64,000 nt of DNA from Oceanispirochaeta sp. (lineage in GTDB: Bacteria; Spirochaetota; Spirochaetia; DSM-2461): the NCBI GenBank assembly GCA_963666275.2, contig CAXXOA010000001.1, forward strand, positions 576,001-640,000, in the 5' to 3' direction. The notes under the pieces were generated by a model. The model did not search any database. It saw only the letters and a program-made list of their open reading frames with translations, and was not told the origin of the DNA. This document shows positions 1 to 64,000 of this stretch, piece by piece (position 1 is the first letter of the stretch; the number at the start of each line of letters is the position of its first letter). The position numbers were made by a program, and so were the translations under genes.

Positions 1-2
1 AA

Positions 3-527
3 GAGAATCCCGGAAAGCTCAAAATAGGCGGTACTTCTCCCGGTGGTTTGGACGATTACATCATCAACGGTTTTTCCCGGGAAGCGGGAATTGAGCTGCT
101 CTACGTGCCATATAAATCGTCGGCTCAGACCAAAGCGGCCGTACTGGGCGGTGAAATCGATATTTATCAGGATAAACTGATTTCCTTCTCCTCCATGGTG
201 AAATCCGGAGATATCAGACCCATTGTTGTACTTCATACATCCAGAATCGAGGGACTACCCGACCTGGCGGATGTTCCCTGTTCCGTAGAAAAAGGAATTT
301 TCTTTACCCAGGGTTCCTGGCGGGGGTACGCCGTAAGAAAGGACACTCCCGTGGAGATTCAGGATTTACTGGCTGAATTAGTCCGTAAAGTCTATGCGTC
401 TGAGGAATATCAGACAGCCAGTAAGAAAACCATGTCTAATATCATACCCGGGTATATCGGCCAGGAAGAGTATGGCCGGATGTGGGAGACTGAAACGACC
501 CGATTCCGGGACGTTCTCGTAAGGTAA
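3..527 (+). CDS. tctC: Tripartite tricarboxylate transporter substrate-binding protein (Bug/TctC family), 5'-truncated by the window edge
   Basis: Frame is open from base 3 (ENPGKLKIGGTSPGG...). Bug-type motifs YVPYKS...AAVLGGEID, LADVP, WRGYAVRKDTP. Upstream of tctB/tctA. Confidence 0.85.
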   Translation, partial: ENPGKLKIGGTSPGGLDDYIINGFSREAGIELLYVPYKSSAQTKAAVLGGEIDIYQDKLISFSSMVKSGDIRPIVVLHTSRIEGLPDLADVPCSVEKGIFFTQGSWRGYAVRKDTPVEIQDLLAELVRKVYASEEYQTASKKTMSNIIPGYIGQEEYGRMWETETTRFRDVLVR

Positions 528-529
528 GT

Positions 530-577
530 TTTTTCAGAAAGAGAGGACTCCCGCGGAGTTCTTCTCTTTCTGAAAAA
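530..577 (+). other. Intergenic stem-loop after tctC (probable mRNA stabiliser or partial terminator)
   Basis: 15-bp perfect inverted repeat TTTTTCAGAAAGAGA / TCTCTTTCTGAAAAA plus an inner GGACTCC/GGAGTTC stem. Confidence 0.6.
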
Positions 578-596
578 CAATTTAGGAGTCGTAAAA

Positions 597-1067
597 TTGG
601 AAATACTATTCAGTCTAATCCTTGTCGCTCTTCTGGTCGGGGCATTCATCGTCTCGGGAAGCTTCGGAGGATTGGAGATCTCAACAGATAAAATAGGTCC
701 TGCCGGATTTCCGCGTATGATCATCATCATCTGCCTTTTTTTAATGGTCCTGATCCTTCGGGATCTGATAAGAAAACCGAAAGAACAGAGCAAATCTCTC
801 ACTCCCAGGGGGGTGAGTCTCATTGCCCTGAACGTAGGACTGTTCGGTCTCTATCTTTTCTTCCTGAATGTGATTGGTTTTATCCTTTCCACATTCCTCT
901 ATGGAACTGTGGCCATCAGGACTATGGGATATAAATCTCTGAAAAAGAATGCCCTCTTTATGCTGATTCTGACAGTCCTTATAACCCTCATATTCGGCAG
1001 AATCTTTTACGTGTCACTGCCAAGAGGGCTTGGCTTTATGCGTCAGCTCTCTTATTTAGCCTATTAA
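597..1067 (+). CDS. tctB: Tripartite tricarboxylate transporter small membrane subunit TctB
   Basis: 156 aa hydrophobic protein with GPAGFPR and VSLPRG motifs; TTG start with AGGAG RBS. Confidence 0.85.
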   Translation: MEILFSLILVALLVGAFIVSGSFGGLEISTDKIGPAGFPRMIIIICLFLMVLILRDLIRKPKEQSKSLTPRGVSLIALNVGLFGLYLFFLNVIGFILSTFLYGTVAIRTMGYKSLKKNALFMLILTVLITLIFGRIFYVSLPRGLGFMRQLSYLAY

Positions 1068-1079
1068 AAGGAGACATAT

Positions 1080-2597
1080 ATGGAAAATATTTTACAGTCA
1101 CTGCCCATTGTTTTCAGTCCTTTTGCTCTCCTTTCGATGTTCCTGGGAACTTTTTTCGGGATTATCTGCGGAGCCTTACCGGGGTTGGGACCGACCATGT
1201 CGGTGGTGCTTCTTTTACCCTTCACCTATAAAATGGATCCCATTGTGGGGATTATCACACTGATAGCCGTGAATGTCGGTGCCCAGGCGGGAGGGAGTAT
1301 CTCCTCCATTCTTCTGAAAGTTCCAGGAACTCCCAGTGCCATCGCGACAACCTTTGACGGCTATCCCATGGCAAAGCAGGGAAAAGTCGGGAAAGCTCTG
1401 GGACTGTCGATTTCAGCCTCTGCCATCGGAAGTATTATTTCTGCAATTATCATGCTCGTGTCGGCACCCATGCTGTCACGGTTCGCCCTGAAATTCCAGA
1501 GTGCCGAATATTTTGCCCTGGCTCTTCTGGGGCTGAGCTGTATTTCCAGTCTGGGAGCAAAGAATCAATTGAAGTCCCTGGTAGCCGCTGGTTTCGGCCT
1601 ATTGCTTTCTACGGTAGGACTGGATTCCATTAATGGAACTGAACGGTTTACTTTCGGACAGAATTTTCTGATGGGCGGTATTGATTATATCCCGGTTCTC
1701 GTCGGAGCCTATGCCATAGCGGAAGTCTATAAGAACATCGGAAAGATCTTGAGTACCAAACAGCCGGAAAAAACAATCGAAGGAAAGACAAAATTTCAAT
1801 TCATCACATTAAAAGAGATCCTCTCCAAATGGAAGACCTATGTGAAGGGTTCGGTTATCGGTACCCTCGTAGGAATAGTACCTGCAGCAGGTGGATCCAT
1901 AGCCGCTTTCATTGCCTACAGCGAGGAAGTCCGCTCCAGTAAGCATCCGGAAAAATTCGGAACTGGAATTGATGAGGGAATCATTGCCCCGGAAAGCTCC
2001 AATAATGCCGCAGTAGGGGGGTCTCTTGTTCCCACACTGACATTGGGAATTCCCGGAAGTCCCGTGGCTGCTATCATCATGGCTGCTTTCATGCTTCATG
2101 GATTGACCCCCGGACCTTTGCTTATTAAACAGCAGCCCACTATGCTGTACAGCATCTTTTTCGGGATCATCATAGCGTCTCTCATGCTGTTATTTGTTCT
2201 TGGGAAAGTTATTGCCAGACAGTTTTCCCGTATACTGAAACTCCCATATCCCATGCTGGCTGTTCTGATTATGGTCCTGGGAGTTGTAGGGGCCTACTCT
2301 CTGAGGAATAATATGACAGATGTTATTTTTGTCTTTTTCTTCAGTTTCGTCGGGTACTTTTTTACAAGATTTGACTATTCGACTTCATCGTTTGTCCTGG
2401 GGCTTATCCTCGGATCGATTCTGGAGAATGCCATGAGGAAACAGCTCATTGTAAGTGAAGGTCACTGGATCGGTTTTTTCACAAGACCTATCTCTCTGAT
2501 TATACTATTGCTGGCTCTGATAGCTTTTATAAGTCCCCATGTGAAGGCGTTCCTTATGAAAAGAGGCGCGGACTCTGCTCAAATCAAAAATGATTAA
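1080..2597 (+). CDS. tctA: Tripartite tricarboxylate transporter large membrane subunit TctA
   Basis: 505 aa; GALPGLGPTM, GGSISSILLKVPGTPSAIATTFDGYPMAKQG, PESSNNAA, LTLGIPGS motifs. Confidence 0.93.
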   Translation: MENILQSLPIVFSPFALLSMFLGTFFGIICGALPGLGPTMSVVLLLPFTYKMDPIVGIITLIAVNVGAQAGGSISSILLKVPGTPSAIATTFDGYPMAKQGKVGKALGLSISASAIGSIISAIIMLVSAPMLSRFALKFQSAEYFALALLGLSCISSLGAKNQLKSLVAAGFGLLLSTVGLDSINGTERFTFGQNFLMGGIDYIPVLVGAYAIAEVYKNIGKILSTKQPEKTIEGKTKFQFITLKEILSKWKTYVKGSVIGTLVGIVPAAGGSIAAFIAYSEEVRSSKHPEKFGTGIDEGIIAPESSNNAAVGGSLVPTLTLGIPGSPVAAIIMAAFMLHGLTPGPLLIKQQPTMLYSIFFGIIIASLMLLFVLGKVIARQFSRILKLPYPMLAVLIMVLGVVGAYSLRNNMTDVIFVFFFSFVGYFFTRFDYSTSSFVLGLILGSILENAMRKQLIVSEGHWIGFFTRPISLIILLLALIAFISPHVKAFLMKRGADSAQIKND

Positions 2598-2684
2598 TGG
2601 ATCTTTGCTTCTATTATTTAAGTGTTGGAAGTTTCCGGTGCTACAGGATATATTATCAATTGAATTCCGATTTAGGAGATTGTA

Positions 2685-3332
2685 ATGAAAAATAACGGAC
2701 CCTCCGTTGCTGTGTATGAGAGTTTGAAGAAAAAGATTGAAAACGGTTCTTTATCTCCCAGTGAAAATCTCCGTGAAGTTGAACTGGCCAACCAGTACAA
2801 GGTGAGCCGGAACACGATAAAAAAAGCTCTCCTGATGCTGGAGCGGGATACTCTTGTCTCTATTGAGCAGAATAAGGGTGCCAAAGTCCGATCCTACTCT
2901 CTGGATGAGGTTCTTGAATTTCTGGAACTCAGAAGTTTCATGGAAGGGTTTATAACCAGACTGGCCTGCAACGCCCTTACGAGAGAGGCTCTGGCCGCTC
3001 TCGAGGGTATTCTTCAGCAAATGAAAGTCTATAAAGAGAAACAGGAGCTTGTGTCCTACTCGGAAAACAATCAGAAGTTTCACAAAATCATCTATGATGC
3101 CTGTCCCAACAATACGGCAACCAGACTTCTGGTGAGTCTCAAGGGGCAGATGAAAAAATATAACACCAAAACAATCCTGATTCCCGGTCGTAGCGATCAG
3201 TCTTTTGCTGAGCATGAAGCGATATTCCAGGCTCTGAAAGATAAGGATTGTGCCAGGGCCGAAAGCCTTATGGTTGAGCATGTTATGAATGTCCGGGAAG
3301 TTTTTCAGAAAAACTTTCAATTGCTCCTTTAA
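2685..3332 (+). CDS. GntR-family (FCD domain) transcriptional regulator
   Basis: N-terminal wHTH (LREVELANQYKVSRNTIKKAL) and FCD domain (NQKFH...EHEAIFQAL...H). Confidence 0.9.
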   Translation: MKNNGPSVAVYESLKKKIENGSLSPSENLREVELANQYKVSRNTIKKALLMLERDTLVSIEQNKGAKVRSYSLDEVLEFLELRSFMEGFITRLACNALTREALAALEGILQQMKVYKEKQELVSYSENNQKFHKIIYDACPNNTATRLLVSLKGQMKKYNTKTILIPGRSDQSFAEHEAIFQALKDKDCARAESLMVEHVMNVREVFQKNFQLLL

Positions 3333-3349
3333 TATTACAGGAAAAAACA

Positions 3350-4438
3350 ATGCAGAGAAATATACCTTTTATGCAGATCCGGGGAGGCAGCTCCAAGGGG
3401 CTGTACTTCCGGAATGAACATCTGCCGGCAGATACTGATGAAAAAGACAGAATCCTACTGGCAGCCATGGCCGGTAGCGGTCCTTCCGATAAAAGGCAGA
3501 TAGACGGATTAGGCGGTGGGGATCCTTTGACGAGTAAAGTGGGAATTGTGTCACTGTCATCCAGAGAAGATGCCGATCTGGACTATGAATTTGTTCAGGT
3601 TCTTGTGGGAGAAGGCCGGGCGGACAGAACTCAGAACTGTGGAAATATTCTGGCGGGAGTGGCTCCGTTTGCTCTCGAAACCGGGATGATTCAGGCTTCT
3701 GATCCGGAAACACAGGTCAGGATCTTTATGACCAACAGCGGGTCTGTCTGTACCGTAAAGCTTCAGACACCAGGGGGACACATTACTTATAGTGGAGATG
3801 CCTCCATAGACGGGGTTCCGGGAACCTCTGCTCCTATCAAATGCAATTATCAGGATATCGCCGGGTCTGCCTGCGGTTCTCTTCTGCCCACAGGAAATCC
3901 TGCGGATACCATCGATGGTATTCAGGTGACCTGTATTGATAACGGGATGCCTGTGGTCCTGCTGCGGGCTTCCGATCTGGATCGGACAGGAAGAGAGACC
4001 CCGGAGCAACTCAATAGTGATACAGAGTTGAAAGAACGTCTGGAAAGGATCCGTCTGCAGGCGGGGATAGCGATGAACCTGGGGGATGTTTCCGGAAAAT
4101 CCGTACCGAAAATGACTCTGATCTCCCCACCTGAAAATGGCGGACTGGTCAATACCAGAAGTTTTATCCCCCATAAAATCCATGCTGCCATCGGAGTTCT
4201 GGCGTCAGTCACTGTGGCTACAGGGTGTCTCATTCCCGGTACAGTGGCGGCCGGTATGGCCAGAATGGAGACTGCCGGTGATGACTCGATTTACAGAATC
4301 GAGCATCCCTCGGGAGATCTCACTGTGAATCTCGTTTTAGATTTGTCCGGGGAGTTCCCGGATGTGAAAGAAGCGGGAATCATCAGAACAGCCCGGGCTC
4401 TGAGCCGGGGCGAAATACTATTACCAGAAGGAATGTGA
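3350..4438 (+). CDS. galD: 4-oxalomesaconate tautomerase (PrpF/AcnD-accessory family, GalD/LigU-like)
   Basis: [49 protein letters not shown] motifs; adjacent to a ligK-like aldolase. Confidence 0.85.
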
Positions 4439-4439
4439 A

Positions 4440-5147
4440 ATGAAAACAGTAGCTGTGAAAAATATAGAAAGAGCTGATCAGAATGTGATCGATCGTCTCG
4501 GTGAACTGGGGGTTGCCACAACCCATGAAGCTCAGGGAAGGATAGGACTCCTCAAACCCTATATCCGGCCTATCTATCGACATGCGAGAATTGCCGGAAG
4601 TGCTGTCACTGTCCTGGTTCAGCCCGGTGACAACTGGATGATGCATGTGGCGATTGAACTTTGCCGACCCGGAGATGTCCTGGTTGTCGCCTGTTCCTCA
4701 GATACGGATAATGGATTTTTCGGTGATCTTCTGGCCGAATCAGCCAAGGCACGGGGTGTGAAAGGACTTATTATTGACGGAGGGGTCCGGGATACAGGGC
4801 CTTTGGAGGATATGGAATTTCCTGTCTGGTCTAGAGCTGTCAGTTCCCAGGGAACTGTCAAGGAGACTCTGGGAGCCGTTAATGTGCCCATCGTCTGTGC
4901 CGGACAGTTCATTCTGCCTGGAGATATTGTCGTTGCTGATGACGACGGGGTGGTCGTTGTAGAAAGACGTGCTGCTGAAAAAGTTCTCGAAGAAGGAGTC
5001 GCCCGGGAAAACAGGGAAATAGAAAAAAGAAAACGTCTGGCCGCTGGAGAGCTGGGGCTAGATATCTATAACATGCGTCCCCGTCTTGAAGAAAAGGGCC
5101 TGGTCTATCTGGAAAATCTGGAAGAGTATTACAGCTTTAATGCTTAG
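4440..5147 (+). CDS. ligK: 4-carboxy-4-hydroxy-2-oxoadipate aldolase / oxaloacetate decarboxylase (RraA-like, LigK/GalC)
   Basis: [59 protein letters not shown]. Confidence 0.9.
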
Positions 5148-5164
5148 CTGAACTTTCTGGGCTG

Positions 5165-5201
5165 CAGAACACGCGGGAAAATCTGTTTCCAGCGTGTTCT
5201 G
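5165..5201. terminator. Hairpin between convergent ligK and DUF4139 genes
   Basis: CAGAACACGC...GCGTGTTCTG stem with inner GGAAA/TTTCC pairs; no long U tract. Confidence 0.5.
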
Positions 5202-5229
5202 ATATAATAATCACTCCTATTTCCGTGTT

Positions 5230-7245
5230 CTATATATCCAGACTCAGAATATACTCTTTCAGCCTCTCCTCGGATCTGAGAATTTCCGTCTGAAGGCTGT
5301 CCAGGCGGGTATTGTACGACTGGATCTGCTTCTCCTGATCACCGAGCTGTTTCTCATACTGTTCATAGAGATCTGAACTTTTGTCCAGGACTTTCATATT
5401 CTCCCGGATCCGGCTCTGATCTCTTCCCAGGCGGCTAAGGCTGTTGTTCACCGATGTGATCTCACTGCGGATCCTGTCGCTGTCCCTTTTCAGGTCCGAA
5501 AGTTTTTTCAGAGCTCCTTCCAGTTCCGGGTTCAGGCCATTCCACTCCAGATAGTAGGCATAGTCCTGGACTCCCATACTCAGTAGGTTATACTGACGGG
5601 TGCTTATATACTCCTCTCTCACGGGGACCGGCTGTTCCCAGTCCGACAGGGTGAATCTGTACTCTCCCGGTGTTTCCTCCTGAATCTCCGGGCTTTCGAT
5701 CAGATTCCATCCCGCATTTTTCGGATGAATCAGGAGCAGCTCCCTTTCATCTCCCTCAATTCTGTAGAGGGTTTCTCTCCGGATCCTGTCTTCCCTGTAC
5801 AGAAGACCGTCTGCCATTTTGAGGCTTACTATCTTCTGGGGTTCCGAGCTTGTCTCTTTCAGAACTTCCACTGATCCGTGGACCGCATAGGTCAGAAGTC
5901 TGGAATTTTCCGGAAGCATTTCCGGCAGAAGGGTATCTCCCGCATAGGAGCGGCCTTCCAGTACTGTGGCGGGGCCTGTGGCCCATTGCGCATCAGAGCT
6001 GTTTTCCAGCCGGATCCCCTTGAAGACCATATCGTAGGAGGGGTCATAGACCGCCAGGGAGGACCCGGCATTCTCCGATACCAGTATGGGGATCATCGCC
6101 GTGGAACGGGCTTCCAGGGTGACGGGAGTCTTTACATCATAGCGGTAGAAGTTCCCTGCACGGCTTCCCAGGGCCCTGGATTCCGCCGGGGCGGGAACAT
6201 AGGATTCTTCCATCTCATAGGCTTCATCGGCATAGTAATCCCCTGCCATCTCATCTTCCATAGCCATCATCTGGGAAGAGGCTCTGTAGGATTTTTCCAT
6301 AGCCATGGAGGGCGCCGGTTCAGGAGCATAACCCCTGTCATATCCTGTCGCTCCGATGGGGGCGGCCGAGGCGATCTCCACCTGGTCTCTGTGAACATAC
6401 CGGGGTGTTGAAAGATCCATGGTAAAGGCATTGGGGCTTCCCGCTACAAAGCCCAGCCGGACATCTTTCCAGGGGGCATTCCCTGTATTCTGAACAAGGG
6501 CCCATCCCTCCAGCCGGGGAACTCCCTCTTCATTCAGGGTGATTCTATAGCTTGTCTTCCAGAGGGGAACAGCTCTGATATAACTGATTCTGATCCGTCT
6601 TTCACCGGTTCCCGTACAGCGGATTGCCAGCATCCTGGTGGACTTTATCCGGGACTGGGCAATCAGGGTCAGGGCTCTGTTCATTTCATCCCTCAGGACA
6701 GGATCATCATAGCTCAGGCTCTGGAGTTCTGTTATATTCACTGCTCTGATTCCGCTTTCGTCCAGCAGGTTCAGAACCGTCAGGGTGCTCTCATCTTCTC
6801 TCTGAATCTCCACACTGAAAATCTTTCCCGAGTAGGTTCCTTCCCGGGTTGTTACGGTCACAATCTCTCCCTGGGTTCTGAGGAGGAAATCCTTCAGAGC
6901 CGGTGATCCCGAGGGGTTGATCCTCATGTCTCCCAGGGCGGAAGAGAGGGGGTCTCCGCTGGCGAAGCTGACCGCTTCTGTGGTGCCTCCTCCCAGATCC
7001 TCCAGGACAAGGCTTTTCAGGATGTCATTCATATCCTTATGCTCTACCGGAAGATAGATCGTCTGATTGCCCTGCACGGTGGTTTCATGGACAATCTGAG
7101 CCAGTCCGGCCGTGTAGAGGGTGACACCTGTGACAGGCAGGGGGCTTCCCGAGACGGATGACAGGTCGACAGTTCCTTCTCCGGCGCTGACGGCGGGGAG
7201 ACCGATGGTAATAAAAAATATTAGAGCCAGTGTGATTCTATTCAT
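5230..7245 (-). CDS. Exported DUF4139/DUF4140-type protein with C-terminal coiled coil
   Basis: Signal peptide; VTLYTAGLA, MNDILKSL, PLWKTSYR, LEGWALVQNTG..PWKDVRL motifs; heptad-rich C-terminus. Confidence 0.7.
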   Translation of the reverse strand: MNRITLALIFFITIGLPAVSAGEGTVDLSSVSGSPLPVTGVTLYTAGLAQIVHETTVQGNQTIYLPVEHKDMNDILKSLVLEDLGGGTTEAVSFASGDPLSSALGDMRINPSGSPALKDFLLRTQGEIVTVTTREGTYSGKIFSVEIQREDESTLTVLNLLDESGIRAVNITELQSLSYDDPVLRDEMNRALTLIAQSRIKSTRMLAIRCTGTGERRIRISYIRAVPLWKTSYRITLNEEGVPRLEGWALVQNTGNAPWKDVRLGFVAGSPNAFTMDLSTPRYVHRDQVEIASAAPIGATGYDRGYAPEPAPSMAMEKSYRASSQMMAMEDEMAGDYYADEAYEMEESYVPAPAESRALGSRAGNFYRYDVKTPVTLEARSTAMIPILVSENAGSSLAVYDPSYDMVFKGIRLENSSDAQWATGPATVLEGRSYAGDTLLPEMLPENSRLLTYAVHGSVEVLKETSSEPQKIVSLKMADGLLYREDRIRRETLYRIEGDERELLLIHPKNAGWNLIESPEIQEETPGEYRFTLSDWEQPVPVREEYISTRQYNLLSMGVQDYAYYLEWNGLNPELEGALKKLSDLKRDSDRIRSEITSVNNSLSRLGRDQSRIRENMKVLDKSSDLYEQYEKQLGDQEKQIQSYNTRLDSLQTEILRSEERLKEYILSLDI

Positions 7246-7343
7246 AATATTGAAGGATATTATATCCCCGTTGTATTTGCTATCAGTTTTACAGGAAATA
7301 CAGGAGAACTGAGTGTTTTGGCAGACCCCTGAGGGCTCAAGGG

Positions 7344-7372
7344 TTGACCAGTTTCAAAACCTTTTTTATGAT
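7344..7372 (+). promoter_or_regulatory. Sigma70-type promoter for glyA
   Basis: TTGACC (7344-7349), 17-bp spacer, TATGAT (7367-7372); the predicted start falls just before the riboswitch. Confidence 0.7.
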
Positions 7373-7379
7373 ATTAAAA

Positions 7380-7453
7380 CTCTGTGACTGACGCATGAAG
7401 GGGAGCAAACCCCTGGGAAGCAGAGCAATTCAATTGAGCCGCGCGTCTGGGCT
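7380..7453 (+). promoter_or_regulatory. ZMP/ZTP riboswitch (pfl RNA motif)
   Basis: CTCTG-TGACTGACG...GGGAAG-CAGAG P1, AGGGG/CCCCT P2, and 3' GCCG-CGCGTC-TGGGC with GACGC/GCGTC pseudoknot. Lies upstream of glyA, a typical target. Confidence 0.9.
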
Positions 7454-7514
7454 GTATCCCGGATGCCTCATGTCTGAAATTTCAAGTATCCGGGTAACGA
7501 ATCGAGGAGTTTTT

Positions 7515-8753
7515 ATGGAACATCTCAAAAACCTGGATCCCCAGCTGGCAGAAATGATCTCACAGGAAGAAGCTCGACAGAGGGACAAAATCCGTCTGAT
7601 CGCATCGGAAAACTATGTTTCCCATGCGGTTCTGGAAGCTTCCGGAACAGTTCTGACCAACAAGTATTCCGAAGGGTACAGTTCAAAACGCTATTACGAA
7701 GGCCAGCAGATGATCGATCAGATCGAAGATCTGGCAATCCAGCGGGCCAAAGCCCTCTTCGGGGCGGATCATGCCAATGTGCAGCCCTACTCGGGATCTC
7801 CCGCCAACCTGGCTGTGTATCTGGCTTTTATGAAACCCGGCGACACCGCTCTGGGAATGGAGCTCTCCCACGGAGGTCACCTGACTCATGGATCCCCTGT
7901 GAGTTTTTCGGGCAAGTATTTCAATATGATTCACTACGGTCTGACTCCCGAAGGAGAGATCGATTACGAAGCCATGGAAAAAGCCGCCAGTGAGAACAAA
8001 CCCAAAGTGATTATTGCGGGCCATTCCGCTTTTCCGGGAATCCCCGACTGGAAGCGGTTCCGGGATATCGCCGACCAGGTGGGAGCCATCCTCTGGGTGG
8101 ATATGGCTCACTTTGCCGGGCTTGTGGCCGGTGGTGTTCATCCCTCACCCGTTCCCTATGCGGATGTGGTGACAACCACAACCCATAAAAGTCTCAGAGG
8201 CCCCCGGGGCGGTATGATCCTCTGCAGGGAAGAGCATGCCAAAGCCATGGACAAGGCTGTCTTCCCGGGATGTCAGGGAGGCCCTCACAATCATACTACC
8301 GCAGCCATTGCGGCTGCTCTGCTGGAAGCCTCTCAGCCCGAGTTCAAAGAGTATGCGGCCCAGGTTGTGAAGAACGCCCGGGCCCTGGCAGAAGGACTTT
8401 CCTCCTACGGTTTCAACCTGGTTTCAGGGGGGACGGAAAATCACCTGATGCTTATAGATCTGAGGAACAAAGGCATTACTGGGAAACAGGCTGCCAAAGC
8501 CATGGACCGGGCGGGGATCGTGTGCAACTACAACACAGTTCCCTTTGACGATGCCAAGCCTTTCAATCCCAACGGGCTGAGAATGGGGACTCCGGCGGTT
8601 ACCTCCCGGGGAATGAAAGAAGAGGAAATGAAACAGATCGCCGGTTTCATCAATAAAGCGGTGGAGAATTTCGAGAATGAAGAGGTTCTGGATGCTCTGG
8701 CGGAAGAGGTGAAAACCTTCTGTCAGGCTTTTGTGCCTCCCGGACTGGACTGA
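7515..8753 (+). CDS. glyA: Serine hydroxymethyltransferase
   Basis: [38 protein letters not shown] (PLP lysine). True start is the ATG at 7515 after GAGGAG, not the ORF-track start at 7395. Confidence 0.97.
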
Positions 8754-8764
8754 TTTTATATTTC

Positions 8765-8840
8765 GGGTCGGGGGCTATAGCGATAGACCCCGACTCCTAT
8801 AGCGATAGACCCCGACTCCTATAGCAAGTAGCCCCGACTC
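8765..8840. repeat. REP-like hairpin with three tandem 22-bp units
   Basis: CTATAGCGATAGACCCCGACTC at 8775 and 8797, variant CTATAGCAAGTAGCCCCGACTC at 8819. The preceding GGGTCGGGGG can pair with each CCCCGACTC. Confidence 0.85.
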
Positions 8841-8888
8841 AGGCAGTTTTCTATTCCATCAATACTGCAGCTGTCTTATATTTAGTGT

Positions 8889-9407
8889 ATGAATACAAAC
8901 AATGAACATGCTATTGAACCCCTTGTGGATACGGACACTATTATGGAAATTCTGGGACAGATTACCATATTGGGTGGTCTGAATGAGGATGAACTGAACT
9001 TTCTATTCAAAAAGATGAATAAGATCCGCTACAGGAAAGGGGAGATTATCTTTTCCCGGGGTGATAGGGCCTCTTACATATACATTGTGAAATCCGGGAT
9101 GGCGAAGATGTACATTGAAGAGGATCAGACCGCTTTTGAGCTGGCTGAGTTCCGGGTGGGCCAGTGTTTCGGCGAGACTTCTCTAATCGGCATTCAGCCC
9201 CAGTCGGCTACGATTATCGCCGAGGAAGACTCGGAACTTATTATCTTTTCCGGATCGGCCCTGCATTCCCTATACAAAGAGAATGTGCAGCTCTTTTCGA
9301 AAATCCTTCTGAATATTGCCCGGGAGTCCTGCCGCCGTCTGGCCCAGACCGACGATGTGATGCTCCACTATGTGCTGGATGAGAAGAAGAGGGGACAGGT
9401 TTTGTGA
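8889..9407 (+). CDS. Stand-alone cyclic nucleotide-binding domain protein (Crp/Fnr-type cNMP domain, no HTH)
   Basis: KGEIIFSRGD, IYIVKSG, GQCFGETSLI, SATIIAEEDSEL; 172 aa. Confidence 0.85.
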   Translation: MNTNNEHAIEPLVDTDTIMEILGQITILGGLNEDELNFLFKKMNKIRYRKGEIIFSRGDRASYIYIVKSGMAKMYIEEDQTAFELAEFRVGQCFGETSLIGIQPQSATIIAEEDSELIIFSGSALHSLYKENVQLFSKILLNIARESCRRLAQTDDVMLHYVLDEKKRGQVL

Positions 9408-9421
9408 CGGGAACCCCCGGG

Positions 9422-9451
9422 TGATGGGGGGTATCGCTATACCCCCCATCA
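9422..9451. repeat. REP-type palindrome upstream of the RAYT gene
   Basis: TGATGGGGGGTAT-CGCT-ATACCCCCCATCA, 13-bp perfect stem. Confidence 0.8.
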
Positions 9452-9548
9452 TCACAAAACCATTACCCTCGATCAGAATTTATTGTCAAGTAAATTGAAG
9501 CATTACTAATATAATCAATGTTATAAAGAACAAATCCATATAAGAGGT

Positions 9549-10103
9549 TTGTTCAGGATGAAGTCAAGAAAACATAACCGCCATTCCATTCGCCTGAAAG
9601 GATTTGATTACTCAAATACAGGGGCCTATTTCATCACTATATGTACAAAGTACAGAGAATGCCTATTCGGAGAGATTAAACATAAAAAAATGGAATTGAA
9701 TGATTTGGGACAAATTGTACTGGAAGAATGGTTAAATACTCAGGAAATCCGTCCAAATATTAAATGTGATATTTTTGTTGTTATGCCGGACCATTTTCAT
9801 GGGATCATTGAAATATTGGAGTATGGGGTGTATCGCAATACACCCCATACTCCAAGGACAACATTTATTCCCAATCCTCATATCACGAAAACAAGAATTG
9901 CAAGATTTGAATCTCCCTCAAAAAATTTAGGATCTATAATCAGAGGATTTAAAGGGGCGGCAACAAAAAAAATCAATTTGCATAGAAATACCCCAGGTCA
10001 ATCTGTCTGGCAAAGGGACTATTATGAGCATATAATCCGGAATGAAATTGAATACAGAAGAATTCATCAATATATTCTGAAGAATCCTGAGAAATGGCAA
10101 TAA
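9549..10103 (+). mobile_element. REP-associated tyrosine (HUH/Y1) transposase, RAYT, IS200/IS605 superfamily
   Basis: RHSIRLKGFDYS..GAYFITIC, VVMPDHFHGII (HUH), LGSIIRGFK, WQRDYYEHIIRNE..YILKNP motifs. The start may be the ATG at 9558. Confidence 0.9.
9816..9855. repeat. REP palindrome inside the RAYT coding sequence
   Basis: TTGGAGTATGGGGTGTAT-CGCA-ATACACCCCATACTCCAA, 18-bp perfect stem. Confidence 0.85.
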
Positions 10104-10118
10104 GGTTTGGGGGTATTG

Positions 10119-10214
10119 CAGATGATCAGTGGGGGTGTATGGCAGTGGGGGTGTATGGCAGTGGGGGTGTATAGCAGTGGGGGTGTATAGCAATACACCC
10201 CCACTGATCATCTG
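10119..10214. repeat. REP cluster downstream of RAYT: four tandem 16-bp left arms closed by one right arm
   Basis: CAGTGGGGGTGTATRG x4 (10127-10190); 22-bp perfect inverted repeat 10119-10140 / 10193-10214. Confidence 0.9.
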
Positions 10215-11062
10215 GATCTCTGGATCATCCCCATCACATTGTATACCAGCTGGGCTGCAGAAAAATTACAGAACCTCAGGTGTTCTTCCGGGGCCAGTTC
10301 CACACAGTCAAAACCGATGACTTTTCTCTGTCCTATGACTGATTCCAGGATACCCAGGGTCTGATACCATCCCAGTCCTCCCGGTACGGGGGTGCCTGTG
10401 GCAGGCATGATCGAGCTGTCCAGTCCGTCCACATCGATTGTGATGTACAGGTGTTCGGGAAAGCTGTCGGGCAGTGTCAGGGCGCTTATATTTCCGGCGG
10501 CGGCTTCTCTGCCTGTGAGGCAGTGGATCTTCTTTTCCTTCTGATAGACCAGTTCCTCTTCGCAGAGCGCCCGGATTCCCAGCTGATAGATCTCCCAGCC
10601 TGTCAGTTCATGAACCTTCCGGATCACCGAAGCGTGGCTGTAGGGATTTCCCTCGTAGTTGTGCCGCAGGTCCGCATGGGCATCGATCTGCACAAGGCCG
10701 ACGGATTTTCCGAACTTTTTATAGACCCCCCGGGCAGCCCCCAGGGTAACTGTATGCTCTCCCCCCAGGACCACCGGTATTTTATCCAGTTCCAGGGCGG
10801 TTTTGACTCTTTCCTCAATGGCCCGGGTAAACCCTTCGGCCGTGTCCTCCCGAAGAGGCCCGGCTGTATGGATTCCCTCCCGGCAGGGAAAGCTGAATCC
10901 GTCCCAGGTCTCCAGCTGATCCGAGGCTTCCAGAATGGCTTCCGGCCCCTCTGCTGTTCCCCCTCCGTAGCTGACACTCTCCTCCAGGGGAGCCGGGATC
11001 ACATGGAACAGGGCTTCTGCAGGATCGGCGTTGGGAATCTCAGACGATAGGAAGTGGTTCAT
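10208..11062 (-). CDS. speB: Agmatinase (ureohydrolase family)
   Basis: GGEHTVT, DAHADLR, SHAS, DVDGLDSSIMPATGTPVPGG motifs; in the polyamine operon. Confidence 0.9.
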   Translation of the reverse strand: MNHFLSSEIPNADPAEALFHVIPAPLEESVSYGGGTAEGPEAILEASDQLETWDGFSFPCREGIHTAGPLREDTAEGFTRAIEERVKTALELDKIPVVLGGEHTVTLGAARGVYKKFGKSVGLVQIDAHADLRHNYEGNPYSHASVIRKVHELTGWEIYQLGIRALCEEELVYQKEKKIHCLTGREAAAGNISALTLPDSFPEHLYITIDVDGLDSSIMPATGTPVPGGLGWYQTLGILESVIGQRKVIGFDCVELAPEEHLRFCNFSAAQLVYNVMGMIQRSR

Positions 11063-12216
11063 GACAGGCGGCTCCTGAAATCTTCGTATCCGAAGTGCTT
11101 TACCAGAGTGAGCTCCTGTGTCCGGGAGTCATAGAGGTACTGGGAGGGCAGGCCCACTCCGTTGAAGGTGGTGGTTTTTACCATGGAGTAGTGGGCCATA
11201 TCGGTGAAGATCAGTTTGTCCCCCGGTTTCAGGGGCCTGTCGAAACTGTAGTCGCCGATCACATCTCCGGCCAGGCAGGTTACTCCGCCCAGTCTGTATG
11301 TGTGGGCCTTCTCTCCCTTCTCTCCGGCGCCCAGGATTTCCGGACGGTAGGGCATTTCCAGGACATCCGGCATGTGACAGCTGGCGGATGTATCCAGGAT
11401 GGCCAGGTCTCCCCGGTTCCTGTGGATGTCCAGAACCGTGGTTATAAGATACCCCGTATTCAGGGCCCAGGCTTCGCCCGGTTCCAGATAGACTTCCGTG
11501 CCGTAATGGCTCTTAATCATTTTGACTAGTTCAATAAGTTCATCCCTGTCGTAGTCTTCCCGGGTGATATGATGACCTCCCCCGAGATTGATCCACTTCA
11601 GGCCGTCCAGTTCCGGTCCCAGGGCCTTTTCCACGGCTTCCCAGGTACGGACCAGGGCTCCTGAGTCCTTTTCACAGAGGTTATGGATATGGACGCCCTC
11701 GGCCTGCTTCAGAAATCCCCCGGGGAGTTCCTGCCGGATGGTCCCCAGGCGGGAAAGCGGGGCTGAGGGGTCGTAGATGGCTGTTTCGGTCTCCGAATGG
11801 GAAGGGTTGAACCTGAGGCCGTAAGAAACCCGGCCGGCATACTCCTCTCTCAGGTCGGCAAAGCGCTCCCACTGGGAGGGGGAGTTGAAAATAAGATGGT
11901 CCGACAGCTCCAGAAGCTGCTTCAGGCTCTCCCGGCTGTAGGCGGGGCTGTAGCTGTGTACTTCCAGCCCCATCTCCTCCCGGCCCAGTATGGCCTCATG
12001 GACCGAGCTGGCGCAGATGCCCGAAAGGTAGGGTTTCAGCAGAGGAAAGGTGGAGAACATGGAAAAGCCCTTTAAGGCCAGCAGGACTCTGGCACCGCTG
12101 GAAGAGGCCACCTGCTGCATAATGCGGGCGTTCTTTTCCAGCAGAGCTGTATCCACCACGAAAGCGGGGCTTCTGACCGCCCCCGGGTCTAGTCCTTTAA
12201 GGTGATCACGTTCCAT
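11059..12216 (-). CDS. nspC: Carboxy(nor)spermidine decarboxylase
   Basis: LLALKGFSM, HIHNLCE, NLGGGHHITR, YLEPGEA, CHMPDVLEMPYRP, CLAGDVIGDY, VKTTTFNG. Confidence 0.93.
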   Translation of the reverse strand: MERDHLKGLDPGAVRSPAFVVDTALLEKNARIMQQVASSSGARVLLALKGFSMFSTFPLLKPYLSGICASSVHEAILGREEMGLEVHSYSPAYSRESLKQLLELSDHLIFNSPSQWERFADLREEYAGRVSYGLRFNPSHSETETAIYDPSAPLSRLGTIRQELPGGFLKQAEGVHIHNLCEKDSGALVRTWEAVEKALGPELDGLKWINLGGGHHITREDYDRDELIELVKMIKSHYGTEVYLEPGEAWALNTGYLITTVLDIHRNRGDLAILDTSASCHMPDVLEMPYRPEILGAGEKGEKAHTYRLGGVTCLAGDVIGDYSFDRPLKPGDKLIFTDMAHYSMVKTTTFNGVGLPSQYLYDSRTQELTLVKHFGYEDFRSRLS

Positions 12217-13373
12217 GGAAGCCCGTATTCGCCCAGATCGTCCATAAAAGGATCGGGATCAAACTGTTCCATATTGAACACACCCGTGCCTTTCCATTTA
12301 CCCTCCAGGATCATCTTGGCGCCGATCATGGCGGGGACTCCTGTGGTATAGCTGATAGCCTGGCTCTGCACTTCGGCGTAGGCTTTTTCGTGAGAGCAGA
12401 TATTGTAGACATATTTGGTCAGGGGCTCGCCGTCTTTGACCCCTTTGATTATACAGCCGATGCAGGTTTTTCCTTTGGTTAAAGGGCCCAGGCTGCCGGG
12501 ATCGGGAAGGAGCTTCTTCAGAAACTGAAGAGGAATGATCTCCTTGCCTTCAAAGACAACAGGATCAATCCTTGTCATACCCACATTCTGGAGCACTTCC
12601 AGATGTTTCAGATAGTTGTCTCCGAAACTCATCCAGAACTGTGCCTTTTTCAGAGTGGGGAAGTTCAGGGTCAGCGATTCCAGTTCCTCATGGTACATCC
12701 TGTAGATGTTGTAGGTTCCCACTCCCTCGGGGCAGGTATAGGATTTTTTCCGGCTCATGGCAGAGGTTTCCAGAAATTCTCCCTCCTCCCAGTGGCGGCA
12801 GGGGGCGGTGACTTCCCTGATATTGATTTCAGGATTGAAGTTTGTGGCAAAGGGCTGACCGTGGTCTCCTCCGTTCACATCGATAATGTCCAGTTCCTGA
12901 ATTTCATCAAAGTAGTGTTTGTCCAGATAGGCTGTAAAGACATTGGTGACACCCGGGTCAAATCCGCTTCCCAGCAGGGCCATCAGGCCTTTCTCTTTGA
13001 AACGGTCCTGGTATTCCCACTGCCAGCTGTATTCAAATTTTGCTGTTTCGGGAGGTTCGTAGTTGGCTGTATCCATATAGTTGACCCCGGCATTCAGACA
13101 GGCATCCATAATATGAAGGTCCTGATAGGGGAGGGCCACATTGATCACCAGGTCGGGTTTATGCTTTTTCAGCAATGAGGTCAGTTCCTCCACATTGTCC
13201 GCATCGACCTGTTCCGTCAGGATCTCCCTGTCGATCTGATCGGCGATGGCATCGCATTTGCTCTTTGTCCGGCTGGCCAGAATGATCTCTCCGAATACTT
13301 CGGGAACCTGTGCGCATTTGTGTGCTACCACACTTCCGACGCCTCCTGCGCCGATAATCATGACTTTAGACAT
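12189..13373 (-). CDS. Carboxy(nor)spermidine dehydrogenase (saccharopine dehydrogenase family, CASDH)
   Basis: IIGAGGVG, NVALPYQD, DTANYEP, GSGFDPGVT, FATNFNPEINIRE, SYTTGVPAMIG; lies between speA and nspC. Confidence 0.9.
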   Translation of the reverse strand: MSKVMIIGAGGVGSVVAHKCAQVPEVFGEIILASRTKSKCDAIADQIDREILTEQVDADNVEELTSLLKKHKPDLVINVALPYQDLHIMDACLNAGVNYMDTANYEPPETAKFEYSWQWEYQDRFKEKGLMALLGSGFDPGVTNVFTAYLDKHYFDEIQELDIIDVNGGDHGQPFATNFNPEINIREVTAPCRHWEEGEFLETSAMSRKKSYTCPEGVGTYNIYRMYHEELESLTLNFPTLKKAQFWMSFGDNYLKHLEVLQNVGMTRIDPVVFEGKEIIPLQFLKKLLPDPGSLGPLTKGKTCIGCIIKGVKDGEPLTKYVYNICSHEKAYAEVQSQAISYTTGVPAMIGAKMILEGKWKGTGVFNMEQFDPDPFMDDLGEYGLPWNVITLKD

Positions 13374-13375
13374 AA

Positions 13376-15304
<1,929 letters not shown>

Positions 15305-15646
15305 GGACAACCTCCTGAAGGATACAGACTCTGTTAGCGTCAAGGGGTCCTTTGTCTGCGCATCTTTTTTCTGTAAAAAACAGAAAAACAACAGGCCAAT
15401 AAATCGTATATATTCTCCTGTAAGTCAATATCTAATCAGAAAAAAACTGAAAAAAAAAGGGGATGCTGGAAATTCCGTGAGAAATCTGCTGTTCACCGGG
15501 TTTTCAGGTCAGGAATGCCGGAATGGAACTGTTTGCAAAACAAGGCGGAGAGACGGAAGTTCTTCCCATTCAGGTTCTGAATCCCCGGGTTTAGATTTTA
15601 AGCAGATTTTTACATTATTTCTAACATTTATGTTACTATCCCCATC

Positions 15647-15871
15647 ATGACGGAAGAGGAAGAAAAAGCGTTCCTGCTGGAACTGGCCAATACAAGAATG
15701 CCCTTTGGAAAATACAAGGGGCGGTATCTTATAGAACTGCCCGAGGCCTATGTACTATGGTTTAAAAACAAGGGCTTTCCCCCGGGAAAATTGGGAATGA
15801 TGATGGAAACCCTTGTGGAGATCAAGGTGAACGGATTGGAGGGGCTGATCCGGCCTTTGATTAAAAGGTAG
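15647..15871 (+). CDS. DUF3820 family small protein
   Basis: MPFGKYKGRYLIELPEAYVLWF..KGFPPGKLG...EIKVNGLE pattern. Confidence 0.85.
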   Translation: MTEEEEKAFLLELANTRMPFGKYKGRYLIELPEAYVLWFKNKGFPPGKLGMMMETLVEIKVNGLEGLIRPLIKR

Positions 15872-15901
15872 ATAAGAAGCGGATTCCTCCCAAAGATCAA
15901 C

Positions 15902-15933
15902 ACTCCCGGAAAAACAGGTCCGGGAGTATTTTT
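15902..15933 (+). terminator. Probable intrinsic terminator after the DUF3820 gene
   Basis: ACTCCCGGA...TCCGGGAGT stem followed by ATTTTT. Confidence 0.6.
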
Positions 15934-15942
15934 AAGGCCCTC

Positions 15943-17217
15943 TTAATAGTACCTCAGCATGATATAGCCGTAGGAAAGAACCAGGGTCAACAGGGTCAGA
16001 GGCACACCGTAAAGCAGATAGCCCTTGAAGCTGAGGGGGACTTTGTTCTTCTTGGCAAAACCGAACATGATCACATTGGCTGAAGCACCCACCAGGGTGC
16101 CGTTTCCGCCCAGACAGGATCCCAGAGCCAGACTCCACCAGAGGGGCTGAAGGGCTTCAGGGGTGGTTGAAGCTCCTATGATTTTAACAATGGGGATGAA
16201 TGTGGCTACCAGGGGGATATTGTCCAGAATCCCCGAAAAGATACCCGAAACAAACAGCAGGGCCGCACTGGTTTTCATAAGATCACCCTGAGTGAATTCG
16301 ATCATTTTGTCGGCCATGGATTCAATCACACCGGCATATTCCAGAACGCCAACCATAATGAAAAGACCGATAAAGAACAGAATCGTATCCCATTCCACTT
16401 TCTTCAGGAGATCCTCAAGATCCTCGTCGGCCCAGAGGATCAGCAGACAGGCTCCGGCCAGAGCGATCACGCTGGGTTCGGTTTCGAGGAATCCATGGAG
16501 GAGAAAACCCAGGATAACAAGACCCAGGATGGTCAGGGATTTTTTCATAAGCTCAGGGTTGTGGATCATTTTGGACTCATCCATGGAAAGGATCCTCTGC
16601 TTGTTCAGATCCGACACAACCATCTGTTTGCGGAAGATGAACACCATCAGGAACATTACGATAAGGGAGATCACCAGGATCGCCGGTGCAACGTTCACGA
16701 TAAAGTCCATAAAGCTCAAACCCGCAGCCGAACCGATCATGATATTGGGCGGATCTCCGATCAGGGTGGCGGTTCCTCCGATATTGGAGGCGATGATCTC
16801 AGTAATGATAAAGGGGAGGGCGGCGATCTCCATCTGGCTTGCCAGGAGCAGGGTCACCGGAGAGATCAGAAGCACTGTGGTCACATTGTCCAGAAGAGCC
16901 GAGAATACGGCTGTAATAAGAAAGAGGACTCCCAGAAAATAGATGGGATTGGCTTTTACCATTTTGGCACTTTTAATGGCAACAAATTCGAAAACGCCGC
17001 TCTGTTCCGTGACTTTCACAATCATCATCATTCCGATCAGCAGAAAGATGACATTCATATCTATGTGTTCCACCGCTTCATGAAAGGGGATGAAGTGAAA
17101 CACAAGATAGAGTGAGGCTCCCAGGATCACAGCCACAGCCTTATTCATCTTCTCCATGATAAGGAGGGCATAGACAACAATAAAAATTATAACAGCAATT
17201 ATCATATGTATGGACAT
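15943..17217 (-). CDS. ArsB/NhaD/SLC13-type ion transporter permease
   Basis: SALLDNVTTVLL, ASNIGGTATLIGDPPNIMIG, LDNIP, GGNGTLVGASANV; many TM segments. Confidence 0.88.
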   Translation of the reverse strand: MSIHMIIAVIIFIVVYALLIMEKMNKAVAVILGASLYLVFHFIPFHEAVEHIDMNVIFLLIGMMMIVKVTEQSGVFEFVAIKSAKMVKANPIYFLGVLFLITAVFSALLDNVTTVLLISPVTLLLASQMEIAALPFIITEIIASNIGGTATLIGDPPNIMIGSAAGLSFMDFIVNVAPAILVISLIVMFLMVFIFRKQMVVSDLNKQRILSMDESKMIHNPELMKKSLTILGLVILGFLLHGFLETEPSVIALAGACLLILWADEDLEDLLKKVEWDTILFFIGLFIMVGVLEYAGVIESMADKMIEFTQGDLMKTSAALLFVSGIFSGILDNIPLVATFIPIVKIIGASTTPEALQPLWWSLALGSCLGGNGTLVGASANVIMFGFAKKNKVPLSFKGYLLYGVPLTLLTLVLSYGYIMLRYY

Positions 17218-18113
17218 CAGGGCCTCAGCATTTTATTAATGATTTCGGTCGGATTGATCACTCCCACCAGTTCGTCATTCGCATCCAGAACAAGCAGGTG
17301 GCGGCGGTTGCCTTTGATCATCATAAAAAATATTTCAGGATAGGAAATTTCATCCCGGATCATGTAGGGTCTGTAATCCCGGATAAAATCTTTTATGAGC
17401 ATGTCGTTTTCATTTTTCCAGAAGTACTTCACAGGCTGAAAGTCCTTGAGCATATTCAGATTGTGGAGACTGAATATATAGTCGGGAAATCCCGCTTTCA
17501 GAAGGTCTACCAGGTCAAGGACTCCGCAGATTTTACCCGTTGTGGAGGAGTATACCGGAAGGAAGTAGATATCATGCCTCTTCATCTGGTCCAGGGCGAC
17601 GGAAAGGCTTTCCGTGTCTTTGGCTCTGGGCCAGTAGCGGGCCAGATCTCCCGCTGTGAGGGGAGTACCCATGGATGTACCGGTAGAACTGAAGAGCTCC
17701 AGTATTTCCGCAGGAGAGCCGCATCTGTCCACAATATCCGACTGTTTCTGGATCACCCGTCCGATCCCCTGCAGGATCCCCAGGTAAAGATTGTCCTCCT
17801 TGCCGGATGTGAGGACAGAGAAGATGTATTTCACCTCATTGCCGTCATCCAGGATCAGAGGCTTTTTACAGCGGATAAAGATCATACACAGGTCCCGGAC
17901 TTCCGGGCTGTGGTTGTGGGGGAGCATGGTCCCGTTGCCGATCCAGGTGGAGCTCAGCTGTTCCCGGTCCTCCAGGAGCTTCAGTATTTTCTCCTGTTCC
18001 ATATGGCATTCCTTTGAGAATTCTCCGGCAAGGAAATTCAGAACCTCATGAAGGTTTCTGAACTCTCTGTCCAGAAAAACCTGGTCTTCTGTCAGGTACT
18101 TTCGAAAGTGCAT
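17217..18113 (-). CDS. PTS EIIA (Ntr/Fru-type) domain fused to a CBS pair
   Basis: DREQLSSTWIGNGTMLPHN (EIIA phospho-His motif) followed by two CBS-like repeats (ALDQMKRHDIYFLPV..GVL; RRHLLVLD..LVGVI). Start at the ATG at 18113 after AAGGGG. Confidence 0.75.
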   Translation of the reverse strand: MHFRKYLTEDQVFLDREFRNLHEVLNFLAGEFSKECHMEQEKILKLLEDREQLSSTWIGNGTMLPHNHSPEVRDLCMIFIRCKKPLILDDGNEVKYIFSVLTSGKEDNLYLGILQGIGRVIQKQSDIVDRCGSPAEILELFSSTGTSMGTPLTAGDLARYWPRAKDTESLSVALDQMKRHDIYFLPVYSSTTGKICGVLDLVDLLKAGFPDYIFSLHNLNMLKDFQPVKYFWKNENDMLIKDFIRDYRPYMIRDEISYPEIFFMMIKGNRRHLLVLDANDELVGVINPTEIINKMLRP

Positions 18114-18303
18114 AATCGTCCCCCTTTTTGTGACGGGATACTCCCGTCTCGTGTGTTTGGTAAGAATCAAATATATGGCATTTCTTTGAAAATAATCAAG
18201 ATCAGGATGTGATATTTGATGACAATAAAGGACAATAGAGGACTTTGCGGATACTTTTTGGTTTCATCTTTTCTCTTAAATCCTGTCGGTGTATCATTGT
18301 TTT

Positions 18304-18891
18304 ATGGAGAAATCGGATAAGCAGCCCCTTTTATTCACAGGGAGTTCCATCATTGAGTACTGGGAAACCCTTCAGGAGGATATGGCTCCTTACTCTGTGG
18401 TAAACAGGGGGATGGCGGGAGTCAGAATTTCGAAAATACGCGCCCGTATCAGGGATTTTGTGAAAGATACCCATCCGGCCGCTGTGGTGGTGTATGCGGG
18501 ATCCAATGATCTGCAGGGCGAGGATCCCCCGAAAGCCCGCTATATTCTGGGACAGTTCGAAAAGATAGTGAATTTCTCAAGGGAGATCATTCCTGATCTG
18601 CCTGTGGTCTATTTGTCTATCGCTCCCTCCCTCTCTTCTCTGAGACTGCCCCATCAGCCTCTGATTGATGAGGCCAATAGACTTATCCGGGAGTTCTGCG
18701 ATGAGGATGATCATCTTTTTTTCTGTGACATCAGGCCCTGCCTCTGTGATTCCGGGGGAAGACCGGATCCCCGTTTTTTCCTGCCTGACGGCATCCATTT
18801 TACCCCGGAAGGGTATCAGGCTGTGATAGGGCCAGTGAAAGAGGTTATCTTTTCTCTCTTTTTGAGTAAAGGAATAATACCAGGAGAATAA
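18304..18891 (+). CDS. SGNH/GDSL-family hydrolase
   Basis: FTGSSII (block I), NRGMAG, YAGSND, DGIH motifs. Confidence 0.85.
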   Translation: MEKSDKQPLLFTGSSIIEYWETLQEDMAPYSVVNRGMAGVRISKIRARIRDFVKDTHPAAVVVYAGSNDLQGEDPPKARYILGQFEKIVNFSREIIPDLPVVYLSIAPSLSSLRLPHQPLIDEANRLIREFCDEDDHLFFCDIRPCLCDSGGRPDPRFFLPDGIHFTPEGYQAVIGPVKEVIFSLFLSKGIIPGE

Positions 18892-19825
18892 CAATCCCGT
18901 ATACTATCTGGCGACCGCCTTCTCCAGCTTTCAAACTTATCATAATACTATTAAGAGTTGTCAGTATAATAGCACCTGCTACGGCTCCCAGGTAGCTGCC
19001 ATTGCCTCCCGCCAGAGATATCCCTCCTATGACCGCTGCTGCGACACTGGGCATCATATAGGCTGAGCCCAGATCCAGGTATGAAGTTCCTGTATAACCT
19101 AATAGACAAATACCTGCAAAGGCAGCAATCATACCACTGAATCCATAGGTTAGAAATCGAACCCATTTTGTTTTTATTCCACAGAGTTCTGCAGTAATAG
19201 AGTTTTCACCCACACCATACAAAATCTTTCCCATTCTCATTCTTTCCAGAACAACAAGAGCTATTAACAGTATTAGAATCCAAAGGAACAGTATCTTAGG
19301 AATTCCTAAGAAGCGGCCGGTACCCAGTGAAATTAGTAGAGGAGATGCCTTCCCTTTCGGTTGTCCCTGTGTATAGATTAAGCCAATGCCTTGTATAACA
19401 CTTCCCATAGCCAGTGTCATTACTAAAGGAGGTATCTTGAAAAAGGCGATTCCCGAACCGTTAACAAGTCCAAGAAGGAAGCCAATACTCAGGACAACCA
19501 GAATCTTTGGTATCAACCATTGATCCGACCCATTAAGCAATTGACTTGTGATCACTGTAGCAAGGGAAATAAAGCTACCGACAGAAAGATCAATACCTTC
19601 TCCTCCAGATAGAATCACTAATGTTTGAGCTAGTACTACCAAGCCAAGAAAGGATGATAGGCTTAAGATATTCACAAGATGATTGACATGAAGGAATCCA
19701 GGATTTATCAGTCCTCCTAAAAGAAAAAGCCCCACCGTTATAATATAAGCTAGTGTTATTTTGTTTTCTTTGAGATCCTTTGGATTAAAAGGTATCTTTT
19801 CAACTTTTATGCTACTCAAAATCAT
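18845..19825 (-). CDS. Monosaccharide ABC transporter permease (RbsC type)
   Basis: GIDLSVGS, IPPLVMTL, VAAAVIGGISLAGG motifs. Confidence 0.9.
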   Translation of the reverse strand: MILSSIKVEKIPFNPKDLKENKITLAYIITVGLFLLGGLINPGFLHVNHLVNILSLSSFLGLVVLAQTLVILSGGEGIDLSVGSFISLATVITSQLLNGSDQWLIPKILVVLSIGFLLGLVNGSGIAFFKIPPLVMTLAMGSVIQGIGLIYTQGQPKGKASPLLISLGTGRFLGIPKILFLWILILLIALVVLERMRMGKILYGVGENSITAELCGIKTKWVRFLTYGFSGMIAAFAGICLLGYTGTSYLDLGSAYMMPSVAAAVIGGISLAGGNGSYLGAVAGAIILTTLNSIMISLKAGEGGRQIVYGIVILLVLFLYSKREKR

Positions 19826-20796
19826 TATATTTCTCCCATTGGATTTAATCGTTTAATATTGGGTATTACTGCTAAAGCCAACGCGGCTATAATGATACTT
19901 CCTCGGATGAATTCCTGATAAAGGGAGGGAATATTGGCAAAAAAGACAACATTGTCCAGAATCCCGAAAACAAGTGCTCCCAGTATAGCTCCAGCCATAT
20001 TTCCCTTGCCTCCGCTGAAGGCTACTCCTCCAACAATGACTGCGGCAATAGATCTTAAAGTGAAAGGGGTTCCAATAGAAGCATCTCCCGAAGCTGCCTG
20101 GCAAGTTACAGCTATCGCTCCCAATGAAGTAAAAAATCCACTCAGCATAAATGCCTGAAACCTCAGTTTTTTGACATTTATTCCGCTTGCATCGCTGGCG
20201 AAAGCGTTTCCTCCTACAGCATAAAGGTAGCGATAAAAAGGTCTTTTAGACACTATTATCCAAAGAATGACTGCAAAAGAAATCAGTAGAAGAGGTGCTG
20301 GTATAAATCCTAATGACATCTTATATGACCGATAGAAAAAAGGCGGAATATAACCTCCGGGCTGGGGCATAATGATCAATGACAAACCGAACCAGATAGA
20401 AGATGTGGCAAATGTCGCAACCATCGCAGGTAATTTCAGTATTGAAATAACAAATCCGTTGATAATACCAATACTTATTCCCAGGAGAATACCGCATAAG
20501 ATTGCCAGGACTACACTTATACCACTGTCTTTCATCATTACAGCAAGAACAACATTGATAAGAGTTACAGCGCCCCCTATAGACAGATCTATATACCCAA
20601 GAAGGATAATCAACGCCTGGGCCATTGATAGAAGAATCAATGGAGTAAAAGATGAAAGATTTATTCTAAATGCCCTGTAGGAAAAGAAGCTGGGTTGAAG
20701 GAGTATATTGATAAATATCAAAAGTAACAGGACTACCAGTACAGGAAAAGTCGTATTCTGTTTTACAGTTTGGGAAAGATTATTCTTAAATCGCAT
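19825..20796 (-). CDS. Monosaccharide ABC transporter permease (RbsC type)
   Basis: IDLSIGG, YAVGGN...SGIN, IAAVIVGGVAFSGGKG. Start placed at the ATG at 20796. Confidence 0.9.
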   Translation of the reverse strand: MRFKNNLSQTVKQNTTFPVLVVLLLLIFINILLQPSFFSYRAFRINLSSFTPLILLSMAQALIILLGYIDLSIGGAVTLINVVLAVMMKDSGISVVLAILCGILLGISIGIINGFVISILKLPAMVATFATSSIWFGLSLIIMPQPGGYIPPFFYRSYKMSLGFIPAPLLLISFAVILWIIVSKRPFYRYLYAVGGNAFASDASGINVKKLRFQAFMLSGFFTSLGAIAVTCQAASGDASIGTPFTLRSIAAVIVGGVAFSGGKGNMAGAILGALVFGILDNVVFFANIPSLYQEFIRGSIIIAALALAVIPNIKRLNPMGEI

Positions 20797-22315
20797 CTTC
20801 GCATTCCTTAAGGTGCAGACCATGTGTTACCAGTATTTCATCAGACAGGCAGTCATTTTGCAGATCCTGAACTATCTGACCTTCGAACATAACCAGAATC
20901 CGGTCGCAGATTTCAATCAGTTCATGGTTATCACTTGCATAAAGAATTACTGCAGTACCAGTTTCTGCAAGTTCCTGAACTACTTTATACAGTTCTTCTT
21001 TTGCAGGAACATCAACTCCTTTTGCAGGATCGCTGAGTAGGAGAACTGATGGTGTGTGAGCAAGCCATTTGCCAAGGACAATCTTCTGCTGGTTCCCTCC
21101 GCTTAACTCGGAAACTTTCTGTTTTTTGTCCCTGGCTGCAACAGATAGTTTTTTCATTACTTTTTCACTTTGATTGTTGATAGCCTTTTTATTTAGTATC
21201 CCTTTCATCATGTTTACAGAAAACTGTGGAAATATGAGATTTTCTTCAATGGAATGTTCCATAAAAAGTCCCTCAAGGTTTCTATCCCCCGGAACAAGGA
21301 CTATTCCGTTTTTTAGAGCATCTTTAGGGTGTTTTATCTGCTTTTGCTGAGACTCAAAATAAAACAGGGAATCCTTTGTTCGAAGATATCCGGAAAGTGC
21401 CAGAAGAAGCTCTTCCTGCCCTTGTCCCTGAAGTCCGGATATTCCCAGGATCTCTCCTTTTCGTATCTGTAAATTGATATGCTTGAGTTTTTTGGGGATA
21501 TTCAGGTTTTTCACTTCCAGCTGGATTGAACCAATGGTTTTGTCAGGGCAGTCCGTCCGATTCTCAGAATATTTCTGGTCATGACCGGTCATGAGAGAGA
21601 TAATTTTATCCTCATTCTTCTCTTCAGCAGAGAAATTGATATCGCCTACACTCCAGCCGTTCCTGAAAATTGTGACATAGTCACATATCTCAAATACTTC
21701 CTGCATTCGATGGGATATGAATATAATGCCCAGATCCTCTTTGAAACTTCTAATCACATCAAATAAGAGTGAAACCTCTTTCTGTTCCAGGGCCGCCGTT
21801 GGTTCATCCAGGATGAGAATTTCTGGCTTCTTATAGAGAGATTTGACAATTTCTACAATTTGCTTCTCAGCAGGAGACAGATTGCAGACTTTGGATTCCG
21901 GTTTGATTGAAGCAGAAAATTGCCTCAGCATTTCTGCTGATGATTTATAGGACTCCGATTTATCAAGGAATCCTCCTTTACTTCTTTGTTCCACTCCAAG
22001 ACATATATTTTGCCATACAGTCAGCTCTGGAATAAGGCTGAGGTGCTGATGTACCATGGCAATATTTTTTTCAGCTGCCTGGATAGGATTCTGAAGAACA
22101 ATCTTTTCACCTTTGTATATGATATTCCCTTTCGAAGGGGTGTGAATTCCGGTAATAATTTTGGATATTGTTGACTTACCAGAGCCATTGGCACCTAGAA
22201 GACCGCAAATCTTACCCTTGTATATTTTTAAATTTCCGTCGGAAAGAGCTTTGACACCACCGAATTTTTTTTCGATATTTTGTGCCTCGAGCAGTACGGG
22301 AGAGTGAGAGAACAT
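20786..22315 (-). CDS. Monosaccharide ABC transporter ATP-binding protein (two NBDs, RbsA type)
   Basis: [27 protein letters not shown]. Confidence 0.92.
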   Translation of the reverse strand: MFSHSPVLLEAQNIEKKFGGVKALSDGNLKIYKGKICGLLGANGSGKSTISKIITGIHTPSKGNIIYKGEKIVLQNPIQAAEKNIAMVHQHLSLIPELTVWQNICLGVEQRSKGGFLDKSESYKSSAEMLRQFSASIKPESKVCNLSPAEKQIVEIVKSLYKKPEILILDEPTAALEQKEVSLLFDVIRSFKEDLGIIFISHRMQEVFEICDYVTIFRNGWSVGDINFSAEEKNEDKIISLMTGHDQKYSENRTDCPDKTIGSIQLEVKNLNIPKKLKHINLQIRKGEILGISGLQGQGQEELLLALSGYLRTKDSLFYFESQQKQIKHPKDALKNGIVLVPGDRNLEGLFMEHSIEENLIFPQFSVNMMKGILNKKAINNQSEKVMKKLSVAARDKKQKVSELSGGNQQKIVLGKWLAHTPSVLLLSDPAKGVDVPAKEELYKVVQELAETGTAVILYASDNHELIEICDRILVMFEGQIVQDLQNDCLSDEILVTHGLHLKECEDAI

Positions 22316-22343
22316 AGCCTTAACTCCTGATTTTCATTACAAG

Positions 22344-22369
22344 GACGGAACCCTGATCAGGGTTCCGTC
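22344..22369 (-). other. Perfect palindrome after the SBP gene (probable mRNA stabiliser)
   Basis: GACGGAACCCTGATCAGGGTTCCGTC, 26-bp palindrome. Confidence 0.6.
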
Positions 22370-22384
22370 AAATGATAAAAAGAC

Positions 22385-23440
22385 CTATTTGAATAATGCG
22401 TCAAGCTCTTCTTCTGTCAGCCATTCATCAATAAAATAACTGTCAGGTTCATGCTGGTATTCGTCAAAATAGCTGTCTATATTTTCATTTGTGACATGAT
22501 CTTTCACGTTATAGTAATAATACCCATCCTGTACGAGATCATCTTTCATCTCCATTCCCTGGAGCATCCTTACGCCTATACCTAAAGCTGTAGCACCTAT
22601 TCCCGGAGGATTATTCTGCCCATAGGAGCCGAATCCTGTATCATCTTTGAGCTCTTTCCATCTCTTTACATAACCCATCATGAGTTCTCCGGTAATAACC
22701 GGTACTTCCCTGCCTGCAGCAAGGAAAGCATTCACTGCTCCAAGAGCCATCCCGTCCTGTGTAAGAACACCGTCAATTTCCGGATAGGAACTAAGTAAAT
22801 TGGATACCACCTGCTGAGAACTTGCCTGGTCCCAGTTGCCGTTTACTTCAGTAAGAACATTAATGTCAGGATATTGTTTAAGAACATCATACATACCCTT
22901 TAGTCTGTTTACATTGGCAGGATGTCCGGCAATTCCACTGACAATAACAATATCTCCCTTGCCCCCGATCTCTTCACAGAACCACTTAGCCAGGTTAGCT
23001 CCCCATTGGACCTGGTCGATAACAACATTCAGCGCATACGGGCTTGTAACCGGGGCATCCAGTGCTATTACAGGAATCCCCATTGAATGGGCTTCTTCAA
23101 TAATCGGGTTCAATGCTGTTTCCGAATTAGGATCGATTAATAGAAGATCAACTCCCATAATGAGCAGTTTCTCAATCTGACTAATCTGTGCATTCACATC
23201 CAGACCGGCATTCTGAATTATAACCTTATCTATCCAGCCTTTACCCTGATAGTAAGATGCCAGATCCTCAACTGAGTCGATCATCTGGGTTCGCCATCCA
23301 TTCCCGATATAACCGTTGCTAAAACCAATGACATACCCACCTTCCGGGGCACCTTCCTGGTTTCCGTTTGCAAATACCGCAGACAGGGAAATGACCGTAA
23401 TTGCGCAGGTCAGAATAAATCTGACAGCTGTCCTTTTCAT
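22385..23440 (-). CDS. Sugar ABC transporter substrate-binding protein (Peripla_BP_4)
   Basis: Signal peptide ending FANGNQE; IGFSNGYIGNGWR, GNWDQASSQ. Confidence 0.9.
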   Translation of the reverse strand: MKRTAVRFILTCAITVISLSAVFANGNQEGAPEGGYVIGFSNGYIGNGWRTQMIDSVEDLASYYQGKGWIDKVIIQNAGLDVNAQISQIEKLLIMGVDLLLIDPNSETALNPIIEEAHSMGIPVIALDAPVTSPYALNVVIDQVQWGANLAKWFCEEIGGKGDIVIVSGIAGHPANVNRLKGMYDVLKQYPDINVLTEVNGNWDQASSQQVVSNLLSSYPEIDGVLTQDGMALGAVNAFLAAGREVPVITGELMMGYVKRWKELKDDTGFGSYGQNNPPGIGATALGIGVRMLQGMEMKDDLVQDGYYYYNVKDHVTNENIDSYFDEYQHEPDSYFIDEWLTEEELDALFK

Positions 23441-23594
23441 ACTTCCTCCTTAATTTGAAGCCTTTGGATTGAAAATATTAATCGGAACAGCTAGTATTGA
23501 AGTTGATTACGCTTCATTGTCCCGCATCAAAGGAGTTTTCTCCTGAGATGCGGGGCGATGTTGTTCCGATGTTTCCTTTTTTAAAAGCTGGTGA

Positions 23595-24497
23595 TTAACA
23601 GCCTACTTTTTTAAGAGTATCATCAACGTATTTTTTGGCTCTGGGTATATCTGATTCTTCCAGATGTTCGATGATGACAGGAATATTGGGATGCAATTTG
23701 GAGAGTCTTTCAAAGTATAGTTCGTAATTAAGAGATCCTGTCCCAGGGGCAGGGAGCTCTACTGCACCAGCGCCTCTGAAAGTATGAGCTTCAGATGCAT
23801 CCAATGATGCATGCTTCTCTTCGGGATTATCTGCTCTCTTACAATCTTTTGCATGGGCAATTTTAATCTTATCACTCACAGAATCGAATATCTTGTTCAA
23901 TGTGAGATCCATATGATCGATATTTGCATCATCAAAATAATTTGTAGGATCCATCAGGAGTCCCATGGCAGTATGATTTATATCAGTAAAGAGTCTATTC
24001 ACTTCGTCAATTGAGCCAATTACATTGTTTACATAGTTTTCAACAAGAAATACCGCACCGTGATCATAAGCTTCCTGCACGAGCTCATTGATGACTTTCA
24101 CACACTCCTCATACCCCTCTTCTGTTTTATTCTTGGGGTGATGAACCCAGTCGCTTTCTGTATTGTATGTACCTGTTTCGGAAATAACATAGGGTGTTCC
24201 CAGGTCTCTGGCATGACGGATTATTTCTTTCAGATAATCGACTCTTCTTTTTCTTTCATCCAGATCAGGATGAATAATGTTGGTGTATCCTGAGATACAG
24301 CAAATGGGTAGGTTCGCATCTCTGAAGGCATCCCGGATTGTATGGCATTTTTCCTTGGTTATCTTCCCTGCAGAAAAATCCATATCCTTAAAGGACAGGT
24401 CCAGCTGCACAGTCGAGAATCCATTTTTCTTCAGGCAACTGATCGATTCATCAAGAGTGTAGGGAAAATATCCTGTAAAAATTCCTACTGGTAACAT
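23595..24497 (-). CDS. Sugar phosphate isomerase/epimerase (xylose isomerase-like TIM barrel)
   Basis: VENY, MDPTNY, HAKD, PGTGSLNY, IIEH metal-ligand pattern. Confidence 0.85.
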   Translation of the reverse strand: MLPVGIFTGYFPYTLDESISCLKKNGFSTVQLDLSFKDMDFSAGKITKEKCHTIRDAFRDANLPICCISGYTNIIHPDLDERKRRVDYLKEIIRHARDLGTPYVISETGTYNTESDWVHHPKNKTEEGYEECVKVINELVQEAYDHGAVFLVENYVNNVIGSIDEVNRLFTDINHTAMGLLMDPTNYFDDANIDHMDLTLNKIFDSVSDKIKIAHAKDCKRADNPEEKHASLDASEAHTFRGAGAVELPAPGTGSLNYELYFERLSKLHPNIPVIIEHLEESDIPRAKKYVDDTLKKVGC

Positions 24498-24508
24498 AAT
24501 TTCGCTCC

Positions 24509-25627
24509 TTATTGTATGGTTTTATATACTTCTTCCAGTGTGACTGTCCTTTCTTCTTTGATGGACAGGTAAGCTGCATCGATAACAGCGAAAGTTTTCA
24601 GATTGTCTTTTCCGCTGATTTCCGGCTCGGTATCTGTTTCAATAGCTCTGAGAAGCTGGGACATCGTTCCTGCAAATGCATCAGGAAACCAAACGCCGTC
24701 CCATCGGGGCTTAATCCAGCAACGAGGAAATTTCCGGCTGGTGAAGTCCAGAGTACTGGGCACTCTCACCGGATATTTCGGCCAATTAATCGTTCCCTGG
24801 GCTATGCCATCAAGGCCTTCTACCCTCCATTTTATGAAATAATCCTGTTCTACCTGATCATCATCCGGACCTCCCCACACATCGTCAAAGGTGGTAGCCA
24901 TGAAATCATTTTCATATTTGTAGGTAACGTGAGTAATTCCATCGATATGATTAAAGGTAGTTCGTGGATCTTTTCTGGTAACAGCAGTAATTTTCTCCGG
25001 ATCCCCAAAGAGATAACGCATGACATCCAGGTGGTGGATTCCCATATTCAGCATTTCAATGCGGTCATATTTTTTAAGGAAATCCTGCCAATGGGGAATT
25101 GCCCGCATCTCAATACTTGCCAGAACCGGTTCTCCCAGATAATTCCGCTCAAGAATGGTTTTCAGTGCCCGCATTGATTGATCGTAGCGCATGTTGGAAT
25201 TAACACCCAGCTTAATTCCGGCTTCATCGCAAAGGCGAACAATCTCTGCTGCTTCCTGAATATTCATAGCAAGAGGTTTCTGTGCCAGTATTCCTTTGAT
25301 ATGGTTCTTTTCCTTCACTGCTTCTCTGATAACCTCGAGCTGGCAGTCAGGTGGTATCGCGATATCCAGTACTTCGATTTCGGGATCTTTAATTAGGTCT
25401 TTCCATGATTTATGGACTTTGGGTATCCCATGCATAGCTGCGGCTGCTTCTGCTGTACTCTGTTTCCTGGATGTGATGGCCACCGGATTAAATCCCGCAT
25501 CCTTATATGCCACCAGGTGACAGTCTTTCATAATGAAACCTGCACCAATGCATCCGATGCGGAAATCTTTTCTTTTAGGAAGAATCGGGTTAATAGACAA
25601 ATCCAGGTCCATATCGATGTTTGGCAT
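24509..25627 (-). CDS. Gfo/Idh/MocA-family oxidoreductase
   Basis: IGCIGAGFI Rossmann motif, AQKPLA, NMRY, GIHHLD. Confidence 0.9.
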   Translation of the reverse strand: MPNIDMDLDLSINPILPKRKDFRIGCIGAGFIMKDCHLVAYKDAGFNPVAITSRKQSTAEAAAAMHGIPKVHKSWKDLIKDPEIEVLDIAIPPDCQLEVIREAVKEKNHIKGILAQKPLAMNIQEAAEIVRLCDEAGIKLGVNSNMRYDQSMRALKTILERNYLGEPVLASIEMRAIPHWQDFLKKYDRIEMLNMGIHHLDVMRYLFGDPEKITAVTRKDPRTTFNHIDGITHVTYKYENDFMATTFDDVWGGPDDDQVEQDYFIKWRVEGLDGIAQGTINWPKYPVRVPSTLDFTSRKFPRCWIKPRWDGVWFPDAFAGTMSQLLRAIETDTEPEISGKDNLKTFAVIDAAYLSIKEERTVTLEEVYKTIQ

Positions 25628-25672
25628 CCTTTGCCTCCTTATTGGGTAGAAATATTTTATAGGAGAGGGAAA

Positions 25673-26935
25673 TTAAAATCCTCTCTCCTGATTAACCTTT
25701 TGAACTGCATCCAGCATGGCAATAACATTATCCAGTGGTGTTAATGCCTGCATATTATGGATGGTATTAAAAATAAACCCTCCATTCCGGGCAAGTAGTC
25801 TCACTCTTTCTGTTACCTCGGCAAAAACGTCTTCTCTTGTTCCGAAGGGGAGGGTTTTCTGCGTATCAACGCCACCTCCCCAGAAAGCAATTTTATTTCC
25901 ATATGTTTCTTTAATATATTCAGGGTTCATTCCAGATGCAGAGAACTGCAGAGGATTCAATATATCAAAACCTGCTTCTATCATACTGTTTATGAACGGC
26001 TCAATTCCGCCGCATGAGTGTTTAAAGGTCTTCCAGTTTGTATTTTCATGAATCCAGCCATTGATACGCTTATAGTAAGGTTTATAGAGATCATCGAATA
26101 AATCGGGTGAGCAGAAAGGACCATTTTGTGTACCAAAGTCTGTCCCACAGATGTAAGCAGCTCCAATTCGATCGCCTGTCACTGAATAGATCTTTTTCAG
26201 GTTTTCAATAGCAATTTCAGTCTGTTTTTCAAACACCTGATGAATATAATCCTGCCTTATGGAAGTAGAAATATACCATTCCGTTACATCACGGATTCCT
26301 TTCGGATCTTTAAGATTAGGAGCTGGTACGCAGGCAATATCTCCAATAGCTGTTCCTCCGAGATTTGCTACAATGAATCGGTCACTGTTTTGGAGCTCTT
26401 CACATCGAAGTCTGTAATATTCCAGTACATCATCACTTATCGGTCCAAACTCCTCCAGGTTATCTTCTGGGTTCAGTTCCTCTTCTTTTATCTCTTTCTG
26501 CCTGTTCAGGGAATCAAAAAAATAGCCACCCTCAGGAAGAACTGCAGAGGGATTCACTGATGTATCTCCTTCCGGGTACATCAGTAGATCTCCTTTGTCA
26601 TTTGTTTTGACGTTAAAATTTTCAGCAACTAAAAGGTTCTGTCCCCAGGGAGACGTCCATTCCTTCCAGTTTTCATTTCTGAAACCATAGAACGTGTATG
26701 GACTCCATATTATATCTGTATCAATCTGCATTGCATCTTTCAGATCATCTTCAATAAGGCCAAGCATCTGATAGGGTTCCAGTATGGTAACCGGCTTTTT
26801 AGGCAGACCATAATACTCCCTCAGCTTTTCTACTATTGTGCAATGTATACCAGTGGTCGGAAACCCGCCGAAATCTATAGGAACGGGCCCATCCTGAAAG
26901 TTTAGGGCTTGTCTTACCCGCTCGTTTCCATTCAT
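25673..26935 (-). CDS. Uroporphyrinogen decarboxylase / cobalamin methyltransferase (MtaA/CmuA)-like TIM-barrel protein
   Basis: PIDFGG..TGIH, CGTDFGTQ, FKHSCG, FWGGGVDTQKTLPFGT, GGFIFNTIHN. Start at the ATG at 26935 after CAGGAG. Confidence 0.8.
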   Translation of the reverse strand: MNGNERVRQALNFQDGPVPIDFGGFPTTGIHCTIVEKLREYYGLPKKPVTILEPYQMLGLIEDDLKDAMQIDTDIIWSPYTFYGFRNENWKEWTSPWGQNLLVAENFNVKTNDKGDLLMYPEGDTSVNPSAVLPEGGYFFDSLNRQKEIKEEELNPEDNLEEFGPISDDVLEYYRLRCEELQNSDRFIVANLGGTAIGDIACVPAPNLKDPKGIRDVTEWYISTSIRQDYIHQVFEKQTEIAIENLKKIYSVTGDRIGAAYICGTDFGTQNGPFCSPDLFDDLYKPYYKRINGWIHENTNWKTFKHSCGGIEPFINSMIEAGFDILNPLQFSASGMNPEYIKETYGNKIAFWGGGVDTQKTLPFGTREDVFAEVTERVRLLARNGGFIFNTIHNMQALTPLDNVIAMLDAVQKVNQERGF

Positions 26936-26981
26936 GAAAAACTCCTGTAAATCAATGAAAATAAAAAAAATGGATCGGTAG

Positions 26982-26995
26982 TTGGAACGTTCCAA
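26982..26995. promoter_or_regulatory. LacI-type operator
   Basis: Perfect palindrome TTGGAACGTTCCAA with central CG, just downstream of the predicted promoter. Confidence 0.7.
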
Positions 26996-27013
26996 TTTTT
27001 CATGGTTGGATAA

Positions 27014-27042
27014 TTTCTATCACTGTTTTTTCCATCTGTCAA
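27014..27042 (-). promoter_or_regulatory. Sigma70-type promoter for the sugar catabolic operon
   Basis: Minus strand TTGACA, 17-bp spacer ending TGA, then TAGAAA. Confidence 0.55.
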
Positions 27043-27101
27043 GTTTATTTATAATCCTGAAGCCAGAGGGATTGAGAGGGTTTTTTTATGTAGTAAAACT
27101 A

Positions 27102-29360
27102 CTAAGAATTAGTTTTTCCCAGTGTTTGGTGTAATTCAGAAACAATCTTTTTGATTGTCTCCTCAGGAGTCTTTCTCTTTTTTATACAAGAATTTATGTG
27201 ACGTCCCATGATTTTTTCAAATTGCCGTTCACTCAAATTTTCTCCCAGGGACTTGGGGATTATTCTTTTACGACTTTTATGAAAACTTTCCAGGGATTTT
27301 TCAAGCCATGGATAAATAAAATTCAGCTCTGAAGATTTGTAAAGATAGTTGGATGGATTGGATCCGCCCAGGATCATGTATGGAATAGCTGTTTCTTTAC
27401 TGGATATCCATTTCAGAAACTGAAATCCCAGTTCCGTATGTTTGGATTCAGGCTGAATACCTAAAGACCAGCCACCCATGAGTGATGTCTCTCCCGGAAG
27501 AATTTCATAGCCAATTCTTCCGACAATATTCGAGTGCTGCCTGTTCGTCAGTGTTGTGGCGTGAGCGACAAATAAAACCATCATAGCTGCTTCTCCGGAA
27601 GAGAAGATTTCAACTTGCTCCTTCCACCAGTAATCAGCAGATCCTTCCGGAGCATATTGGTAGCTTTCGCAATAATTCCTTATTCCTTTGAGTGTGGGGT
27701 CTCTGTCAAGAATGATATTGCCTTTGGAATCGAAGACATCACCACCGAATCCCCAAATCCTCGGCAATACTTCGCAGACTGCACCGGAAGAGTCCTGACC
27801 ACCCAGAGTTGTGCCGTAGGTAACTGGTGATTCAGGATTATATTTTCTGGTGAAGAATCTGGCTATCGCATTGAACTCACTCCAGTTACGCGGCGGCTGA
27901 AGTTCCTCTTTATAATAACTGTAATAACTGTTTTGCAGAGCTTTATCTTCAAACAGGTCTTTTCTGTAAAATAAAAGCTGAGATCCGAAAATAAAAGGGA
28001 TAGCATGATAGGAGCCGTTTACAAGGGCATAATTTTCCAGAGATCCGGGAATACTCCTCTGATCAATTTCTTCCATATCCAACAGGAAATTATTTAAGTC
28101 CATAAGTTTTCCTTTTTGAACAGATTCTTCCAGCCAGGGGAGATCTATTTGGAGTATATCAAATTCGGTGGATCCACTTCCCATTACGGTATCGTAAAGT
28201 TCATCATATGAGTATTCGTACAAATCGGTACGGCAATTATGCTTCAGTTCAAAGTCTTTGATTATGGAAAATAGCGCTTTGGAAAACTGATCTTCCAGCA
28301 TTGCCAGCTTCAGTACTGGCTTCTGGGATTTACTGCTTTGAGTAGGAAGTTCTATTTCATTGTGATAAGTGATGGAATTGTCAAGATAGAGTTTTTTTTC
28401 TTCGAAAAATACCGGATTTTCCAGATTTTCAAGGATATTTTCGGCCGCTTTTTCACCAGCAGTTATCGACCTGCGGAATACGTTTATTTTCTTTTTTTCT
28501 TCGGCTATCCAGGTTTCGTCTCCGAAATCTATAATTTCCGGTATAATAGAGAGATAACCCGCTGTATATTCTAGCGCTTTTTCCGTACTGACTGCTAGCG
28601 GTTTGGAAGTACAGATAACCACTTCCGGAATGAAGGAAGACTGGAACAATTCAACAGCTCCCCGGAAACCACTCTCTTTGTTATTATCAGTAATAATAAT
28701 ATGCGGGGGAGATTGGGTGTTATATTTATAGTGATCCTCAATGAAGCCATTCAAGCAGTCTCCTTCTGAACTGAACTCACTGGGGCCGCAGATAAGAGAA
28801 AAATTCTTCTTACCCAGTTTTCTATAAAAATGAAGTATCTCAATTATGGTATCTTTATTTCTATATCCTATAAAACTATACTTATGAAAATTGTTACCAA
28901 TTCCCTTTAACTTGATGTCCCTTTCGAGTAGGCAGACGGGAAGGTCTTCCTTTAATTCCCGTATTTTACTCATACTGGCTACGGGACTGCAAAGACAGGC
29001 AATAATTCCATCTACCCGCTGCTGCATAACCATTTCAATCAGGTCTAGCTCTTTTTTGGGATTTTCATTTGTTATGTATAAACTTACAAAATAGCCGGAT
29101 TCGCTAAGGGTTTTTTCAATGCCATTGAAAACCAGAGCATAATGCTGGTCTGTAACAAAGGGAAGTATAACAGCTATATTCATGGACTTTTTTGTTTTCA
29201 AGTTCCTTGCAGCTGCTGTAGGAACATAACCGAGCTCTTTTATGGCATTCTGTATTTTATCTACTTTGTCTTTACTTACGCGAACATTCCCGTTCAGAAC
29301 ATTAGACACGGTACCATGAGAAACCCCGGCTAATTTTGCAACATCTTTTATAGTCGCCAT
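27102..29360 (-). CDS. LacI-family repressor fused to a C-terminal family-1 solute-binding domain
   Basis: MATIKDVAKLAGVSHGTVSNVLN HTH and LacI core, then an SBP_bac_1-like half (FDILQIDLPW, LLFYRKDLF, PPRNWSEF, GGWSLGI); 752 aa. Confidence 0.85.
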   Translation of the reverse strand: MATIKDVAKLAGVSHGTVSNVLNGNVRVSKDKVDKIQNAIKELGYVPTAAARNLKTKKSMNIAVILPFVTDQHYALVFNGIEKTLSESGYFVSLYITNENPKKELDLIEMVMQQRVDGIIACLCSPVASMSKIRELKEDLPVCLLERDIKLKGIGNNFHKYSFIGYRNKDTIIEILHFYRKLGKKNFSLICGPSEFSSEGDCLNGFIEDHYKYNTQSPPHIIITDNNKESGFRGAVELFQSSFIPEVVICTSKPLAVSTEKALEYTAGYLSIIPEIIDFGDETWIAEEKKKINVFRRSITAGEKAAENILENLENPVFFEEKKLYLDNSITYHNEIELPTQSSKSQKPVLKLAMLEDQFSKALFSIIKDFELKHNCRTDLYEYSYDELYDTVMGSGSTEFDILQIDLPWLEESVQKGKLMDLNNFLLDMEEIDQRSIPGSLENYALVNGSYHAIPFIFGSQLLFYRKDLFEDKALQNSYYSYYKEELQPPRNWSEFNAIARFFTRKYNPESPVTYGTTLGGQDSSGAVCEVLPRIWGFGGDVFDSKGNIILDRDPTLKGIRNYCESYQYAPEGSADYWWKEQVEIFSSGEAAMMVLFVAHATTLTNRQHSNIVGRIGYEILPGETSLMGGWSLGIQPESKHTELGFQFLKWISSKETAIPYMILGGSNPSNYLYKSSELNFIYPWLEKSLESFHKSRKRIIPKSLGENLSERQFEKIMGRHINSCIKKRKTPEETIKKIVSELHQTLGKTNS

Positions 29361-29411
29361 AATTTCCCCTTAAAAAAAGATAGAGTGATACTATCATTTT
29401 TTAGATAACTT

Positions 29412-29425
29412 TTGAAACGTACCAA
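29412..29425. promoter_or_regulatory. Second LacI-type operator upstream of the regulator (autoregulation)
   Basis: TTGAAACGTACCAA, 12/14 match to the palindrome at 26982. Confidence 0.55.
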
Positions 29426-29510
29426 TCTCAATCAATTGCGTTGAAAAAATTTTATTTCCCAAAATGAGAACTTCCCCGGGAAAACTAGAAGCCCTGCTCA
29501 GCCGGATAAT

Positions 29511-31913
29511 CTACCAGTAGGTCGCCTTTATCCGGAGGAAGACCCCGTCCACACCCCCTTCGTTCCAGGACTTGTTGTTGTAGAGCCCCGAAAGGGTATT
29601 GAACCCGGCCATGGTATAGCCTGTCATATATTCCACCCCTCTATAATCCACAATGAGCCCTGCTTCCAGCCCCGCATTCTCCTCCCAGACGCTGTTTTCC
29701 AGATCGTAAAGGGTCACTACTCCGTAGAGCTCCAGTATTTTGTAGAGGAACCCCACATCTATGCCGCCCAGATGCCTCACATCTCCCCCGTCATAGATCA
29801 CCGACTGCCAGGCCAGGCCGGGATTGAATGTGACCTCTCCCAGGGGGATCGCCCCGGAGACTCCCGATGAGAGCCGCCAGGCATTGTCCAGATGGTCCCA
29901 GACCGGATAGGTCTGAAAGTCCTCGCCCTTTGTGTATTTGATCCCTGCTGTGACCGAAAGGGAGTAGGGGGCAAAACGGTAGACGTATCCGGCTCCCGCG
30001 GCAGCTTTCAGAGCATCCCCGTTCAGGGCGGCGGCGGCTTCCATATCGAAGGTTTCCGTATCGATCCAGAGGGATCCGAACACATTGGGAACTCCCAGTT
30101 CCTCCTGATAGGTCATGACCTGTTTTGTGTCCCCTTCGTTCTCTTTTCCAATCACATCGGGAACAACAGCCAGCTGGACTCCGTAGGGTTCCAGTCCCTC
30201 CCATTTTCCGCCGATCCAGAGGGACCGGGGCGCCATATCCTGACCGAAGGCAGGTTCGATACCGGCAGAGCGGGTAACCTGCAGCCATTTGTGCACAGGG
30301 TCGGGAGCGGTATAGCCTGCGGTGATTTCAGTATCCTCATAAACCTCCTGAACCATATACAGGGCGTTCAGATAGAAGTAGGACCCGTCTATGGCTCCTT
30401 CGGAGAAGTCCTCGAAATTGACATCCTGAATTCCGAAGACCGTGAAGAGTTTCGTGTAATCGCTCAGAGAGTTCTCCACATACATATGAAGATCGTCTAT
30501 CTGATTGTAATAGCCTGCTTCCCCGTCCAGGGTTCCCCAGACCATGCGCCAGTCCAGACTGAAATCAATCTGGGTTTCCAGGCCTTTCAGCGGAACCGGC
30601 AGGGGGGTGGAGAGCTGGGGCGAGTCAGTTTTAAGGGGATCTTTCATCAGGGGAGGTTCTTCCGGAAGGAGCTCCTCGGGAGGAGGCGTGTCCGCTGTCA
30701 GGGAGGTAGGAAGAGGCTCCCAGTCTACAGAGAGAGGTTTGAAATCCCCGGATATCTCAGCCATTGTTTTGACTGCCAGGCCGCTCCGGGAGATGATTTC
30801 ACAGATCCTGCGGAAGTCCTCAGTGGGCATTTCGGTTTCCGCTGCAGAGGACTCCTCAATTTTATGAAGCACAAGAATGACAAGTTCCCCCCGGGGGGCT
30901 ACCCTGTCCAGGCGGTTCTGAAGGGTTTCGCTGTTAAAAGGCGCCGTAAGGTTCATCACTTTCAGAATATAGGGATTGGCAGGGGGATTGGCCTCGGGAT
31001 ATTCAATGATGGTCCGGGCACTCCTGAAAAAGGCGGGCAGAACCTCCAGCAGGGCGGGACTGAAGGCTCCGTTGGGATAGGAAAAGTCCGCAGCCTCCAG
31101 GCCCCTTTCGGAGAACCATGCGGCCTGATCGTAGAATATCCGGTTGAGCTCTCCCGGTTCCCTGCCGTCCATTCTGCCCAGATAGTGTCCTCCCAGGCTC
31201 CACTGATAGGTCCCTGTGAGATCCTTCAGATCCTCCAGGGTCATGTAGTTTTCCTGCCCGATCAGCTCGGGGATCAGATAGGCTGTCCCCCTGAAACCGT
31301 ATTCGGCCATAATGGGGGCGGCTTTCTGATACTGGGAAAGCCATCCGTCATCGAAGGTGATCACCACTGCCGAAGGTTCCTCCGCCATTTCCGTATAGAC
31401 AGGACCAATCTCCACAGCCGTTCCCGGAGCCTTCCCGTTGTCGTTTATCCAGAACTGAAAAGTCTTCATATGATCGAGATCCGGGGCTCCCCACTGTTTG
31501 CCCGCCGAAAAAGGAAGGGTTATTTTTGTCCACTCCCTGTCCAGAAGCTGGGTTTTATCATCGCTGACCATAAAAACAACACGGTTGGAGAAATCTTCGC
31601 TGTCGGCGGCAAAAAGCCAGAACTCTCTGAGGTTTTCCCGGTTCTCCGTTTTTACCCAGATCACCAGATTCTTCTGATTCAGGGAAAAGTCAGGAAGGTC
31701 CAGGGCTGTCATCTGAACATTCTGACCGTCTCCTGCTGTTTCAAGGCGCCATTTGTACTCCCAGGGCATCTTTGAAGATTCCACAGAAACCTTACCCGTC
31801 GGGGAGTTCAGAAAAAAGGGATGTTCCTCCTTGGGAACAAAGAGGGGCATTTTTTCGACACCGTAAAGTGAGAGTGTCTGAAGCAGCAGGAGCAGATAAA
31901 GGGAGAATTTCAT
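29511..31913 (-). CDS. Exported polysaccharide deacetylase (CE4/NodB) with N-terminal CBM-like domain and C-terminal probable beta-barrel
   Basis: Signal peptide; ITFDDG, FSYPNG, LVLH NodB motifs; Pro-rich linker; amphipathic strands ending FLRIKATYW. Start at the ATG at 31913 after GAGG. Confidence 0.7.
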   Translation of the reverse strand: MKFSLYLLLLLQTLSLYGVEKMPLFVPKEEHPFFLNSPTGKVSVESSKMPWEYKWRLETAGDGQNVQMTALDLPDFSLNQKNLVIWVKTENRENLREFWLFAADSEDFSNRVVFMVSDDKTQLLDREWTKITLPFSAGKQWGAPDLDHMKTFQFWINDNGKAPGTAVEIGPVYTEMAEEPSAVVITFDDGWLSQYQKAAPIMAEYGFRGTAYLIPELIGQENYMTLEDLKDLTGTYQWSLGGHYLGRMDGREPGELNRIFYDQAAWFSERGLEAADFSYPNGAFSPALLEVLPAFFRSARTIIEYPEANPPANPYILKVMNLTAPFNSETLQNRLDRVAPRGELVILVLHKIEESSAAETEMPTEDFRRICEIISRSGLAVKTMAEISGDFKPLSVDWEPLPTSLTADTPPPEELLPEEPPLMKDPLKTDSPQLSTPLPVPLKGLETQIDFSLDWRMVWGTLDGEAGYYNQIDDLHMYVENSLSDYTKLFTVFGIQDVNFEDFSEGAIDGSYFYLNALYMVQEVYEDTEITAGYTAPDPVHKWLQVTRSAGIEPAFGQDMAPRSLWIGGKWEGLEPYGVQLAVVPDVIGKENEGDTKQVMTYQEELGVPNVFGSLWIDTETFDMEAAAALNGDALKAAAGAGYVYRFAPYSLSVTAGIKYTKGEDFQTYPVWDHLDNAWRLSSGVSGAIPLGEVTFNPGLAWQSVIYDGGDVRHLGGIDVGFLYKILELYGVVTLYDLENSVWEENAGLEAGLIVDYRGVEYMTGYTMAGFNTLSGLYNNKSWNEGGVDGVFLRIKATYW

Positions 31914-31969
31914 GGAAAACCTCGATTCATATTTGATTTCTGTTTTTGAAAAATTATAATTCACTTGAG

Positions 31970-32674
31970 ATGAAAAGGAAAATTCTCCTGAAGGGTCTGA
32001 TGCTTTTTTTACTCCTTTCTCCTGTTTTTTCAGATGATGATAAAGAGGAACCTCTCTTTTTCAGCGATTACTGGTGGATTGTGAAAACCTCCCGGGCCGC
32101 TGTGGGACCGGGGCCGAATCATTTTTCTTCCGATGGGGTGCAGGAAAACTCCCGGGGAATTGAGCTTGAGATCAGGAAACAGCAGGGGCGGTGGCGCAGC
32201 GGAGAAATCTTCACTCTGGATCACTTCGGCTACGGAACCCACTCTCTGCTCTTCAGTATCCCAGAACCTCTGGATTCAAACGCTGTGTTCGGCTTTTTTC
32301 TCTATAATTCCGATGAGCCTCCTTTCTATAACGAAATAGATTTCGAAGCCGCCCGCTGGGGTGTAGCTGAAAATCCCCCCTTTTCCTTTACCCTCCAGCC
32401 CTATGCGGTCCCGGGCAATTCTCTCGCTTTTTATGCAGAAGAGGCAGGGGAGTATCTCTGCCGGATCGCGTGGCAGAGCGAAGAAATCCTCTTCACTCTT
32501 TCTGATGAGACTGGAAGGATCCTGCTGCAATGGGCCTATAGGGGAGATGCCATCCCGGTTGATACCGAATCCAGAATCCATCTGAATCTCTGGCTCTTTC
32601 AGGGGCGGCCTCCTGCAGGGGACGGCGGATTAAGGGTTCAGGTGTTTTCTTATAAGTATGAACCAAATATTTGA
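31970..32674 (+). CDS. Secreted glycoside hydrolase family 16 protein
   Basis: Signal peptide; WRSGEI..FGYG, NEIDFE catalytic ExDxE motif, IHLNLW. Confidence 0.8.
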   Translation: MKRKILLKGLMLFLLLSPVFSDDDKEEPLFFSDYWWIVKTSRAAVGPGPNHFSSDGVQENSRGIELEIRKQQGRWRSGEIFTLDHFGYGTHSLLFSIPEPLDSNAVFGFFLYNSDEPPFYNEIDFEAARWGVAENPPFSFTLQPYAVPGNSLAFYAEEAGEYLCRIAWQSEEILFTLSDETGRILLQWAYRGDAIPVDTESRIHLNLWLFQGRPPAGDGGLRVQVFSYKYEPNI

Positions 32675-32698
32675 CTTGCTCTTTAGATAGAATATAAT
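32671..32698 (+). promoter_or_regulatory. Sigma70-type promoter of the STAS-GT2 operon (probably leaderless)
   Basis: TTGACT, 16-bp spacer, TATAAT; ATG 7 nt later with no SD. Confidence 0.6.
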
Positions 32699-32705
32699 TT
32701 TCAGT

Positions 32706-33038
32706 ATGTTTGTCGAAAATACGTCGGGAATTAAAATTATTGTACCGGAAGTGAAACAGATTGATGTGAACAACAGTGCTCTTTTCAGCAGCGAGCTGGA
32801 AGAACAGCTGGACGGAGAAGAAAAGGTCGTTATGGATCTGACGAATATCCAGTTTATGGATTCAACAGGGCTCGGTTGCATCATTTCCGCGCTCAGGAAG
32901 ATGAATGAATCCAGAGGCCGGCTTGTTCTGTGCAGTCCCAATCATGCGGTGAGCCTGCTCTTTGATATGGTCAGACTTTCCCAGATCGCCTCGATCTGCA
33001 AAGACAGAGAAGAAGCTCTGAATCTGCTTACATCCTGA
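32706..33038 (+). CDS. STAS-domain anti-sigma factor antagonist (RsbV/SpoIIAA-like)
   Basis: VVMDLTNIQFMDSTGLGCII with the phosphorylatable Ser; 110 aa. Confidence 0.92.
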   Translation: MFVENTSGIKIIVPEVKQIDVNNSALFSSELEEQLDGEEKVVMDLTNIQFMDSTGLGCIISALRKMNESRGRLVLCSPNHAVSLLFDMVRLSQIASICKDREEALNLLTS

Positions 33039-33044
33039 GGTTCC

Positions 33045-34610
33045 ATGATTACCTTCTGCCCCACAGAGATGCTTTCCATTGCCAATGAGCTCAATTACAA
33101 CTATTTCCTTTGTGATGAGACCATGATGGAATGGAGCCTCCTTTCGGTTCCCTTTCTCAGAATTCTCCAGCTGGATTCTGAAATCATGGAAAAGACCCCC
33201 CGGTTCTGGATCTCCCTGGTAGACTGGAAAGGCAGGGATCCGGAAGAGACACTGAGGAGCGGACTGGACAACGAGGGAAACTGCAGCATTACCCTTCCAT
33301 TCCGTACAGGGAACAGGGAGGAGACAAGGATTCATCTGCGGATCAGTAATCCCCTCCCTGACAATACGGGCAACACCCTACGTATGGGGTCTGCGGAAAT
33401 TGCCGGAGAGGATGTTTTCTATAAGCAGGAAGCCCTCCTTTCCCGGGATAATGAAATTGAGATCAGCGCCCGGATTCAGAAAACCCTTCTCACCGGGAGC
33501 ATTTCGGAAAATCACAGCGGATTAATCATAGAGGCCGAAACCATACCCTCCCGGGAAGTGGATGGAGACTTTTATGAATTTCTCCAGCTTACTCCGGAAA
33601 TCACGGACTTCCTTATCGGAGATGTCATGGGGAAGGGGGTTCCCGCGGCACTGCTGGGAGCGGCTGTAAAAACAGCCTATTACAAATCGGTGATTACAAA
33701 CCGGATGGGAAAAACACACCTTCCCGGTCTGGCATCCATGCTGCACAGCATCGACGGGCTCATTGGGAAGGATCTTCTGGCTCTGAAGAAATTCCTGACC
33801 CTCTATTTCTGCCGCCTGGACAGTGAAAAATCGCTTCTGAGTTTTATTGATGCCGGGCATACAAGCTTTATCTATCAGGATGCCCGTGACGGCAGCTGCT
33901 GGCATGTGAAAGGGGCCAATATGCCCCTGGGATTTTCGGAATCCCAGGACTACAGAACCTACCATCTGCCACTCAGTAAAAATGACATCCTCTTATTCTA
34001 CTCCGACGGGATTCCCGAAGTCGCCAACAGCGAGGGGGATATTTTCGGCTATGAGCGGATCAGGCAGTTTGTCCTGGCCCACAGGCATCTGGAACCGGCA
34101 GAGCTGCTGAAGAGCCTTTTCAATGTGGCCTTTTATTTCGCTTCCCAGGCCTTTGCGGATGATGTGACCGGTGTTGTGATCAAGGTGGACCATGAAAAGG
34201 CATCTCCCCCCGTAGAAAAACAGTTTCATTTTGACAGGGAGAACCCGGCGGAAATGAGATCTCTGCGGGAATCCTTTGAATCGGATCTGAAAGATCTTTA
34301 TCCCGAAGAGTTCAGCGATGATTTCATAAGACTGACTTTTGCTCTTATGGAAGCCTGCGGAAACTGCATTGTTCACAGCAGGGGCGAGTTCTCTCTGGTC
34401 TGGAGGATGTTCAGGAACAGTGTGGAAATCAATCTGGACTTTTCGGGATCCGACTATAACTGGACCGCCCAGTCCGAACCTTCTGCGGAGAGCTATAGAT
34501 CCAACGGATACGGCAGCTACCTGATTCAACAGGGGACGGATTCTCTCCTTCTTATGAAAGGGGGCGGGGCATCAAAAAGGCTTCAGCTCTATAAGGAATT
34601 TTGTCAATGA
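33045..34610 (+). CDS. PP2C/SpoIIE serine phosphatase fused to an RsbW-like anti-sigma kinase domain
   Basis: GDFYEF, IGDVMGKG, YSDGIPE, DDVT phosphatase motifs; C-terminal EACGNCIVH...GYGSYLI HATPase motifs. Confidence 0.85.
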   Translation: MITFCPTEMLSIANELNYNYFLCDETMMEWSLLSVPFLRILQLDSEIMEKTPRFWISLVDWKGRDPEETLRSGLDNEGNCSITLPFRTGNREETRIHLRISNPLPDNTGNTLRMGSAEIAGEDVFYKQEALLSRDNEIEISARIQKTLLTGSISENHSGLIIEAETIPSREVDGDFYEFLQLTPEITDFLIGDVMGKGVPAALLGAAVKTAYYKSVITNRMGKTHLPGLASMLHSIDGLIGKDLLALKKFLTLYFCRLDSEKSLLSFIDAGHTSFIYQDARDGSCWHVKGANMPLGFSESQDYRTYHLPLSKNDILLFYSDGIPEVANSEGDIFGYERIRQFVLAHRHLEPAELLKSLFNVAFYFASQAFADDVTGVVIKVDHEKASPPVEKQFHFDRENPAEMRSLRESFESDLKDLYPEEFSDDFIRLTFALMEACGNCIVHSRGEFSLVWRMFRNSVEINLDFSGSDYNWTAQSEPSAESYRSNGYGSYLIQQGTDSLLLMKGGGASKRLQLYKEFCQ

Positions 34611-36274
34611 ACAAAGCAGACAGCCCTGTCCTTCTGGCAGATTCGGTCTACTGGCTCGGTTCTACCAATGCCTCGGATTTTCTTCAGATTAATGTCTATC
34701 TTGTCTTCCGCAACGGAAAAGCCCTGCTCATTGACCCGGGCCCGAAAGATATCTTTCCCCAGATACGCAGAGCCCTGGAAAGCCTTCTGCCTCTGGAGGA
34801 GCTGTCGGGGATTGTCCTTTCCAACCAGAATCCCGATGTCTGTTCCAGTATCTCCCTCTGGGAGGAGAGCGGTTTCAGGGGGAATATCCTGGCTCACTGG
34901 AAAAACGGGGTATTTATCAATGCCTATGGTCTGAAAAACTCCGTTACCTCCATAAAAGAGGTTCAGGCCGGAATCGGGAATCTGCCAGAACATATCCGGT
35001 TCTATCCCTTTTCTCTGGGGCATGATGCCTTTCTGGCAACCTTTGACGAATCCACGGGAACCCTCTTTTCATCTGTTTTTTTCGGGGCCTTCGGACGCTC
35101 GCAAAATCTTTTTGCCCAGCCGGCGTATGCCAACCGGATGATTTACTATCACAGGAATTTCATGCCTTCAGGCCGGGAGATCCTTCCTGTCCTGTCTCAG
35201 ATCGAAGCCCTGACTCCCCGGCTGATCTGTCCCCATCATGGAGAGATCATCGAATACGGCAGTGGGGATCTCTGTTTACAGCTGAGAAATGCCGTTGAAG
35301 ATCCTTCTGCCGGAGACGGCCAGACCGGGGGAGAGGATGACAGGGAATGGGATCTTGAAAAATTCGAACTCAACGAGGAGCTTGTTCTCAGCAGTGATGA
35401 GAAGCTCGTGGATCCTGTAACGGGTCTTTACAACTCCAGTTTCTATTTCGGGTACCTTCCCGGATTTATCGAGGCCAATCCCGGAGGGACAATAGGGTAC
35501 CTCAGGATTGATAAAATGATGGCTTTCAATCAGGCCTTCGGGTTTCAGGAGGGAGATCGCATCATAGCGACTTTTGCCACAATCCTCCAGGATAACAAAC
35601 CGGATGAGGCCTTCCTTTTCAGGGATTCCGGGCCCATGCTTATACTGATGCTTCCCGATTCGTGTACATCCAATCACCTGGATATCATCGAATCCCTGCA
35701 GAACAGCGTCAGGGATTCAGATGCCTTTATTCAGGATATGACCTGCAGTGCCGCTGTTGTTTCCGTGGAGGAGGCCCGGGAAAAAGAGGGGGAGGCCGCA
35801 GAAAATGTTCTTGCTCTGATCCGGGAGAGACTGGGGATTCTGGGCTCCCAGGGAACCCATTCCATGTGCAATTATTCCAAGTCTGCCGAGGAGCTGGTAC
35901 AGAAAACAAAGATTCTGATCATAGACCCCGGTAATATATACACCCACCTCCTGGTGGAGTATCTGACCTTCCGCGGAATGGATGCTGAAATATGCCGAAA
36001 CGGAACAGACGCCCTGAGGCAGATTGATCTTCTGCATCCCGATCTTATTATATGTGAAACCCAGGTACCCCAGATGGATGGATTCAGAATCCGGGAGCAG
36101 CTCCTTCGTTCCTGGGATTTAAGGAATATCCCCTTTGTTTTCATCTCCCATCTTAAAACGGTAGAGTCTGTCAAAAGGGCTCAGGATCTGGGGGTTTTCC
36201 ATAATCTGAAAAAGCCTGTGATGCTTTCCGAAGTGGAAGGTCTGATCCTGCACCTGCTGGGGAGCCGAGAGTAG
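34607..36274 (+). CDS. MBL-fold (ODP/flavodiiron-like) + degenerate GGDEF + atypical receiver domain protein
   Basis: INVYL..LLIDPG, SNQNPDV, ICPHHG; DPVTGLYN...FNQAFGFQEGD...FRDSGPML; C-terminal REC (PDLIICETQVPQMDG, KKP). ATGA overlap with the upstream gene. Confidence 0.75.
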   Translation: MNKADSPVLLADSVYWLGSTNASDFLQINVYLVFRNGKALLIDPGPKDIFPQIRRALESLLPLEELSGIVLSNQNPDVCSSISLWEESGFRGNILAHWKNGVFINAYGLKNSVTSIKEVQAGIGNLPEHIRFYPFSLGHDAFLATFDESTGTLFSSVFFGAFGRSQNLFAQPAYANRMIYYHRNFMPSGREILPVLSQIEALTPRLICPHHGEIIEYGSGDLCLQLRNAVEDPSAGDGQTGGEDDREWDLEKFELNEELVLSSDEKLVDPVTGLYNSSFYFGYLPGFIEANPGGTIGYLRIDKMMAFNQAFGFQEGDRIIATFATILQDNKPDEAFLFRDSGPMLILMLPDSCTSNHLDIIESLQNSVRDSDAFIQDMTCSAAVVSVEEAREKEGEAAENVLALIRERLGILGSQGTHSMCNYSKSAEELVQKTKILIIDPGNIYTHLLVEYLTFRGMDAEICRNGTDALRQIDLLHPDLIICETQVPQMDGFRIREQLLRSWDLRNIPFVFISHLKTVESVKRAQDLGVFHNLKKPVMLSEVEGLILHLLGSRE

Positions 36275-36275
36275 G

Positions 36276-39119
36276 ATGAGTATAGACTGGATTGTCATTA
36301 TCTTCCTTATTATTGTCCTTTCAGGGGCCAATATCGCTGTTCTGACCGCGACAATTCTCACAAAGAAGAATTCTGTCAGCAGATTCAGAAGCCGGGAACG
36401 ATTGCGATCCATAGTGAACCGGTCGGTAATCAGGAATTCTCTGGGGAGTACGGAGGCTCTTTCAGAACAGGATAAAATTCCCTTTTTTCTGGAGTGGCAT
36501 GAAGTCAGCAGCCACCTCGAAATCTCCGGCGTTCTCAGAGAGGAACTGGAAACCCTGGCCATTGAGTGGAACCTTCCCCCGGTGATCGAAGATCTCCTGA
36601 AAAGCCGTTTTTTCAATAAAAGAGTGACTGCCATGAATGTGCTGGCTTTTCTTCCTGAAAAAGAGAAACTGGCAGCATTGCGTGAGGCTTCCCTCCGGGA
36701 GACATCGGTTATTCTGAGGCTGAGAATCACTCAGATGCTCTGCAGTGAAGGTTCCCTTGATGCTGTGGACTATATCATTCACAGTCTTCAGGGACGTCAG
36801 GAATTTTATAAAAAAAAGGTTCTGGGGATTCTGGAGGACAATGTCACTCTGATGATCGACTGGGCTGATGTGAACAGAGAAAAAGAGGAGCGCGATGCCC
36901 TGAGGATCCTGATCCGGGCGGCGGGGACGAATCTCAGGGAGTGGCACTATGATTTTCTTGTTGCCCAGTCCAGAAATCCCGACAGACTGATCGCCCGGGA
37001 GGCTGCGGGAGTTCTGATGAACCGGTTTTCAGACAGAAATACCCTGGATTTCCTTATGGCATCTGAAGAGGGGAGCCTGAGGCAGAAGGCTGTATACCGC
37101 TTTACAAGGGATATGGCACTCCCTACGGAAGGGGAACTTCTTGAACTTTTCCGGACAAAAGAGCTCTACTCCTATGCTGTCTCGGGGCTGATTGAAAAAG
37201 TTCACAGTGATCCCCGTCTGATATCGGAACTTTTCCGCCGGTATCAGGTCGCCGAGACCCTGGAGGAGAAACAGGGGTATGCGGCGGTGCTGGCAAGCAG
37301 AGTCCAGTATTTTATCCGTCGCTTGAAGAGTGATGAGAGCGCGGAAGTCCGGGAACTTCTCTCGGATATGGTCGGTCAGGGCATGGGTGCTCCCATCATC
37401 AACTTCCTCAATGCCAATAAGAGTCCTACCCTTGAAACGCTCCTTCTGGAGACCATCCAGCCACTGACTCTGGAAAATCCCGAGTTTCTGGAACTCTGTC
37501 AGTACTATCTGGGAAACCGGCTGAAGAGAAAACTGGAACTTCCTCAACGGGTTGAAGAAGAGGGCACTCCCAAAATACAGCTGACCCGGAAAGACCGCCT
37601 TATTATGGTGACACTGGCTCTTTCCACTCTGCTGCTGCCCCTGGCAATCTACGCTGCGGCCTACGGCAGAATCTTTCCCTTTATGCTGGCCAGAGAACGG
37701 GTTGTATCGTTCCTCCTGCTTTACCATTTCGAGTTTGCCTTTTATTCCATTGCGATCAACTCAATCTCGCTGATCCTTATGTTCCTCTCCTGGACTGTCA
37801 TAAGAGAACAGAGGACCTCCTGGAAGGCTGTGGACAAGAAATTCCTCTTTTCCCGGGGGATTCTTCCTTCTGTGACCATCCTGGCTCCCGCCTATAATGA
37901 AGAAAAAAGCATCGTTCAGAATATCTACTCCCTCCTGTCTCTGGAGTACCCGGACCTTGAACTTATTGTGATCAATGACGGTTCAAAGGACAGAACTTTC
38001 CAGAACCTGGTGGACAACTTTGATCTGGAACTGGTGGACTATCCCATTCCCGATTACATTCCCACCGCTCCCATTCTGGGGCTCTATCGAAATGAACATA
38101 TTCCCAACCTTCTGGTGATAGACAAGAAAAACGGGGGAAAGGCCGACTCTCTGAATACAGGGCTGAATGCCGCCCGGGGGGAGTATGTGTGCAGCATCGA
38201 TGCGGACAGTCTTCTGGAACCCGAAGCCCTGACGAAGATGATGTTTGAAACCATCAACAGCGAAAAACAGACCATTGCCGTAGGAGGGAATATCATTCCT
38301 GTGAACGGCTGTATTGTACAGAACGGCGGAATCCGGGAAATCCATCTCTCCCATAACAAATACTCCCGGTACCAGACCATTGAATACCTCCGTTCCTTTA
38401 TTGCCGGTCGTCTGGGCTGGTCCAAACTGAACAGTCTCATGATAATATCCGGAGCATTCGGAGCATTCCTGAAGCAGGATCTTCTGGATATCGGGGGATA
38501 TATGACAGGAACTGGCAGTATGAAGAAAGATACTGTCGGTGAGGATATGGAGCTTGTGGTCAGGCTTATCCGGCATCATTACGAAAAGGGCGAGCCCTTT
38601 TCGGTGGGATACTCCCACAATGCCAACTGCTGGACCGAAGTCCCTGAAAACCTGCCGGATCTTCTCAAGCAGCGGGGGCGCTGGCACAGGGGACTCATCG
38701 AGATACTGCTTTATCACAGAAAAATGCTCTTCAACAGAAAATTCAAGGTTGTGGGTTTTCTGGCGTTTCCCTATTTTTTCCTTTTTGAACTTCTGGGGCC
38801 CTTCTGGGAGTTCCTGGGATACTTTGTTCTTATGGCATCCCTCTTTCTGGGGCTGCTGAACGGCACAATATTCCTTTTTATGTTTTCCATTATTGTCCTT
38901 CTGGGCAGTCTGGTTTCCTCTACGGCCCTTCTGCTGGCCGAGAGCGATGTGCTCTACTTTAAAGGGAAGGAATTCCGCCAGAGCATTCTTACCGCTCTCA
39001 GGGAAAATTTCGGCTACCGCCAGATGATCAGCATGCACAGGGTTTTCTCCTATGTGCTTTTTCTGTTCCGGGACAGGGGATGGCAGAAACTCTCCCGTAA
39101 GGGGTTCTCCAATGAGTAA
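36276..39119 (+). CDS. HEAT-repeat domain fused to a processive family-2 glycosyltransferase (polysaccharide synthase)
   Basis: Helical repeat N-half; PAYNEE, INDGSKD, NGGKADSLN, IDADS, GEDMEL, QRGRW motifs; flanking TM helices. Confidence 0.85.
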   Translation: MSIDWIVIIFLIIVLSGANIAVLTATILTKKNSVSRFRSRERLRSIVNRSVIRNSLGSTEALSEQDKIPFFLEWHEVSSHLEISGVLREELETLAIEWNLPPVIEDLLKSRFFNKRVTAMNVLAFLPEKEKLAALREASLRETSVILRLRITQMLCSEGSLDAVDYIIHSLQGRQEFYKKKVLGILEDNVTLMIDWADVNREKEERDALRILIRAAGTNLREWHYDFLVAQSRNPDRLIAREAAGVLMNRFSDRNTLDFLMASEEGSLRQKAVYRFTRDMALPTEGELLELFRTKELYSYAVSGLIEKVHSDPRLISELFRRYQVAETLEEKQGYAAVLASRVQYFIRRLKSDESAEVRELLSDMVGQGMGAPIINFLNANKSPTLETLLLETIQPLTLENPEFLELCQYYLGNRLKRKLELPQRVEEEGTPKIQLTRKDRLIMVTLALSTLLLPLAIYAAAYGRIFPFMLARERVVSFLLLYHFEFAFYSIAINSISLILMFLSWTVIREQRTSWKAVDKKFLFSRGILPSVTILAPAYNEEKSIVQNIYSLLSLEYPDLELIVINDGSKDRTFQNLVDNFDLELVDYPIPDYIPTAPILGLYRNEHIPNLLVIDKKNGGKADSLNTGLNAARGEYVCSIDADSLLEPEALTKMMFETINSEKQTIAVGGNIIPVNGCIVQNGGIREIHLSHNKYSRYQTIEYLRSFIAGRLGWSKLNSLMIISGAFGAFLKQDLLDIGGYMTGTGSMKKDTVGEDMELVVRLIRHHYEKGEPFSVGYSHNANCWTEVPENLPDLLKQRGRWHRGLIEILLYHRKMLFNRKFKVVGFLAFPYFFLFELLGPFWEFLGYFVLMASLFLGLLNGTIFLFMFSIIVLLGSLVSSTALLLAESDVLYFKGKEFRQSILTALRENFGYRQMISMHRVFSYVLFLFRDRGWQKLSRKGFSNE

Positions 39120-42036
39120 AAAGCGTACACTCCTGCTTTCAGTCCCCGCCTTTCTTCTCTTTCTCCTTCTGGCCTTCCCTTTTGCCTACTGGCAGTTCTC
39201 CCCAGAGAGCGGTCTGGATATCCTTGTCTGGGAAAAGGAGGCTTACTCCGGCAGAAAAACTCACCCTCTGGAGTGGCTTTTCCTGTACAGGAAAGACCAT
39301 GTAACAGGAAATCGGACGATCCGGGAAGGAGATCCCAATATGATCCTGTTTTCGGGGGATTTCAGTTTCTCGTCCATCAATGAAGCCATAGAAGAGGCGG
39401 ATAGGATGAAACGGGCCGCCCTGGAGAGTGTCTATGCCTTCTGGGACGGTTCTGTGGCCGATGAGGCAGCAAGTCCCGCTCTGCGGAGCCGGATTGAGCA
39501 GTTTCTGCAGGTGGATTTTTCAGGCTGGACTCTGAAATATGATACGGATGAGGGGCCCTCTCTTGTTTTTATCTCTCTGACCGGAGAACGAGTGACCCTT
39601 CAGGGGGGGACGCATTTTAACGGTTTTGCTCCTTCCGTGTTCTGGGAAGGAAACGAGGTCTCCGTTAAAACCTACCTTCCCGTCTACCGTACCACAGAGA
39701 GCACCTCTTCTGAAGTCTCGGTGGATCTGCATCTGACAGAAGCGGGAGAGGACCTTCTCAGATCCCGGGGAATTCCCACGGAAATTCCCCTGATTATGGA
39801 GCACAGGAGCCCTCTGGGAAAAGCCGGATTCTCGGCGATCAGTTTTTCACTGCTCGAAGGGCTGCCCGGATCCCACCGGGTGGCGGGGCGGCTCTTCTAT
39901 AAGGCCGAACTGGCTCTGTTCAGCAATAACCTTTCCGAACTCTACTGGAGGATTTTCCTTCCCTGGCTGGATAGTAGGTCCCGTTCCCTCGGGGAGGATA
40001 GAGGATCTCCGCATCTTCGGGAAGAACCGGTCCGCTTTGTTCTGGATCAGGCAGGGTTCAGGAAAGTGGATCCGAAGGGAGGGGACAGCTCCTTCTATCT
40101 TCAGGGGGTCAATCTGGGGCCGGCTGTTCCGGGCCGCTGGTTTACCCAGTTTCCCGAGGATGAACACCTCTATTACAGATGGTTTACACAGATGAAGGAG
40201 ATGAATCTGAATACTGTGAGGATTTACACTCTGCTGCCTCCCTCCTTTTACAGAGCCTTTGAGCTGTTCAATCAAAACCATCAGGAGGACCCCCTCTATC
40301 TGATACAGGAAATCTGGCCCGAAGAGCATCCTCCCGGAGAGAACTATCTGGACTCCGCCTATGATGCGGCCTACCGGGAGGAGATCCGTCTGAATGTAGA
40401 CGCCCTTCACGGAAGGGCACAGGTAGCCCCCAGAACAGGACGGGCCTGGGGAGAGTATACGGCGGATATATCGCCCTGGCTTCTGGCCTGGCTTGTGGGA
40501 AGGGAACTGGAACCCGATGAGGTTCTGACTACCAACGCCCTCAACCCCGATTCCATATACCGGGGCAAATGGCTTTCCGCTCCCGAAGGACCGGCTACCG
40601 AAGCCTGGCTGGCCTCTGCCTGCGATCTTACCGTTGCCTATGAAAGGGAGAACTACGGGAGTTCCCGGCCCGTGGGGATTGTGAGCTGGCCTATTCTGGA
40701 TAGGCTCTCCCATCCGGTGGAGTGGATCGATCCCGCTCTGGAGGGACGGTCTCCCGCCAATGATAAAGCAGTGGTGGACATTGAAAGGATCCTTGTGGAG
40801 GATGCCTCTTTCGGAGGTTTTTTCGGAGGGTATCATATCTATCCCAACTACCCGGATTTTATGAACAACCAGTCCAGCTACGCTTCCTACACCGATCAGG
40901 AGGGAACCTTCCGCTACGGCGGCTATCTGCAGGAGTTTATGGCTTCCCATACAAAATATCCCGCCATCATAGCCGAATACGGGATTTCCACCAGTGCCGC
41001 TACGGCGCATCTGAATCCCGACGGCTATCATCACGGCGGTCTGACAGAAGAGATTCAGGGGCAGGGGATTATCCGGATGGACCAGGCGGCCCGGCGGGAA
41101 GGGTTCAGCGGAACCCTCATTTTTGAATGGATCGATGAATGGGCCAAGAAAACCTGGACCACTGAACCCTTTATGATTCCCTATGACAGGCAGGCCCTGT
41201 GGCAGAATGCTCTGGATCCGGAGCAGAATTACGGAATCATGGCTATGGAGGGAATCTCCCGGAGGGGAGAGAACAGCTCTCTTGATACGGAGGGAAAGAC
41301 TCTTATGACTGCCTGGGGATCCGAGTCCCATCTCTATCTGGAAATTCCCGATTCCCCTTTCACAGAAGGGGCAGGGAAGATACTGATAGGCCTGGACAGC
41401 TATAATCCCATGGAAGGGCTGCGGCAGTTTCCGGGTATTCCCGAACCAGCGGTTCCCACAGGCATAGAGAGCCTTGTAGAGCTCAGCCTGAAAGAAGATT
41501 CCGCCCGGATACTGAACATAAGCAGTTACAGCATTGCGGAAAAATCCTTTCGTTCCCGCTCCGGTGATGACCAGGAGTTCGTACCTCTGACCTATCTTGT
41601 GAACAGGGGCTATGTGACAGAAAAGGGTGAGACCGTGCCGCCGGGATATACTGACTGGAGCCGGCTCCACCGGGGAGCTTTTCCGCAGAACTACTACTCT
41701 GTATTCAGACAGGAGAAAGGAATTACCATCAGGATCCCCTGGACACTGCTGAATGTGTCCGATCCCTCTTCCGCCATGGTTCTGGATGATCCCGGACCCA
41801 TCGGCAGGATTCCCGAGCGGGACGGAATCAGAACCGCCCGGAGCCGGGAAATACTCATCTACTCCCTGGCCCTTTCGGATGAGGGTTCACTTCTGGGGAC
41901 CATTCCCGCCGGATTTGCCGAAACAGGAGACGCCCTCTCCTTTGTCTGGGAGCCCTGGGATGTTCCTGTTTACAGGCAGAGAGAGAAGGATTCTGTGGCA
42001 CTACTGGGAGAATACTTTTCCCGGGTTTCTCCTTAA
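39112..42036 (+). CDS. Membrane-anchored clan GH-A glycoside hydrolase/transglycosylase-like protein
   Basis: N-terminal TM; YLQGVNLG, NTVRIYT, VGRELEP, YHIYPNYPDF, IAEYG, FEWIDEW, EQNYG. Start at the ATG at 39112, overlapping the GT2 stop. Confidence 0.7.
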   Translation: MSKKRTLLLSVPAFLLFLLLAFPFAYWQFSPESGLDILVWEKEAYSGRKTHPLEWLFLYRKDHVTGNRTIREGDPNMILFSGDFSFSSINEAIEEADRMKRAALESVYAFWDGSVADEAASPALRSRIEQFLQVDFSGWTLKYDTDEGPSLVFISLTGERVTLQGGTHFNGFAPSVFWEGNEVSVKTYLPVYRTTESTSSEVSVDLHLTEAGEDLLRSRGIPTEIPLIMEHRSPLGKAGFSAISFSLLEGLPGSHRVAGRLFYKAELALFSNNLSELYWRIFLPWLDSRSRSLGEDRGSPHLREEPVRFVLDQAGFRKVDPKGGDSSFYLQGVNLGPAVPGRWFTQFPEDEHLYYRWFTQMKEMNLNTVRIYTLLPPSFYRAFELFNQNHQEDPLYLIQEIWPEEHPPGENYLDSAYDAAYREEIRLNVDALHGRAQVAPRTGRAWGEYTADISPWLLAWLVGRELEPDEVLTTNALNPDSIYRGKWLSAPEGPATEAWLASACDLTVAYERENYGSSRPVGIVSWPILDRLSHPVEWIDPALEGRSPANDKAVVDIERILVEDASFGGFFGGYHIYPNYPDFMNNQSSYASYTDQEGTFRYGGYLQEFMASHTKYPAIIAEYGISTSAATAHLNPDGYHHGGLTEEIQGQGIIRMDQAARREGFSGTLIFEWIDEWAKKTWTTEPFMIPYDRQALWQNALDPEQNYGIMAMEGISRRGENSSLDTEGKTLMTAWGSESHLYLEIPDSPFTEGAGKILIGLDSYNPMEGLRQFPGIPEPAVPTGIESLVELSLKEDSARILNISSYSIAEKSFRSRSGDDQEFVPLTYLVNRGYVTEKGETVPPGYTDWSRLHRGAFPQNYYSVFRQEKGITIRIPWTLLNVSDPSSAMVLDDPGPIGRIPERDGIRTARSREILIYSLALSDEGSLLGTIPAGFAETGDALSFVWEPWDVPVYRQREKDSVALLGEYFSRVSP

Positions 42037-42154
42037 GTTTGAAGTTATGACGAATGTTTTTGCCTTTTCTGTAGGCAACAGGGTTTTGAATTTTTCCGGA
42101 GAATTATAGATTTCCATCGTGAAAATGGCTTTATAAGCAAGTTTTAACTTTTCC

Positions 42155-42183
42155 TTGTTGGATGAAATTTATGGGTGTATAAT
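42155..42183 (+). promoter_or_regulatory. Sigma70-type promoter for the two-component operon
   Basis: TTGTTG, 17-bp spacer, TATAAT. Confidence 0.5.
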
Positions 42184-42217
42184 TGCCCACCAAATTTTTC
42201 AGCAAGGTGTCCAGAAT

Positions 42218-43546
42218 ATGAACACTTCCATATTGATTATCGATGATAATGAACAGTTTTGTCTCAGCCTGTCCCGCATGCTGGCGGACCGGGACCATAC
42301 TCTTTCCTATGTAATGAACAGTCTGGATGCCCTGGAATTCCTCTCCCGGAATGTGGTGGATATCATTCTCCTGGATGTGCGTCTGGGATCTGAATCGGGG
42401 GTGGAAGTCCTGATACAGATCCGTGAGCTCTATCCTGCTGTGACCATTATCATGCTCAGCGGCTACGCTTCCATTGAGACAGCCGTCCGTTCCATAAAAC
42501 TGGGTGCCTTTGATTATATCCAGAAGCCTGTGAAATACGAAAAGCTGATTAAACTCATTCAGAATGCCAGGACCCTGGCGTCTCTGAAGGAGGAAAATGA
42601 GGGGCTTCAGAAAAGCCTTCAGGATGTGATTCCCCCTATTATCAGTAAAGATCCCCGGATCCGGGAACTGAAAGGAACCATTCAGAAACTCTCCGAGTCC
42701 AGTCTGCCCATTCTTCTTCTGGGAGAAAATGGTACGGGCAAGGAGGTTTTTGCAGATTACATCTACTCCCGGAGCCATCGGAAGGCGAAAAAGTTTATAA
42801 AGATAAATTGTGCTGCCTTTCCCGACAGCCTGCTGGACAATGAGCTTTTCGGCCATGAAAAAGGGGCCTACACAGGGGCGGATACCCTGTATAAAGGGGT
42901 CTTTGAGAGAGCCCAGGGGGGCACCCTCTTTCTGGATGAAATCGGGGATATGTCTCTGGAGGTTCAGGCTAAAGTCCTGAGGGTTCTCCAGAACAGAGAA
43001 CTCTACCGTCTCGGCGGCAAAGATGTCATTCGTATCGATGTCCGTATTATCTCGGCTACAAACAAGAAGCTTGAAGACAGGATTAGTGAAGGCCGGTTCC
43101 GGGAGGATCTGTACTATCGTCTCAATGCGGCCATCCTTTCCATTCCCCCTCTCAGAGAGCGGAAAGAGGATATTCCTCTTCTGTCTGATACTTTTCTCAG
43201 GGAATATGCTTCCATCAACAGCCGCCCCCTGTGCTCCCTGGATCCGGAGGTCGAGAATCTTCTGAAGCACTATCACTGGCCGGGGAATATCAGGGAACTG
43301 AAAAATGTCCTCCACTATGCCGCCGCCGTGGCCTCGGGAAACTCTATTCAAAAAGAGAATCTGCCCCTGCAGATTTTTGAAAAATCCCGGGAGGAAACTG
43401 TCTCCAATCCTCTGGATGATTCGGAAAAAGCCGTGATTCTCAGGGAGCTTAAAGAGCATCATTTCAACAAGAAGAAAGTTGCCGACAGACTCAGCATAAG
43501 CCGGACAACTCTTTACAGCAAAATGAGAAAATATGGAATCGGATAG
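42218..43546 (+). CDS. Sigma54-dependent response regulator (NtrC family: REC-AAA+-Fis HTH)
   Basis: IIDDN...ILLDV receiver; GENGTGKE, ELFGHEKGAYTGA, FLDEIG, FREDLYYRLN, WPGNIREL; HTH LSISRTTLYSKM. Confidence 0.95.
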   Translation: MNTSILIIDDNEQFCLSLSRMLADRDHTLSYVMNSLDALEFLSRNVVDIILLDVRLGSESGVEVLIQIRELYPAVTIIMLSGYASIETAVRSIKLGAFDYIQKPVKYEKLIKLIQNARTLASLKEENEGLQKSLQDVIPPIISKDPRIRELKGTIQKLSESSLPILLLGENGTGKEVFADYIYSRSHRKAKKFIKINCAAFPDSLLDNELFGHEKGAYTGADTLYKGVFERAQGGTLFLDEIGDMSLEVQAKVLRVLQNRELYRLGGKDVIRIDVRIISATNKKLEDRISEGRFREDLYYRLNAAILSIPPLRERKEDIPLLSDTFLREYASINSRPLCSLDPEVENLLKHYHWPGNIRELKNVLHYAAAVASGNSIQKENLPLQIFEKSREETVSNPLDDSEKAVILRELKEHHFNKKKVADRLSISRTTLYSKMRKYGIG

Positions 43547-45383
43547 AAAGAAAAACAGACCCATCATGACCCTTAAGAATGTATCGATCCGCTATGGATC
43601 CATCCGGGCTCTGGATCATATCAATCTGAAAATTTCAGGAGGAGAGATCCACGCCATTGTGGGAGAGCATGGTGCCGGCAAATCCACCCTTGCCAAAATC
43701 GTAGCCAATCTGATTGTTCCCGATTCGGGCAGGATCCTCTACGAAAATTCCTCCTATGAAAAACTGAATTACAAAGAGACGATCCATTCGGGAGTCCGGA
43801 TGGTTTTTCAGAAGATCCAGCTGAATCAGAGCCTCACTGTGGCGGAGAATCTTTTTATTGCCAATAAGGACTCCTTTCAGTCCCGGGGCGGTCTTTTCAA
43901 TCCCAAAAGAGTGGAACGGAAAGCCGAGGAGTTCCTCAGGGAGAATCATTTTCCCCTGAAGTCCCATGATCTTGTGGCCAATCTGGAGCTCTCGGACCGG
44001 GCTCTTCTGAGTATCGTCAAAAATCTCTTTAATCCTCCCAAGATTCTGATCCTCGACGAAGCCCTCGAGAAACTCTCTGCCGAGGGGCTGGAAAGGATTA
44101 TCCGGGCTCTTAAGGAGCTCAGCGGCAAGGGCTCGGCTGTTCTATTTATAACCCACAGAATCGATGACCTCTATATGATAGCCGATCGGGTCAGTGTCGT
44201 GCGCAAAGGGGAAATCCTGATCTCCGATAAAATTGGAGAACTGGACAAAATCAGTCTTATCAAGATGGCCTATACACAGTTTTCCAATCTTGAAAAACAC
44301 TCCTCCCAGGCGGAGGAGTTCAACAAGCTTATGAAGTACAACGAAGTGGTCCTTTCGGATCTTCCCATCAGTCTTCTCATCACGAACTATGATAACAAAC
44401 TCCGTATGATGAATCAGAGTGCCCGCAGGCTCTTTTCCATAGACAGCAGCCGGGACGTGGGAGGAATCACCCTGGAAGATCTTTTCAGAAGCAATGAAAG
44501 GATTCTCAGCTTTGTGGAAGAGGCGATCCTGTTGGGAGAGAGTTCGTCCCGCTATAACGTTCCCCTGATTCTGGACAGCCGGCATTATATGGTGAATATC
44601 GTGATTTATCCCATTTACGACAGCCTGGAATGGATAGGGAATATGTTCATTCTGGAAGATATAACAGAACGGGAGCAGCTGAGGGATCAGCTTGTGCTTT
44701 CGGATAAACTGGCCTCTCTGGGGCTTCTTGCCGCGGGGGTGGGGCATGAAATCAATAATCCTCTGGGGGTTATTTCCAACTATCTGGAAGCCTTCAGGCA
44801 GAACAAAATCGCCCAGGAGGAAAAGGTTTCCGTACTGGAATACCTATTTGAACAGATCAATTACATCAGTCAGGTTGTGGGAAATCTGATCTCTTTTTCT
44901 GAAAATCAGAAGCAGGATACGGTCTCGCTGAACCTGAATGCGGCTATCCGGAATATTGTTGAACTTATCCGCTTCAACGGCTCGAAAAACAGGATTTCCA
45001 TCCAGTTCGAGCCGGCCCGGGACGAACAGATCTTTACCGAGATCAATCCGGGGGAGTTCAAACAGGTCATACTGAATCTCTTCAGAAATGCTTTTGAAGT
45101 CCTCCAGGAGGGAGGGAATATTCAAATCCGTTTATCCCTGGAAGAGGACGAGGGGAACCGGCGGATACGCCTGGATTTTCAGGATGACGGACCGGGAATT
45201 CCCTTTGACGATCCGTCGGATGTTTTTCTGCCCTTCAAATCATCCAAACAGACAGGAAAGAATTTCGGGCTGGGGCTCTCTCTCTGCTATAACATTCTGA
45301 AACGCTACGGCGGAGAAATTTCAGTCATTTCAGAAAAAAATTCCGGCTGCTGTTTCAGGATCTATCTGATTCCGGTTCTGTAA
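43533..45383 (+). CDS. Histidine kinase with an N-terminal sugar-ABC ATPase domain and a PAS domain
   Basis: GEHGAGKST, VFQ, ILILDEAL, FITHR NBD motifs; PAS-like MMNQSARRLF; GVGHEINNPL, QVILNLFRNA, DDGPGI, GLGLSLC kinase motifs; no TM segment. Confidence 0.88.
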   Translation: MESDRKKNRPIMTLKNVSIRYGSIRALDHINLKISGGEIHAIVGEHGAGKSTLAKIVANLIVPDSGRILYENSSYEKLNYKETIHSGVRMVFQKIQLNQSLTVAENLFIANKDSFQSRGGLFNPKRVERKAEEFLRENHFPLKSHDLVANLELSDRALLSIVKNLFNPPKILILDEALEKLSAEGLERIIRALKELSGKGSAVLFITHRIDDLYMIADRVSVVRKGEILISDKIGELDKISLIKMAYTQFSNLEKHSSQAEEFNKLMKYNEVVLSDLPISLLITNYDNKLRMMNQSARRLFSIDSSRDVGGITLEDLFRSNERILSFVEEAILLGESSSRYNVPLILDSRHYMVNIVIYPIYDSLEWIGNMFILEDITEREQLRDQLVLSDKLASLGLLAAGVGHEINNPLGVISNYLEAFRQNKIAQEEKVSVLEYLFEQINYISQVVGNLISFSENQKQDTVSLNLNAAIRNIVELIRFNGSKNRISIQFEPARDEQIFTEINPGEFKQVILNLFRNAFEVLQEGGNIQIRLSLEEDEGNRRIRLDFQDDGPGIPFDDPSDVFLPFKSSKQTGKNFGLGLSLCYNILKRYGGEISVISEKNSGCCFRIYLIPVL

Positions 45384-45384
45384 A

Positions 45385-45442
45385 CTGTTCATCATCTGAA
45401 CAGAATGCTGAACATACTGTTCATGTTCTGACAGAGTGTTCA
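45385..45442. promoter_or_regulatory. Candidate enhancer (UAS) for the NtrC-type activator
   Basis: CTGTTCA-N5-TGAACAG palindrome plus further TGTTCA/TGAACA half-sites, about 110-170 bp upstream of the sigma54 promoter. Confidence 0.6.
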
Positions 45443-45554
45443 GTCTTCTGTTTACTGATCCTGCAGGTCCGATTGTATTTTTGAGAGTCTGTGAGCGGCT
45501 TCTATAGCTGTTAGAGCTGTTTTTCTCCGGAATCCCGATGATCATCCTGATAAT

Positions 45555-45570
45555 TGGCCCGGCCTTTGCA
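45555..45570 (+). promoter_or_regulatory. Sigma54 (-24/-12) promoter of the sugar ABC operon
   Basis: TGGCCCGGCCTTTGCA: GG-N10-GC with TGGC and TTGCA. Confidence 0.8.
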
Positions 45571-45615
45571 TATAGAGACTTCAATGACTCCCTGAAAGGG
45601 AAAAAGGAGAAAAGG

Positions 45616-46566
45616 ATGAAAAAATTTTTAACCCTTATGATTTGTTTACTCGTATTGATGCCTGCTTTTATTACGGCAGGAGGAGCACAGGAGCCGGAAG
45701 ATGACAAACCCGTCGTGGGTCTTATCATGAAATCTCTGGCCAATGAGTTTTTCATGGCCATGGAAGAGGGCGCCAAAGCCTATGCCGAACAGGACGGAAC
45801 ATTTAAACTTGTGACAATGGGAATGAATTCTGAAACCGACTTTGATTCCCAGGTCAATGCTGTTGACAGCCTTATCGCCCAGGGTGTGGACCTGATTGTT
45901 CTGGCTCCGGCCGATTCGGCCGGTATGGTTGCTCCTGTAAAAAGAGCTATCGATGCGGGTGTGACTGTCATCAATTTTGATGTAACTCTGGATAAAGATG
46001 CTCTAAAAGCGGCCGGCCTTCCTGAAGAATTCCTTTTTGTAGGACCCGACAATACAGACGGTGCCGAAATGGTGGGAAACTACCTGGGTGAGACTCTGGG
46101 CGACGGAGGCAAGGTTTTCATCATTGAAGGCAACCCCGGAGCTGATAATGCCAAACAGAGGAAAAACGGTTTTCTGAAAGCTGTGGAAACCCATAATCTG
46201 GAGCTCCTGGCTTCCAATACCGCTCACTGGGAAACAGAAGAAGCCAACACTCTCATGACCAACCTTCTGACAAAATATCCTGATGTGCAGGGTGTTATGT
46301 GCGCCAACGACTCCATGGCTCTTGGTGTTGTCCGGGCACTGGAAGCCGCCGGCCGGGAAGATGTACAGGTTGTCGGTTTTGACAATATCCCTGCTGTAAA
46401 AGATCTCATCATGAATGACAAAATGCTGGCTACTGTTCATATGGACGGAGCTGAAATGGCTATTCTTGCCTTCAATGCCGGATTTGAAATCATTGATGGA
46501 AAACGGGAAAACCTCGGCTGGGTACAGTCTCCGCTTGTACTGGCCAATAAAGATTTCTTCAAATAA
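45616..46566 (+). CDS. Sugar ABC transporter substrate-binding protein (RbsB-like)
   Basis: Signal peptide ..TAGGAQE; VGLIMKSLANEFF, FVGPDN, CANDSMALG, VVGFD. Start at the ATG at 45616. Confidence 0.92.
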   Translation: MKKFLTLMICLLVLMPAFITAGGAQEPEDDKPVVGLIMKSLANEFFMAMEEGAKAYAEQDGTFKLVTMGMNSETDFDSQVNAVDSLIAQGVDLIVLAPADSAGMVAPVKRAIDAGVTVINFDVTLDKDALKAAGLPEEFLFVGPDNTDGAEMVGNYLGETLGDGGKVFIIEGNPGADNAKQRKNGFLKAVETHNLELLASNTAHWETEEANTLMTNLLTKYPDVQGVMCANDSMALGVVRALEAAGREDVQVVGFDNIPAVKDLIMNDKMLATVHMDGAEMAILAFNAGFEIIDGKRENLGWVQSPLVLANKDFFK

Positions 46567-46633
46567 TGCATCTGAAATAATGAACCGGACCGGGAGTCGT
46601 GTATGCTCCCGGTCTTTCTGAGGAGTTCCATAG

Positions 46634-48139
46634 ATGAACGTGGAAAATATAATCGAACTGAAGGATATCTCTTTGAGTTTTCCCGGGGTCAAAGCTCTGG
46701 ATTCTGTCAATCTGAGTGTGCAGAAAGGGGAAATCCATATCCTTCTGGGTGAAAACGGTGCAGGTAAATCGTCCCTTGTGAAAACAATCTGCGGTGTCTA
46801 TACCCAGAACAGCGGAGACATGGTTTTTGACGGAAAGCCCTACATGCCTCAGAACCCTTTAGCTGCCATTAAAAAGGGAATTCGTGTGGTCTATCAGGAA
46901 TTCAATATTCTCTCCTATCTTTCAATCGCAGAGAATATCTTTTTTGAAAAACTGCCTGTGAAAAATGGTCTGGTTGACTATAAAAAGCTTAACAGGGATG
47001 CCCGGCTTATTATGGATAAAGTCGGATTGACTCAGATCTCCCCCAGAACCCCTGTTGAAAATCTGGGAGTTGCCCAGATGCAGCTGGTTGAAATTGCCAA
47101 AGCCCTGTCGGGAGACAGCCGTATCCTGATTCTGGATGAACCTACTGCCACTTTAATGCCCGATGAAATTGACACCCTCTTCGCTCTGCTGAAAAAGCTG
47201 CGGGACGAAGGAGTTTCCATCATATACATTTCCCATAGACTGAATGAGATCTTCCGGATAGGAGATCGTGTCACTGTTCTCAGGAACGGCAGTCTGGTGG
47301 GAACTCACCCGGCTTCGGAGCTTGATATTCCCGCTATTGTGAAAATGATGGTCGGCAGGAGCATGGAAAAGGAGTATCCCTTTGACGAAACTGTCACACC
47401 GGGAGAACCGCTGCTGGAAGTGAAAAATCTCATATTCAAGGGGAATCCCGCCGCCAGATCCTTTACCCTGCGGAAGGGAGAAATCCTGGGAATCGCCGGG
47501 CTGGTCGGATCGGGCAGAACAGAAACCATGAGGGCCCTTTTCGGGGCCGATTTAAAAGTGGCCGGTGAGGTCATTCTCAACGGTAAGAGCCTGGATATCC
47601 GTTCCCCCCGGGATGCGGTGAAAGAGGGAATCTGTCTCCTCACTGAGGACAGGAAGCAGCAGGGCCTGATCCTGGATATGAATTGTGTTGAAAATACAAC
47701 CATTACGGACCTGAAGGCTGTCTCGGTCAAGGGGTTTCTGAACAGGAATGCCGAAAGAGCCGCCACGGAAAAACAGATCCGTGAAATGAATATAAAAACA
47801 CCGGGGATAGAACAGAAAACACTCTATCTTTCCGGTGGAAATCAGCAGAAAATCCTGATTGGAAAATGGCTCTACAGGGATTCGGAAGTTTTTATTTTTG
47901 ATGAACCCACCCGGGGAATCGATGTGGGGGCCAAGTATGAAATCTACCTCCTTCTCTGGAAACTCGCATCCATGGGGCGGGGCATTATTATGGTTTCCTC
48001 TGACCTTCCCGAACTGATGGGGGTCTGCCACAGGATCGCCGTCTTTTCGGATGGAAAAATTACAGGTGAGCTTGACCGCAGTGAGTTTGATGCGGAATCA
48101 ATTCTGACCCTGTCCTACAAGGAGTATCTGCATGCATAA
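46634..48139 (+). CDS. Sugar ABC transporter ATP-binding protein (RbsA-like)
   Basis: [45 protein letters not shown]. Confidence 0.95.
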   Translation: MNVENIIELKDISLSFPGVKALDSVNLSVQKGEIHILLGENGAGKSSLVKTICGVYTQNSGDMVFDGKPYMPQNPLAAIKKGIRVVYQEFNILSYLSIAENIFFEKLPVKNGLVDYKKLNRDARLIMDKVGLTQISPRTPVENLGVAQMQLVEIAKALSGDSRILILDEPTATLMPDEIDTLFALLKKLRDEGVSIIYISHRLNEIFRIGDRVTVLRNGSLVGTHPASELDIPAIVKMMVGRSMEKEYPFDETVTPGEPLLEVKNLIFKGNPAARSFTLRKGEILGIAGLVGSGRTETMRALFGADLKVAGEVILNGKSLDIRSPRDAVKEGICLLTEDRKQQGLILDMNCVENTTITDLKAVSVKGFLNRNAERAATEKQIREMNIKTPGIEQKTLYLSGGNQQKILIGKWLYRDSEVFIFDEPTRGIDVGAKYEIYLLLWKLASMGRGIIMVSSDLPELMGVCHRIAVFSDGKITGELDRSEFDAESILTLSYKEYLHA

Positions 48140-48172
48140 AAGGAAATCGGGATTTCACAGAAGGAGAACATC

Positions 48173-49162
48173 ATGAGCGAGAAAACTGGAGTCAAATCCA
48201 TTGTCAATATTTTTCTGAAAGAGGTGGGCATCGGGGTGGTGCTGCTGGTACTGGTGGTTGCATTCAGTCTGGGAGCCCCCCGGTTCTTTTCCATTATCAA
48301 CGTAGCCAATATCTTTACCCAGATAAGCATTAATACTGTTATTGCTGTGGGAATGACTTTTGTCATCCTCCTGGGGGGGATCGATCTGTCGGTAGGGTCT
48401 GTTCTGGCCCTGTGTTCCATCATTGCCGGTAAGATCCTTGTCAATCCCAACCTGTCCCTGGGAATGGCTATTCTGCTTTCCGTGCTTGTCAGTATCCTTT
48501 CAGGTATGCTGATCGGGCTGATAAACGGCTACATTTCAGAAACATGGAAAATCCATTCCTTTATTGTGACTCTGGGTATGCTGAATATCGCCAGAGGGCT
48601 TGCCCTTCAGATCAGTCAGTCCCGGACCATTTTCAATTTTCCCAAAGCCTTCAACGACTTCGGGACAACCACCTATTTCCGGGTCCTTCCAGCCATTTTT
48701 CTTATTGCTCTGATCCTTGTGATAATGGGAAGCGTCATACTGCGAAGAACAGTGTTCGGCAGGATGATCTTTGCCATTGGAAACAACGAGGAATCGGTAC
48801 GGCTGTCGGGTCATAATGTGAAATTCTACAAAGTTCTGGCCTACACAATCTGCGGGGGAACCGTAGGAATCGCCACGATTATGTATATGCTCAGGATGAG
48901 CATCGCCAGTCCTATTCTGGGAGTGGGATTCGAACTCAATGCCATTGCAGCTGTTGTTATCGGCGGTACCAGCATGAGCGGCGGTAAAGGGTCTCTGATC
49001 GGAACATTCTTGGGAGCCTCTATCATGGGAGTTCTCAATAACGGTCTGCTTCTCATCGGTATGGGCGACTTCGCCCGGCAGATTGTTACGGGTATGATCA
49101 TCATTCTGGCTGTTATTCTGGATACCTACAGAACCAGATTTTCCGCCATTCTGAATGAATAG
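48173..49162 (+). CDS. Sugar ABC transporter permease (RbsC-like)
   Basis: GGIDLSVGS, FIVTLGM, FAIGNNEE, ELNAIAAVVIGGTSMSGG. Confidence 0.93.
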   Translation: MSEKTGVKSIVNIFLKEVGIGVVLLVLVVAFSLGAPRFFSIINVANIFTQISINTVIAVGMTFVILLGGIDLSVGSVLALCSIIAGKILVNPNLSLGMAILLSVLVSILSGMLIGLINGYISETWKIHSFIVTLGMLNIARGLALQISQSRTIFNFPKAFNDFGTTTYFRVLPAIFLIALILVIMGSVILRRTVFGRMIFAIGNNEESVRLSGHNVKFYKVLAYTICGGTVGIATIMYMLRMSIASPILGVGFELNAIAAVVIGGTSMSGGKGSLIGTFLGASIMGVLNNGLLLIGMGDFARQIVTGMIIILAVILDTYRTRFSAILNE

Positions 49163-49163
49163 G

Positions 49164-50717
49164 CTAATCTTCATAGGCTGCTGTCTCCGGAAATTTTCTT
49201 TCTGACAGAGAAGCAGTCTGTTTCAGTCCTTTTTTTCCCGGGGTAGTGAGTTTTCCCCTCCAGCTTCCCCGGGAAATCTCTCTGATTTCATCCTGCCGGA
49301 TAAGAGCGGAAATGCTCTCGCTTACATCATCCGGATCCCATGACCGGAGCTGACCGAACCCCGGAGATCTGTGGTAGCCTGCACTCCGCATTTCATGACT
49401 GTGCCTGCCCAGAAGGAACTCCGCCAGCTGATGGGATGAGAAGCGTTTTTTATACTGTTTGACAATCTCTGTAAGGGGTCCCGACAGGCTTTCTGTTTTT
49501 TCTACGTCCTTCCGGCACACATCGCAGTTGTCACAGTCTTCGGGCTCCGCTTCCAGTATGGCAAGAAGGCTCTCCCTGCGGCAGGTCGCCGTGTTCTCTG
49601 CAAAGGCTACAAGTTTCTCGTACCGCTCCCGGAGTTCCCTGCGGGGATTCTCTTTCTCCCTGTCTCTGTCTTCCGGATGGTAGAGCAGAACCGCCCGGCA
49701 GGGGGCCCTGTCCCGTCCGGCCCGGCCCGACTCCTGCAGATAGGCTTCCACTGAAGAGGGGAGAGCCAGGTGGATGACCGTGCGGATGTTACTTTTATCC
49801 ATGCCCATTCCATAAGCACATGTAGAACAGAGTATCCCCTTTTCTGAGTCAAAAAACCACTCTTCTGTCCGGCTGCGCAGAGCAGGGGACAAACCGGCGT
49901 GATAAAACCGGATCTCCTCATTACCCAGCCGCGCCCTCAGTTCCAGAGCAGTCTGCATGCAGCTCCGCCGGGTGGGGCAGAACACCAGGGCAGGAAGTTC
50001 TGCGGTTTGAAAAATCTCCTCCAGAGCCTTCATACGGGAGAGCATCGGTTTTACCTTATAATAAATATTCACCCTGTCCGGATTGGCCCTGACCAGGTTG
50101 TAGTAGTACCCCTCCAGCAGGTAGTGTTCAATCTTTTTCAGGATCAGAGGCGAAGCGGTAGCGGTGAAGGCGGTAATCTGATCGATCCGGAGTGCGGCGA
50201 AGGTTTTTCCCAGTTCCAGACAGGCGGGCCGGAAGGTCTCCCCCCACTCGGGAATCGTGTGGGCCTCGTCGATCACAAGATGGGATATCTCCACAGAAGC
50301 CAGCTTCTCCTGCACCTCCGGCAGGGTGAGCATCTCCGGGTTGGTCAGAAGGATCCGGGCTTTTCCCGAATGCACCTGCTCCCAGAGGAGCTTCTTCTCC
50401 TGTCCTGACATGCCCCCTTTCAGAAGTACCCCCTCCATTCCGGCTTCCTTCACCCGGCGCAGCTGGTCGGCCATCAGTCCCAGCAGGGGAAAGACCACAA
50501 CAGTCAGCCCCGGCAGCAGAAAGGCGGGGAGCATAAAGCAGAGGCTTTTACCCGCCCCCGTGGGGAGGAGCACAATCTGGTTGGGCGGGGCTTCGGCGGC
50601 TTCCTCTGCTGTGAAAAGCCCGGCTTTGCGGAGGATATTGCTGATGACAAGGCGCTGGTAGGGGAATAGGTAGGTTATGTTGAATTTTTCCCGGGCTGTT
50701 TTGGTTATTATGTCCAT
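49164..50717 (-). CDS. recQ: RecQ-family ATP-dependent DNA helicase (no HRDC domain evident)
   Basis: LPTGAGKSLCF, IDEAH, FTATA, YHAGL, YGMGMDKSNIR, QESGRAGRD, Zn motif CRR...CDNCDVC. Confidence 0.9.
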   Translation of the reverse strand: MDIITKTAREKFNITYLFPYQRLVISNILRKAGLFTAEEAAEAPPNQIVLLPTGAGKSLCFMLPAFLLPGLTVVVFPLLGLMADQLRRVKEAGMEGVLLKGGMSGQEKKLLWEQVHSGKARILLTNPEMLTLPEVQEKLASVEISHLVIDEAHTIPEWGETFRPACLELGKTFAALRIDQITAFTATASPLILKKIEHYLLEGYYYNLVRANPDRVNIYYKVKPMLSRMKALEEIFQTAELPALVFCPTRRSCMQTALELRARLGNEEIRFYHAGLSPALRSRTEEWFFDSEKGILCSTCAYGMGMDKSNIRTVIHLALPSSVEAYLQESGRAGRDRAPCRAVLLYHPEDRDREKENPRRELRERYEKLVAFAENTATCRRESLLAILEAEPEDCDNCDVCRKDVEKTESLSGPLTEIVKQYKKRFSSHQLAEFLLGRHSHEMRSAGYHRSPGFGQLRSWDPDDVSESISALIRQDEIREISRGSWRGKLTTPGKKGLKQTASLSERKFPETAAYED

Positions 50718-50762
50718 ATGGGAGTGATTACTGACGGGAATGGATTGGTGATTCAAAAAAGT

Positions 50763-50788
50763 AAAAAAAGGGGAGCCTGAGCTCCCCT
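50763..50788 (-). terminator. Intrinsic terminator of the minus-strand sugar operon
   Basis: AGGGGAGC-TCAG-GCTCCCC stem followed by seven T on the minus strand. Confidence 0.8.
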
Positions 50789-50808
50789 GAAATGTTCATT
50801 TTCTCAAA

Positions 50809-51489
50809 CTATTTCAAAATATCTGCCGTTGCAGTCTCTCCTGCAAGCCGTCCGATAACAAAAGCTTCAGTGAGTCCCTGGTCCATCTGATTGGCAGTCT
50901 CTCCGCCGATATAGAGCCCTTCGATGGCAGAGCCGTCCTCTCTCAGAGCCCGGGCTTTCAGATCGATCATAACGCCCCCTCTGGTCTGCTGGCTGGCAGG
51001 GGAGATCTTGGCACCGTAGTAGGCGGGAGTATCAATCCTGCTGAACATGGAGGCCTTTCTGCCGTACTCGGAATCCACACCTGCATCGTAGTTATCAGAT
51101 CCAACATAGATAAAGTCTCCTGCTTCAGGATTTAACCTTGAATTTACTGCAACTATGGGGATTCCTGCATCGTTACACATCTTGACCGCAGGCATGCTGC
51201 CTGTCCAGTCAATCGGATTTAGAATCACACCATCAACACCCAGTGAGATGAAAGTTTCAACAGCCGCCAACTGTTTTTCAATATCCTTCATAGGATCAAT
51301 GACTTTAACTTCCCATCCTTTGGCCTCAGCGGCTTTGAGGACTTCCTCTTTCATCAGATGCTGAAAAACATCCTGGTCACTGTGAAAGGTGTATCCGATT
51401 ACGATTTTTCCATCATCTTTCTGCCCATTGGCAAAAACACCATTGATGCCCATCAAAACAACCAACAAAACAAATAATGCTTTCTTCAT
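50809..51489 (-). pseudogene. Chimeric remnant: N-terminal half of a sugar SBP fused in frame to the C-terminal tail of an FAD-binding (flavocytochrome c/fumarate reductase-like) protein
   Basis: SBP sequence up to YVGSDNYDAG, then VDSEYGR...YYGAKISPA..TRGGVMID...EDGSAIEGLYIGGE...GRLAG. Confidence 0.75.
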
Positions 51490-51507
51490 AAAAATCACCC
51501 TGTTTTA

Positions 51508-52497
51508 TCAACTTTTCTTTTTATTCTGGTCAATCAATACTGCTATAACAATTATGAAGCCTTTGACCAGCTGCTGCCAATACATATTGATATTCAGAAG
51601 GTCCATACCGTTGTTAATAACACCGATTACAAGAGCACCTGAAATGGTTCCGAAAACACTCCCCATACCCCCGGTCAGACTCGTACCGCCGATAACGGCT
51701 CCGGCAATGGCATCCAGTTCGAACCCCACTCCTAATCCGGGCTGTCCGGAACTGATACGGGCTGTAAGGATAACTCCGGAAAGACTGGCCAGTAGTCCCG
51801 CCAGGGCATAAACAAAGATTTTCACCCTATCTACGTTGATACCGGATATGATGGAAGCCTGCTCGTTTCCTCCCAGACCATAAATATGCCGCCCGACCCG
51901 GGTATTATTCAGGAGAACATGCATACAGACGGCGCAAATAGCAAGGATGAGAATAGGAACGGGGATCCCGAAAATCTTTCCAGCACCCAGAAAGATAAAC
52001 GAGTCGCTTAAGTCCCCGATTGGTCTGCCGTTTGAAAAAATAAGTGCGGCACCTCTGGCGGCCGTAAACATACCGAGGGTCATGATGAAAGGGGGTATTT
52101 TCCCTTTGGCAATGACAAATCCGTTCAGCGCCCCGCAAAGGGTTCCTACCAGAAGTCCCATAAGAACCGGGACGATAACCGGGTAGGTTCCAGGATGAGC
52201 AAAGCTGGCCGCCACAACCGAAGTGAGCCCCACAATTGAACCGGATGACAGATCGATCCCAGTGGTAATAATGATATTTGTAACACCGATCCCAATTAGA
52301 GCTATAAATGTTATCTGTCTGACGATATTCATAAGGTTATATACAGTCAGGAAATAGGGCGATAAGATTGATAGCAGTATCACCATAAGAACCAGAACGA
52401 GAAAAATCCCGAATCGATCATATATATCCCACAATGACAAGGATAAAGACTTCATTTTAAATCTCTTCTTGTCTTTAATACTTTCCGAATTATTCAT
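51508..52497 (-). CDS. Sugar ABC transporter permease (RbsC/inositol type)
   Basis: [36 protein letters not shown]. Start placed after GAGGAG; 52515 is the alternative. Confidence 0.92.
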
Positions 52498-52536
52498 TTT
52501 ATTATTACTCCTCATAAGGTAGCTGCCGCTTTCCTG

Positions 52537-54039
52537 TTAATCCCTTACAACAGCAGTCGCGTATTCCATAACTTTTTCCTGAGTGGCAACTTTTCCATCC
52601 AGAATCCCTGTCACTCTTCCTTCATGCATAACGACGATCCTGTCGCTCATACCCAGAACTTCCGGTAGTTCCGAAGAAATCATAATGACCGATTTTCCCT
52701 GCCGTGCCAGATTGGTCATAAACTTATGGATTTCGGATTTTGCCCCAACGTCAATTCCTCTGGTCGGCTCATCCAGGATTATGATCTGCGGATCAGTTAC
52801 AACCCAGCGGGAGATAATGACCTTCTGCTGGTTACCACCGCTTAAGTTTTTAATCTTCTGATTCATATTGGGAGTCTTGATGGCAAACCACTCTTTACCT
52901 TCGGCACAGGTCTTTTCAATATTTTTTTTCTTTAAAAAGCCGAACTTGGAAAAATTTTTCAGACTGGGCATTATCATGTTGTCCCGAACGGAAAGGGGCA
53001 GAAAAAGTCCCGTCAGTTTCCTGTCCTCGGTAATAAGAGCAACCTTCGCTTTAATGGCTTCTTTGGGATTTTTAAAGTCCACGACCCGGCCGTTTAATAC
53101 AATTGTTCCGGATTCTGCTTTTTTATAACCGAAAATAGCTTCCATCACTTCAGTCCGGCCGGCACCCATAAGTCCGGCGAATCCCAGGATTTCCCCTTTT
53201 TTCAAATCAAAATTCACATCCTGGAAAACACCTTTTTTCGTCAGTCCTTCTACGGACATTACCACTTCGCCCAGAGGGACTTCCTCTTTGGGGAACATAT
53301 GGGTTATTTCCCGACCGACCATTAATTCGATGAGTTTTTGATTATTCAGGTTTTCCGCCCGTTCCGAGCCGATATACTGACCGTCCCGAAAAACCGTAAT
53401 ATCATCGGCGATTTGGAAAACTTCATCCATTTTGTGAGTAATAAAGATGAAAGATACACCTTTTTCTCTAAGTTCTTTTACAATTTCAAATAGATGATCA
53501 CACTCTTTTTCTGTAATAGCAGAAGTGGGCTCATCCATAATGATCAGCTTGGAGTTGTAGGAAATAGCTTTGGCGATCTCTATCATCTGGGTTTGAGCAA
53601 CGCTGAGATCTACAAGTTTCTCTTTCGGATCAATATCTATTTTAAGATTATTCAGCAAATCCCTTGTATCCTGAATCATTTTTTTCTTATCCAGGAAGAA
53701 TGATTTGTCTTTTACCGGTTCACGGCCAATATAGATATTCTCTGCGACCGTCATATTGGGGATGGGATTCAGTTCCTGAAAAATCATGGATATCCCGTTA
53801 TGGAGCGCAAAGTTTGTATTCTTTATCTCGATCTGTTTTCCATCAAAAAAGATTTCTCCCTCATCTTTCGGATTTATCCCTATTAATATTTTCATTAACG
53901 TGGACTTTCCTGCACCGTTTTCTCCCATGAGCGCGTGGACAGTCCCTTTTCTGACATGAAGCTGCACATTGTCCAGGGCTTTTACTCCCGGAAAAGATTT
54001 GCTTATGTTCTTCATTGATAAAATATAGTCATCATTCAT
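52537..54039 (-). CDS. Sugar ABC transporter ATP-binding protein (MglA/RbsA-like)
   Basis: [35 protein letters not shown]. Confidence 0.95.
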
Positions 54040-54128
54040 TTTACTTATTCCTTTACAATATGGGGAACATGTCCCATACGGGAAGCGTCCCGGATGAAAC
54101 CTCCGGGACAGTTTTATAGATTCTTTAA

Positions 54129-55064
54129 TTATTTATATTTAGCAATGTATTCATCAGCCAGGGCTTTTGTTACAAGCTCATAGGGAACATCAACATAGGA
54201 TTCCACAGATCCGCCCTGAACAACTTTTACGGCAGTTTCTACAGCTACATACCCTTGGCCGTACCCATTCTGGAAAACCGTACAAGCCATGGTATCGTTT
54301 TTCAGGTATCTAAGGGCATCGGGTGTGGCATCGATACCGGCTACAAGGATATCCCGTCCGGACTCTGCAATAGCCAGAGCCGCTCCAATAGCCATTTCAT
54401 CGTTATTTGCCACAACCGCATCAATATCGAGACCGGCCTGCAGCCAGTTTTCCATAACACGCATACCTTCGTCTCTCATCCATTTTCCGGTTTGTTCGGC
54501 AATAACAGTCATGCCGGGAAAATTTTCAATGATTTCTTTATTCCCCGCAGTTCTGTCACGGGAAGCCTGGTTTTTGGGGTCTCCCACCAGAATGGCAATA
54601 TTTCCTTCCCCACCCAGCATATCTGCAATCGCTTCCATCTGAAGAAGTCCGGATAATTTATGATCCGAACCGATATAGCTGGTATGTTCCGAGCTGACTT
54701 CTGAATTCGTCGCGATAAGAGGGATACCAGCTTCTTTGCATAAGTTACTGATAGGCTGGGTAGCGCTTGTGTCCACTGGTTTGATAACGATGGCATCTAC
54801 TTTTCGTGCAATCAGATTTTCAACCTGAGAGTTCTGAATCTGCAGATCCAGTTTCGCATCCAGAATAATAACTTCCACTTCCGGATGATCTACTCCATAA
54901 CCGGCTGCGCCATCGGCAACATAGGCCATAAAATCCGAAACATAATCGAAGGTACAACCTATAGTGATTTTACCATCATCTTCTTGTGCTCCTTCCGCCG
55001 CTATGGGCAGAGTAATAAGAGCCAGTGCTGCCAAAATCACAATCTTTTTTAGATTTCTAAACAT
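54129..55064 (-). CDS. Sugar ABC transporter substrate-binding protein
   Basis: Signal peptide ..[36 protein letters not shown]. Start at the ATG at 55064 after GGAGG. Confidence 0.92.
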
Positions 55065-55132
55065 TTCATCCTCCAAATTGATTCTCTGTATCAAGAATCT
55101 CCTTTTTATTTAAAGCTGATAAAAGACAGCTT

Positions 55133-56382
55133 TTAACCTTTGTTATATTTCTTGACCGCTTCAAACATAGCCACCATATTTTCTACGGGGGTCATGGCCT
55201 GAACATTATGAATAGCGTTGAAAACGAATCCGCCGTTCTTTCCCATAATTTCACAGGTTTCCAGCACTTCTTTCGTTACTGCGTCGGGAGTTCCGAAGGG
55301 TAGAGTATGCTGGGTATCTACACCACCACCCCAGAAAACAACACGATTACTGTATTTCTTTTTTAGTGTTTCCCTATCCATACCAGTGGCGGTCCACTGA
55401 ACCGGATTGATGATATCAAAGCCTGCTTCGATAAAAGAATCGATAAAAGGATCTACAGCTCCGCAGGAATGTTTGAAAGTTTTCATTTGGTATTTTCATG
55501 TATCCATTTATTTATCTTGGTGTGGTAGGGCATATGCAGTTCTTTGTAGGAATCGGGGGAACAGATCGGGGCAATCTGGGTTCCAAAGTCGGTTCCGCAG
55601 ACAAAAGCATGTTGTATCTTATCGCTCACTATTTCATGGATCTTTTTCAGGTTTTCAATAGCGATATCAGTTTGATATTCAAAGACTTTATGAAGATAAT
55701 CCGGATATAAAAGTGTTGCAGTGTACCACTCCTCTACATCACGAATCCCTTTGGGGCTCTTAAGCATCGATCCTGGAACCATAGAAACATCTCCGATAGC
55801 GGTTCCGCCGAAGTTGCCGGCTACCCATTTGGTGCTATCCGCTTTTTCTATAGCATCCTTATAGAAATCGAGAACATCCTGGCTGACAGGATTATATTCT
55901 TCTACATTATCATGCCAGTCCATTTTATCTTCTTCGATTTTTTCCTGTCTGTGAGTGGCATCAAAGAAGTAGCTGCTTTCAGGCATATAGGCAGAAGGCT
56001 CAAAGGAGGTATCTCCTTGGGCATAAGCATAAAAGCCACCGCCGTCTTTTTCTCTTATCGTGACATCTCCGCCTATCAGGACGGTCTGCCCCCACCAGGT
56101 CTGATATTCTTTCCAATTATCCTGCTTCGTCCCAAACATGTTGTAGGGATTCCATATAGCATCTGTATCAATCCCGATAGCTTCTTTAAGATCGTTTTCT
56201 ATGACCCCAAGGAACTGATAGGGACAGGCTATTTTTACAGGGCGCTTTTCAAGACCATAGTAGTCTCTCAGACCTTCAATAACAGAACAGTGAATGCCTG
56301 ATACAGGATTAGCTCCGAAATCTATCGGAAGAGGTCCTTCCTCAAAGGACATGGCTTTTCTGAATTTCTCATGCGAATTCAT
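55133..56382 (-). pseudogene. Frameshifted UroD/methyltransferase-family gene (paralogue of 25673-26935)
   Basis: ORFs 55483-56382 and 55133-55486 are the two halves. ACC AAA TG AAA ACT TTC lacks one base compared with the paralogue's ...W K T F K H S C G. Confidence 0.8.
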
Positions 56383-56563
56383 GAAAATCTCCTTATTTAC
56401 TGAGATAATTATTTTTTGAATTTCAAAAATTTCAGATGAGAATAAAAAGCAGTAGATTTGACAAATTGATAGGATAATTTGTATATTACATATTGCTAGT
56501 ATGTGGTATCAGTGGGCGTTCCGCCCCTGGTACTGCTTCTTAACCTCTCATTTAATAAAAATA

Positions 56564-57796
56564 TTAAATCCCTCCTTTAATTTTATCTGTTATGAGATAA
56601 TATAGCTTTTCTAAAATAAGAGCATATGCACCATCTAATTCAATATCTTCCCCTAATTCAGACATTTCAACTTCAACGGTTTCGGCGATAACAGGATAGG
56701 CATGCCGTCTGATATAGGATTCAATATCTCTTAACATAATCTGGACTGGTAACCCATTAATCTCATTAGTTGAAATGATTATTTTATCCGGGCTGAACAT
56801 ATTAATTATAATAACTGCCCCTACAGCAACTTTATGAGCATGGTTCCGTATAACCTCAATAGCTTTATATTCACCATCCTGGGCCAGATGGAAAATGTTA
56901 GTTAAACGATCTAATAGTTCTTTGTCATCTTGTACATCAGCTGTCCCATCATACTCTTTGACGATATTGCTGAATTTGGCCACAAGGTTTAAACATCCTT
57001 TATTCCCGCAGAAACAGAGATCTCCGTCCATATTTACTGTGGTATGACCGATTTCAAATGAGATCCCATCGTGTCCTGTGAATAATTGCCCATTGATGAT
57101 GGCTCCGGCTCCTGTGCCGATACCGATGGAATATTCGACAAAGTTTCGACAACTCTGGCCTTTTCCAAACCAACCCTCAGCTAAAGCACTCAAATTGGAA
57201 TTATTTTCCAAATAGACAGGGAGACCAATGTGCTGTTCAAGATATTCAGCTAAATGTATTTTCTCACGGCTGAAAGGAATATCAGATTTTTCATGGCCCG
57301 GTGCCATCGATCTATTGTAAATAATCCCCTGGCTGGAGCTTACAGCTCCAGGAACTGCAATGGCAATTGCCAGGATTTTATCTTTATCGACGGCGGCCTT
57401 ATTGACAATCAACTCAATAAGTTTTCTCACGTCCATATTGATATTATCATTGGCATGATACGCTATGCCGTTCGGAAGATCTTCTCTGACAATGACATTT
57501 CCACTAATATCAATTAAAGATCCGGTAAGGGATATTCTACCAATTCGGATGACCAATCCGTAAAAAAAGCCTTCAGAAAAAAGCAGGCCTTTATTACGCT
57601 TCGTTTCTTCCTTATCTTCCTGAATTATACCTTTCTCAAGATATACATTTACAATCTTTGAAATAGCAGGTTTTGTTAAACCGACTTGTACGGCAAGATC
57701 GGCACGGGTGATCCCGGGATGTTTTTTGATCAGTTTCAGGACAAGGGATCTATTATGTATTCTGCTACTATCATGATTGAGCCCGATTACCTGCAT
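56564..57796 (-). CDS. ROK-family transcriptional regulator
   Basis: HTH ITRADLAVQVGLTKPAISKIV; ENNSNLSALAE, GIGTGAG, EIGHTTV...CFCGNKGCL. Confidence 0.92.
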   Translation of the reverse strand: MQVIGLNHDSSRIHNRSLVLKLIKKHPGITRADLAVQVGLTKPAISKIVNVYLEKGIIQEDKEETKRNKGLLFSEGFFYGLVIRIGRISLTGSLIDISGNVIVREDLPNGIAYHANDNINMDVRKLIELIVNKAAVDKDKILAIAIAVPGAVSSSQGIIYNRSMAPGHEKSDIPFSREKIHLAEYLEQHIGLPVYLENNSNLSALAEGWFGKGQSCRNFVEYSIGIGTGAGAIINGQLFTGHDGISFEIGHTTVNMDGDLCFCGNKGCLNLVAKFSNIVKEYDGTADVQDDKELLDRLTNIFHLAQDGEYKAIEVIRNHAHKVAVGAVIIINMFSPDKIIISTNEINGLPVQIMLRDIESYIRRHAYPVIAETVEVEMSELGEDIELDGAYALILEKLYYLITDKIKGGI

Positions 57797-57852
57797 GGAC
57801 AACAAATCCCCCTTATTGATCATTAACAACGGCTAAAAGCAAACAAAAAACA

Positions 57853-57907
57853 CTAGCTAAGAAAACGTTGTTAACTAATTATGTTCATGGTATTATCTAG
57901 ATGTCAA
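57853..57907 (-). promoter_or_regulatory. Promoter for the ROK gene with an adjacent imperfect inverted repeat (possible operator)
   Basis: Minus strand TTGACA-18-CATAAT, followed by TTAGTTAACAA...TTCTTAGCTAG. Confidence 0.45.
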
Positions 57908-57996
57908 GATTATTTATAAAAAACTAAAGATATCCAAAATGGATGTTCCAGTTTCGTACTGAAACTTGATTAACCCGTCTTCAGGAGGGCCTGTTT

Positions 57997-58851
57997 GTGA
58001 ATGATCAATGGAGTAATAACAATATCAAGTGTACATTTAGGAAAATCTCTTCACCTAGAATAGTATCTGTTATCCTTTCTGAAGAGAATCATGCCAAACT
58101 TCCACGGGTTATGCACTCCCATGACGACCGGCTTGAAATAATCCTTATCCGCCATGGGAACGGTTTTCACAATATAGACGGTAACAGGTATATGACATGC
58201 CGAGGAGACTTGATTATATACAATAGCGGTGCCGTTCATGATGAATGTGCAAGTATAGAATCGGGTATGAGCCTTTTCTTTTGCGCCCTTAAGGATGTCC
58301 ATTTCGCAGACCTGGAAAAAAACAAGCTTATTAAAGAGAACTGTCTGCCTGTAATTAAAAGCGGCTCTTGTTTCAACGATCTGGAATTCCTTTTCTCGAT
58401 ACTGCATGAGCAGTCCAAAAACGGGGATCCTGATTTGGTGGAATATTCAGACCATATTCTTAAAGCTTTTTTAATACATGTTCATAAACTGGTTCAGGAA
58501 CAAAGCATTCGGATTCAAGACAAGGAAAAGCTTCTAGGTGACAGAATACGAGATTATTTAGACACCTACTATGCTGAAGAGATAAATCTTCAATCTATAG
58601 CTGAAAATATGGGAATCAGTATATTCCATCTGTCGCGTGTTTTTAAAACGGCGACAGGCTACTCTCCCCGGCAATATATTATACGAAGACGGATAGGAAA
58701 AGCCCAGTCAGAGCTTTTGTACACTTCTCGCAGTGTTTCTGAAATAGCATATAGAGTCGGTTTTAACAATGCCAATCATTTTAACAATACATTCAACAAG
58801 ATTATTGGGATGAATCCAGGGAAATACAGGAAATACTGGGCAGAGGTATAA
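57997..58851 (+). CDS. AraC-family transcriptional regulator (cupin + HTH)
   Basis: HSHDDRLE cupin; HLSRVFK..GYSP..Y...RIGKA..L, EIAYRVGF...F.K..GMNPGKYR. Confidence 0.93.
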   Translation: MNDQWSNNNIKCTFRKISSPRIVSVILSEENHAKLPRVMHSHDDRLEIILIRHGNGFHNIDGNRYMTCRGDLIIYNSGAVHDECASIESGMSLFFCALKDVHFADLEKNKLIKENCLPVIKSGSCFNDLEFLFSILHEQSKNGDPDLVEYSDHILKAFLIHVHKLVQEQSIRIQDKEKLLGDRIRDYLDTYYAEEINLQSIAENMGISIFHLSRVFKTATGYSPRQYIIRRRIGKAQSELLYTSRSVSEIAYRVGFNNANHFNNTFNKIIGMNPGKYRKYWAEV

Positions 58852-58978
58852 ACCGCAAGATTTTGTAGTTTTATCGATTTGACATCATGAAATACCTAAA
58901 ATATCCAGCAAATAAATTGAGTCTTCTTCGGGTACAACGAATCTATACTATTTGAATTACAAATAGAAGGAGTCTGTC

Positions 58979-59902
58979 TTGAGTATGATAATAACGGGAG
59001 CCCCATGCAGTTGGGGGGTAGATGATCCCCAAAATCCTTATCTTCCATCCTGGAGAAAAGTATTAAACGAAGCTTCTGCAGCGGGGTATAAGGGACTTGA
59101 GCTCGGTCCTTATGGATATATCCCTTTGGATCTGAAAACTGTTACAGATGAGCTTGAAAAGAATAGCCTGTCTATTGTAGCCGGTACAATATTTGATGAT
59201 CTGGTTTCAGAGGCAAATCTGGAGAACTTGATTAAACAGGTGCATGAAATCTGTTCTATTACGACAAAACTACCGTTGGAACCAAAACAGGATGAACAGA
59301 ATTTTGCACCTCCTTACCTGGTGCTGATCGACTGGGGTCATGATGAAAGGGATTTTGCATCCGGGCATGTAGATACGGCTCCCCGTTTGGCACCGGAAGA
59401 ATGGAACAGAATGGCAGACCATATAAAGATCCTCTCTGAACTAGCCTGGGAGACGTATCACGTAAGAGCTGTTATTCATCCCCATGCAGGCGGTTACATA
59501 GAGTTCGCAGATGAAATAGATCAGATCGCTAATGATATACCTCATGAAACCGCCGGTTTGTGCCTTGATACAGGACATTTGTATTTTTCAGGTATGGATC
59601 CTGAAGCCTGGTTATACAAATACAAGCATCGTCTGGATTACATCCATTTTAAAGATGTTAATCGAACTGTATTTAAAGAAATTATGCAGGAGAAAATCAG
59701 GTTTTTTGATGCCGTTGCCAAAGGAGTCATGTGCCCTCTTGGTACAGGAGATTTGGACTATCCCGCTATTTTCAGATTATTACAAGGGATGGAATATCAC
59801 GGGTACATAACAATTGAACAAGAACGAGATCCCCGTAACTCGGAAACAAGCTTAAAAGATGTGAAAGCCAGCTTAGATTATTTAAAGAGTATTGGATTTT
59901 AA
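58979..59902 (+). CDS. Inosose dehydratase (IolE)-like TIM-barrel protein
   Basis: APCSWGV, ELGPYGY, HPHAGGYIE, CLDTGH, IHFKD, IEQE motifs. Confidence 0.75.
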   Translation: MSMIITGAPCSWGVDDPQNPYLPSWRKVLNEASAAGYKGLELGPYGYIPLDLKTVTDELEKNSLSIVAGTIFDDLVSEANLENLIKQVHEICSITTKLPLEPKQDEQNFAPPYLVLIDWGHDERDFASGHVDTAPRLAPEEWNRMADHIKILSELAWETYHVRAVIHPHAGGYIEFADEIDQIANDIPHETAGLCLDTGHLYFSGMDPEAWLYKYKHRLDYIHFKDVNRTVFKEIMQEKIRFFDAVAKGVMCPLGTGDLDYPAIFRLLQGMEYHGYITIEQERDPRNSETSLKDVKASLDYLKSIGF

Positions 59903-59955
59903 AAAATACAGAAAGAGATTTCGGATTCATAAAGAAAATTTGAAGGAGATAATTA

Positions 59956-61122
59956 ATGATAAATGGTGAGAAAGTTATAGATCGTCCCATTCGATGGGGA
60001 ATGGTTGGCGGTGGTCGTGGAAGTAATATCGGTTATATCCACCGGTCCGCTGCTTTGAGGGATAACACATTTCGGCTTATTGCAGGAGCCTTTGATATAG
60101 ATCCGGAAAGAGGACGTATTTTCGGGAGCGAACTGGGAGTGGATTCAGAAAGATGCTACCCGGATTACAAAACCATGTTCGAAGCGGAAAGCAAAAGAGA
60201 TGATGGGATCGAAGCCGTTTCTATTGCGACACCCAATAAATTTCATTTTGAAATCAGTAAAGCAGCTCTTGAAGCAGGTTTTCATGTGGTTTGCGAAAAG
60301 CCCCTTTGTTTTACTACAGAGGAAGCGGAAACCTTGGTGAACATTTCTAAAAAAAAGAACCTTGTCATGGGTGTAACCTATGGGTATTCCTGTCACCAGA
60401 CAGTCCATCAGGCACGGAAAATGATCGAAAACGGGGCACTCGGTGACATTCGGATTATTGAAATGCAGTTTGCCTACGGCGGTTTCAATGACCCCATTGA
60501 GAACGAGATTCCGGCTGCTAAATGGCGTCTTGATCCAGCTCACGCGGGGCCCAGTTTTATTCTGGGTGATGTGGGAACTCACAGTCTTCATATGGCGGAG
60601 ATTATGATCCCCGGTCTTGAAATCAAGAATCTTCTTTGTGCAAAACAGAGTTTTATCCCCACACGGAAGTTAGAGGACAATGCTCATGTCTTTATCAATT
60701 TCACAAATGGTGCTTTTGGAAATCTTTGGGCCAGCAGCCTGAATTGCGGTGCCATGCACGGGCATAAGATTCGCATTGTTGGATCAAAGGCCAGTCTGGA
60801 ATGGTATGACGATAAACCAAATCACTTATTCTTTTACCCTGAAGGTCAGCCGGAACAAATTTTACACCGGGGAACTGGATATTTCCATCCTGAAGCCAAT
60901 CGATATGATCGGATTAGTGCCGGTCACCACGAAGGACTTTTTGAGTCCTGGTCAAATATGTATCTCCGCTTCGGTTTAGCAATGAATGCAAAAAGAAAAG
61001 GGGATGAAGAATTCCTGAAAACTCACTGGTATCCGAATGTGAATGAGGGTGCTGTTGGTGTCAAATTTGTTGAAAAATGTGTGGAATCCGCTGAGGCCGG
61101 ATCGGTTTGGGTAAATTTCTAG
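59956..61122 (+). CDS. Gfo/Idh/MocA-family oxidoreductase (inositol-cluster type)
   Basis: GMVGGGRGSNIG..H, ATPNKFH, CEKP, GDVGTH. Confidence 0.9.
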   Translation: MINGEKVIDRPIRWGMVGGGRGSNIGYIHRSAALRDNTFRLIAGAFDIDPERGRIFGSELGVDSERCYPDYKTMFEAESKRDDGIEAVSIATPNKFHFEISKAALEAGFHVVCEKPLCFTTEEAETLVNISKKKNLVMGVTYGYSCHQTVHQARKMIENGALGDIRIIEMQFAYGGFNDPIENEIPAAKWRLDPAHAGPSFILGDVGTHSLHMAEIMIPGLEIKNLLCAKQSFIPTRKLEDNAHVFINFTNGAFGNLWASSLNCGAMHGHKIRIVGSKASLEWYDDKPNHLFFYPEGQPEQILHRGTGYFHPEANRYDRISAGHHEGLFESWSNMYLRFGLAMNAKRKGDEEFLKTHWYPNVNEGAVGVKFVEKCVESAEAGSVWVNF

Positions 61123-61134
61123 AGAGGTATTAGC

Positions 61135-62034
61135 ATGAAAATAGCATTCGATGTAGATGTTCTTGCAAGAGAAATGAATATAACAGATATGGTCCATAAA
61201 GTAGCAGACTGGGGTTACAAATATATTGAACAGTCTCCCCATCCCCAGATCAACCCCTTTTACAAACACCCCCTTTTTTCCAGGGATGTGGAAAATGAAT
61301 ACAAAAAGGCTCTGAGTGCAACCGGAGTTGAACTCTCTTCATTTATAGTGGTTTACCGCTGGTCCGGCCCCACAGAAATTCAGAGAGAACACGCTATAGC
61401 CAACTGGAAGAGAATTCTTGAAATTGCCGATTCTATGGGTGTTCGTGTTATCAATACCGAGCTTTCCGGAGATCCCCATCAGCCGGAAATCTGCAACGGC
61501 ATGTGGTTTAAATCCATGGAGGAGCTTTTACCCCTCTTTGAAAAATATGATATTCGCTGCGAAATTCAGTCCCATCCCTATGACTTCAGTGAACTGAATG
61601 ATGAAACCGTTGATATGGTTAAATCATTCCGCTCCGATTATGTCACCTATCTTTACTCTGCTTCTCACGGTTTCTTTTATGATGAAGGAAAAGGCGATGT
61701 GAGAAGAATGCTGAAATATGCCGGAGACTCTCTGTCGCATGTGCTTATTGCAGATACCTATAACCAGACTTCTAAAGCTGGTGCTGGGTTACGCTATATC
61801 CTCAATCCTCCCGGAGTTGATGCTGCCATTCATCAGCATACTCCTATGGGATACGGCGATGTGGATTTCGATGGGATTTTTGAATCCTTAAGAGAAATGG
61901 ATTTTGCCAACAGAACTTTTAAAGCGGGAGGCGAATCTATTATTTGTACTTCCTATTTCGGTTATCCCGAATTGATGGATAAAGAAGCACCCGCTGCCCG
62001 TGAAAGAATAGAAAAAGAACTACTTGGTAAATAA
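61135..62034 (+). CDS. iolH: IolH-like sugar phosphate isomerase/epimerase
   Basis: MKIAFD..., GYKYIEQSP..INPFYKHP, QSHPYDF, HVLIADT, RYILNPPG..HQH pattern. Confidence 0.7.
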   Translation: MKIAFDVDVLAREMNITDMVHKVADWGYKYIEQSPHPQINPFYKHPLFSRDVENEYKKALSATGVELSSFIVVYRWSGPTEIQREHAIANWKRILEIADSMGVRVINTELSGDPHQPEICNGMWFKSMEELLPLFEKYDIRCEIQSHPYDFSELNDETVDMVKSFRSDYVTYLYSASHGFFYDEGKGDVRRMLKYAGDSLSHVLIADTYNQTSKAGAGLRYILNPPGVDAAIHQHTPMGYGDVDFDGIFESLREMDFANRTFKAGGESIICTSYFGYPELMDKEAPAARERIEKELLGK

Positions 62035-62351
62035 TTGACTGTCAGGTTTGTTCAGAATAACTGAATGGGCCTGACTAACCGTCTATAGAGATCTGTTATG
62101 AGAAGTGAAGAGAAAACAATCCTAAAAAGAATCAGAATACTGGAACATGCTAGAGAGTCGAAAAATGTTTCATATACCTGTAAATATTTCGGCATATCAC
62201 GAGAGACTTTTTATCAATGGAAAAGGGCCTATGAATCAGGCGGAATGGAAGCTTTAAAAAGTAGAAAGCGGGGAGCGAAGAATGGGACTCATCCTTCAAA
62301 GACTCCAAAAAGAATTGAAAACAAGATCCTTTTTATGAGAAAAAAATATAA

Positions 62352-63652
62352 GAGCCTGTAAAATTCTTTGTGTATAGCTCATTTCTAATTCGAAAATCGA
62401 CCATCATATTCGATGGCGAATCTATTCATGGCAGGCTTCCAATTTCGAAGCGGCATAGACCACTTCCTGGAAGCCTGCTCAATAGCCAGATATATTATTT
62501 TAACGCTGATCCATCATTAGGGAAGATTTTACGATTCTTTATGGATTTCCGTATCACACTATTCACGGATTCAATGGCATTCGTGGTATAGATAATCCGC
62601 CGGATTTCATCCGGGTAATCAAAAAGGGTGATCAAATTATCCCAGTTCCGATACCAACCAGCGTTGATTGAAGGATATTGGGAATCCCATTTTCCAGCGA
62701 AACGATCCAGCTCCAATTTAGCCTCTTGCTCAGAAATGGAGCCATAGATTTTCTTCAAATCAGCGGTAACGGATTTCCGGTCTTTGTACGATACATATTT
62801 CACAGAATTGCGGACTTGGTGGACAATGCAGAGCTGAACCCTTGTCTTTGGAAATACTGCAGCAATAGCATCAGGAAAGCCTGTAAGCCCATCCACGCAA
62901 GCTATGAATATATCTTGAACTCCTCGGTTCTGAAGCTCTGTGAGGACATTCATCCAGAACTTAGCCCCTTCGTTCTCAGCGATCCAGAGTCCCAGAAGTT
63001 CTTTGATACCATCAGTGTTTACTGCCAACGCCATAAAGACGCTCTTATTAATAACCCGCTTGTTCTCACGAACTGTAATGACAATACAGTCTAAGTAGAT
63101 GATGGGATAATCAGTGTCTAGAGGACGATTCTGCCAAGCAATGACATCATCCATCACACCCTCTGTGATTTTTGATATTAGAGCGTGAGAGACATCAACA
63201 TCGTACATTTCCTTGAATGTATCTGCGATATCCCTGGTGGTCATTCCTTTGGCGTATAAGGTCAGTATCTTACTGTCCAGGTCACTGGTTCTACGTTGAT
63301 TCTTCTTGATCAGTTGCGGCTCGAAAGATGAATCTCGATCTCTGGGAATTTCTAGATCAATTTCGGCATTATCAGTTTTAAGAGTCTTCTGAGTATAGCC
63401 GTTTCGAGAGTTACTAGATGGTCGCTGACCATTCTTCTTTTCTCCGAGATGTTCTTCCATCTCGATCTCCAAGATCCGTTCCATGGCTACCTTCGCCAGC
63501 ATCTTGGTCATGTCAGAAACGTCTTGGGGGGATTTCAGGTTCTTGGCTAGCTTATCAGCCAACTCATTAAATTCATCACTGTCGTACAAAACAAAAGCTC
63601 TTCTCTTCTTATACAAAGATTTGGAGCTCTACACAAATTTATTTACAGTCTC
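62352..63652 (-). mobile_element. IS256-family insertion sequence (1301 bp)
   Basis: 29-bp terminal IRs (23/29 identical, GAG.CTGTAAA....TTTGTGTA.AGCTC) and 8-bp target duplication AAATATAA at 62344-62351 and 63653-63660. Confidence 0.93.
62385..63616 (-). pseudogene. IS256 (Mutator-type) transposase with a 1-base frameshift near the C-terminus
   Basis: RNGY, IPRDR, YLDCI, VDGLTGF, QLCIVHQVRN, YTTNAIES. The ORF stops at 62495 but IYLAIEQASRKWSMPLRNW...* continues in another frame to 62385. Confidence 0.85.
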
Positions 63653-63876
63653 AAATATAATTGGGGTCCTATGAACATATCTACACATCTTTATAAACAG
63701 TTTGGTATCAAGATTACTTCTGGAGGAGTTTATCAGGTTCTGAAGCGGAATGGGTTGAATCAGCTCGATAAAGATTAAAAATGTTCGAGCTTATTTTCGC
63801 ATCAGTGAGAATATTTCCTGCTGCATAAATCATCTTTTCAGATTTTCCTTTCACTATTCGAAATAATTTTTATATG

Positions 63877-63903
63877 TACTCACCGGGGCTAACCCGGTGA
63901 GTA
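63877..63903. other. Stem-loop (possible terminator of a gene beyond the window, or a REP-like element)
   Basis: TACTCACCGGG-GCTAA-CCCGGTGAGTA, 11-bp perfect stem. Confidence 0.45.
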
Positions 63904-64000
63904 AAATCCACTGTTTTGTATTTCAGATTTTTCAAGTTAAGCTGACAATCTAGCAGATCTCCCTCTGGATCTTTAAGAAAAAGTCCAAATCCCCTTTCTC

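Follow-up and report, generated by a model that had tools for sequence, protein, structure and literature searches.

A histidine kinase without a membrane anchor, encoded next to a sugar transporter, raises the question of what it senses and how. In the window (the whole 64,000-nt stretch of Oceanispirochaeta sp. DNA analysed here), such a soluble kinase has, besides a PAS domain, a single input region: one nucleotide-binding domain (NBD) of the CUT2 N-terminal type. Its gene is paired with that of a sigma54 activator, and the two adjoin a CUT2 operon preceded by a sigma54 promoter and enhancer-like sites (Table 1). The ORFs match the gene order of the original prediction, in which an NtrC-type regulator overlaps the kinase (by 14 nt) and a sugar-binding protein (SBP)-ATPase-permease operon follows.

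Table 1. Features of the kinase locus, in window coordinates.
Feature	Position	Strand	Basis and details
Candidate sigma70-type promoter of the regulator-kinase pair, TTGTTG-N17-TATAAT	42155..42183	+	Read by eye
NtrC-type response regulator (REC, sigma54-activator AAA+ with GAYTGA, Fis-type HTH), 442 aa	42218..43546	+	Domain searches
Soluble histidine kinase, ABC NBD-linker-PAS-HisKA-HATPase, 616 aa	43533..45383	+	ORF, Pfam, AF2 model, hydropathy
CUT2-type N-terminal ABC NBD, kinase residues about 10-249	43560..44279	+	Alignment, tree; Walker A at 43662-43688
PAS domain, kinase residues 272-377	44346..44663	+	Pfam below cut-off, AF2 model
HisKA + HATPase_c kinase core	44718..45368	+	Pfam; His405 = 44745-44747
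Two palindromic enhancer-like sites, 32 bp spacing	45386..45433	.	TGTTCA-N5-TGAACA at 45386-45402; imperfect copy at 45418-45433
Sigma54 -24/-12 promoter TGGCCCGGCCTTTGCA	45555..45570	+	Matrix score
Sugar-binding protein, Peripla_BP_4	45616..46566	+	Domain searches
Complete tandem CUT2 ABC ATPase (RbsA/AraG/XylG type)	46634..48139	+	Domain searches
CUT2 permease (BPD_transp_2, RbsC type); proposed docking partner	48173..49162	+	Domain searches

Architecture of the kinase and origin of its ABC domain

The predicted domain order is borne out by Pfam, which places ABC_tran at residues 27-178 (E 2.8e-24), HisKA at 396-458 and HATPase_c at 508-612; the PAS domain scores 21.9 bits, slightly below its cut-off of 22.6, and the AF2 model has a PAS-like helix/strand block at the same residues. 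The predicted absence of a TM helix agrees with a peak 19-residue hydropathy of 1.22 (permease: 2.94), and values above 1.9 occur in 2 of 63 relatives. The kinase contains the motifs GEHGAGKST (44-52), VFQ (91-93), ILILDEAL (171-178), FITHR (205-209) and HEINNPL (405-411). All residues of a CUT2 nucleotide site are present (Walker A Lys, Q-loop Q93, Walker B D175/E176, H-loop H208), together with the HATPase_c domain and phospho-accepting His of the HisKA class (H405, invariant in the family). The PAS-DHp-CA core with HEINNPL is common to NtrB/AtoS-type kinases that work with NtrC-type regulators (best NCBIfam matches AtoS and AtoC, below cut-off), from which the kinase differs in its ABC input.

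Fold, Walker A/B, Q-loop and a degenerate signature are shared with the N-terminal NBDs of RbsA, AraG, XylG and AlsA (PMC11466899). The degenerate signature of the original prediction is present (LELSD), but CUT2 ATPases show the same degeneracy in their N-terminal halves (SIGDQ in Escherichia coli RbsA), so that it does not set the kinase apart. On alignment, the distinguishing trait is rather the missing C-terminal half. CUT2 transport ATPases have two tandem NBDs, the second with LSGGNQQ, whereas the kinase has a single N-type NBD, no intact signature and hence no complete catalytic site in cis. Because no partner half supplies a signature, the ABC domain is probably an ATP-binding pseudo-ATPase. 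Family motifs (DEALEKL, ITHRIDD, YTQ) stand where CUT2 N-terminal halves have their D-loop and C-terminal helix, and run into the kinase.

The family occurs mainly in Spirochaetota, and in KSB3 as well. ABC_tran is joined to HisKA and/or HATPase_c in 119 of the 120 homologues listed, the exception being a 381-aa protein given as partial, and the Oceanispirochaeta genome encodes two other full-length copies besides the window kinase. The fusion is thus real and conserved, and an assembly artefact, a doubt raised with the original prediction along with absence from relatives, is ruled out. The NBD is 31% identical to the N-terminal half of the neighbouring ATPase, and kinase NBDs form a single branch (SH-aLRT 99) amid N-terminal CUT2 NBDs (this and the other trees reported are quick trees); on this evidence, the ABC domain is a descendant of the N-terminal NBD of RbsA-type tandem ATPases. 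K50, Q93 and D175 are each conserved in 100% of the family, E176 in 92% and H208 in 73%, and LSGGQ is absent. P177, T178, Q157 and MxGR, conserved in N-terminal halves and likely C-half-facing or linker positions, are missing, and the newly conserved E179, K180 and D211 gather at the D-loop/H-loop, facing a partner NBD. The same NBD is borne by a GAF-HisKA_2 kinase with a REC-ANTAR regulator (locus L200), which also adjoins a CUT2 operon; the quick tree bearing on the origin of that fusion has a support of 83.

Among 92 matches to longer fused forms (1079-3080 aa) there was no kinase fusion, which is weak evidence; in 41 genomes from the class of an Anaerolineales record, the eight long-frame NBD matches fetched, with a profile not built for Chloroflexota fusions, were ordinary or permease-fused ATPases. 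Literature searches found no description of a kinase with an ABC NBD as input, and searches of the PDB by sequence and fold returned separate NBD or PAS-kinase matches only (TM-score over the whole query <=0.35).

Linkage to CUT2 importers and probable sigma54 control

An NtrC-type regulator lies directly upstream of the kinase in 93/95 loci, and 57/59 well-flanked loci have both CUT2 genes, for ATPase and permease, at <=6.5 kb. A linked locus is present in 27/28 clusters at 50% identity, and a further 5/5 KSB3 loci are linked. The expected tie of homologues to sugar ABC operons therefore holds far above background (0/42 other kinases of the genome, 0/14 other NtrC genes, 9.6% of random positions). 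Generic kinase loci have CUT2 linkage in 2/48 cases; a scan of genome contigs that picked the generic HEINNPL word gave 80 loci, five of them full-length and the others used as controls. The partner of the kinase-regulator cassette is a CUT2 system every time, though the genome also encodes 27 SBP_bac_8 proteins, and there are up to six paralogues per genome, each with its own operon. One locus (L181) has no adjoining transporter; its neighbours include a LacI gene and genes apparently for sugar catabolism. At another (L141), kinase, permease and SBP are present and the orthologous ATPase is absent from a 98% complete genome (best ATPase match 46%, vs. 66-69% between orthologues). L141 is a single case with a regulator that lacks the AAA+ domain, and may be decaying.

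Kinase and regulator are co-inherited (rho 0.72-0.82), and correlation with the linked ATPase is low (0.04-0.19). Gene overlap and co-inheritance argue strongly that the kinase phosphorylates the overlapping-gene regulator, which would drive the operon. The window SBP best matches AlsB (162 bits) and RbsB (158 bits), both below their own cut-offs, and the ligand is probably a ribose-like monosaccharide.

The predicted sigma54 promoter and enhancer-like repeats were both found before the SBP gene; 2.5% of random 330-nt slices of the window score as high as the promoter. Across the family, TG[TA]-N11-[TA]CA occurs in 36/58 promoter regions, vs. 6-20 for spacings 3-10, 12 and 13. The sigma54 site is on the operon side in 12/14 downstream and 39/41 divergent loci (51/55), and on the non-operon side in 1/14 and 0/41, respectively. 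The genome encodes rpoN, the activator is of the REC-AAA+-HTH type with GAYTGA, and GAFTGA-type motifs were matched in 43 ORFs of the 59 loci. The autoinducing loop that had been proposed stands in part: the transporter operon is under apparent sigma54 control and the site switches sides with it, but only 1/59 loci have a sigma54 site at the regulator-kinase genes themselves, so that any feedback would run through the transporter genes only.

A candidate receptor complex and its alternatives

It appears rather likely, from sequence evidence, that the kinase docks where the ATPase would otherwise sit on the permease dimer and that sugar-loaded SBP drives sigma54-dependent induction, giving a two-component system that uses a sugar importer as its receptor. 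The kinase dimer would offer two NBDs that take the place of the tandem ATPase on both coupling helices of the permease dimer, and a non-transporting SBP-permease2-kinase2 complex would exist alongside the working importer. Sugar-loaded SBP would shift the permease, and this movement would reach the ATP-binding, hydrolysis-poor NBDs and pass through the YTQ linker and PAS domain to the DHp helix; the extra permease and SBP would provide positive feedback. SBP loading and transport flux had both been proposed as input. Loading fits better and flux less well, because the kinase dimer lacks an intact signature and the H-loop His is lost in many relatives.

Groove residues of LptB (PMC5082905), which belongs to a different transporter class, served as the reference for permease docking and were placed on the kinase alignment. 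Subfamily 2 (21 rows) retains the CUT2 groove (Pro 95%, Ile/Val 90%, Pro 81%, Arg/Lys 95%, Gly 86%), and its H-loop His is down to 38%. In the subfamily of the window kinase (42 rows), the position of LptB-F90 is Asn in 55% and Phe in 26%, the next position is Asp/Glu rather than Pro, Gly110 is gone, and only the equivalents of Y13, L93 and R150 remain similar. The sequences thus appear to support docking well in subfamily 2, and give a mixed picture for the window kinase's subfamily. The loci provided 63 kinase-permease pairs. Mirror-tree analysis gave a rho of 0.31 for NBD-permease co-divergence vs. 0.22 for the kinase core, a non-significant difference (<=0 in 16.7% of 300 resamples), and nearest-neighbour matches were found in 44/60 cases for both. 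The lost ATPase of L141, and a groove kept despite His loss in subfamily 2, count for docking; the remodelled groove and non-significant co-divergence count against it, as do the transporter-free locus L181, a PAS domain that could bind ligand and the fact that any operon regulator would be linked in this way.

An unlikely, though the best-surviving, alternative is a soluble sensor in which the NBD, or else PAS, has ATP/ADP or a cytoplasmic sugar-phosphate as its ligand and the kinase responds to energy state or an internal inducer with no transporter contact. The only invariant NBD motifs are indeed nucleotide-binding residues, the window kinase's groove is remodelled, L181 pairs the cassette with apparent catabolic genes rather than an importer, and ribokinase-like genes, which adjoin 7/8 close relatives, could produce an inducer. 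This leaves unexplained why a shuffled cassette always lies beside CUT2 importers, the multiple paralogues with their own operons, the groove of subfamily 2 and the ATPase-less module of L141. Flux sensing of the Bce/Pst kind, in which the NBD touches the working ATPase or briefly takes one permease site and reads turnover or assembly state with no receptor complex of its own, seems quite improbable: the complete ATPase is retained in 57/59 loci, the NBD has a partial correlation of 0.20 with the ATPase C-terminal half, and E179, K180 and D211 face a partner NBD, but the kinase dimer alone can account for these residues, the likely C-half-facing or linker residues are lost and L141 lacks a cognate ATPase. 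A reading of the NBD as vestigial, or as a dimerisation module with a structural role only, left by fusion beside a transporter operon with PAS as the true sensor, would suit the many members without catalytic His and signature, but is very improbable given the 100% retention of K50, Q93 and D175, the same domain on the L200 kinase, and an NBD mean identity (36%) above that of PAS (28%) and close to that of the kinase core (40%).

Transporter parts are built into the SLC5-STAC histidine kinases CbrA and CrbS, PhoR is membrane-anchored, and in MalK-MalT a working ABC ATPase sequesters a transcription factor, with kinase and extra NBD both absent; common to MalK-MalT and the window locus is an ABC NBD involved in control of sugar-uptake genes. 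A fused membrane transporter domain is absent from the window kinase by Pfam and hydropathy. 5TMR S-component receptors likewise build a transporter part into a histidine kinase (PMC11109136); these kinases, like CbrA/CrbS, bear a transporter membrane domain, whereas the window kinase bears a cytoplasmic motor domain. In BceAB-BceS/BceR, an ABC transporter is co-sensor for a kinase that induces transporter genes (PMC10314905, PMC6978683), as is proposed here; BceS is there a separate membrane protein contacting BceB via TM helices, in contrast to a soluble kinase with its own NBD, a CUT2 importer (BPD_transp_2 permease) and sigma54 output. In PstSCAB-PhoU-PhoR/PhoB, an ABC importer signals to a kinase without periplasmic sensor, as here, through the adaptor PhoU on the working ATPase PstB (PMC6978683). 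Neither an adaptor gene nor a TM helix was seen in our case, PhoU and Pst families are absent from the 14 window proteins scanned, and the importer is of the sugar type.

To our knowledge, transporter-kinase co-sensors are separate proteins linked by TM contacts or adaptors, and the conversion of transporter movement into kinase activity is still poorly resolved. If the docking model is true, a kinase with its own ABC motor domain couples transporter and kinase through a defined interface, and the sensing system could be reconstituted with three or four proteins. The ABC NBD would join the list of kinase input domains, and the complex would offer a way towards a structure of RbsC-type permeases, a family with 0 matches at E<=1 in a sequence search of solved structures. 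Possible, though short of probable, is a new receptor class in which SBP and permease dimer form the sugar receptor, with the motor ATPase swapped for a pseudo-ATPase kinase dimer; it would have been recruited by at least two kinase classes (PAS-HisKA/NtrC, GAF-HisKA_2/ANTAR) and would outlive the transport ATPase in one genome or more. Docking, if true, would also explain how soluble kinases of sugar-fermenting spirochaetes detect outside sugar, with as many as six such systems in parallel in one genome.

Kinase architecture and family

The five ORFs of the kinase locus lie where the original prediction had placed them, with the motifs it had read there, and the kinase has no transmembrane segment, as it had claimed. 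Pfam assigns ABC_tran (residues 27–178), HisKA (396–458), and HATPase_c (508–612) domains to the kinase, with PAS (272–377) scoring just below cut-off. The best NCBIfam matches are CUT2 (RbsA-type) sugar ATPases (YtfR, AraG, AlsA, XylG, RbsA) for residues ~10–250 and AtoS for residues 260–612, all below equivalog cut-offs. The AF2 model has four domains (mean pLDDT 84.6, pTM 0.48) and a low-confidence linker (250–269). Foldseek matched ABC nucleotide-binding domains (NBDs; LivG, LptB, MetN) and PAS-kinases separately; none of the matches listed was a single chain spanning both.

The fusion is present in relatives as a conserved family: 119 of the 120 proteins listed for a query with residues 1–400 carry ABC_tran with HisKA and/or HATPase_c (named members include Oceanispirochaeta crateris, Marispirochaeta aestuarii, and Vecturithrix granuli), and the source genome has three copies. 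A profile search of 50%-identity representatives gave mostly full-length matches among the best 150. Within the order, 23 of 38 genomes have between one and six kinase matches. Within the phylum, matches occur in at least 14 of 401 genomes, a minimum set by the scoring of no more than three candidates in each. Two KSB3 genomes have three matches each. Further ABC_tran + HisKA clusters in the ESM Atlas, commonest in Actinomycetota (at 0.83), are leads only. The fused kinase of L200 has one full-length homologue, P0357.

Coordinates of features in the window and at related loci
Locus	Position (strand)	Feature
Window	34601–42036 (+)	ODP-beta-lactamase/GGDEF/REC protein; GT2 glycosyltransferase with long N-terminal region; 994-aa protein (no Pfam match); possible c-di-GMP-linked polysaccharide locus
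Window	42218–43546	NtrC-type regulator
Window	43533–45383 (+)	Kinase, 616 aa
Window	45386–45402	TG[TA]-N11-[TA]CA palindrome
Window	45555–45570	Sigma54 site
Window	45616–46566	SBP
Window	46634–48139	Tandem ATPase
Window	48173–49162	Permease
Window	50809–51498 (-)	229-aa ORF ending second CUT2 operon: SBP N-terminal half, flavoprotein-like tail (FAD_binding_2); resembles a rearrangement scar
L009 (G000:C3)	147000–166999	Paralogous system; divergent CUT2 operon with sigma54 site, continuing into SDR and Dak1/Dak2 genes
L010 (G000:C2)	37000–56999	Paralogous system; divergent CUT2 operon with sigma54 site; ATPase reads as 398 aa plus separate piece
L109	5352–7151	Kinase beside importer with single-domain (265 aa), not tandem, ATPase
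L183	5803–7723	As L109
L141	9035–13641	Intact kinase (617 aa), permease, and SBP
L181	4804–6564	Sole importer-less locus; divergent sigma54-like site faces Big_5/ice-binding-like gene; LacI and apparent pentose-catabolic genes after kinase
L199	7431–9971	CUT2 permease fused to tandem ATPase
L202	4691–7198	As L199
L204	5425–8046	As L199
L200 (Bacillota)	4083–12107	NBD of same kind fused to GAF-HisKA_2-HATPase, with REC-ANTAR regulator, ahead of CUT2 operon
L201	452–7990	NBD-less kinase (dCache-HAMP-PAS, Pfam) with NtrC partner, adjoining CUT2 operon
L020	8081–17646	NBD-less kinase (from ORFs only) with NtrC partner, adjoining CUT2 operon

Transporter linkage and sigma54 output

We annotated 111 loci: the window, two paralogues, five from a contig scan, 43 from a motif scan biased toward the window kinase's subfamily, and, from two sets of genome matches, 44 of 47 and 16 of 19, the six omitted being partial hits. 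The kinase was called in 109. An NtrC-type gene lies directly upstream of the kinase in 93 of the 95 loci with at least 1.5 kb of upstream sequence, these loci being kin and not independent. The predicted linkage of homologues to sugar ABC operons is found: a CUT2 ATPase and permease lie within 6.5 kb of the kinase in 57 of the 59 loci (likewise kin) with long flanks on both sides, compared with none of 42 other kinases in the source genome. Background elsewhere is 0/14 for other NtrC genes of that genome, 9.6% for random positions, and 2/48 for generic kinase loci. By our own threshold, an SBP is also present in 53 of the 57. Transporter-linked loci occur in 27 of 28 clusters at 50% identity, and five of five further KSB3 kinase loci are linked. 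CUT2 is the partner type throughout, although the source genome has 27 SBP_bac_8 proteins. As evidence against the permease docking proposed below, no importer was found near the L181 kinase, though its genome has six permeases of the family. The permease-ATPase fusions have the permease N-terminal in a KSB3 genome and C-terminal in Anaerolineae.

Relative to the kinase, the closest transporter gene is divergently oriented in 41 of the 59 loci, downstream in 14, and upstream in the same orientation in three; one locus has none. The predicted sigma54 promoter of the transporter operon is supported, as the site tracks the operon side across the family (12/14 downstream and 39/41 divergent loci, vs. 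1/14 and 0/41 on the side away; chance level 2.5%), using our own consensus-based matrix with the threshold fixed after the window site was seen. A site is directed at the regulator in 1 of 59 loci, and rpoN is present in the genome. Upstream of the sigma54 site, the TG[TA]-N11-[TA]CA palindrome occurs in 36 of 58 regions, vs. 6–20 for other spacings. Given this tracking and the palindrome, the two-component system very likely acts on the transporter operon.

The ligand may be, as a guess, a ribose-like sugar. AlsB and RbsB are the top-scoring families for the window SBP, below cut-off; by inspection, a ribokinase-like gene adjoins seven of eight close relatives, and the two scanned score best with TIGR02152, below cut-off. 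A 69% orthologue lies elsewhere in the source genome.

The NBD and the permease

In a quick maximum-likelihood tree built from 90 domains, 34 kinase NBDs form one branch (SH-aLRT 99), comprising two subfamilies, among N-terminal CUT2 halves. Of the two halves of a CUT2 ATPase, the N-terminal one carries the Walker A lysine together with a degenerate signature, and in the C-terminal one the situation is reversed; a kinase dimer therefore contains Walker A twice and lacks a signature. RbsA and NupO have one degenerate site each, according to PMC11466899. K50, Q93, and D175 are invariant in all 63 kinase NBD rows; E176 is kept in 92% and H208 in 73% (90% in the window kinase's subfamily vs. 38% in subfamily 2, the other branch). 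This pattern fits nucleotide binding by the NBD, for which hydrolysis would be dispensable; that the NBD is vestigial is highly improbable. P177, T178, Q157, and the MxGR linker of the CUT2 N-half are swapped for DEALEKL, ITHRIDD, and DKxxLIKxAYTQ in the kinase family.

We propose that a kinase dimer docks on the permease dimer in place of the ATPase, such that SBP loading would lead to sigma54 induction. A sequence search found no solved structure matching the CUT2 permease, and kinase NBDs were aligned with E. coli LptB as a groove proxy; its coupling-helix groove comprises Y13, L72, H73, F90, R91, L93, Q104, I105, and R150, from mutation and cross-linking in PMC5082905. Subfamily 2 retains CUT2 residues at most groove places and has lost the catalytic His in most members. 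The window kinase's subfamily retains equivalents of Y13, L93, and R150; its F90 position is Asn (55%) or Phe (26%), the R91 position is Asp/Glu, and Gly110 is absent. Docking evidence is thus favourable for subfamily 2, in which the groove is retained, and mixed for the window kinase's subfamily, in which it is altered. Across 54 of the 63 rows, distances indicate that the kinase-regulator cassette co-travels (rho 0.72–0.82) and swaps transporter partners (rho 0.04–0.34); correlation with the permease is 0.31 for the NBD vs. 0.22 for the kinase core, the difference being ≤0 in 16.7% of resamples. Putative docking of the NBD on the permease is the reading we lean toward. That the NBD acts as a soluble sensor is a less probable account, and contact with the ATPase or a reading of flux is improbable.

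The ATPase gene is absent from L141, and no orthologue was found in its genome, which is 98% complete: the best hit there reaches 46%, against 66–69% between orthologues. The L141 regulator has lost its AAA+ domain in frame, leaving REC-HTH (219 aa), and the permease has drifted (63–68% vs. 82% among orthologues). This single case looks like a possible receptor-only module; it could also reflect decay or the use of another ATPase.

Relation to known systems

No paper on an ABC NBD as kinase input was among those listed by full-text searches, a scope mostly outside subscription journals, and a domain-architecture table may list the fusion; the NBD-kinase two-component architecture is apparently undescribed. 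The system resembles transporter co-sensing systems in its working but lies outside the Bce, Pst-PhoU, and SLC5-STAC families. The two-component architecture is real and conserved, and it is coupled to a CUT2 importer under sigma54 control.
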